Positions 1 through 64,000 of a stretch of DNA of 64,000 nucleotides are shown here, in pieces. Origin of the DNA: Macrostomum lignano. Its lineage: Eukaryota. The translations under genes were made by a program, and so were the position numbers. The DNA lies in the NCBI GenBank assembly GCA_002269645.1, contig NIVC01001203.1:124001-188000 (forward strand), read 5' to 3'. Numbering within the stretch: the stretch's first letter is position 1; every line of letters starts with the position of its first letter. Under the pieces are notes generated by a model. The model searched no databases, was not told the DNA's origin, and saw only the letters and a program-made list of their open reading frames with translations.

Positions 1-68
1 TGAAATGTAAGTAGTATGTAATCATTTTTAAAAACACGGTTTCTATAATTTTTTTCACACCCAATCAG

Positions 69-3000
69 GAAGGAGAGCTCGGAGAAGCTGTGGCAGATGT
101 TGCAGAAATTGCTTCCGGAGTGGAAGCTGCCGGAGCCGGCGGAGAAGGATCCAACAGCCGAGGGGATGGAAGAGGTTCCGGCTGGAACCGTGAGTGCAGT
201 TTTTACCATAGACACTTTGAACTAAAATTTGCATTGGAGGCTACCGAATTAACGCGCGTGTTTTTGTCTGGCTTGTTCAATTAGAAAGATTCAAAAAATC
301 ACTAATAATATTTTTATACCTTACCGAATGTCATCGAAAAATCAAGGGTCAGATTGCTCCAGCCTCTAAGAGCAATCTTCATCAACAGCATCAACAACAG
401 CATCAGCAGGCTCAGCAGCCGCAAGCTGCAGTCCCAGCAGACGGGCAGTCCTCCGGAGCCCATTTAAACTTGAGCTCCTCAGCCTCAACAGTCAGGCTGG
501 GCCAGGCCCCCAAAATGACGGTTGGTAAAACTCGAACAAAAAAATTGTCGAGTGGCCAAACAATACCTTCCGCTGAGCATTCGCGATGTAGATTCCTGCT
601 CTTGAAACCTCGCTGATTTATCTGATTTGTTTTGCTAAGCTATGAAATCTTTCGTTTCTAAGAAACCATCGGAATTTTTTCATTTTATCGACTGAATTTT
701 TGTTTTTTCTTAGAAATCGTCTAGATATTATGCTGTTTTTCTTAGAAAATTTCGATGAAACAAATTACATTTGCGGAAAATCATTTTAATCTTTATTGGG
801 TTTCCAAGAAACCATCGAAATTATTTTTTCGACTAAATTCGTGTTTTTTTCTTAGAAATCTTTTAGACATTACGCTGTTTTTCTTAGAAAATTTCGATAA
901 AAGTTAAATTTGCAGAAAATCTTTTTAGTTTTTATTTTCGCAGCCAAATTTCTATTTATTTAATTTATTTACTTCCTAAATTGTTCTATCGTTCAAGAAA
1001 ATATTTTGTTAATCTGCAGACGCCGGACGTTGAGAAGCAGCCGGAGCAGCCGCAAGGCAAAGGCAAACCGCCGGGACCCGCTGACAAAGGCAAAGGTAAA
1101 ACTGCTAATTGGTTTTTCCTAATAGTCAAGTTTAACCGCCAAAGATTCGAATTCAAAATTTGGAATAACACCTGCAATTTTGCAATTTTCGTGTCAATTT
1201 CAGGAAAAGAAGATAAAAAAGAGGCGAAAGCTTCCAAAGGAGACAAAGCCAGTAAGTGCATTTTGTAGTTTTGGCCATAGACACCTGTTTGGCAACTATA
1301 TGACGATAATTAGACACTCATTAGACATTCAAATAGGCACCCATTAGATACCCAATGGACACTACATAGACACATATTAGATACCTTTTACACACCCACT
1401 ATATATACATACTAGATATCCAGAGACCCATATAAGTCAATCAATAGATACCAATTAGATGTCCATTAGAGACTCATTAGACACCCATTAGATACTCAAT
1501 AAATACCGATTGAATATTAATAGGACAGCCATTAGATAACCATTAAACACCAATTTAGACACCTATTAAACATCTATTCGATACCAGTTAAACACCCATT
1601 AGACACCCATTACACACGTATTAGATACCAAACAAACGCATATTTGACACCCATTAGACAACCATTAGACACCTATTAAACATCTATTAGATACCAATAA
1701 GATACCAATTAAACACCCATTAGACACCCAATAGATCCCAAATAGACAACCGTTAGATACCAATTAGACACCCATTGGATACCAATTAGACAACCATTAG
1801 ATACCAATTAGACAACCGTTAGATACCAATTAGACACCCATTGGATACCAATTAGACAACCATTAGATACCAATTAGACACCCATTAGATATTATAATTA
1901 GACAACCATTAGATACCAATTAGACACCCATTAGATATTATAATTAGACAACCATTAGATACCAATTAGACACCCATTAGATACCAATTAGACACCCATT
2001 ATATACCAATTAGACACCCATTAGATACCAATTAGACACCCATTATATACCAATTAGACACCCATTATATACCAATTAGACAACCATTATATACCAATTA
2101 GACACCCATTAGATACTTATAAAACAGCCCTTAAGGATCGGCGTTAAATGGCTAACCCATTAAACCTTGTGTTATGACGTGCAATAAGACCACAATAAAC
2201 ATTAATTAGTTTGATTAGAATTCTATTAGTCAGCCATTAGGTGCCCATTAGCCGTCAAGATCCTCCTCACCCAGTACAACCCAACCCCAACGCAGAGGAG
2301 GACACGGTCGTCTACGACAAGCCCGAGGTGGCAATTTTCGCATCCTATTACGACGCCACAAGGCGGCAGCCGCTGCAGGTGACCTCACTGGCTGACTGCG
2401 CCAACAAGAGCGAGCAGCTCAGGCAGCGAGGCTTCTCCTACCTGTACAGCCATCCAGTGCAACTGACCAAGTTCCGTGTCTGCCCGTTGGAGCCGCCCAA
2501 GCCGCCGGAAGAGATTCCAGCCTGGAAGCTGATCAGGCCGAAGGTGAAACGGCCGCTGCCGAGAAGTGAAGCGCCCGACGCCTCAGCTTGCGGCGAAGTC
2601 GGCGACGCGGTCGGCGTGACGGAGGAGAAACCGATCTGTGCTATTGAAGTGGAATCGCCCTTTGTGAATTATAAAGTGAGGGGTGGGACAGGGCTGAGTG
2701 GACAGGTGGATAAGGACAGGTAGGATAGGGACAGGTAGATAGGGACAGGTAGATAAGGACAGGTAGATAGGGACAGGTAGATAAGGAAATGTAGGATTAA
2801 AAGACAGGTACGAAAAAGACAGGTAGGATAAAGACAGGTAGAATAAAGACGGGTAGGACAAAGACAGGTAGGATAGAGACAGGCAAAAAAGGACAGATAG
2901 ATGAGGACAGGTAGGATAGGGACAGGTAGATAAGGACAGGTAGATAAGGACAGGTAGATAAGGACAGGTAGATAAGGACAGATAGGATAGGGACAGGTAG

Positions 3001-6000
3001 TCAACTAGGAACTGTGATAGATAGAGACAGGTGGACAGAGACAGGTATTCTCTAGAAGAAGAAGATGTAGAAGATGAAGACAGGTCACTTACCCCCTCCT
3101 CCCGCCCCAGGTGGACCCGGTACCGCTGCCGCAGTCGACCTCCCGCCCGACCTCCTCGCTGAGCCGGCGGTCCACCCGGCCAGAGACGCCACCAAATCCT
3201 CCGATTGACGAATTTGACGAATCGGCGCCAGACTGGGACGTTCAGGAGGCGGAGCGGCGCGCGCGCGAAGCCGAGGAGGCGCGGCTGGCGGCGGAGCGCG
3301 AGGCCGAAGAGAGGCGCCAGGCTGAATTGGCGCCCGGCGCCGGAGAAGCTGGCGCCGCGGCTGACAAACTGGCCGTAAGTAAACAAAAATACAGCAAATC
3401 TCATTTTAAATTTTACCGACTGGTTACTACTCACAGTTTATGAACTGTTAGTAGTGTGAATTGCATTTGCTAGCTTGTTTTTAATCTTAAATTTCCCCAG
3501 TCGCCGTTGCTGCAACGATCGAGAAAGACGCCAAAATCACCGGTATAATTATTATAATTATATTTAGCTTAGATGGAAGTAAAACGTTTCAACATTTTCT
3601 GTATACTAAATGCTTCTTAAATTAATTTATTATGCTTTATACGTATATAACTTATGTCTGCGCCTCTTTTTCTGCAAGCTTTCTATCATATTTGTTTTAC
3701 TGCTTTCTTTGCTATAATTTGTAAACGATAATTATTTTTAAAAAAACCTCACACCGTGTAAACCCACACGCCATGCAGGCGCCAGACTCCAAGGCTGGCG
3801 GGAAGTCTGCGAAAACGGCGGCAGCCCCAGCTGCAGCAAACGCACCGAAGCAGCAACAGGCGGCAGAAACCGCAGGTTCGTCAGCGCCGAACATCACGGT
3901 GCAGCATTCCGGGTCGCAGCTGGACGCTCTGATCGAATCGAAATCCGAATTGGATCCGAGTCTGAATGGAAAGCAGAAATCGGCCGAGCATAAGAAGTGG
4001 TTGGATCTCTCCGAGCTGGTGGAATGTTTCCAGTGAGAGCCGATCTGTTGTTAATGGATTAATTTCCTAAAATTAGCGAATTTTTTTTATATTAGAGTTA
4101 AACAAGTTGAAATTGAAAGTCAACATATACATTTTTAGCTAATGAGTTTTAGTTTAGAAATTATTGTAATTGATTTAAAAAAGAATAAGTTATTGTACTA
4201 GAAAATAACAGAAATTAAAACAAAAAATTAGGTTTTCGTCTTCGTTTAAAAATTCGTTTTAGATAGAGAGACTAAGAAAAAAATAAAAATTAACATACAG
4301 TTTTTTTAATATTAATTACGAAACAAGTAGATGCAATTTTATGAAAGTTAATTAAAACAAATAATTAGATTTTCATCTTCGTTTAAAAATTCATTTCAGA
4401 TAAAGACTAAGAAAAAACAAATAAAGAAATACAGTTTTTAATATTTTAATCACTTAACAAGTAGATGCAATTTTATGTAAGTTAATTAAAACAAATAATT
4501 AGAATTTCATCTACGTTTAAAAATTTATTTCAGATAAAGACTAGGAAAAAACAAATAAAAAAATACAGTTTTTAATATTTTAATCACTTAACAAGTAGAT
4601 GCAATTTTATGTAAGTTAATTAAAACAAAAACTATATTATTTCACGTATGCTGTTTTTTCTAAAATTAATTCCAGCTGCATTCACGTGTACCACAAGGTG
4701 CACACCTACCAGCACAGGCAAACACACAGCGACCTCAAAGTAAGTCTTGCATTTGTTAAAATACTAACGTGATATCGGTAATAGCAAAATTTTCAATCGC
4801 AAATCATTGAATCTGAATAACATAAAAACATAATTTCAGAACATCGCCAACAGCGGCACGCCAGCAAAAGAGACACGCAAGTCAGCAGCGGGTGCCGCAG
4901 CTCCAGTAAGTTTTTTTTAATTTTTTACAGAAACTTTTGTTATAATTCCTAAAAAAATTATATTTAGCCAATAGACTTTTCATTTTGAGCTACTATAAGT
5001 AGTAAAACTCAGAAGCGTCAGTAAGTATTTTCTCGCGCCGAAACATTCCGCCACAGCATCATTCATCGCCTCAAGTATCGCCGCGGTTGTTAAGAAAAAA
5101 TCCAGCCATAACTTGCTGCAAGTGCCGCCAACTGCTTATGCGGGCGCTAGCAGTCACTCGGTTTGAAAGCATTTTTTTTGTCAAACATTTCAGTTTAAGT
5201 GTAGTCTAATTAAACTCCGTTATTCGTGTCAGCGCAGAAAAGTTAAAGCGGAAATCTTCTCTCGTAATCTTCATCGTTCTATAGTTGTAAAGCTTTCGCA
5301 AAAAGCAGCATTTTTTAGCAACTGAAGCGTCGCAATACTTGTAAAAATGTTATATTTCAATAGCTTCATACAGATGACAGCAATGAGTTTCGGCTCGTTA
5401 AAGTGGCGCGTCTCAGATGTACTTTTTGTTATTCCTTATCGCACAGACAGCAGGTGTCGCGCACATTCTGTCTTTCCGTTAAAGTCATTGTTGACCAGAT
5501 ATTTTTTATCAAATTTATTAGTGACAAGATAACCGACAATATTAGCGACAAGAAAACCGACAATATTAGCGACAAGAAAACCGACAATATTAGCGACAAG
5601 AAAACCGACAATATTAGCGACAACAAAACCGACAATATTAGCGACAAGAAAACCGACAATATTAGCGACAAGAAAACCGACAATATTAGCGACAAGAAAA
5701 CCGACAATATTAGCGAACAGAAAACCGACAATATTAGCGAACAGAAAACCGACAATATTAGCGACAACAAAACCGACAATATTAGCGACAAGAAAATCGA
5801 AAATTTAACTTCCTAACCTCACACAAACAGATCAGCAACTCGGACGAGCGCTCTCCGATGTTCCTGATGGTCGATTCGCTAGAACCCACGGAGATTATAT
5901 TCTCCATGTCGGCTCTGTGCCGTTGGCCTGAACCGCCCCAGCCAGTGTCGGCGCCGACTCCGACAGCTGGGGCGGCGCCGCAGCAGCTACAAAAATCGGG

Positions 6001-6487
6001 CCGCGAATTCACGAAATTGTCTGGCGACGACGGCAGCGGCCGGGCGGACACCCCGACAGCGGGTGGCGAGGACGCGCAGGCCGCTTCAGCAGCCGCTTCA
6101 GGACCTGAGCCTCTGGTTCCTGGCAGCTTTATCTCTGGTGAGTTGCTATATCTTCTATATCTTCATCCTCAATCCTGTCTAAAGCTAGCCAAATCCCCGA
6201 AATCGCCCATTCTCCATCCGTCGCGCAGAATTCCACAGCTGGAAGACGCTGCGCATTGGCGCTCCGTTCAAGCGTCTGAAGACCACCGGTACGAAGGCGA
6301 TTTCGCTGAACCTGCCGCCCGGACGTCACGTGTTGAAGCTGTTCACCAAGGCGCCACTGGGCTACCACTGCAAGATGGTGTCATCCAGTCCATTCAACTT
6401 TGGTACAGAGGAGGACATCCTGCCGCTGCTGCAGAAGGAGCCGCTGAGGTAAGGCTCTAGCAAGCATGTCAAGTTAGTTTAGCTTAT

Positions 6488-6547
<60 letters not shown>

Positions 6548-6574
6548 ATAGTTAGTTAGTTATTTAGTTAGTTC

Positions 6575-6642
<68 letters not shown>

Positions 6643-6666
6643 CTTAGTTAGTTAGTTAGTTAGTTC

Positions 6667-6697
<31 letters not shown>

Positions 6698-6707
6698 CGT
6701 TAGTTAT

Positions 6708-6802
<95 letters not shown>

Positions 6803-6855
6803 TTTAGTTAGTTAGTTAGTTAGTTAGTTAATTAGTCAGTTAGTCGGTTAGTTAG

Positions 6856-6950
<95 letters not shown>

Positions 6951-6966
6951 ATTAGTCAGTTAAACG

Positions 6967-7008
<42 letters not shown>

Positions 7009-10000
7009 CAGTTAGTTAGTTAATTAGTTAGTTAGTCGGTTAGTTAGTTAGTTAGTTAATTAGTCAGTTAGTCGGTTAGTTAGTTAGTTAGTTGACCCCA
7101 ATCTCGCACCGACACAGGCTGAAGGATTACGCCAGCAAGCTCATGCAAGCGGTCGGCAACATCGTCAAGAACTTCCACGAGCCAGAGCTTCGCGCAGCAG
7201 CGGAGCAGGAGTTCTGGCGTCTGCACTGTCCGTTTCATCATCAGAAGAAGTTCGACGGCCGCAAGCACTGGGAGGTGTTCAAGTCAGCGTTCTACGCCAT
7301 GCTCATCAAAGCTCTGGAGGGCAAGAATCCGACGCCAGACATGGCCAACGCTTGGAAGACGTTCATGAAGGACGCGGTGACGAAGAATCCACTGCAGCTG
7401 ACGTTCGCCCAGAAACAGAGTGAGTCCTGTTCCAAAATTTTCTGCCTTTTAATAAATCGAATTCAAAAACAAGTTTAAACCGATAATTTAAACAATCTTA
7501 TTGATTAAAATACGCGATTTCAGGAGCACTTTCTGGCTTCAAGTTCAGGAGTATGATTTTTTTACCAATCTCGATATATATTGATGAATACATTAGTCTC
7601 AGTAGTTCGGTGTGATCCTACGGAGCCTGTATCCACCACATGTCGTGTCTTCCTTTCTGTTTGTTTTTGCTCTGTTTTTCTGTCTGTCAGTGTACATTTC
7701 CTGCAATTGTTAATGCGTTTTTGAAAGTACAAAAATGTTGGTTATTTTCCACTCTAAAAGAGGCGGCAGCTGCCCCGCCGCCGCCGGCCCCGGCCAAGGA
7801 GGGCAAGGGCACCAAAGGCAAGGCGGCCGCGGCGGCAGCGGCGGAACGGGCCGCAGCGGAGGATTCGGCCGAACCGGATCAGACTGATAGTACGGCCAGT
7901 ACTTTAAATCCACTGCACGGCCATAGACTATGAACTATGGCGTGCTTTGAATAAATAACAAGTTATTGGAATGCCGTAAAGTAGTCTAAAACAGGAGTTG
8001 CTCTTAACATGGCCGTGTCATTGTTCTGTACGTTTGTCTTCTTTTAAATCTGATAACAAAATTTTCAGTGCCGTTTTGTTGCCTATTTAGCCAGTAGTTT
8101 CTTTCAACTGTTGTTTCTAATGTAACTTGTGAAGTTCACTAATCGTAATAATGCTTCAGCAGAAAAAAATTAACGTGTTTCAGGAACTAACATTACAAAA
8201 CGCTTAGTGACAAGTTAATAACGTTTAAACGTTTCTAGCTCGTAGTTGAACTAAAAGTCTTTCATGGAGAGGAGAATAATTCAAGCCCACTGTCTAACAA
8301 GGTACTAAACTAACTTGCAACCCGCAGAAATGGAACAGGATCCCAATAGTTGGTTCAACCGAGAGATCGGGCCAGAGCAGCTCATCGCGGTGACCCGCCT
8401 GCAGAAGTGCTGGCGCGGCACCACAGCCAGGCACATATTGGCCAGCCGGCACCCGGACGGCAAAGCGCACGCTCGAGTTCAGGACTTCCTGCTCAAGGCC
8501 TGGTCTTTCATGGAGCCCAACGCTGAGTCTCTGGGACTCTACCTGCTGCGTACTCTGTTCCGCTTGAGTCCTGAGAGCGCCACGCGGTACCCGTTCTCAC
8601 CAGACGCTGCCAATTATCTCTACTATCATGACTACTCAGGCGCTTGCCAGGAGCAGCCAGCTGGCGGCCAGACTTTCGTCGTGTTTCGCGAGATTTTCCA
8701 CGCACCAGACGAGGCTCCAACGTTGGGCGTTGTTTCACCTGGTGCTCGCGTCCTCGCCAAGATGCAATGCACCGTGCCAACCTGCTGCCTGCGGGTCATC
8801 AACAACGACGACTATCGAGAATTCGAACGATCGCTGGGCGAGAGAATGCCGGCCCAGGTGTTTAAAAAGAATTGTCTGGGCTACACCATGATTGGCGTGG
8901 CCAAGTCGCCGAAGGATCAGGTGAGAGATCGACTTTGCAGGGCCTCAACTGTTAAAGAACAGGTTTAGATAGGTTAAGAACAAGCCAAATAGTGCCAAAT
9001 TAGGGTTTAAGAGACTTGATAAGTACCTTATTAATCAAAGTACACGAAGAAATGAAATATATTATTTCCAAGCAATGTTAAGATACATAATGTCTCGTAA
9101 AAGTCAATTTCAACCGTCGAATCCACCACTCCTATCAAGGTGTCTCCTCAGGGCAAGTGGCGCCTGCGTCTGATCGGCGATGACAAGCAGCTGCTGCAGC
9201 CTTCACGATCCGACGTGAACTCGAACTTCGCCACCAGGCAGCTGCAAGACTACTACGTGCCGAACCAACGCCGAGTGATCTTCCGCCAATCGGTCCGCGT
9301 AGCCGAGGATCATCTCGCTACGCTGCATCTGCGACTGTCTCGTCCAGACATCGCCGTCGTTCTAGAAATTCTCGACGACGAAGAGGTGATGCTATCGACC
9401 GAGGGCAAGGGTCAGGTGTTCCTGCCGGTCTTCCTGTTCTTGAAAGACAAACTGCCGGAGGGAGTCGGAGAGGAAGCCGCTGGGACCGAAGCCGGAAGCG
9501 GCGGAGGCGGCGGTGGAGGCCGAAGTCCGTCGCGCGGCTCCGGACGTGGCGGTGGAGCAGGCAAGCGTGCCAGCGGAGGCGGCAGAGGCTCGGCGAGAAG
9601 CAAGGAGGGCAAGCTGTCGGTGAGTGCCGCGTCTCATCATTGGGAGTAATAAATGAATTTGTAAGAATATTAGCATAGTAGCAGACAAAATCAATCCCAC
9701 TCATTAAAACTCGCAGCACGCCAGCAGTGTGTCAAGCATCGCCCACGAGCTAACGGGAGAGTTCAAGCCGCACAAGTACATCATTCAGGCTAGACTGCTA
9801 GACGAAGTCTGGCCGTTGACAGCCGCCAACTGGGCTTTTGTTGAGCAGCTTAAAGAGCAGGAGAAAGAGGATCTCAAAGGTAAGATTTTGATTTAGCTCC
9901 TGCATACGTTATAACAAAGGAGTACATTATTGCATGCTCACATATTGAAGTTTTGCAATCATCCTCCAAGCTTCCACATCGTCCAAGCGTCCACATCGTC

Positions 10001-13000
10001 CAAGCGTCCACATCCTCCAAGCTTCCACATCCTCCAAGCTTCCACATCCTCCAAGCTTCCACATCCTCCAAGCTTCCACATCCTCCAAGCTTCCACATCC
10101 TCCAAGCTTCGACATCCTCCAAGCTTCCACATCCTCCAAGCTTCCACATCCTCCGAGCTTTCACATCCTCCAAGCTTCCACATTCTATAAGCTTACGCAT
10201 CCTCCAAGCTTCCACATCCTCCAAGCTTCCACATTCTCCAAGCTTCCACATCGTCCAAGCTTCCACATCCTCCAAGCTTCCACATCCTCCAAGCTTCCAC
10301 ATCCTCCAAGCTTCCACATCCTCCAAGCTTCCACATCCTCCAAGCTTTCACATCCTCCAAGCTTTCACATCCTCCAAGCTTCCACATCCTCCAAGCTTCG
10401 ACATCCTCCAAGCTTCCACATCCTCCAAGATTCCACATCCTCCAAGATTCCACATCCTCCAAGCTTCTAAATCTTCTAATCCCGTAAATCATAAAAGCTT
10501 CCATGTCCTTCTAATTGTTTACTTCGTACATCCTCAAAGCGTCTGACACTCTTAGATCTTTCTAAGCATTCGGTATTACATCCAAATGTTTACGAGAACA
10601 ATCACGGTCAACAAATTCTGCATTAAGAGTTCTCAGCACCGAGAACTAGCAGAGCAGAGCCAGTTCTCACTCTGCTGCTGCCCAGAGCAGCATCGCAGTG
10701 GCAACAATCGCGAAGGCAGGTGAGAGCAGCACAGATCTCTGCAGGAAGCTCTGCAGCCTCTGAGCGAAGAGTTCAAGCTCTCCCAGCTGCCGCCGCATCG
10801 ACTCAATCGGAGCAGCAGTCAGCCAGCGACTGCAACAGTCGGGTATCTTCAGGCAAAACCAATATTGACTCAGTTGTCGAGTCTGTAAAGGACTCTCAGA
10901 TGGATATGCCTTCTGGGGCATCCTCAGGTGCAGTGAAGGAAGAGACAGAGGATGCAAAGAAAAGATTCTTCTAAAGCACAAACAGAATCATTGACGTATT
11001 TATGTCACCTACTATCTTCTTTCAGATTATATATAACACCTCTCTGTAATAGGAATCTAACTAAAATACCGTGAAAATTTAACAGTCACACGTTCTTATA
11101 TTGTATTGATATTCTATAACTGTTTTTTAATGCTAACAATAAAAATGAATCAACCAAATGGGTTTAGTTGCTATGCTGCAGAAACGTCGAACTCAGACAA
11201 AATCAATTTCGAGTTTCCATACTCTCTATCCTCTCTTCAAAATAAAATCGATTTGTCCAAAACACCTTTACAGTGGTCGGCAAGCCCAAGGAGCCAACAG
11301 AGGAGGCTCAGAAGCTGGAGGCCACGGTCACCGGCTCAACCGCTGGCGGCGCCGCTAAAAAGGACGCCAAAGGCAAGGCTGCGCCAGCTAAAACCGCCGG
11401 CGGCAAAGATGGCGGCAAAGACGGCAAAGGAGGCGGCAAGGACGGCAAAGGTGGTGACAAAAAAGGCGCCGCCGGAGACCCGTCGGCCAGCAGGCCAGAA
11501 TCCGCCACGTTTGATGAGCGCAAGGCGCACTGGGTGCTGCGCGTCATCTCCGATGCGTCGCAGTCTGAGGAGATCGAGGTGCGCAGGGACACGGAGCGAG
11601 CCGACCAGTTCAAGAGCATGAAACGAGCCTGGGAGGAGATGGCCCCCGGACGGGCTGAGAAAGCCAAGCAGAGCCGTCTGCAGTACCTCAGCACTCACCT
11701 GGTCCGCAACCCGGAAGCGCCACCGACTCCACCGCCGCCGCCTCCACCAGCAGTTGATGCGGAGGGCGAAGCTGCCACCACCGCCGCAGCTGCACCCGCC
11801 GCCGCCCCAGCTCCTGCTGCTGCCCCGGCAGAAGAGGATGTCCCTCCGTTCGACGAGCCGCTACTCACGGAGCCGCCACCGCCACCGCCGCCGCGCGAGA
11901 TTCTTCAGCCGCTGGACATCTCCGCCTACCTGCGCGGCGACCCGTCGCGCGCGGTGCACAAGGACTACGAGACCATCAAGCAGGAAGAGGACGAGATCAT
12001 GGAGGACAAAATGGAGCGCTTCAAAGAGTTCCTTGCCGACTGGGAGAAGAATACTGAGATTGACCGTTTGGCTAGAAACGAGGAGAGGAAGAACTACATG
12101 GGATTCGTGCAGATGCTCCAGGTGAGACCTTCGTGTAGTCTGAAGATTCAGTTTGAGCGTAATTTTGGGTCAGGGGCGATTCGCGGTCCATGAGGGCCAA
12201 CCCCTAAAGGCACAGACCGATTTTCGCCAAACGAATCCGCCACACATCCGATTGCAAACACGCGCCGCCATCTCGTCACTTTGCTAAAAGGACAAAGTGG
12301 ACTCCAGAAGGATTGCCTACGCCAAGGCGATAACCGCTTATCGCAGACAGTTGCTAGGCGATGGTCAACAAGCCGCGGCTGAGCCAGCAAAGGCACCGCC
12401 AGCTGTCAGCTATCCCAAACCTAAGCTGGCGCCGGAGCCAGCGTCCCTAGCAACCGCTAGTAACCGCACCGCGCCCCCCAATCAGAGCTCGTTGACAAGC
12501 GCCGGCGAAGCTGGGGGCGCGAGCGCGCAGGCGGTTAATGTCACCAGCAGCAGTGACACAGCTGCGAATGTTGAGAGCCTGGCTTTAGATGATACCTGAA
12601 CAGCTATATGCTTTACCCAATAATACTAAAACCGTTACTAAAAACCATCCCCAAACAAGCATTACCCAAGTTTTCCTTCTGAACCCTTATTACCAGCAAC
12701 CTGTAGCCTCACAGAATCACACCGAATGCCTAAATTAATTCTCAAACCTGTAGCATCCGTTCCTAATTACCAAAATGCAACCTATAAACCGACTAACAGA
12801 AGCAGACGGACTCTTACCGGGAGCAGTTCTTCCGGGCTAGAGAGGCCTACCGTCAGAGCTGCCTGGAGGCGGAGCGTCAGCGGCAGCAGGAGCTCGCGGC
12901 CAAACAGGCCGAGGCTGAGGCGGCCGCGGCCGCGGAGGCCGAAGCGTTGAAAGCAGAGAAGGGCGGCGCCGGGAAGAAGGGCGCCAGCAAAAGTCCGCGA

Positions 13001-13030
13001 GCTTCGGCTAAGAAAGGCAAGAAGAAGTGA
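69..13030 (+). CDS. ADGB: Androglobin, 5'-incomplete multi-exon CDS (end of calpain-like region, permuted globin, IQ motif, C-terminal coiled coil)
   Basis: Phase-compatible exons read by hand: 69-189, (371-520), 1020-1095, 1204-1251, 2296-2675, 3111-3374, 3501-3542, 3779-4032, 4676-4739, 4840-4905, 5831-6137, 6229-6448, 7118-7419, 7524-7550, 7761-~7897, 8328-8920, 9140-9619, 9717-9879, 11274-12121, 12800-13030. Peptides SHPVQLTKFRVCPL..PAWKLIR, MVDSLEPTE, RHVL, KYIIQA...WPLT, HWVLRV, RDTERAD..MKRAWE..PGRAEKA..SRLQYL and the KKGKKK end match androglobin as I recall it; IQ motif VTRLQKCWRGTTAR. Confidence 0.93.
1700..2115. repeat. About 22-bp minisatellite (CCATTAGATACCAATTAGACAC)
   Basis: Direct reading; degenerate copies extend back to about 1310. 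Confidence 0.9.
2700..3050. repeat. About 14-bp minisatellite (AGGACAGGTAGATA)
   Basis: Direct reading. Confidence 0.85.
4210..4630. repeat. About 134-bp AT-rich intronic tandem repeat, about 3 copies
   Basis: ATTAAAACAA anchor at 4214, 4351, 4485 and 4619. Confidence 0.85.
5530..5800. repeat. 24-bp minisatellite (AAGAAAACCGACAATATTAGCGAC)
   Basis: About 11 copies, no spacers. Confidence 0.95.
6470..7092. repeat. (TTAG)n microsatellite
   Basis: Direct reading. Confidence 0.97.
7118..7419 (+). CDS. ADGB: ADGB exon encoding globin helices E-H
   Basis: AG acceptor before 7118, GTGAGT donor after 7419; RLKDYASKLMQAVGNIVKNF...RLHCP; proximal His codon CAC at 7224-7226. Confidence 0.85.
8328..8920 (+). 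CDS. ADGB: ADGB exon with IQ calmodulin-binding motif and following globin A/B segment
   Basis: cccgcag acceptor, CAG|GTGAGA donor; IAVTRLQKCWRGTTARHILASR. Confidence 0.88.
9955..10465. repeat. 17-bp minisatellite (CTTCCACATCCTCCAAG)
   Basis: Direct reading. Confidence 0.95.
12291..12599 (+). CDS. Candidate alternative last exon of ADGB
   Basis: ttgctaaaag acceptor in phase 0, matching the donor at 12121; reads DKVDSRRIAYAKAITAYRRQLL...DDT*, which resembles the start of the distal last exon (KQTDSYREQFFRAREAYRQSCL). Confidence 0.55.
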   Translation, partial: DKVDSRRIAYAKAITAYRRQLLGDGQQAAAEPAKAPPAVSYPKPKLAPEPASLATASNRTAPPNQSSLTSAGEAGGASAQAVNVTSSSDTAANVESLALDDT

Positions 13031-15337
13031 ACTGGAACTGAGACGGTTGGGGCAGAGAGATGCCTGCTTCGTGGGTGAAATGCGTACACTTGGCGAGATA
13101 AGGCAGAGTACATCACTAGAACCTTCTAACCCCCCACTGCGAGGCGTGAGGTGGGTGTTTTACTGGCTAGGCCAATGTACACTTCTCTAGATGTACATTT
13201 TGGCGTCTTAAAATAGGAACGGAAATAAAGAGCCGTATTAACGTGACGCTTTTCACCCACGAATGACGTGGACTTGGACTGTTAAATCGATTGACCGGTA
13301 ATGGCCTTGTTAAGCTCCCAGCCTAAGCCTAACTGTGATATTTTGCTTACTTTGTTAATCCATTTTCTCACTTGATTGGTATATCTAATTATAACAAAAA
13401 AATCCAATTAAAAATATTTGCTTATATACGCTTTTTAACAAAGCAGTGAATGAATTTACCGTACAAAAACTGTGGGAAAGCGACACTCCTCTCTCTGCTG
13501 TGTGCTCAGGCTGTTCTCGCGATCTGCTCAATCAAGACTAATAAAAGCCAGGCTGTGCAAGAATAGCGAATAAAGACTTAATAAGTCTTTGTTAAGCTTT
13601 CCGCACACCAAGCTGCTTGATTTGGTCAGTTGCCGTGAATTCCGCTATAAGTACAGCAGAGGCGAGCGGTCAATTTCGTCCAAGGCTCATAAGCGCTGTG
13701 ACTCTTGTAAAAAGAGACTTTTTATTAATTACTTGTAATTACTGTATTGCCACTTTGCCTTACCTTGTGTTTTAGTAAGTACTGATTACGCAACTCTAAA
13801 AGAGAAAAAAGTTTGAATGATTTTGCTTGCTCCAGTTTTTATGTTCGTTGCCTATAGTAGCTATTGGTGGCAGAGAACGGTGTCACAGGCTCCGTAACAC
13901 CTCATGCTCACCAATTTGACTGTACGCGGTTTTCGAGGACCACACTGTGTATATTTTAAGTATAGAAGATTACTTATTACTTAACTATTTTTAATTCTTT
14001 TGTGCCATGTTAAACGAACCTTGACTCAAACGACTGCGCCATCAATTGCCATAAACAGCTATGATGCGCGGCGGTCTTTGAAGCCTGGTTTTTTACTTCA
14101 ACACACATTCCAAGTTGTGTATAGCTAGTAGATTTTCTATCTTATTCTTGTTTCGTAGTTTTACTATAAGTTCGCCAATAATTATTGCTTATAAAGTACA
14201 TTTTACTATCTGTTTTGCTATCCTTAATTTTGAATGCCATTCACCTTGTTTGCCATATTAGTATATGAAAAGATTTTTTTTCGTTGTTTATTAGATTTTC
14301 CTAGTACGTTTATTTGGATAACAGACTATCACCCATGTTTGTTAATCTAATGCTGCTTATTTCTCCATAAACTGTTATATAATACGCACCTAATTATTGG
14401 CCTTCTGATTCTCAAAACTGCAAAAAAATATCAGGATTTATTTGATTAACCTGCGTGATTTCTAAACAGAACACCTCTCACTCTAAATCTGATTTTTTGC
14501 TTCAACTAATCTCTTCTTTACTCTACCTTGCTTATGCGAACTTATTTAAAACTTGTTATAACTTAATAGTTTAAATTCGTACACTTGTTGATTCAAATTA
14601 TGAAGTAACTGGTGATTTATAACAAATATATCTCAATATATTATATGGAGTAGGGATCTGTAGTCCGACTCCCATTTTTGCGGTGTTTCTCCAAAAAAAA
14701 TTGAATACTACATGTATGGTCACGTTATAGACACTTTTTTATTTTTACGAGTATAGCTGCGTTATAACAAACCTTTTTGTTATTGTATATATTGGTCAGA
14801 GTTTTATATTTTGACGCATTAAAACAAATATAACATCATTTAGAAATCGTCATTAAAGTTGAGTGTATGCGGAGCAGATTGATAAATTTATTTGTTAAAG
14901 CATCAATACATGAAAAGCTTTTAGAGAGAAAGCAGATTGTATAAATATTGTTGCATTTTTAAAGGATAAGGAAGATTAGAAAAATTGCAAAGGAAGACGG
15001 ACAGACAGACAAAAGCTTAGAAGGATAGAATATTTAAAAACAGAGATTTAGCAAAACATCTTTGGAGAGATAGCGATAGTACACTTGTAAATAACTGGCT
15101 AGTGAAAAATCACATCTAGAAATGTCACTTGCAAAAAATTATTTTAAATTTTAAACAAAACATAACAATGATCAGAAGTTAGAAAACTGTATAAGGTGAA
15201 CAGCTGCATAAGGAGCGATAGAAGTTGATTAAATCTCTGCTATAAGCATGCAAATTTAAAGCGGAAATAAAGCAAAATTTATTGGCCATGACTTCAGTGA
15301 CAGTTACTTTTGATTACATTATCCCAAAGCAAGGATC

Positions 15338-15720
15338 TTCAGACACCTGTGATCCCGCTTCTCTCCAGATCCCCAGACACTTTTGATCCCATTTTCATCC
15401 AGATCCCCAGACATCTGTGATCCCATTTTCATCCAGATCCCCAATCACCTATGATCCCATTTTCACCCAGATCCCAGACACCTGTGATCCCATTTTCATC
15501 CAGATCCCCAGACACCTGTGATCCCATTTTCACCCAGATTCCCAGACACATGTGATCCCATATTTATCCAGATCCCCAGACACCTGTGATCCTATTTTCA
15601 TCCAGATCCTCAGACGCATGTAATATGCCTTTTTCACCCAAATCCTCAGACACCTGTGATCCCAATTTTAAAAAATCCTCAGACACCTGCGTTCCCACTT
15701 CTAAAAATCCCCAGATTCTT
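15338..15720. repeat. About 34-bp minisatellite (CAGACACCTGTGATCCCATTTTCATCCAGATCCC)
   Basis: Direct reading. Confidence 0.9.
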
Positions 15721-15792
15721 AACTTTTCTTTGAGCAACATGTTTTTAAACACAAAATTGTTAATTGCGTCCCACAAAAACAATCCGTCTTTT

Positions 15793-16920
15793 TTAGGCTG
15801 AAACAAAGAGCTCGGGCACAATCTCCTGGTTGATTTGGTGCCTCTGGCTCACGATATCCGCAATGTCCTGCTGCCCGCTGTCACCCAGGGCGGCCTCTAA
15901 TTCTCGGATCAGCTCGCCCTCCTTTGCACCGTTGCGCATTGCCTTCCAGTACAGCAATAGCTTTTGCGACAGACCTGAAAAGATGGTGTTTGGAAAGATT
16001 TAAATTCGTACATTCTTTCGGTCGGATTTTGAACCAAGACTTTGGACCCCACCCCAATAGCTCGAAAATCAAATTTTAAAGACAAAAAGCAAATTACCTG
16101 TCTCAGTTTGTTGCTGCTCGTCATTCTTAAACTTAAGTCGAATAATTTCCACGGTGGGAATATTTAGCAGCATGTAGAGCTGCAGGTCGCCTTGCTTCAC
16201 TGCTCGGGACAAATTGATGAGGCTGACATCTGTGAGCACCTTGGCCTCCTTGTTTTCCTGCTTGTCTGAATGGAAGTTAGGGGTTGCAATTTTTAACAGA
16301 ATATCTATAGAATGTACCCTAGTTTTAAGCTCATCCAATTAATCAGAACTCAATAAAATAAAAACATCAAATGTACATTAACTTTGAGTCATTCAAAATT
16401 TCTAATTATTATTTTCTATAGCTAGTAAGCTAGTCATTGACTACAATTTACAACTTTATTTTAAACTAAAAAGTTTTAAGAATCAAATTCAAACGGAAGT
16501 AATTAGAAGATAAAAATAGAAAAATTAAATTGATAATTTAAATACAGCACCTTTTTTTCAATAAAAATGTAAATTACAAAAATCCTATATACTAAAAATG
16601 GTCTGTCTGTGTCTATCTATCTATCTATCTATCTATGTGATCGATTAGAGAAAAAATGGCTGGACCGATTTTGTTCGAACTTGCACTGGTAGCTAGCTGG
16701 CATTGCCAGTAGTAAAAGTAATTATAATACCTAAATATTTATTGCACATTAAAATAATGAGCTCATTCCACTAACTAATTGAAAATCCTAATTTCTCTTT
16801 TGATTTTTTTTAAATGACCTTTTCAATTTTTTTTAAATTACCAAACAAAAGTCAAGTTCCTAAATTCATAAAGAAACATGAAGATCAAGTCCTACTCACC
16901 CTCAACATCGGTCATGTTGT
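15793..16920 (-). CDS. Death-domain-containing protein, 3' exons (5' part not located)
   Basis: Exons 16920-16900 (21-nt microexon), 16265-16098 and 15974-15793, all phase 1, splice to ...LTDVSLINLSRAVKQGDLQLYMLLNIPTVEIIRLKFKNDEQQQTETGLSQKLLLYWKAMRNGAKEGELIRELEAALGDSGQQDIADIVSQRHQINQEIVPELFVSA*. The LLxxW and L..AL...G..DIA.IV motifs fit a death fold. Confidence 0.75.
16583..16740 (+). mobile_element. Helitron-like non-autonomous element, 5' end
   Basis: A|TC start, TCCTATATACTAAAAATG, then a GTCT/ATCT microsatellite, then GGACCGATTTTG: the layout of Lep1/DINE-type elements as I recall it. 3' end not defined. Confidence 0.4.
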
Positions 16921-18744
16921 CTGATGTGATTTAAGTACTTTTATTTGACTATACGATTGATGTGCACTGAGTCAAATAATACAAGCCTTGTTAACACTTA
17001 TTACGATTTTTTTACGATGATTGAGTCCGAGTCCAAGTTCTGAATGCGCGTTTTTAAGAAAAAGTCTAAATCAAAAAATGTTGTCCATGGAGATAACAGT
17101 TTTAACAAACAATTTTTACTACACAAATTAAACTACTTTTCAGAAAAAATATTGGTAAACTTATTAGACTTTATTTTTTAAAAAATTAAAGTTTTTTAAA
17201 AAATAGCACAAATATTGACAATGATCACGAAATTGTCAAATTAAATGAAGAGCAGTCAGATTTTAGTGCCGAAATTCTGTAGCTGCAAATTTCAGTGCAA
17301 ACAGTCTTTCTGCTAGATATTCTCTCGTATATATCTTAGTTAACGGGGTTCTTAGTGTTCGACGTAACAACAGGCGAATTACAATAAATCTGTGCAAGAC
17401 AACAACGCACGTGTAGCATGCATCTACATATATGCAACAAGGACCAACTGTATATAACTGTATATACAGGGTCCTTGGTATGCAAATGTATGTGTATAAT
17501 GCATATTCACACTGTAAATTAACACGCAGTGTGCAGATTGTACACGTAATGTACATGTATGTATTTAGCATATGTGGACAAAGTACATGTATTTAGCTCG
17601 TATTTTTGTCGCTCTTTGGTATATTATGTATAAGAAAAAGGACATGCTTGATGCATGTACATGTTAATTTATTGATATTTTATAGTCTTTCCTTGTGTCC
17701 AAAGTCGTGTGCACTTTGTGTCACGCTGCATGCGTCTGAATTATTGAATAGTAAGTAAATTATTGTTTTCAGAAGTATTTATACTCAGATCACTGTATTC
17801 ATACTGGATTCACATGCATATCCATAATCCAATTGGGTTAATTCCTCATCTCAGGAGTACAGAATCAGGCAGAGCTCAATCGACTGCAGGAAGCAAAAAT
17901 AACAAAATATAGAAACTTAATTATATTTCTTGCTTTCCTGACTCCTCTTTCGCATATCAGCTAATCCTTGATCCTTTTGCGCGCTAAATATCCCATTATG
18001 AGCCTAGCTACACAGATCCCATTTGTCTTCCGCACAAGCTACAGCAATTTTTCGTAGGTCTGAACCCACATGGACAATTATAGCTTCTTTGATACTCCGT
18101 CTGACATGCAGTTCCGATGTGAGCTGGGCCATATCTCTCACAGCTGCAGTATCCATGCAGTGTGTTGCCAGCAGCCGCTTGGGGGACTTCTCTCAGACAA
18201 CTTCTAAAGCTCTCCTTATAACTGACGTCCGAATGTCTCTCTGCTCTTCCCAAAAAGCTAACTCAATCTTACTGAGAAATTGCTCTCCTAAGGCCCCCCT
18301 CCCCCTGAATGCGCGCATGCGTATCTGAGTTGCACTTTGATGGAGGCTATGGAAGATGCTGACTGTGATTTAGATGTAGGGACAGCAATCTCGGGAGTTG
18401 CAAACCTAAACTGAGCTCCATCTTCAGAGAGTAATCGTTTGACTTGATCAATCGTCCCGCAGAGAAGACCATACTATTTTGTTCGAATAACTCTCATACA
18501 TTGGTTATAGCTTCTACATCACTGAACAAGTACATCTTATAATATTTGCTTGAGTTTATGTTATATTAGATATGCCATACATGTTTGCTTATTTTTTAAC
18601 CGGTAGAGCAGTGACTGATTGATGGCTTGGATGGAAAATGTTCGGAGATTAATCTGGATATATTTTTTAATCTGCGAGTGGCACTCCGGCTAAATTAGTT
18701 GTTATGAGATGATGAGTCATTTCGGACTTGGTTGTCAAATTAGG

Positions 18745-19325
18745 GTCATTTGTCACATGTCAGATGTGTGTCATTTGTGCTGTCATATATGTGTCATTTG
18801 GGGTGTCAGATGTGTGTCATTTGTAGTGTCAAATTTGTGTCATTTGCGGTGTCAAATTTGTGTCATTTGTGGTGTCAGATATGTGTCATTTGTAGTGTCA
18901 GATGTGTGTCATTTGTAGTGTCAGATTTGTGTCATTTGTAGTGTCAGATTTGTGTCATTTGTGGTGTCAGATATGTGTCATTTGCGGTGTCAAATTTGTG
19001 TCATTTGTGGTGTCAGATGTGTGTCATTTGTAGTGTCAGATTTGTGTCATTTCTGGTGTCAGATATGTGTCATTTGTGGTGTCAGATATGTGTCATTTGT
19101 AGTGTCAGATATGTGTCATTTAGGTGTCAGATGTGCGTCATTTGTAGTGTCAGATATGTGTCATTTAGGTGTCAGATGTGCGTCATTTGTAGTGTCAGAT
19201 GTGTGTCATTTTTAGTGTTAGATTTGTGTCATTTGTAGTGTCAGATTTGTGTAATTTGTGGTGTCAGATGTGTGTCATTTGTGGTGTCATATATGTGTCA
19301 TTTTTGGTTTTAGATGTGTGTCATT
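18745..19325. repeat. 23-bp minisatellite (TGTGTCATTTGTAGTGTCAGATN)
   Basis: Direct reading. Confidence 0.95.
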
Positions 19326-20019
19326 CTGTGTGTGGTGATGGGTGCTATAACTTCACGTAAAAGTTGTTTACAGCACCAGGAACAAAATATTCTACAAAAT
19401 GCTCCAACAAAGTTCCCCAACGAAATTCCAAAGAAATATCCGAAAAGTGGATTCCTTCAAAATGTGAAATTGACTAATTGGCGTCAGTCAATTAAGAGAC
19501 TATTTATCAGCCAGGCATCTCAGCATTTCATACCTCGAACGAAAAGTTAAATGTCGGGTGATGGAATCTCTGCCCCATCTGCGAGTCACATCTGGTTCCG
19601 CATTACTTTACCATTCATTCATTCATTCACCTTTTTTGTTCCGACATCAAATTAAAATAGGCTATAGGTGAGGATGAAGATAGAATTAAGGATGCTGGAT
19701 ATAGGAGCTATACGATGGTGATAGACAGAAAGGAGATGATGGCATTTCTGTAATTTGATATCCTTGGGTTGAATCATGCACGGAACTTCCGAAATCCGAA
19801 GAGTTGCTTCTTTGAAATGCAATTATTTCTGCTTGCTGGTCCATCTGCTCTGTCAGGGTGTGTCGCCTCATGATGCATGTCAGTTGCAGCACGCAAATGG
19901 GATGACACTGTCATATTCATGGCACTGTCTCGGTAGGGATAGAAAATAACAATATTTTGGAGAGATACCTGCATAAATCTTAGAACAGATAGAACAGAGA
20001 GACTGAAGAAAATCTTCAA

Positions 20020-20465
20020 GGAGAGACAGGGAACTGTTCAGGGAAAAGAGAAGACAATCTTCAGGGAAGAGAGAAGAGAATCTTCAGGGAAGAGAGAAGA
20101 GAATCTTCAGGGGATCGAGAAAAGAGAGACTTCAGGGAAGAGAGAAGACAATCTTCAGGGAAGAGAGAAGACAGTCTTCAGGGGATCGAGAAAAGAGAGA
20201 CTTCAGGGAAGAGAGAAGACAATCTTCAGGGAAGAGAGAAGACAATCTTCAGGGAAGAGAGAAGAGAATCTTCAGGGAAGAGAGAAGACAGTCTTCAGGG
20301 AAGAGAGAAGACAGTCTTCAGGGAAGAGAGAAGAGAATCTTCAGGGAAGAGAAAAGACAATCTTCAGGGAAGAGAGAAGACAATCTTCAGGGAAGAGAGA
20401 AGAGAATCTTCAGAGAAGAGAGAAGACAATCTTCAGGGAAGAGAGAAGACAATCTTCAGGGATGA
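20020..20465. repeat. 21-bp minisatellite (AGAGAAGACAATCTTCAGGGA)
   Basis: Direct reading. Confidence 0.95.
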
Positions 20466-21539
20466 GAGAGGAGAAGAAGAGAGAGAAGGGGCAGGGAGTG
20501 CAAAAGAGAGGAAACTTCAGGGTTAGCAGACAACATCTTCAGGCAGAGAGGCTATTTTTTATGCCAACAAGTCAGCAAAAGAGACGCCCACAATGGGATA
20601 GTGGAACTGAAAGTCTGCCATGTCGGACCTTACAGCCTTTCAAATCACGGCTGCCCCCCTCCCCCTGCCCGTGAGGCAAAACAAGCATTTGCTTTTTTGG
20701 CAGCTTTTGCTTTTAGACTGGAAGCCATTTAGCCGTCAACATTTAGCAAATTTCCGGCGGCCTTCTAAACCGCGTTGCAACTGAGACTTGCTGTTTATGG
20801 GTCATTTTTTATTACCGTTTTTACGCAACCAGTTCTACACATATCCGTATTTATATAAGGCCGTACTGCCTTGTTGGAAAATGTGATTCTTTCGTAAAAA
20901 GGAAACAACTTTGTGGGACATGAGAAATGAGAATAGATTCCAAATGATGTGAGAAATGATAATAGATTCTAAATGAGATGAAAAATGAGAATAGATTCTG
21001 AATGAGATGACAATTGAAAATCGATAATAAACCAGATGAGCAATGAGAAACCACGGGTGCTTTCAAGCGAATAGTTTTTGCCATAGACACCAAGTCAAAT
21101 TTCGACCTGTTTGGAATTTTTACCCAATTTAGACATGTCACGTGAGCACTGCATAGATTTTCCATTCGCAACTCATTATCAGGGACTATTGAAAAACTGA
21201 GTTTTTCTAGTGCTTACGTGACATGTAACTTAGCGTGACTTACGGGACTGTCCCTTGCTCATTATAATAGAAAATTCACACCTGCAGTTTCGGGTGGCCT
21301 TGGGGGAATAGAGGGATTATTTATGGCATCAGCTAGACAATTGAAGTTTAGTCTCTGGCTATAGACGTATTGAGCTCTTAATGTGAGAAAATTAGTACAT
21401 TAGAAGCATATGGAAAAAACAGCTTTTTACCTTTTTAATCCCTTTAGCATTGAGCGATTTCTTAGCCACGATGCATGTACTATCACGGGAAAATTTCTGA
21501 TCGAATGGTTCGATTTTGCTGGAAATCAGCTAAACTGTT

Positions 21540-22052
<513 letters not shown>

Positions 22053-22459
22053 ATCTTTCTCGAAAACACTGCAACCAAACAAAACCTCTTGCCACTGTTT
22101 CCTACACTTAGCTACAATACTGTCTCTGGGAACCCAGCAACGCATCGCCGCCAACCTCATCCGACCCAGCCGTGATGAATGCCCGGGCCAGTCATTTGTC
22201 ACAGATGATCCTCGGAGAGAGAAAAAACGCAAGGAAGCCCAACCCCCCCCCCCCAATCTGCATGCAGTTTCGGCGGCAAAATATGAAAGATAAGAGCAAA
22301 CTGGCCTGGTGATTAATTGGCTCGAGGGACAAACGGGCTCAGCTGCGAAGTCCCACTGCGAAATGACTTCTTGAGAAGTGCAGATTTTTCTTGCATCGAA
22401 AACACTGCAATCCGGATTTGAATGTTTCTGGGTCTGAAAAGCCTGCGTTTTATGTTATA

Positions 22460-23370
22460 TCCTACTCTACTTCTACACTCTACCCTACTGGATTTCTACA
22501 CTCTACCTTACTGTATTTCCATACTCTACCCTACTGTATTTCTACACTCTACCCTACTGGATTTCTACACTCTACCCTTCTGTATTTCTACACTCTACCC
22601 TACTGTATTTCTACACTCTACCCTACTTATTTCTACACTCTACCCTACTGTAATTCTACACTCTACCCTACTGTAGTTCTACACTCTACCCTACTGTAGT
22701 TCTACACTCTACCCTACTGTAGTTCTACACTCTACCCTACTATAGTTCTACACTCTACCCTACTTATTTCTACACTCTACCCTACTGTAATTCTACACTC
22801 TACCCTACTGTAATTCTACACTCTACCCTACTGTAATTCTACACTATACCCTACTGTATTTCTACACTCTACCCTACTGTATTTCTACACTCTACCCTAC
22901 TGTATTTCTACACTCTACCCTACTGTATTTCTACACTCTACCCTACTGTAATTCTACACTCTACCCTACTGTAATTCTACACTATACCCTACTGTAATTC
23001 TACACTATACCCTACTGTATTTCTACACTCTACCCTACTGTAATTCTACACTCTACCCTACTGTAATTCTACACTCTACCCTACTGTATTTCTACACTCT
23101 ACTCCACTTATTTCTACACTCTACCCTACTGTAATTCTACACTCTACCCTACTGTAATTCTACACTCTACCCTACTGTAGTTCTACACTTCACCCTACTT
23201 ATTTCTACACTCTACCCTACTGTAGTTCTACACTCTACCCTACTTATTTCTACACTCTACCCTACTTATTTCTACACTCTACCCTACTGTAGTTCTACAC
23301 TCTACCCTATTGTATTTCTATACTCTACCCTACTTATTTCTACACTCTACCCTACTCTTTTTCTACACTT
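22460..23370. repeat. 23-bp minisatellite (CTACACTCTACCCTACTGTAATT)
   Basis: Direct reading. Confidence 0.96.
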
Positions 23371-23773
23371 TCTCCCAACAATGGCCAGTAAAAACTAATA
23401 AAACCCTAAAAGGAAGCATGACATTGATGCACGCAACATTGCATCAGTGTTGACTCTCGCCTTTCCTTGCCAAATTTTTTACGACTTCGGTGGCACCCTG
23501 AGGCCAAGCATCAAGTTTTTATGACTGCCAACCAAGACGCCAAACTTTATGAATGCTCGGGTGGCAACAAAAAGTCCAAAAAAATTTACTATTTCTCTCT
23601 CACACTCATCCTTGGCCACGACCTCGACAGGAATCCCCAAGGGACTACAGGGTCAGGGGCACCGGAGCTGTGTCTGCATTGAACCAAGTCTTCGCGCCAA
23701 CACGCGGACGAACGAAAACTGAAGTTGATTTTTATCTACAACCGACCAGTCAGTCAGTTGCAACTTCTAACAC

Positions 23774-23813
<40 letters not shown>

Positions 23814-23935
23814 GCTCATCTCAGTCCGACCCTGACCTAAGACAAAATTTATTTATTTTCATACGAGCGTACAATGGGAAAGAAATTGAAACAGTACAAT
23901 TTGAACCAATCCTGTGGCAAGATTGTCGCCAGAAT

Positions 23936-24151
<216 letters not shown>

Positions 24152-24507
24152 TGATCTAGTGTCTATCTAGATCGGTTCCAGTCCAGGTGATAATATTCAG
24201 CAGTCCCGGGCCAACCTCAGCAGTGATTGCAGGGTTCGGGGCTGCAGCACAGTGTTTCAGCAAAACGGGAAAACTGAGGAAAGAGGGAACAGAGAAAGAA
24301 GATCTTCAGCGGACAACTTTTAGCTTTTGATGTCAACTTTGCGTCTTTCTATTGCCTGTCTCTCCGCAACGTTTATTTTTGTTATATTTAACCATCTGCT
24401 AGCTAACGCACCATGCAGCGCTAAGTTCACATCGTCAGTTTCTGGAAAGGGAGGATCGGAGACTTATAAAGCGGACTGAGGGGACCCTTGAGAGGAAGTG
24501 GAGGGAA

Positions 24508-24763
24508 AGGAGAGAGAGGAGAGAGAGGAGAGAGGAGAGAGAGGAGAGAGAGGAGAGAGGAGAGAGAGAGGAGAGAGAGGAGAGAGAGGAGAGAGAGGAG
24601 AGAGGAGAGAGGAGAGAGAGAGAGGAGAGAGAGAGGAGAGAGAGGAGAGAGTAGAGAGGAGAGAGAGAGAGGAGAGAGAGAGGAGAGAGAGGAGAGAGAG
24701 AGGAGAGAGAGGAGAGAGGAGAGAGAGGAGAGAGAGGAGAGGAGAGAGAGAGAGGAGAGAGAG

Positions 24764-24795
<32 letters not shown>

Positions 24796-24954
24796 AGAGA
24801 GGAGAGGAGAGAGAGAGGAGAGAGAGGAGAGAGAGAGAGGAGAGAGAGGAGAGAGAGGAGAGAGAGAGGAGAGAGAGGAGAGGAGAGAGAGAGGAGAGAG
24901 AGAGGAGAGAGAGGAGAGAGAGGAGAGAGAGGAGAGAGAGGAGAGAGAGGAGAG

Positions 24955-24988
<34 letters not shown>

Positions 24989-25269
24989 GAGAGGAGAGAG
25001 AGAGGAGAGAGAGAGGAGAGAGAGGAGGGAGAGGAGAGGAGAGAGAGGAGAAGAGAGAGAGAGGAGAGAGAGGAGAGAGAGAGAGAGGAGAGGAGAGAGG
25101 AGAGAGAGGAGAAGAGAGAGAGAGAGAGAGGAGAGAGAGGAGAAGAGAGGAGAGAGAGGAGAGAGAGGAGAGAGAGGAGAGAGAGGAGAGAGAGGAGAAG
25201 AGAGAGAGGAGAGAGAGGAGAGAGAGGAGAGGAGAGAGAGAGAGGAGAGAGAGAGGAGAGAGAGGAGAG

Positions 25270-25318
<49 letters not shown>

Positions 25319-25494
25319 GAGAGAGAGGAAGGAGAGGAGAGAGAGGAGAGAGAGGAGAGAGAGGAGAGAGAGAGGGAGAGAGAGAGAGGAGAGAGAGGAG
25401 AGAGAGGAGAGGAGAGAGAGAGGAGAGAGAGAGGAGAGAGAGGAGAAGAGAGAGAGAGTAGAGAGAGGAGAGAGAGAGAGAGGAGAGGAGAGAG

Positions 25495-25532
<38 letters not shown>

Positions 25533-25928
25533 GGAGAGGAGAGAGAGGAGAGAGAGGAGAGAGAGGAGAGAGAGGAGGGAGAGAGAGAGAGAGAGAGAGG
25601 AGAGAGAGGAGAGGAGAGAGAGAGGAGAGAGAGAGGAGAGAGAGGAGAAGAGAGAGAGAGGAGAGAGAGGAGAGAGAGAGAGAGAGGAGAGGAGAGAGGA
25701 GAGAGAGGAGAAGAGAGAGAGGAGAGAGAGAGGAGAGAGAGGAGAAGAGAGGAGAGAGAGGAGAGAGAGGAGAGAGAGGAGAGAGAGGAGAGAGAGGAGA
25801 GAGAGGAGAGAGAGGAGAGGAGAGAGAGGAGAGAGAGAGGAGAGAGAGGAGAGGAGAGAGAGAGGAGAGAGAGAGGAGAGAGAGGAGAGGAGAGGAGAGA
25901 GAGGAGAGAGAGGAGAGGAGAGAGAGGA
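24508..25928. repeat. 1.4-kb near-pure purine tract (GA/GGAGA)
   Basis: Direct reading. Confidence 0.97.
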
Positions 25929-26334
25929 GCACTCTGCACCCAACTAAAGCAGACAGCTGCAACAATTCAAGCGAACATGAGAAAGGGCATGGCTGGCAGG
26001 AGAGCCAGCAGTTATTGGCTGAGCCAGTCGCCATGCCAAGCCAATCACCCAGTCCTTTCTGATGTCTATTTTTCCCCAACTCTGTCCACTTGCATCAATT
26101 TCTAAACTCCCTTTGTTGCACTGCTTTTCGGCAAGAGTGCCAAAGTTTGCGGACAAACTTGGTTCATTTGGCAACAGAAGTCAGGCTCGGTGGCTGAAGA
26201 CTCAAGTGTTAAATCATCTGTACCTTAATCGGTAGCAGATCTTTTCCACAATTAATTTTTATTGAAACTTTGAATCATTTGCGAAAATATTTGGTAAGCG
26301 ATCCATTTTAGTTCTTGAGGAACTTGATATATCT

Positions 26335-26363
26335 ATTGATTGATGAATTGGTTGACTGGGTGG

Positions 26364-26397
<34 letters not shown>

Positions 26398-26457
26398 AAT
26401 TGATTCATTCATTGATTGATGGATTGATGGATTGATGGATGGATGGATTGATGGATG

Positions 26458-26488
<31 letters not shown>

Positions 26489-26501
26489 GCATGGATTGAT
26501 G

Positions 26502-26552
<51 letters not shown>

Positions 26553-26725
26553 GGATTGATTGATTGATGGATTGATGGATTGATTGATTGATTGATTGAT
26601 TGATGTATGGATTGATGGATTGATTCATTGATTGATTGATTCATTGATTGATTCATTGATTCATTCATTCATTTATTTATTCATTCATTGATTGATGGAT
26701 TGATTGATTGATGCATGGACCGATG

Positions 26726-26760
<35 letters not shown>

Positions 26761-26909
26761 GTATGGATTCATGGATTGATTGATTGATTGATGGATGGAT
26801 GGATTGATGGATTGATTGATTGATTGATGTATGGATGGATGGATTGATTGATTGATTGATGGATGGATGGATTGATGGATTGATTGATTGATTGATGCAT
26901 GGATTGATG

Positions 26910-26940
<31 letters not shown>

Positions 26941-26961
26941 GTATGGATTGATGGATTGATG

Positions 26962-27004
<43 letters not shown>

Positions 27005-27025
27005 GTATGGATTGATGGATTGATG

Positions 27026-27061
<36 letters not shown>

Positions 27062-27062
27062 A
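26335..27062. repeat. (GATT/GATG)n compound microsatellite
   Basis: Direct reading. Confidence 0.95.
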
Positions 27063-28104
27063 ATTTATTGATGAATTGAAAACTGTAATAATTTGCTCAC
27101 CAGCATTTTTTGACACCTGTAGACGAACAACAGTTCGAAGGCCCATCAACAAGTCCCCCAGTCTCGCACACCAAGCCAGCCACTTCAGAAGACCCCCCCC
27201 CAGAAGACGATCCCAGAGTCTCTGAGTAGCTCAAAATTGGCCAACCCCCGGCCATCAGCGCACCCAGCCGATTTTCCCAATTGAATTTTCCTCAAACGCC
27301 TCCCCCAGCCCGATAGATTTATAATACCTTTATACTCGGCCAACTTCGAATAGTCCTATCTTCTAAAAGCAGGCATAAAAGATTTCTCTGCGGGACCATC
27401 TACAGAATTGCCTCGATTTGACTGGCGGTTTGCCCGTGAGCCCAGCTCGTCTCCTGGGAGACTGGCGGTGGACCCTGCATCATTCGGGCAAACGGGCGGA
27501 GTCTGACTGATTCAATAATGCCGCGAACTGAATGAGCTCGATCAGAGATGAAGATCTTCAGCAAGAGTCTGAAGATTGCTTCAACTTTTCCCCTGACTCT
27601 CAATTGCGCCAATTCTTTACTCCCTCCCCCAATTGAGTAGCTCGTTTCAACTTGAACAAAATCCTGCTTTATTAAGTAAATTTCGATACATGTCGGGGAC
27701 TGTCACATCTGTCAATTCATAAATTTAGGGGCAATCTGGCACCTCTTCACGTGATGCCTCGGGTGCCAAAATCAATAGCTACACTTGGATACTTAGTCAG
27801 TTGATACTGCAGTGCTCAGGTATCCGACTCTTGACTGTCCACCTACAGGTGTGAGCACAGGTGATAGCACTGCCAATAAGCCTCAAGAGTCTTGACTTGA
27901 TGAGGCAATTGCTTACCACTTCTACTTTGACTTTGCTCTTCTCCAGTGACAAGTGATACCACTTGTGGATTGAAGATATATGTAGCCTTCAATAATATTA
28001 CTTACAATACATATCGGCTGGGCAACTTATTCTGTCTTCGCGATATATCAGGAATCACAATCTTAGGCACTAATATGCACCTAATGATTATGTCTATTTT
28101 ATCA

Positions 28105-29418
28105 TCCTGAAGTAGTATATTCTAGTATCCCGAGGTATATTCTAGTATCCCGAGGTATATTCTAACATCCTGAGGTATATTCTAGCATCCCGAGGTATAT
28201 TCTAGCATCCTGAGGTATATTCTAGTATCCCGAGGTATATTCTAGCATCCTGAGGTATATTCTAGTATCCCGAGGTATATTCTAGCATCCTGAGGTATAT
28301 TCTAGCATCCTGAGGTATATTCTAGTATCCTGAGGTATATTCTAGCATCCCGAGGTATATTCTAGCATTCTGAGGTATATTCTAGTATCCTGAGGTATAT
28401 TCTAGCATCCCGAGGTATATTCTAGCATCCATCCTGAGGTATATTCTAGTATCCCGAGGTATATTCTAGCATCCCGAGGTATATTCTAGCATCCATCCTG
28501 AGGTATATTCTAGTATCCCGAGGTATATTGTAGCATCCCGAGGTATATTCTAGCATCCCGGAGTATATTCTACCATCCCGAGGTATATTATAGCATCCTG
28601 TGGTATATTCTACCATCCCGGGGTATATTCTACCATCCTGGGGTATTCTACCATCCCGAGGTATATTCTAGCATCCTGAGGTATATTCTAGCATCCTGAG
28701 GTATATTCTAGCATCCTGAGGTATATTCTAGCATCCCGAGGTATATTCTAGCATTCTGAGGTATATTCTAGCATCCTGAGGTATATTCTACCAGCATCCT
28801 GAGGTATATTCTAGCATCCTAAGGTATATTCTAGCATCTTGAGGTATATTCTAGCATCCTGAGGTGTATTCTAGCATCCTGAGGTATATTCTAGCATCCT
28901 GAGGTATATTCTAGCATCTTGAGGTATATTCTAGCATCCTGAGGTATATTCTAGCATCCTGATGTGTATTCTAGCATCCTGAGGTATATTCTAACATCCT
29001 GAGGTATATTCTAGCATCCTGATGTGTATTCTAGCATCCTGAGGTATATTCTAACATCCTGAGGTATATTCTAGCATCCTGATGTGTATTCTAGCATCCT
29101 GAGGTATATTCTAACATTCTGAGGTGTATTCTAGCATCCTGAGGTATATTCTAGCATCCTGAGGTATATTCTAACATCCTGAGGTGTATTCTAGCATCCT
29201 GAGGTATATTCTACCAGCATCCTGAGGTATATTCTAGCATCCTAAGGTATATTCTAGCATCTTGAGGTATATTCTAGCATCCTGAGGTGTATTCTAGCAT
29301 CCCGAGGTATATTCTAGCATCCTGATGTGTATTCTAGCATCCTGAGGTATATTCTAACATCCTGAGGTATATTCTAGCATCCTGATGTGTATTCTAGCAT
29401 CCCGAGGTATATTCTATA
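28105..29418. repeat. 20-bp minisatellite (GAGGTATATTCTAGCATCCT)
   Basis: About 65 copies by length. Confidence 0.97.
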
Positions 29419-29924
29419 GCACCATCAGGTACACTCCAGCACCTTGTCTTGCACAATCTAATGCGTCATTGAATAATACACTTCTCAATGCCAAGACTTT
29501 TCCCAGTCGAGCCCAGTTCATATTGTCCACTCAAGTAAAACAAGCCATACGAGTATTCTGGAAAATATTTGCTCAAGGCGCCTATTGATAGACAGTGGTC
29601 CCAATTATCTTAAAGTGCTGCTCAGAGGCCTCTTAAAAAGATTTTGCTGGTCAAAAATCCCAGCTTACCCTGTACGAGCTACAACTTCTCAATTATTAAC
29701 GATATGCAAACACAAATTAGAGAAATGATGAGAGCTGCTCTCTGTTGGTGAGGGATGAAAGTTGAGAAGTTTCGGGTTTAGGAACAAACAGCTTCTACTC
29801 CATTTGGCCTGAGATGAGTCGCCTCTAATGGACCAGGTGGAAAGCATATGAAAAGTTTTCAGGATGAAATAGGAATCTGTTAGGAAGTAGAATAGAATAA
29901 ATCGTACTAGATTTGATCTCATAA

Positions 29925-30350
29925 GATATTAGATCATGAGATATGATCTCATTTGAAACAATTTATGATCAAATATGAGAGTACCTAGAATATCACTAGT
30001 ACAAATAGAATCTCATATGAGACTAGATATAATCTCCTATGAGACTAGATATGAGACTAGATAGAAATCTCATATGAGACTAGATAGAAACTGGATAGAG
30101 ACTAAAGATATAATCTCATATGAGACTAGATAAAATATCACATGAGACTAGATCAAATCTCATGAGACTAGATAGAATCTCATGAAACTGGATCGAATCT
30201 CATATGAGACTACATGAAATCTCATGAGTTTGGATCGGATCTCATATAATACTACATGAAATCTCATGAGTTTGGATCGAATCTCACATGAGACTACAAG
30301 AAATCTCATGAGTTTGGATCGAATCTCACATGAGACTACATGAAATCTTA
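29925..30350. repeat. Degenerate minisatellite built on TCTCATATGAGA / TCTCATGAGA palindromes
   Basis: Direct reading. Confidence 0.8.
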
Positions 30351-30811
30351 GAATATTGAGCAACAGAAGCGCACAGAACTTCTTTCAATTCCGTTTCAAT
30401 CTGACGAGTTCGCAATTCGTCAATTTCCTTCTCGCGTCAACAAGCAGCACAAGATAAGCATCGGATGGGAATGCCACGGCTGATAGGAGGCGAGCTGTCA
30501 TGAGCAGGATGCAAAGGATCAAGGATGTGACAGCGCTACGATCCCCTTTAGTAACTGGATGGGGCCAAAAATTCGTCAGAGATATTCCGAGTTGATTAAC
30601 ATCTGAACTGACATGTCGTGCCGTCTTGAGCCACTTTGTATCGAGTGCTGTGTCGCCTTAACTTTTATTTTCTGCAATTCTGGCCTCACAAACAGTACTT
30701 TGGTCATCATAAAATAGAGTAAGGAAGATTGGATCAGCAATATAAATTCGTTTCTGTACAGTTAGCTGTTCTCACTGATGATGTAAGCAGAGCTGGTAAT
30801 TTAATAACAGC

Positions 30812-31023
<212 letters not shown>

Positions 31024-31469
31024 CCTGCTCGTACGGTAATCTTTCACCCTTCGCTGCAAATCCATGAGGAGGGTTCTGGGCTCCTTGCTTTTTGTGTCTG
31101 CTTTCATTGCCTATAAATTATGCTCCGGTCGTAGCAAAGTGAAAAAAATGCGCAGCAACATGTATTCATGCTACGCGCGAAGAAGCACGTGGCCCCCATT
31201 AATTTTGCCTTTGTTTTTTAGCTCGACCTTCGTAGATAAAGAGAATACTTCTTGCATACTCTGAAATTCTCTGCTTTAGCTTTTCTGAGCGGCTGTTGCC
31301 TTCATCTGCAGTCAGTGATGCAAATTAATCTAGCCGCCGTACCACTTTGGGTTATCAAAGGCCTGGGAAACCCGAGTGAAATGGAAGTTAGTTCCATATA
31401 AATTAGAAAACCGAGTTAGATTAATGTACTGCGATTCTGAAATTATTGAATCAAACAATTAACGCACGC

Positions 31470-31732
31470 ACCAACCAACCAACCAACCAACCAACCAACC
31501 AACCAACCAACCAACCAACCAACCAACCAACCAACCAACCAACCAACCAACCAACCAACCAACCAACCAACCAACCAACCAACCAACCAACCAACCAACC
31601 AACCAACCAACCAACCAACCAACCAACCAACCAACCAACCAACCAACCAACCAACCAACCAACCAACCAACCAACCAACCAACCAACCAACCAACCAACC
31701 AACCAACCAACCAACCAACCAACCAACCAACC
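31470..31732. repeat. (AACC)n microsatellite directly upstream of the membrane-protein ATG
   Basis: Direct reading. Confidence 0.98.
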
Positions 31733-31738
31733 AGCAGA

Positions 31739-33112
31739 ATGCGTCTCTCCCAGCTGCTTCTGTTGTCCCTCCTGGCCACCCAGTGTCAAAGCAACTTCCT
31801 GCAGAGCCTGTTCTACTCGCGCACCTTGTACCACCTGGGCAGCTACAAAGAGGAGAGCCACTGCGACCTGGGCCTAGACTCGGGACTAACCGTGGACGGC
31901 TCCCTCAAGCTGACCACCGCGCCAGTTCCAGCCAGCTCGCGCGAGCTCAAAATCTGCCGCACCCGCCTCCTGCCATTCGGCAATCTGGTCGTCAACCCGC
32001 ATGGCATCCGTTTCTGGTACCTGCGAGTCCGGATCACCCGCCTCATCGCTGGCCAGACTCTGTCCATTGTCACCTTCGACAAGGAGATACCCGAGTACAC
32101 CGCAGTCAACAATGACCAACGCTTCGATTTGAGCCACTCGTCCGAGTTCCCGGCGATTTTCTATCTCAGGTATCGTTACCTGCGGTTCTACTGGCACAGC
32201 TCGCCCAAAGCGGACGCAAAGAACGTCGTGAATATCACGGTGTCGCCGTACGCTATGTTCAACGACAGTTTGCCGTTGAAGAAGCGAAAGTTGCTCTGCT
32301 CGCGCTACGGGCACGTCTGGTGCCCAGCAGCTCTCGTGTGCATCAACCCTGGCAGCTGCACCCTGCAGAATGACTGCTTCGACAGGTTCTCGGATGCAAA
32401 CAAATGCCGGGACACAGTCTGGCTGGGCTCCAGCAACTCCAGCCTGATGGGCCCCGGCTCCGGAGGCACCTGGCTGTCCAAGAACCTGCCCTGGATTGCA
32501 TTCTTCTCCGTGCCGACATTTCTGGTGTTCGCCCTGGCCAAGATCTGCTCGCAGAAGAGGGAGCTGGACATCGATGACGACTACGTGTACAAACTGAGCG
32601 GACCAGGTGACGACGCGGCGGAACTCGACGCGACGGCGGAGGTGGGTCAGCAGCGCTACGAGGACGAGCCAAGGATCTCAGTCAGTAGTCCTCGGTATTC
32701 CACACTCCAACTGCAGGTGGAGTCTGAAGAGCAGCAGCAGCAGCAGCAGCCACAGCAACAGCAACATCAGCAGGCTCATCAAAAAGCTACTCAGAAGTCT
32801 CGACCTCCGCCGCCTCCGCCTCCACCTCCGCCTCCAGCAGCGACGTCAGTCAGCCTCATGGACAATTCTTCAGCATCCGGCTTGGAACGTTGGAGCCCGG
32901 ACGGCGCCGCCGCTGCTGCGGCCACCACCGAGGCCGACTCCCGAGAGGGCCGTCGTCGTTCGCTGACTTCTTCGTCTTCGCCACCGCCACCGCCGCCTCC
33001 TCCGCGGCACCATCAGAACCGTCAGCGCTCGGCAGCCGCTGGCAAAGCGAAGGCTCCGCAACCTCCCAGTCAGCCGCATCAAAATCGACAGCCGCGTGTT
33101 GTTCCGGCTTAA
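31739..33112 (+). CDS. Type I membrane protein: signal peptide, CUB-like beta domain, degenerate LDLa module, TM helix, Tyr/Gln/Pro-rich tail (457 aa)
   Basis: Uninterrupted GC-rich ORF; signal [18 protein letters not shown]; six-Cys module [37 protein letters not shown]; [23 protein letters not shown]. Confidence 0.8.
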
Positions 33113-33584
33113 ATAAATGTGATCATTCTAACAAAATAATTACGCTCGTAATTAAGCACGCCAAACTTCTGTGACGCATCGCGGCTACATGTAAATTCGG
33201 TTACTATAGCAACAGGAAATGACGAATTTTTGAATAACAAGAATCGCTGATCTTACAAACTATATTACATGTACATTGTAAGCATTATTTACGAATATGT
33301 TTGTTTTTCTAACTGCGAACTTGAATGACTGACTTGAAGCGTTAAACAGGATATTACAGGTCGTCACCAAGTGCATCAGAGTTTGTGTTACAGCATCATA
33401 CAGCATCAGCATCATACTATTAGCAGTCATCTGTCTTATAACTGTTGTATTGAGTGTTTGTACAATATAGCTGTGTAGTGTGGTGAGCCTTGTAAATGAC
33501 TGTGCAATAAATGTTGAAAATATTACGGAACATATTGGCCTTTATGTGCTCTATACTGCCTGTTTTTCAGACGAGGATTCCAAT

Positions 33585-34150
33585 GTAGATGATGAATAAC
33601 CAGGATGCTGAGGTATATAGATGATGAAGAACAAGGATGCTGTAGTATATAGTTGATGAAGAACAAGGATGCTGTAGTAAATAGATGATAAAGAACAAGG
33701 ATGCTGTAGTATACAGATGATGAAGAACAAGGATGCTGAGGTATATAGATGATGAAGAACCAAGATGCTGAGGTATATAGATGATGAAGAACCAGAATGC
33801 TGAAGTATATGGATGATAAAGAACAAGGATGCTGTAGTATACAGATGATGAAGAACCAGAATGCTGAAGTATATAGATGATGAAGAACCAGAATGCTGAA
33901 GTATATGGATGATGAAGAACCAGAATGCTGAAGTATATGGATGATGAAGAACCAGGATGCTGAGTTATATAGATGATGAAGAACCAGAATGCTGAGGTCG
34001 ATAGATGATGAAGAACCAGGATGCTGAGGTCGATAGATGATGAAGAACCAGGATGCTGAGGTAGATAGATGATGAAGAACCAGGATGCTTAATTATGAGC
34101 GTAGATAGATGATGAAGAACCAAGAAGATGCGGTATATAGATGATGAAGT
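33585..34150. repeat. About 32-bp minisatellite (ATAGATGATGAAGAACCAGGATGCTGAGGTAT)
   Basis: Direct reading. Confidence 0.9.
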
Positions 34151-34544
34151 GGTACAGAGACTGTCAAAAGATTAGACAGAGTCTTGGTGTCTCAGAAACT
34201 GCTGAATCAAGCTTGGCAAATTGATGTATTTCAGCTGTTGCAAATACGACCTTATGTCGGATTATTTCTCAGGAGAAACTTACCAGTACAAATCAATTCT
34301 GCAGCTCGCATTATCGTCAGTTTCAATAGCACTGCTAATTACAGAAGAGGCATCGAAATCTTTTAGAACAAAGCTAGTTAAGCCTGATTAATCGAACTTT
34401 ACTCGTCCACTTTGATGCGAATCTACAAAGAGCCTTCTATCCCCCAAGATTCTAACGATCGATATAGTTTGCTGTTCCCCAAGCAAACCGCTAATGTTCA
34501 GTACCTTTATTTTATAAGTAAGAATCTGTCTACCCACACTTCAT

Positions 34545-35340
34545 CTGCTCTTCACACTCTCACCTCTACTCTTCACCCTCTCACCTCTACTCTTCTTATC
34601 ATCTCATATCTACTCATCACACTCTCAACTCTAATCTGCACCCTCTCATATCCACTCTTCACCCTCTCATCTCTACTCTTCACCCTCTCATCTCTACTCT
34701 TCACCGTCTCATGTCTACTCTTCACCCCCTCATCTCTACTCTTCACCCTCTCACCTCTACTCTTCACCCTCTCAACTCTACTCTTCTTATCATCTCATAT
34801 CTACTCATCACACTCTCAACTCTACTCTTCACCCTCTCATCTCTACTCTTCACCCTCTCAGCCCTACTCTTCACCCTCTCATCTCCACTCTTCACCCTCT
34901 CATCTCCACTCTTCACCCTCTCATCTCCACTCTTCACCCTCTCAGCCCTACTCTTCACCCTCTCATCTCTACTCTTCACCCTCTCATCTCTACTCTTCAC
35001 CCTCTCAGCCCTACTCTTCACCCTCTCATCTCCACTCTTCACCCTCTCATCTCTACTCTTCACCCTCTCATCTCCACTCTTCACCCTCTCAGCCCTACTC
35101 TTCACCCTCTCAGCCCTACTCTTCACCCTCTCAGCCCTACTCTTCACCATCTCACCTCTACTCTTCACCCTCTCACCTCTAATCTTCACCCTCTCACCTC
35201 TACTCTTCACCATCTCACCTCTACTCTTCACCCTCTCACCTCTACTCTTCACCCTCTCACCTCTACTCTTCACCCTCTCAGCCCTACTCTTCACCCTTTC
35301 ACCTCTACTCTTCACCTTCTCATCTCTACTCCTCACCATG
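34545..35340. repeat. 21-bp minisatellite (CTCTACTCTTCACCCTCTCAT)
   Basis: Direct reading. Confidence 0.95.
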
Positions 35341-35637
35341 CCATCTTTGATCGCCACTTCATTCCATTTAATCCTCTTCACCTTTCCCCAACTAAAAAAT
35401 TGTAAAAACATTCAATTTTCCATACACTGTTTTACACTACCAAAAGTTTTACACTGCTAAAAGTAGCATACTAGGAAAGCAGTAGTTGAAATGAAAAAAA
35501 AACAGCTAGCTAGCCTAAATTCAAACAGCATTTGATTGGTCGAACAGTCCAGTATAGGAAAGCATAAAACAGAAAAACCTCTTCACAGAAGACGCTTACA
35601 GATTTTCCCTCGGGTTGATTAAATTTGTCAAAAAAAA

Positions 35638-45700
<10,063 letters not shown>

Positions 45701-46317
45701 CTGGCAGACTGGGCTTGACTATTCATAGTTGAAACTTTGAACAACCTTTTTCCGGCTTTATTACGAAGTTGTAATTATAAGCTGTCACATGCATGTTTGA
45801 CTCTACGTTAGGGTCCCATTTATTTAGCGAATGTAAAGCCAGCCATTTGACGAGAGATTCAACGCATCAGTGCATAACCGTAAATTCCCAAGACAGATCA
45901 AGTTTCTGGTTGTCTCCAGCCCAGCTTGTTCTATAATTTTGCATTCGCCGCCTATCATAACATTGACTCAATGACTTTAAAGGAGAATTATTGAGATTGC
46001 GATGAAGAATAAAAGTAAAACAAAGACTCAAAATAGCTGCGAATTCGATTAGCAGTTTTGCTTCAGAATCTGAAGATTTGTGCCATTTTATCTTTTTTTG
46101 ACGATGAGGATGTTTTTTTGAAAATTCGTTAACAACCTTTGCAAGTAAAAAAACGGTAGCGAATGAAGTATTAAAATTTTCCATTCAAAATTCTAACTCC
46201 GCGCATTCATGTAAGAGTAAAAAACGTACAACAGTTTTTTTTAAATCACTCGTACGGTAAGTTCAGAATCGTTGAATAAACGTTTGTAGGACTTAAAGAA
46301 GTCTTTTAGACATCACA

Positions 46318-46338
46318 TCTCTACATATAAAAATCAAA

Positions 46339-46418
<80 letters not shown>

Positions 46419-47060
46419 TGTCTGTGTGTGGACAATTTTGATCGCTATGGACTCCCAAACCGCTCAACCAAATGACACCAAATTTTACACCCACCCTAAA
46501 CTCACTACGGAGAATGTCTTAGGCTACCTTTAAATTTCCTAAATTTGAGTCTTCCTACCTAAAAGTGCAAAAAACTGCTCAAAATGCGCGATTTTTTTAC
46601 TAAAGCCTCCTTAGCGCCGCTCCACTTCTACCGATCCTCTTCAAATTTGACACAATCAATTTTCAACTATTTTGACACAATCGTGTAAAATTTCGAGTCT
46701 CAAAGTTAATCCTGAACGGCGCTGTGCACTTTTAAAGTTTGGCTGTTTTTTTCAGCGAGACAGCCACCCCAACCTCCGCCCGCCTGCCTCTTTCCCGATC
46801 TGGGCAAAGGGTGTAAATGGGTTTTAAAATGACTAACTTTCGGTTGCCATAAGTTTGCTCCACGTGAAGCGATTGACTTCTAACTTAACACAATTCTTCT
46901 TTGATTCATTCTCTGTCTAAATGTAAAGTTTCAACTCTCTAACTGAATCAGAACAGAAACTGTAAGCATGTGAAGTTTGTCTGCTTTTTCTGTTGTTTGT
47001 GCCACTCACTCACTCATTCCCCATGAAGACGAAGGGTCCGGCGATAGGACTGAATGTACA
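46318..47060 (+). mobile_element. Helitron-like non-autonomous element with internal (GT)n
   Basis: A|TCTCTACATATAAAAATC, (GT)n at 46343-46416, then AACCAAATGACACCAAATTT; 3' boundary is a guess. Confidence 0.4.
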
Positions 47061-47629
47061 TAGCAAATGTACAGTGTTTTGGAATAACTTTATTTATAGC
47101 CTTCTCTGCACCCCGAGAGTGGAGAGGCTACGTTTAGCCATAACAGTTTAGTGAGAAATTCTAACCACTGCCCTCCCCTCTGTATTGGCAAACTCTGCAG
47201 CAGTTTAACAGTGGATGGCAATTGGCAATTGGCAAATCGAGGGAATCCAGCATGGTTTGTAAAAGCGAAAGATTTATGAAAAGGCAATGCGATGCAATGC
47301 AATACAACCCTACTAAATTAGGCACACCATGGAAATTTTAGGTTTCTTTTAAAGGTACTGTGTAAATACTAAATGGCCTTCTAAGAAATGCGTATTTCCT
47401 TGGTTGTTAGAGTTAGACTGATGCAGACTGCAGTGAAGTTGAAGATACACAAAATTCCTTTCAGGGCTGCAACTGCAAATTGGCAAGAAAGATGACGGGA
47501 TCTAAGCATGAGAACAATCATGAGAGTACTACGTCCCACAAACTGGCTTTCCAAACAGGGATGGTCAGACTTTTACCTTGAAGGCCAGATAAAGAATCCA
47601 GCTCATAGCTGAGGGGCAGATGAAAGTGG

Positions 47630-48288
47630 AAAGAAGAAGGAATAGACGATTCGAAGAGAGGAGAGGCGACAGAGGGGATAAAAGAAAAGATAAAAGATAA
47701 TAGGAGAGATGAGGGGGTGAGGACGATGAGAGAGAGGGGAGAAGAGGGGAGAGAGGAAAAGCGAGAGGAGAGAGGAAAAGCGAGAGGAGAGAGGAGAGAG
47801 TAGAGATGAGAGAGCAGAGAGCTGCAGATGAGAGGAGGGAGGAGACAGCAGAGAGGAGAGCAGAGAGGAGAGAGGTGAAAGAAGAGATGAGAGAATAAAG
47901 GGAAGAGAGAAGAGATAAAGAGGAGAGTGGAGAGAGAGAAGAGAGGGAGAGAGAGTATAGAAAAGGGAAGAGAAGAGAAAAGAAGAAAGGAGAAAGGAAA
48001 GTGAGGAGTCAAAAAAGGGGAAAGAAAAGAGTACAGAGGAGAGAGGTGAGAGAACATATGAGACAGAGATACCAGATTAAAGAGGGGGATGAGAGAGCAG
48101 AGACGAGAGTGAACAGATAAAAGATGGGAGAGTAGAGAGAACAGAGGAGAGGTTACAGAGACGAGAGGAGAGAGGAGAGACAAAGGTAGAGAAGTGAGTG
48201 AGGAGAGAAGAGAGGAAAGAGGAGAATGGAGAGGGGAGAGAGTAGAGAGAGGAGGAGAGATAAGAGAGAAAGACAGAGAAGAGAGAGA

Positions 48289-48335
<47 letters not shown>

Positions 48336-48349
48336 TAAGAGCGAAAGAC

Positions 48350-48393
<44 letters not shown>

Positions 48394-48750
48394 AGCAGAG
48401 AGAAATGAGAAGAGATAAGAGAGAAAAGATAAAAGAAGAAAGGAAAGATGAGAGAGCAAAGACGAGAGAGAAAAGAGGTGAGGGAAGAGACGAGAGAGAG
48501 GGGAGAGATGAGAGAGTAGAGGAGAGAGTTAAGAGAAGAGAGAAAAGAATAGAAAGGAGAAGGAAGATAAGAGAGAAGAGGGGGTGAGAGGAGAGAGGAG
48601 AGGGGGAGAGAGGAGAGAGGAGAGGAGAGAGAAAAGAAGAGACAAGAGATAAGATAAGAGAGATGAAAGAGAAGAGAGATGAGGGGAGATAGGAGAGAGG
48701 AGAGAGGAGAGACGAGGGACGAGAGAGATGAGAGGAAACAAAGAGACGAT
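47630..48750. repeat. Degenerate GA-rich low-complexity tract
   Basis: Direct reading. Confidence 0.9.
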
Positions 48751-49449
48751 AGAAATTTTAAAGGATCCAAGGGATGTAGGGAGAGTCAGGGAGAGACGAG
48801 AGTTTAGCAATATATGTTTTAGAGTCAGACAGACATTGCCTGACATTCTGTGCAGTACCCTAGCCAACAATGTCTCAAACCCTAATTTTACACGAATGTG
48901 CTCCATTTTATGTCTACCTCTATCCTACTAACTATTAACAAGTTTTTGTTTGTGTATGGCCTTAGATTTCAGAATACATGCAAAAGTAGTTCCGGGTATT
49001 GGAATTCCCCGGGTTCAAAATCCGCGGGTTTCAACGGCTTGTCAAATTATAAGCTAGAATTATTAGGCATTGTTTCTTGGGTTCTCTAAATTTATAACAC
49101 ATACTATTCTAATAATTCTATTCCACCGTCAATTGCATGTATGAAAAATCATAAATAAAAGTCCAAACTGGTAAGAAAAAAATTAGAATCACCATAAACC
49201 GTTAGATAAACCGTTTAATGGCCCTCTCGAAGTTCCTCGACAGACAGACAATTTTGACAGCTTTTATGCCGTTACTAGAAGTGAAATTCTTTGCCTGTTA
49301 TATCTAAAGTCAATAAGTGATTTATTTTAGCGATTCATAATTAAAACTAAAAGAAAACAAGATTTGAATAGCTTTTAACAAATTTGCTCATCCTTGCTTG
49401 GCCTAGCCATGCAACACTTTTGTCCTTTACAACACAGTCTTCCTTTTGT

Positions 49450-49790
49450 TGCCTTTCGACCGACATTCCAATGGCGATATGAACAGCAGTGACGTTTGAG
49501 AATTGTCAGGAACTGTGAGCTTTATGACATAATGAGTCACTGTTCCGCAGGAGAGTCACGTCTCTTGAAAGCAGTCCCTGTCCAAAGTGTCTCAAATCAG
49601 CTCCTGATGCTGATTAGATTAATCGAAATCTTTGAAGCAAAACGGAGACTGCGAGTACATGATGTGTCACAGACTGAGTTCGCTTCTCTAACCAGCGACA
49701 TTCAGTTGGATTTTGGCTTCCAGCTGTATTTGACATTTTTTGCAGTTTCTCTTTCTAGTTCGAAACAGTTCAAATAAGCATTGAGGCTTT
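49450..49790 (-). pseudogene. Decayed copy of the ankyrin module
   Basis: Minus-strand frames give QLEAKIQLNVAG*, EKRTQSVTHHV, QHQELI*DTLDRDCFQET*..TVTHYV, LTVPDN and TAVHIAI, collinear with the intact modules but broken by stops, frameshifts and deletions. Confidence 0.7.
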
Positions 49791-49988
49791 TTGAATAAAG
49801 TTTTTTATGCAATATTATCCTTCATAAATCAATTCTAAGAAAAAACTATCGGTGTAAATTAGCTGGCGATGGATTATGTTGCTTTAATAACAATATAAAG
49901 TCTTAATATCGCTTTTGACAATCTAATTAGGACGTCATATTAGACATTAAAGCCAGGCCACAGACCGGGGCTGCTGGTAACACACAAA

Positions 49989-50797
49989 CATAGAATGTGG
50001 AATGGACAATCCAAATTGGAAAAGCCATTCAAAACGGGAATGCGCCAACTTTAATGTATTTTTTATCATAGGGCCATTGGAATATTTAAAAGCGCTCGGT
50101 CAGCATTTCAGATATTTCCTTGAGCGTCAATAAGGATTTTCATCGAGTTTCTCAACCAAGAATTCTCTCATCTCCCGATCGGCCTTGCACAATTCTTCTT
50201 TCCGACCACCGCGAGGAAGGGATTCCACTCTGTCACCGAGTCGAAAGTTGGCAGCGATTCGGAATGCGGTTGTTTTCTTGATTTGCAAGATTCTTACAGC
50301 TCCTGCAATGGATGACCCTTGTTCAATCTCTATTGGTGGCGCCATGAATCGGATCGCTTCCAGGCCAAAAACGAGCAAACAGGGGAGGCAGGGACAGAGA
50401 TCTATAAAATCTTAAACCACTTTAAAGCTCACTTTCAGGGAGGTTATTGACATAGATTTTATTTTGCGGGATTTAATCGATCACTTTCCCGGACATATTT
50501 CAAGGATTATTGTATGTATCTAAATAAGCGAGCTTCTCTCTTCTCTTCCTACGTGACACAATAAATTTCTTAATGAAATTTTGTCTATGGTAAGAATGTG
50601 GAGGCTTCGCCCCACACCCCCAGCAGGAGCTTCGCCCCCACACTCCCATCCCCAACTTCAACCATAGACATACAAGTATGGCTCTCGGGATTTAATCACA
50701 TACCGACCTCAAACCCATAGAATATCTTAATACTTAGTCCCATTCCCGTTTTGAATGGCTTTTTCCCATATTGAATGTCCAAAGTTATAGTCTATGG
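49989..50797. mobile_element. Non-autonomous DNA transposon, about 810 bp, with imperfect TIRs of about 55 bp
   Basis: Left 49989-50042 and right 50741-50797 share a perfect inverted 23-mer, AAAAGCCATTCAAAACGGGAATG; contains a transposase-like HTH remnant. Confidence 0.65.
50127..50378 (-). pseudogene. Transposase N-terminal helix-turn-helix remnant (IS630-Tc1-mariner-like)
   Basis: GSSIAGAVRILQIKKTTAFRIAANFRLGDRVESLPRGGRK fits HTH plus the GRPR/GGR-like AT-hook; no DDE domain follows. Confidence 0.55.
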
Positions 50798-51049
50798 CCA
50801 AACCTCCCTTAGTAGACTTTGCTAAACTGCTTAAAGTCCATGACTAGGCTGTGATTTTTGGCCCGGCTTGAATGTCTATGGCGTCCCGTTTTGATTGTCC
50901 AAAATGCCAAAATTTTGATTGTCCAAAATGCTGACCGATCCCATTTAGATCGTCCAAAGCGATATCACATAGAAATACGACTCTACGAGTATATTAGCTA
51001 GCTAACAGTTAGGCTGTAAGTGCATTTCTAGAATAGAACAAGGTAAGTC

Positions 51050-52063
51050 TCAGTCTGTAGTCAGGAACCTGTGCCTCATCAAGTGTGCCGCGGACTTTCT
51101 CAGAGTTCGGTCTTTGGCGGTGCAACAGCTGTAGAAATCCTGCAGATCTGGGGAGCAATCAGCTGACAGAGCGGGGGCTCCGTCGTTCGACAGCTTCATG
51201 GCCATTTTCAGCAAGCTTCTGGTGTCGGCGTGAGGTCTTGCTCCGGTGGCCATCTGGAAGACCGAGCAGCCGAACGCCCAGATGTCGGCACTTTTGCTGT
51301 ATAACGTTTTGTCTGATTCACCCGATCCCAGTAACTCAGGTGCCATAAAGTTTAGAGTGCCCTTGGGTGTTTGAGAAGAGGCTGAGATGTGACTGACTGA
51401 CTGCTCCAGCTTGATTGACAGGCCGAAATCGATCAGCTTGATTCGTGAGTTGCCGACAAGAACTATGATGTTGGTGCAGTTGATGTCTCTGTGAATCACA
51501 GGTGGCTCTTGGCTGTGCATGTAGAGCAGGGCACTGCAGATCTATAATCGTTTTTATTGAGCAGCATTTGGCATTGGATCTAGTCTAGTAGAGTCAAATG
51601 TCGTAAGGAAGAGATTTGAAAAGGCAATCAAAGCGTACACTCGTATTGCACAATACAAAACAGATCTGACCAGAGCAATTACATGGGAAAACTTTTTACC
51701 TGTTTACTGAAATGACGAACCGTTTTTTCATCGAGTGGTTTGTTGTTAATGTAATTCTCTAAGGTGCGACCGTCCAGCAACTCCATAAACACGACGAGTG
51801 TCGCTGGCTCGGGCTGAGCAACGTCCAAGAACTTGACAATGTTGTCGTGCTGCAGACGGCGCAGGTTCTTCTCACTCTCGACAGCTCCGTTGACCTCTCT
51901 TTCAAGAGTTTCAAGCTCATCGCCAAGCTGGATGGGCAGCTTGAGAGTCTTTGTAGCGCATCGGATGCCCTTGTCGGTGATGACTTCGTGGATTTCGCCA
52001 AAACCTCCCCTGCCGATGAGTCTAACCGAGGTCCAGCTTTCCTGGTAAAGTGGCTCCTCCGTG
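51050..52063 (-). CDS. Ser/Thr kinase domain, two exons (MEKK/STE11-like)
   Basis: IGRGGFG, ATK, HRDINCTN, DFG, GTLNFMAPE, ADIWAFGC; intron 51542-51699. Confidence 0.9.
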
Positions 52064-55000
52064 CTGCATAGGTACAAATTATTATAGATGAAAGTTTTTT
52101 TCAGCATTGTGCTCATTTTTTACCTTATTTTTACCTAGCTTTGACTTTCCGCGTGGGAAAATCAAAATACGCTGTTGCATTCTTATGTTAAACTAATTCT
52201 GACTCAAGTGGCTGAAATCTCTCAGTATGCTATCGCTGAATAGCCTTTTATCCATGCTTTAGTTAGAATTTTTTCTCATGAAAAAAACTGACCGATTCCT
52301 GAATCTAAAAAGCACTTGAATGCCTCTTTCTACCCGTACTGACGTCCGTTTTAGCAGACAAAATAGCAGTAAACTCGTACTTAGGCGGTAGTCATACTCG
52401 TAGGTACAGTATATTGCATTGACCCATGGCACTCAGATACGAGTACTCACACTTGATTTTACAACGACGACACAGATCTCTTTATCACCAGGAATGTACA
52501 GACCAAAGACCACTAGAAGTTACCGTTGCATCAGCGGTACGCTCATATAACGACGATACGAAGATAACTTCTAGTGGTCCTTGGTACAGGCTATGTGTCT
52601 TTTTTGTTGGTGATGCTCATGGACGTGAAATGTTCAACGAGCTTGAATCCTGATATCTGAGAGCGATTTCAAGCTCAATACCACACTCGGACTTTCACAA
52701 AAGTTCGACTATCTGCATTATACAAAAAATGAACCCTCACTCACCTTGAGGGTGTGCTTCTTGAGCTGTGCTGCAGCATCTCCGAGGAATTTTTCACCCT
52801 CTTTGCGTCAAATTCCTTGCAGCGTCGATAAAATTTCGACAGAGCAGTTACCAGTCGCATAGAAGGCTTCGGCATCGCAGAGTCGGTCAGGGTGAGCATC
52901 GGGATCTGGAACATCGCAGCATCCCCGCTTGGTTGCTGCGTTTCTTTTAACTCAAACACCGCACATCCGAGTAGCTCGGGTGCCGTGGAGTGGTTGGTCC
53001 CGCTCGGGTTCGTGCTGAGTCCGCAGCTGGCCACGGCCTGAGGAAAGTCGATAACCTTGATAAGACCGTCAGTAGTGATCACGATGTTTGAGCACAATGC
53101 ACTGCTGTGCGCAGTGAAATGTCGTTGGCGATCTAGACATCTGAGGCCCGAGCAGACCTAGAATTTGGTGTTGAGCTAGGGTTCATTGTGCCTGTCTAAT
53201 CGCAAATAGAATCACTGTTTAAGAACTTTTAAAAGCAGATTCATTTATTAAATATTTGAACCAGTTTTTAGCTCACATCATTGCAATTTAATATCTGTCA
53301 CTTAAAAAGAGCAATACGTTAATATCGTCAAAGTCAAACAGAATAGAGTCAAATTAGCTCCAAGACACGGAGCTTTTGTAATTAAACTAACCTGACGCGC
53401 AAACTCTGCTACATCCACCTGTGGAATCAGGTTTAGCTGTCTCTCTATCAACTCAAATAGGCTGTGTCCGGAGACAAGCACATCGAGGCTGTAGAAACCG
53501 CCAGTCTTCAGGAACTCACACTTGAGAAACTGCCGGATGCTGGTGGGATAAATAATATCTTTGACTGCTCGTATTTCTATTTCTAATATTTTCAGTTCTA
53601 ACGACTTTTTGGCGAGAATCTTGGTGGCTGCAGTCTGGATTTGGTCAGCAAGAGTCGTGTACACCTTGCCGAATTCGCCAGAGCGAATGATCGGCTTTTT
53701 CAATGGCTGAGGTACTGTTCTGGGCTTTTGAACTGTTGATGCGGTACTGCAATTGTTACTTTTGTTCATACTGTTAGCAGCGCGAACACTGCAAGATTTT
53801 TGGGAATATTTTATTTGTGCCACCGACGTTCGACCATCTTCGAACTTTCGAACATTCGGACGCGGCCCTGGCTGATTAGGCTGTTTTGGTGACTTCTCAC
53901 CGGCCAACCAAGACAGCTTTCTGAATTTCCTATCACTATGCTTGTCCATTCTTACGTAGTCAGAAATGTTCTCTCCTTTACTGTTCTTCAGAGCAAACAT
54001 CTGATGTCCAAGTTGGTCGGCCAGATACTGCAGCAACTCGGCTGACTGGTGCTGGGCAGCCAGATGGACGGCTGTGTCTCCGTGTTTGTCGCGAACTGTA
54101 AGACACTGGGATCCGCACTCTTGAACAAGCCATTCAAGATTTATGTCATTTACGAGATTTGTAGCAGCGCAATGAAAAGCCGTTCTGTCTCGAAAGCCTT
54201 TCATTCGATACAAGCATTCACGCCCGAGCACTATCTTTATCAGTTTCAACGAATCGACGCCCTGATATTGAGCGGCAAGATGTACGGCCGTGTTTCCGTC
54301 TTCGTCGGGAACTGTGAGACAGTCGCAGCCTAACTCTCTGATGAGCCACTCAAGTGGTGCTGTGCTATCGGAATTCATCGCAGCAAGATGAAAAGGCGCT
54401 CTTTTATGGTGACTAACTCTTTGTTTGAAGCAGTCAGTACCAAGTTCTTTTTTTATCAGTTCCATTGAATCGACACCTTGACACTGAATAGCAAGGTGGA
54501 CTGCGGTATTGCCATCCTCGTCAGGAATCGTGAGCCAGTGGCGTCCCAATTTTTTCACAATCCATTTCAATGCGGCATTGCTCACCTTGTTCATGGAAGC
54601 ATAATGAGTTACCGTTTTGCCAGATCGGGTCTTCTTGTTGAAGAGCAGATCATTTTTCAGTGAGTCTTGAAGTAGCACCATCCACGAGTCGGTGTGGTAC
54701 TTTGCAGCCAGGTGCACAGGTGTCTCCCCACAATCGTTCGTGCAAGTCAGACATTCTGATCCGAGCCTGTTAATCAAGGCCTTCAAACACAGCGGACTGC
54801 GCCACTTGCAGACTACGTGATGGGCCACGGATTGAGTTTTTTCTTCTTTGGAAAAGTCTTTGTAGCCACCGACGCTCAGATCAAAGTTGGAGTCGAGCTG
54901 CTGGAAAAGCCGCTGCAGCAGTTCCTCATCTCCTTTTTCCAGCGCTGCTCGCAGCCGGGACTCATAAAGGCTTCTGCAATCGAAATGTAATGTCGGTAGA

Positions 55001-56717
55001 TTTAAGATTCGCTGGTGCAATGTTTAAAGCTAAAAAATGAATTTTATCGGCTTCATAATTGAAGTCTTCACAGCTAACAACACGCGTTCCAGGTATAAAA
55101 TTTTCTCTGCCAACAAAATATGGGATATTGATCAACTCACCGACTCGAATAGTCTTTAGTCGCAGTTGCTGTAATCGGTTTATGGCACACCTGACTAGGA
55201 GCTGAATCAGGCTTCATTGACAGCTGGCTGGCAATCCAAGCCCGGTTCCTGGCTCTGCGGTCTGCATCGGCAGCCTTCTCCACAAAGTCGGCCAATGTCT
55301 CTCCTTTATTGTTTTTCAAGGAGAAAATCAGTGGCCCAAGTTGATCAGATAAAAACTGGAGCAACTTATCCGACTGATACTGGGCAGCAAGATGGACGGC
55401 TGTGTTTCCATCACTGTCGGGCACTATCAAACAGTCTTGTCCTAACTCATCGACGAGCCACTCGAGTGTTGCGCAACTTGAATTTAAGGCAGCGTAGTGG
55501 AATGCTGTTCTGCTCCGAAAGCCTTTAATATCAGGAAAGCAGCCAGAACCGAGCACTCTCTGTATCAGATTCATGGAATCCACACCTTGATGCTCTGCAG
55601 CTAGATGGATAGCCGTGTGTCCTCTTTCATCGGCAACTGTGAGACAGTCACTTCCGCATTCTTTTACAATCCAAGCTAGCGATAAGCTACTTGTAGGATT
55701 CATAGCTGCAAAGTGAATTGCACTCTGCTTGTCACGGTTTTTCAAATGAAAACATCTTGAACCGAGCTCTTTCTTAATCAGCTCCATCAAATCAGTGTCT
55801 TGGTATTGTGCAACCAGATGAACCGGTGTGTCTCCAAATCTGTCTTGAACCGTTAGGCTTTCGGGTCCACACTCCTTGACAAGCCATTTCAGTGTTTCGC
55901 TGTTCACATTGTTAGTAGCAGCGCAGTGAACGGCCGTCCTGTTTCGATTACCTCCTTTTTGAAGGAAGCATTCAGATCCTAACTCACCTTTTATCATTCT
56001 CATCGATTCGACACCTTGAGACGCAGAGGCGAGAAGAACAGCCGTGTTTCCGTCTTCGTCAGGAATTTTAAGACATTCGGATCCGAACTTTTTGACTAGC
56101 CATTCTAGCACCGCATTGGTTCCAATGTTTGTAGCAGCACTGTGAAAAACTGTTCTATTCCGATAACCTGCCAGGTCCTTAAAGCAGTCGGTTCCGAGCT
56201 CTCTCTTTATCAGTTCCATCGAACCGACGCCTTGATACTCTGCGACCGTGTGGACGGCTGTGTCTCCATCATTGTCAGGAATTGTGAGACAATGGCGTCC
56301 CAGCTGTTTTACGAGCCACAAAAGCGACGAGTTGTTCACCTCATTCATGGCTGCATAGTGAGTCACTGTTTTACCCGACTTAGTCTTCTCCTTGAAGCAG
56401 TCCTCGCTAAGAGCGTCTCGAACCAGCTGAATCCAAGAGGCGTCCTGGTGCTTAGCAGCCAGGTGCACAACAATTTCGGCCCAGTCGTTTCTGCAAGTCA
56501 GACAGTCGGGTCCGAATTTCTCAATCAGGAGCTTCAGGCACTGCAGATTGCGCACCTTGCAGACCACGTGATGCGCAATCGGCTGAGTTCGTTCCCGATT
56601 GACGAAGTAGCTGTAGCCGCCAACTGTCATCTGGCAGTTGGTTCGAAGCAGAGGAATGAGTTGTTGCAACTGTCCATCGTCTCTTGCTTCAAGAGCCTTT
56701 CTCAGAGTTGACTCCAT
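51050..56717 (-). CDS. Ankyrin-repeat tandem kinase: ANK block - ANK block - pseudokinase - STE/MAP3K-like kinase (about 1475 aa)
   Basis: Exons 56717-55141, 54973-53392, 53157-52745, 52063-51700, 51541-51050. Junctions CG|GTGAGT..TGCAG|A (phase 2), CAG|GTTAGT..CTAG|GTC (0), AG|GTGAGT..GCAG|C (2), CAG|GTAAAA..ATAG|ATC (0); 4428 nt total, divisible by 3. Confidence 0.8.
52745..53710 (-). CDS. Pseudokinase domain, two exons
   Basis: IRSGEFGKVY, AATKI, HSSALCSN in place of HRDxKxxN, DFP in place of DFG, APE retained, subdomain IX largely deleted. Confidence 0.75.
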
Positions 56718-58091
56718 TAGGCTGCTTTGCTGCTTTATGTCTTCGAAAACGCACTTTTTTACTTATTGCAGTGTCTTTTGTCTGCTGGCTTAAATAGGCA
56801 GAAACGACACGAGCACTGGCCGCTTGGTCGCACGTTAGGGCGTTCGTTAGTTGTCAAGACAAAAAGAATGACAGAGTATCTCCAGTGTTAAGAAATATAA
56901 GCTTAGACACTTAAGCTAATCTAAAACGGTCAGATGCTCATTTCTTTTTAGTCGTCCTTGCCTGAGCCGGAATGCTCGTAGCTTTCTAGATTCTTAAAGT
57001 GTTCTTTAGCGGGCTCATTTTCGACACTAGCTACTCCATTGTATTTGAAAGAGCCGCGCTGTCTCTGCATCGCAATGGATGACAGACTGCATCAGCCGTC
57101 AAAATATAGCTTTGAGTTTTTTTACATTATATTTTGTTTTCTCTTATGCAGACAAGAACGTAGACAGCCAGTTTTTTTATGAAAAGTGAATCACTGAGTT
57201 TTTAAGGCTGTTTTATCCAAGCCATCCTTTTCTAAGAGTTGATTATTTTTAGCTTACTTTTATAATATAGAGGTAAGAACAATAAGGCAGCTTAGGCGGT
57301 TGAAATGTTACCTGCTGTCAGCTTCTAACTCAGAGCTATAAACGAGCTAGTTAGGTAGGTGGGGGGTATAATTTATTCCGATGAATCATTGCTGCTGCTT
57401 TCATGGAATTTTACTAACAATGAGTTGCAAGTAAGCAAAGGTAAGCGGTGTAAAAGCCAAATTGTCTAGCTTAGCTATATAAAGTATGCGTGTTCTAAAT
57501 CCAGTGTTTACAATAAAATACTCTTTTTGATACAGGTGTAATGTTTTAATCCGTGCCTTAGAGGCAATCAAATGTTGCTAAATCATTGTCGCTACTAATG
57601 CAGGAATGTACATCTCAATCTTTATGTACATCGACGCCAATAAATATATCGATAACTGACACGCGGGACCGTCTCACACTGCCATACACTTTTTGTCACG
57701 CAAGCAAGTGGCAGGTAAAATGAGTATAAGTTATGGATTCCTCATCTGGACCAGGCCATAGACTAAAGAAAAGCGTATTTGTTTGGCCTTTTACTTTTAT
57801 ATTGTAGTTATCGAAAGTTTATAGAAGGTAAATCAGTTTATTTTTCACATCAATTAGAAAAAAGTCAAAGTCATTGACAAGTGCTATAACTGAATAAAAA
57901 TCTTACAACATTAAATTTATACACGTTAGTACGAGAGTAATTTAATACAAAATTTGGTGAAAACAGCTCCATTACGAGTTATAAACAGATTTGACAAGAA
58001 AAGTCTAAATAAGCAATTTAAAACTGAACAGAAATCCAAGAAAGAATGGGAATCGATGGTACATGTAGTCTTCAAGAGTTTTAGTCTGCCT

Positions 58092-58841
58092 TCAAAGAGA
58101 TAAACCAAGTTGAGTAGTCAGAAACTGAAGCGCCTCAGCCGATCGGCAATCGGCGGCCAGTCGAAACGCATCGTTGCCAGTTTCGTCAGGAACCGTGAGA
58201 CTGGCGGTGCCGCATTCCTGTACCAGCCATTCGAGCGATGCGCCACTGTCAGGATTGAGAACTGCGCAATGGACTGCGGTCCTGCTCAACCAACCTTTTT
58301 GATTGAAGCAGTCGGACCCAAGCTCTCTCTTCATCAGTTCCATGGAATCTGTGCTCTGATACTGGGCAGCTAGATGAACTGCTGTGTCGCCGTATTCGTC
58401 GGGCACTGCGAGACACCCAGATCCCAACTTTTTGACGAGCCACTTCAACGATAGATTGGTCATCTCATTCATAGCGGCATAATGGGCTACTGCTCTTCCA
58501 GACCTGGCTGTATCCTGAAAGCAGCTCATGCCTAGAGTGTCCCGAATCAGCTCCATCCACGAGTCGTCCTGATGCTCCGCCGCCAGTTGCACCGCAGTTT
58601 CATCCCAGTCGTTTCGGAACTTCAAACAGTCCGATCCGAATCTGTCAATCAGCAGCTTCAGACACCGCAGATTGTGCGACTTGCAGGCCACGTGATGCGT
58701 CACAGACTGGACTCGCTCTCGTTTGTCCCAATCCTTGTAGCCGCCGACCGTCAGCTCAAAATTACAGTCGAGCTGCTGGCAGAGCGACTGCAGCTGAGCA
58801 TCGTCTGCAGCTTCCAGCGCCACTCGAAGCCTCGGCTCCAT
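58092..58841 (-). pseudogene. Truncated paralogous ankyrin module (249 aa to a premature TGA; homology continues as RQTKTLEDYM)
   Basis: Same N-cap (LR.AL...D..QLQ.L...TVGGY...QSVTHHV.CK) and repeat units as the blocks at 53-57 kb; QLGLSL*RQTKTLEDYM aligns to QLGPLIFSLKNNKGETLADFV. Confidence 0.65.
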
Positions 58842-59479
58842 CGGTGAGGTCCTCGTGTGATTTCAAACACTACGCTTTACCTAGACAGATTTTCCACCTT
58901 ACTTATTGAGTTTTCCATTTTTATATACAGAATCTGCGAAGGTGGAAAAATACCAAAAATATTTGCTTTAGCGCACAATGCCATGCGTGTTACAATAGCG
59001 CTTTTGTGCATTTGAAAAATTCCGCCGAGGTAAGAGGGGAGGGACAGAGCTGGGTAGTGAAAGGTAGGGAAAGGTGGACGAAAATGTGACTTTGGAGAGA
59101 GACAGAGTGTAAGGTCAAGGCCTCTGCCCTGCAATTTTTACCTTAAGTTTTCAATGACCTGTCACCGAACGGTCCATCAACACAGCTATTCGGTTAAACA
59201 GGGGACACGTTTGATGTCTAATCATAGTTTTTAATTTGTGTTGAAGTCTCAAATTTTACTTTTATTTGCGTGGCGAAGAAAGTACATGTAACTTATAAAT
59301 CTTAAGCTTGGGTGTAAATTTAGGTGTATCGGTGATTTATTAATGTGCAAAACCGGTTTAGACATGCGGCTAACTTTTTTCTAGCTTAGAATAATTTCCA
59401 AAAAGAAATAGTTTGAGTTTTTGGAAGCACTTTTGTTCTGATTCAGCACACGGATTAGTAAATCATCCATTTCTCTTTC

Positions 59480-60048
59480 CCTCTTCCCCCTTACACACCT
59501 CCTCTCCCTCTCCTTTCCCTCCACCTCTCCACCTCTCCCTCTCCTTTCCCTCCACCTCTCCAACTCTCCCTCTCCCTTTGCCTCCACCTCTCCACCTCTC
59601 CCTCTCCCTTTGCCTCCACCACTCCCTCTCCTTTTGTCTCCACCTCTCCCTCTCCCTTTGCCTCCACCTCTCCCTCTCCCTTTGTCTCCACCTCCCTCTC
59701 CCCTTGTCTCCACCTCTCCCTCTCCCTTTCCCTCCACCTCTCCCTCTCCTTTGCCTCCACCTCTCCCTCTCCCTTTCCCTCCACCTCTCCCTCTCCTTTG
59801 CCTCCACCTCTCCCTCTCCCTTTCCCTCCACCTCTCCCTCTCCTTTGCCTTCACCTCTCCACCTCTCCCTCTCCTTTGCCTCAACCTCTCCACCTCTCCC
59901 TCTTCTTTGCCTCCACCTCTCCACCTCTCCCTCTCCCTTTGCCTCCACCACTCCCTCTCCCTTTGTCTCCACCTCCCTCTCCCTTTGTCTCCACCTCTCC
60001 CTCTCCCTTTGCCTCCACCTCTCCCTATCCCTTTGCCTCCACCTCTCC
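59480..60048. repeat. About 24-bp pyrimidine minisatellite (CCTCCACCTCTCCCTCTCCCTTTG)
   Basis: Direct reading. Confidence 0.9.

Positions 60049-64000
<3,952 letters not shown>

What the first reader, a model, noticed from the sequence alone, without database searches (positions are those of the whole stretch)
51050..56717. Hidden ankyrin-ankyrin-pseudokinase-kinase gene: a possible animal counterpart of tandem-kinase sensors
Seen: five separate ORFs in the track join through canonical, phase-matched splice sites into one reading frame of about 1475 aa: two large ankyrin arrays, a dead kinase, then an apparently active MAP3K-like kinase. Established: ILK and TNNI3K have ANK plus one (pseudo)kinase, RNase L has ANK-pseudokinase-KEN, JAKs have pseudokinase-kinase, and plant tandem kinase proteins (Rpg1, WTK1) are kinase-pseudokinase immune receptors. 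I do not recognise ANK(n)-pseudokinase-kinase as a described animal architecture. Inference: the ankyrins sense a ligand, the pseudokinase acts as an inhibitory switch or decoy, and the kinase signals.
Basis: partly seen in the sequence, partly recalled or inferred. Interest (0 to 1): 0.82.

Follow-up and report, generated by a model that had tools for sequence, protein, structure and literature searches.

The report
Flatworm ankyrin-kinase gene with dead-kinase cassette
The five reading frames do join cleanly into one 1475-residue ankyrin-ankyrin-dead kinase-kinase protein, but it is one member of a large, tandemly duplicating ankyrin-kinase gene family of the flatworm Macrostomum lignano, and neither its real mRNA structure nor any sensor role is shown.

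Summary
On the minus strand, five exons (56717-55141, 54973-53392, 53157-52745, 52063-51700, 51541-51050) join through GT..AG sites into 4428 nt (1475 aa) with no internal stop. The product has about 13 plus 9 ankyrin repeats, a degenerate kinase (HRD>HSS, DFG>DFP, two core deletions) and an intact STE/WNK-like kinase.

The window is Macrostomum lignano. The locus belongs to a lineage-specific family with ANK-only, ANK-kinase and ANK-kinase-kinase members. Transcript-based paralogs show the ancestral unit: ANK exon, phase-2 intron, kinase N-lobe exon, phase-0 intron, kinase C-lobe exon. ANK1's donor and the active kinase's acceptor sit at the positions of those ancestral sites.

Exons 2+3 (ANK2 plus dead kinase, 1995 nt) form a frame-neutral cassette. 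Including it gives 1475 aa; skipping it gives a canonical 810-aa ANK-kinase. ANK2 has no start codon of its own and shows the same codon-position divergence pattern as its neighbouring paralogs, which favours inclusion.

The dead kinase models poorly (pLDDT 36), and no transcript evidence could be retrieved. UniProt already holds an automatic fused model of this locus (A0A1I8JBZ3). The analogy to plant tandem-kinase immune sensors has no support.

Verdict: a real gene with a plausible new domain arrangement. Modest interest.

The parts
56789..56796 (-). TATA-like box (TATTTAAG), 72-79 nt upstream of the ANK1 ATG; putative promoter of the transcription unit
   Evidence: Read from the sequence. 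A similar box (TGTATATAAAAA) lies about 80 nt upstream of the ANK0 ATG. Nothing comparable lies before exon 2. Its role as a promoter is inferred, not tested.
55141..56717 (-). Exon 1: ATG, family N-cap, about 13 ankyrin repeats (ANK1) and a linker tail; ends in a phase-2 donor, CG|GTGAGT
   Evidence: The donor has the same phase and heptamer as the ancestral ANK/kinase intron donor of paralog P0006. If unspliced, the frame stops at once (TGA inside GTGAGT).
54974..55140 (-). Intron 1 (167 nt), GTGAGT...TTGCAG
   Evidence: It has no AATAAA or ATTAAA and GC of 0.35, against 0.48-0.54 in the exons.
53392..54973 (-). Exon 2: second N-cap without a start codon, about 9 ankyrin repeats (ANK2, to about 53911), a linker (53910-53698) and the pseudokinase N-lobe (from 53697)
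   Evidence: At the position of the paralogs' ATG GAG this copy reads TAT GAG, and the ATG present there is out of frame (29-aa ORF). The first in-frame ATG is at 54681, after three out-of-frame ATGs.
53158..53391 (-). Intron 2 (234 nt), phase 0, at FARQ|VC
   Evidence: It is at the same position as the phase-0 intron of the transcript-based paralogs P0006 and P0043.
52745..53157 (-). Exon 3: pseudokinase C-lobe (HSS at 53109-53101 region, DFP from 53049, APE from 52983); ends in a phase-2 donor, AG|GTGAGT
   Evidence: HRD>HSS, DFG>DFP, and a 19-aa gap removes the DxWxxG/alpha-F start. The TGA stop is embedded in the donor.
52064..52744 (-). Intron 3 (681 nt), GTGAGT...ATGCAG; contains a 38-nt inverted repeat (52502-52585) and, in its last 53 nt, an in-frame ATG at 52116
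   Evidence: It has no AATAAA or ATTAAA. The 53 nt between ATG 52116 and the acceptor are 30% GC, like an intron, against 52% in exon 4.
51700..52063 (-). Exon 4: N-lobe of the intact type-B kinase (GRGGFG from 52014, beta-3 Lys at 51954-51952)
   Evidence: The acceptor (phase 2, CAG|C) lies within about one residue of the ancestral kinase-exon acceptor of P0006.
51542..51699 (-). Intron 4 (158 nt), phase 0, at FSKQ|IC
   Evidence: a family-conserved intron position.
51050..51541 (-). Exon 5: C-lobe of the intact kinase (HRDINCTN from 51493, DFG from 51430, APE from 51343) and the stop codon
   Evidence: The AlphaFold2 pLDDT block means are mostly 77-98, with dips in short loops. The nearest structures are MST4, TNIK, MST3, WNK and ASK1.
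58092..58841 (-). Neighbouring paralog ANK0: a stand-alone 249-aa ankyrin-only gene (ATG..TGA, no donor at its stop, AATAAA at 57842)
   Evidence: It is 53% identical to the start of ANK1. It belongs to the tandem cluster, not to the fusion gene.
49478..49688 (-). Decayed relic of an ankyrin N-cap with in-frame stops, downstream of the gene
   Evidence: It shows what a dead copy looks like in this cluster, in contrast with the intact 665-codon ANK2-pseudokinase frame.

Best explanation
This is one transcription unit of the flatworm Macrostomum lignano. It belongs to a lineage-specific, tandemly duplicating family of ankyrin-repeat STE/WNK-like protein kinases.

The ancestral unit has three coding exons: ANK array plus tail, then a phase-2 intron, then the kinase N-lobe, then a phase-0 intron, then the kinase C-lobe. 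Here duplication has placed a second unit (ANK2 plus a type-A kinase) between the ANK1 exon and the exons of a type-B kinase. That inserted unit has lost its start codon, its ANK/kinase intron and its catalytic residues.

The inserted block (exons 2+3, 1995 nt) starts and ends in phase 2, so it behaves as a frame-neutral cassette. Cis-splicing from ANK1's GTGAGT donor gives one of two products. With the cassette it is the 1475-aa ANK1-ANK2-dead kinase-kinase protein, which I judge somewhat more likely to be made. Without it, it is an 810-aa ANK1-kinase protein of the canonical family type.

Inferred mechanism, not shown: the ankyrin arrays bind partner or substrate proteins. The C-terminal type-B kinase is the only catalytic module. 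The eroded kinase remnant acts at most as a spacer or docking segment, not as a folded regulatory pseudokinase.
For: Shown:
- The in-frame joins and domain content.
- The organism and family: all close hits are M. lignano proteins.
- The ancestral exon structure and intron phases in the transcript-based paralog P0006, with gg|gtgagt...cccag|c.
- The same phase-0 intron in both kinase domains here and in P0043.

For a single unit:
- Only 167 nt separate the ANK1 stop from ANK2.
- Introns 1 and 3 contain no AATAAA or ATTAAA.
- Exon 2 has no usable start codon.
- Exon 4 has no in-frame start after its acceptor. The upstream ATG at 52116 lies in 30%-GC, intron-like sequence.
- The M. lignano spliced leader ends in AUG (PMC8629364), but that AUG is out of frame at both strong acceptors, giving ORFs of 4 and 14 aa.
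- A strong donor upstream in cis favours cis-splicing over trans-splicing (the rule quoted in PMC8629364).

For cassette inclusion:
- The 665 codons contain no stop or frameshift, whereas a true relic nearby is full of stops.
- ANK2 shows the same excess of third-position change as ANK0 and ANK1: the (p1+p2)/2p3 ratio is 0.50-0.59 against 0.57.
- All pseudokinase indels are in frame.
- The paralog P0002 also has a second ANK N-cap without a Met that is continuous with the first array.
- Transcript-based P0004 splices tandem ANK blocks together.
- Transcript-based P0043 carries two kinase domains joined within one exon.

For the skipped form: the 810-aa product is in frame and matches the ANK-type-B-kinase architecture of P0169.
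Against: - No transcript, EST or annotated model for this exact locus could be retrieved. None of the 1475-aa, 810-aa, 302-aa, ANK0 or ANK1 products is in the protein collection, and the junction and exon-5 queries found no near-identical protein.
- Those searches were clearly incomplete, because they also missed P0001, which contains the query sequence.
- ANK-only products exist in the family (P0011; the 294-aa gene in L004), so ANK1 could also end at its stop.
- A donor motif overlapping the pseudokinase stop arises by chance at roughly 1-4%, and its phase match to exon 4 is then automatic.
- The pseudokinase is structurally doubtful.
- The missing ATG rests on a single base (TATGAG against ATGGAG). 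An assembly indel there would restore an independent start and break the exon 1/2 frame.
Confidence: 0.6

Rival explanations
1. The ANK2-pseudokinase block is a decaying duplicate lying inside a 3.1-kb intron and is always skipped. The only protein made is the 810-aa ANK1-type-B kinase.
For: - Skipping is in frame and gives the canonical family architecture.
- ANK2 has lost its ATG.
- The kinase has lost its catalytic Asp and the DFG Gly, and has core deletions.
- AlphaFold2 gives pLDDT 36 for the pseudokinase.
- The paralog model P0002 has ANK-ANK-kinase without a pseudokinase.
Against: - The block is 1995 nt with no stop or frameshift, although it is only 41-54% identical to its paralogs.
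- ANK2's codon-position pattern is indistinguishable from that of the neighbouring paralogs ANK0 and ANK1.
- All indels are in frame.
- The cassette has consensus-type splice sites at both ends (TTGCAG|A and AG|GTGAGT).
- A genuine relic 1.4 kb downstream is riddled with stops.
Confidence: 0.2
2. The ORFs are separate genes, possibly an operon resolved by spliced-leader trans-splicing: ANK1 alone (526 aa); ANK2-pseudokinase started from the AUG of the spliced leader; and a kinase-only protein (302 aa) from ATG 52116.
For: - In M. lignano 30% of genes are SL trans-spliced and 15% lie in operons, with spacing around 100 bp. The SL ends in AUG and the acceptor motif is [T/C]TNCAG (PMC8629364).
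- The ANK1 stop lies 163 nt before a TTGCAG acceptor.
- SL-AUG joined at the weaker acceptor gag|TCCCGG (54961/54960) reads M-SRLRAALEKG... in frame.
- A TTTCAG lies about 95 nt upstream of ATG 52116.
- Transcript-supported ANK-only genes exist in the family.
Against: - SL-AUG is out of frame at both strong acceptors.
- The in-frame alternative uses a GAG acceptor that does not fit the motif.
- There is no canonical poly(A) signal after either internal stop.
- ATG 52116 lies in AT-rich, intron-like sequence with an upstream out-of-frame ATG.
- Strong GTGAGT donors lie upstream in cis of both acceptors, which favours cis-splicing.
- The exact 526-aa and 302-aa products are not on record.
Confidence: 0.13
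3. One reading: a single ANK-ANK-pseudokinase-kinase receptor in which the ankyrins sense a ligand, the pseudokinase is a decoy or inhibitory switch, and the kinase signals. This would be an animal analogue of plant tandem kinase immune proteins.
For: - The in-frame architecture.
- The family is lineage-specific, tandemly duplicated and variable in repeat number, a pattern also seen in immune gene families.
- Pseudokinase-kinase regulation is established in JAKs and GCN2, and plant TKPs act in pathogen resistance (PMC13519141).
Against: - No expression, infection or interaction data exist.
- The kinase lineage is unrelated to the plant RLK/Pelle TKPs.
- The pseudokinase lacks half of its alpha-F region and is not modelled as a kinase fold.
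- The cassette may be skipped.
- The paralog with two intact kinases (P0043) does not fit a decoy model.
Confidence: 0.05

Closest known systems
Uncharacterised Macrostomum lignano ANK-kinase family (e.g. PAA84534.1 / A0A267GGN5, ANK-kinase, 669 aa; PAA71750.1 / A0A1I8J3B8, ANK-kinase-kinase, 1180 aa; A0A1I8I6V5, ANK-ANK-kinase, 1167 aa; A0A1I8JBZ3, the automatic model of this locus)
   Same: - The same N-cap and 36-aa ankyrin repeats (46-54% identity).
- The same two kinase subtypes (type A, HRDIKCSN; type B, HRDINC[TS]N).
- The same phase-2 ANK/kinase intron and the same phase-0 intra-kinase intron.
   Different: This locus combines two arrays with a catalytically dead type-A domain followed by an intact type-B domain. 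Its ANK2 unit has lost its start codon and its ANK/kinase intron. No family member has been studied.
JAK family and GCN2 (pseudokinase directly N-terminal to a kinase)
   Same: The order is pseudokinase then kinase, and it arose by duplication. In JAK and GCN2 the pseudokinase regulates the kinase (PMC13519141).
   Different: The kinase lineage here is unrelated (STE/WNK-like). There are no FERM/SH2 or HisRS-like/RWD domains. The pseudokinase has core deletions and a low-confidence model, so it may not be a folded regulatory domain. Linkage of the two domains depends on an unverified splice.
Plant tandem kinase proteins (Rpg1, WTK1/Yr15, RWT4, Pm57)
   Same: Two kinase-like domains occur in tandem, one of them degenerate. 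The family is lineage-specific and duplicating.
   Different: Plant TKPs derive from RLK/Pelle kinases, are mostly ordered kinase-pseudokinase, lack ankyrin arrays and have genetic evidence for pathogen recognition. None of this applies here.
ILK / TNNI3K (ANK plus TKL-group kinase or pseudokinase) and RNase L (ANK-pseudokinase-KEN)
   Same: An N-terminal ankyrin array is followed by a kinase-like domain.
   Different: The kinase here matches STE20, WNK and MAP3K best, not the TKL group. Pfam finds no KEN nuclease domain. The ankyrin arrays are of a family-specific type.
WNK and STE20/MAP3K kinases (MST3/4, TNIK, MAP3K2, ASK1)
   Same: These are the best sequence and fold matches of the active domain. 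Its catalytic-loop context, PPVIHRDINCTNI, resembles the WNK sequence PPIIHRDLKCDNI.
   Different: Identity is only about 25-30% and there is no orthology. The domain keeps the canonical beta-3 Lys that WNK lacks. Its catalytic-loop Lys is replaced by Asn.

Membership tests
M. lignano ANK-kinase family (uncharacterised) | Family-specific N-cap (M-E-x-x-L-R-x-A-L-E...) and 36-aa ankyrin repeats of the DGNTAVHLAAQ.QG / RTAFH.AA.N type | tested here: met
   ANK1 and ANK2 are 41-54% identical to ANK0, P0006, P0004 and P0013.
M. lignano ANK-kinase family (uncharacterised) | A phase-2 intron between the ANK tail and the kinase, and a phase-0 intron at FS[RK]Q|IC inside the kinase | tested here: met
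   P0006 exons are 9988-11123, 11552-11939 and 12182-12667, with gg|gtgagt..cccag|c. P0043 has introns at the same kinase position. This locus has the same phases, except that ANK2-pseudokinase has lost the phase-2 intron.
Tandem pseudokinase-kinase proteins (JAK/GCN2 type) | Both kinase-like domains lie in one polypeptide | tested here: inconclusive
   The splice is in frame and has consensus sites, but no transcript evidence exists and the cassette may be skipped.
Tandem pseudokinase-kinase proteins (JAK/GCN2 type) | The pseudokinase keeps a stable kinase fold able to dock on or regulate the kinase | tested here: inconclusive
   It scores 39 bits on Pkinase. However, it has a 7-aa alpha-C gap and a 19-aa alpha-EF/alpha-F gap, and its mean pLDDT is 35.6 with a 23-sequence family alignment. 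The alignment is shallow, so this is not proof of disorder.
Plant tandem kinase proteins (TKP) | Kinase domains of the plant RLK/Pelle lineage | tested here: not met
   The best matches are the animal STE20, WNK and MAP3K kinases. The organism is a flatworm.
Plant tandem kinase proteins (TKP) | A role in pathogen recognition or resistance | not testable with these tools
   No expression or genetic data are available. Literature searches found nothing on this family.
ILK / TNNI3K (ANK plus TKL kinase) | A kinase domain of the TKL/MLK lineage | tested here: not met
   The PDB sequence and fold searches are led by MAP3K2, MST3/4, TNIK, WNK and ASK1. No ILK or TNNI3K appears among the top hits.
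RNase L / Ire1 (pseudokinase or kinase plus KEN nuclease) | A C-terminal KEN ribonuclease domain | tested here: not met
   The Pfam scan of the full 1475-aa product shows only Ank and kinase families.
Catalytically competent eukaryotic protein kinase (for the C-terminal domain) | G-loop, beta-3 Lys, alpha-C Glu, HRD Asp, catalytic-loop Asn, DFG, APE and subdomain IX Asp | tested here: met
   GRGGFG, CATK, HRDINCTN, DFG, APE and DIWAFG are all present, and the Pkinase score is 166 bits. Caveat: the catalytic-loop Lys (HRDxK) is Asn in all type-B paralogs. Activity has not been assayed.
SL trans-spliced operon gene of M. lignano | A [T/C]TNCAG acceptor about 100 nt downstream of the preceding gene, giving a translatable mRNA | tested here: inconclusive
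   TTGCAG lies 163 nt after the ANK1 stop, but the SL-AUG ORF there is 4 aa and the first three ATGs are out of frame. Only a non-consensus GAG acceptor gives an in-frame SL-AUG (PMC8629364).

The most novel reading that the evidence does not exclude
The full 1475-aa ANK-ANK-pseudokinase-kinase protein is the main product. Together with its rapidly duplicating relatives (ANK-only, ANK-kinase, ANK-kinase-kinase), it forms a flatworm-specific surveillance or receptor-like system. In that system variable ankyrin arrays recognise ligands and a kinase-derived decoy or regulatory segment gates an STE/WNK-like kinase. This would be an animal parallel to plant tandem kinase immune proteins, evolved independently.
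Probability: 0.05. Interest if true: 0.8.

Novelty: new variant of a known kind. Interest (0 to 1): 0.35.

Why it matters
If the long isoform is real, it shows how tandem duplication together with conserved intron phases can build a multi-array, tandem (pseudo)kinase protein in one step. It would also add an animal lineage in which ankyrin arrays are coupled to tandem kinase domains.

More broadly, the M. lignano ANK-kinase family (ANK-only, ANK-K, ANK-ANK-K, ANK-K-K) is a large, unstudied, lineage-specific kinase expansion. M. lignano is a regeneration model with transgenesis and RNAi, so the family's function is testable. As it stands, the locus is an annotation problem with an interesting evolutionary history. 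It is not evidence for a new signalling principle.

Tried and rejected
1. The search for homologous proteins timed out with the 1475-aa, 536-aa and 259-aa queries.
2. Two short queries, one across the exon 3/4 junction and one on exon 5, returned nothing useful. They also missed P0001, which contains those sequences, so the negative result carries no weight.
3. Exact look-ups found nothing for the ANK1 ORF, ANK0 ORF or the 457-aa neighbouring ORF, nor for the 1475-aa, 810-aa and 302-aa models. I therefore could not tell which assembly the window comes from, or see an annotation for this locus.
4. I looked for a conserved ANK-typeA-typeB arrangement in paralogous loci. L002 and L005 hold ANK only, and L004 holds two ANK-typeA units. 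No type-B kinase was found in the loci fetched.
5. Codon-position divergence could not separate the pseudokinase from the active kinases: the ratio is 0.76 against 0.75, and third positions are near saturation.
6. AlphaFold2 of pseudokinase plus kinase gave no usable interface, because the pseudokinase half was below pLDDT 50.
7. Rfam found nothing in the window.
8. Literature searches for the family and for paralog gene identifiers found nothing.
9. I considered kinase-only translation from ATG 52116 and rejected it as the main reading. The 53 nt between that ATG and the acceptor are 30% GC, end in a polypyrimidine/CAG acceptor, and are preceded by an out-of-frame ATG.

Full report
**What is in the sequence**

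The six-frame ORF list shows five minus-strand ORFs at 56717-55137, 55020-53302, 53097-52741, 52116-51679 and 51520-51050. I read the strand and joined the segments 56717-55141, 54973-53392, 53157-52745, 52063-51700 and 51541-51050 by script. The result is 4428 nt, 1475 codons plus a stop, with no internal stop. The intron boundaries are GTGAGT..TTGCAG, GTTAGT..TTCTAG, GTGAGT..ATGCAG and GTAAAA..TTATAG.

Pfam finds ankyrin families throughout residues 1-880 and two protein-kinase stretches. A motif scan shows about 13 repeats of 36 aa in the first array and about 9 in the second.

The first kinase-like domain (residues about 952-1190) scores 39 bits on Pkinase, just above the 31.7-bit cut-off. 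The second (1202-1472) scores 166 bits.

**The two kinase domains**

I aligned both domains with family kinases. The C-terminal domain has GRGGFG, the beta-3 Lys, HRD, the catalytic Asn, DFG, APE and DIWAFG. Its one oddity is HRDINCTN, where Asn replaces the catalytic-loop Lys. The other type-B paralogs share this.

Its nearest solved relatives by sequence are MAP3K2, MST3, WNK1/3, TNIK and ASK1, at E about 1e-26. By fold they are MST4, TNIK, MST3, MAP4K4, WNK and ASK1, at about 25% identity. The catalytic-loop context is most like WNK. "MAP3K-like" is therefore too specific; STE/WNK-like is fair.

The upstream domain reads HSS for HRD and DFP for DFG. It has lost the first glycine of the G-loop, lacks 7 residues around alpha-C, and lacks 19 residues that include the DxWxxG motif and the start of alpha-F.

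AlphaFold2 was run with a 22-23-sequence family alignment. The active domain's block means are mostly pLDDT 77-98, with dips in short loops. The upstream domain gets below 50 in the two-domain run and a mean of 35.6 when modelled alone. The alignments are shallow, so this is not proof of disorder. It still gives no support to a well-folded regulatory pseudokinase.

**Organism and family**

A profile-free HMMER search of 1.84 billion representatives with residues 1-1190 found 101 proteins at E<=1e-30. All of the close hits I looked up are Macrostomum lignano proteins, apart from one unnamed protein from a Logan assembly.

P0001 (UniProt A0A1I8JBZ3, 1803 aa, from the older ML2 assembly) is an automatic model of this locus. 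Its matching segments are collinear with the window from 58.9 kb to 43.2 kb. It fuses ANK0, ANK1, ANK2, the dead kinase and the kinase, and it uses the same exon 3/4 junction (STPS|STEEPLYQ). It uses a different, phase-0 ANK1/ANK2 junction and skips several ankyrin repeats. The gene is therefore not wholly unannotated, but this model is not transcript evidence.

Other family members:
- ANK-kinase: P0006 (PAA84534), P0012, P0020.
- ANK-ANK-kinase: P0002.
- ANK-only: P0011 (PAA84521), P0004, P0013.
- A protein with canonical ankyrin repeats and two intact kinase domains: P0043 (PAA71750, 1180 aa).

The kinases fall into two subtypes: type A (HRDIKCSN, DFGLAKE) and type B (HRDINC[TS]N, DFGLSIKLEQSVSH). 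The dead domain here is a degenerate type A, sharing SGHSLFEL with the type-A kinases. The active one is type B.

**Gene structure of transcript-based paralogs**

PAA accessions come from the Mlig_3_7 assembly. According to PMC8629364, that annotation is built on a genome-guided transcriptome.

P0006 maps to three exons in L004: 9988-11123, 11552-11939 and 12182-12667.
- The first intron separates the ANK tail from the kinase. It is phase 2 and reads gct gg|gtgagt...ttcccag|c gcc.
- The second intron is phase 0, at FSRQ|IC.

P0043 in L001 has introns at the same kinase position. The C-lobe of its first kinase and the N-lobe of its second lie in one exon, 8461-9405. A true ANK-plus-tandem-kinase protein therefore exists in this species without depending on any splice guess.

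P0004 joins tandem ANK blocks by splicing. P0011 splices its ANK exon to a short terminal exon, and no kinase lies within 10 kb.

**Reinterpreting the locus**

ANK1's donor (CG|GTGAGT, phase 2, in the variable linker after the conserved AWIAS motif) matches the ancestral ANK-exon donor in phase and sequence. The exon-4 acceptor (ATGCAG|C, phase 2, within one residue of P0006's in the alignment) matches the ancestral kinase-exon acceptor.

Between them lies a second unit, ANK2 plus a type-A kinase. That unit has lost three things:
- its ANK/kinase intron;
- its start codon: where the paralogs read ATG GAG it reads TAT GAG, and the ATG there is out of frame and opens a 29-aa ORF;
- its catalytic residues.

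Exons 2+3 total 1995 nt (665 codons) and both flanking introns are phase 2. The block is therefore a symmetric cassette. Including it gives 1475 aa. Skipping it gives an in-frame 810-aa ANK1-type-B kinase, which is the architecture of P0169.

**Is it one transcription unit?**

Evidence for:
- Only 167 nt separate the ANK1 stop from ANK2, and neither intron 1 nor intron 3 has AATAAA or ATTAAA. By contrast, ANK0, the stand-alone upstream paralog (58841-58092), has no donor at its stop and has an AATAAA 250 nt downstream.
- Exon 4 cannot start translation on its own. After its acceptor the first in-frame ATG is far inside the N-lobe. The in-frame ATG at 52116 lies in the last 53 nt of the intron, which are 30% GC against 52% in the exon and end in a polypyrimidine/CAG acceptor.

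M. lignano trans-splices 30% of its genes to a leader that ends in AUG. It has operons with spacing of about 100 nt and the acceptor motif [T/C]TNCAG (PMC8629364), so I tested that rival directly.
- The SL-AUG gives a 4-aa ORF at the 54974 acceptor and a 14-aa ORF at the 52064 acceptor.
- Only the non-consensus acceptor gag|TCCCGG (54961/54960) puts the SL-AUG in frame, reading M-SRLRAALEKG.
- Strong GTGAGT donors lie upstream in cis of both acceptors, which by the rule quoted in that paper favours cis-splicing.

**Is the cassette included?**

Evidence for inclusion:
- There are 665 codons without a stop or frameshift, although the sequence is only 41-54% identical to its paralogs.
- Divergence at the three codon positions for ANK2 (p1 0.30-0.32, p2 0.26, p3 0.50-0.55) is the same as between ANK0 and ANK1.
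- All indels in the dead kinase are in frame.
- A genuine relic of an ANK N-cap at 49688-49478 is full of stops.
- Paralog P0002 also has a second N-cap without a Met, continuous with the first array.

Evidence against inclusion:
- The dead kinase is eroded.
- P0002 lacks a pseudokinase.
- The GTGAGT at the dead kinase's stop could arise by chance. I estimate roughly 1-4%, since it needs a G before the stop, a TGA or TAA stop, and G or GT after it. Its phase match to exon 4 would then be automatic.

I put the 1475-aa isoform at a little over even odds, given a single transcription unit.

**What could not be done**

No transcript evidence was obtainable.
- The word-indexed protein search timed out three times. 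It then returned essentially nothing for two short queries and missed even P0001, so its silence is uninformative.
- Exact look-ups of seven candidate products found none.
- I therefore cannot say which assembly the window comes from or what, if anything, is annotated there.
- A one-base assembly error at TATGAG would restore ATGGAG. That would break the exon 1/2 frame, so it needs checking.

**Function**

Only the domain logic is available. Ankyrin arrays are protein-binding modules, and the type-B kinase has every catalytic residue except the loop Lys. My committed reading has two parts:
- The ankyrin arrays recruit partners or substrates to a C-terminal STE/WNK-like kinase.
- The dead-kinase segment acts as a linker or docking surface, not as a JH2-like switch.

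All of this is inference.

The comparison with plant tandem kinase proteins rests only on the domain count. The kinase lineage, domain order, ankyrin arrays and biology all differ, and no infection or expression data exist. Literature searches found no description of this family or of an ANK-pseudokinase-kinase animal architecture. The known cases are JAK and GCN2 (pseudokinase-kinase), RNase L (ANK-pseudokinase-nuclease) and plant TKPs (PMC13519141).

**Verdict**

The locus is a real, probably expressed gene of a lineage-specific, tandemly duplicating flatworm ANK-kinase family. The proposed architecture is a plausible new variant that intron-phase-compatible duplication made possible. The long isoform is unverified, the pseudokinase is doubtful as a folded domain, and the sensor hypothesis is speculation. 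Interest is modest (0.35).

Noticed in passing
window 58092-58841 (-): ANK0 is a stand-alone 249-aa ankyrin-only paralog. It has its own ATG, a TATA-like box about 80 nt upstream, a stop without a donor, and an AATAAA at 57842. The automatic UniProt model A0A1I8JBZ3 fuses it to the downstream gene, probably wrongly.
   Followed up: partly
window 49478-49688 (-): A decayed fragment of the family's ankyrin N-cap with in-frame stop codons lies downstream of the kinase exons. It is a dead copy in the same tandem cluster.
   Followed up: partly
window 52502-52585 (intron 3): An inverted repeat of 38 nt (79% complementary, 8-nt loop) lies inside the 681-nt intron between the dead kinase and the active kinase. 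It could be a small hairpin element or a MITE remnant. Rfam has no match.
   Followed up: partly
window 5858-12193 (+): Exons of an androglobin gene: Pfam Androglobin domain II (5858-6460), IV (8315-8968) and V (9140-9649), followed by a Pro/Ala-rich exon at 11273-12193.
   Followed up: partly
window ~39400-45700 (+): A Cys-loop ligand-gated ion channel gene. The ligand-binding and transmembrane regions are at 42821-43369, and the last transmembrane region at 45086-45700. An upstream exon near 39.4 kb encodes ...[25 protein letters not shown]. Its introns are packed with microsatellites.
   Followed up: partly
window 21400-22250, 24400-26100, 34400-35460, 36200-36950, 37200-39500, 40000-40500, 43150-43900, 47500-48800: Very long microsatellite or low-complexity blocks, each open in several frames. 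One example is a tetranucleotide repeat that reads as DRQT/CLSV; another is a GA-rich block with GC skew +0.82 at 24-26 kb. They give many spurious long ORFs.
   Followed up: no
L004 558-3152 and 9988-12667 (NIVC01000368.1): A paralogous locus holds two tandem ANK-typeA-kinase units. The upstream one is annotated only as a 294-aa ANK-only gene, although kinase exons follow it at 2158-3152. The same question of fusion versus truncation therefore recurs elsewhere in the family.
   Followed up: partly
L001 6001-9952 (NIVC01001141.1), protein PAA71750.1: This is a transcript-based 1180-aa protein with canonical ankyrin repeats and two apparently intact kinase domains joined within one exon. It is present in about five near-identical copies. 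It is a cleaner example of an animal ANK-plus-tandem-kinase protein than the finding itself, and it is uncharacterised.
   Followed up: partly
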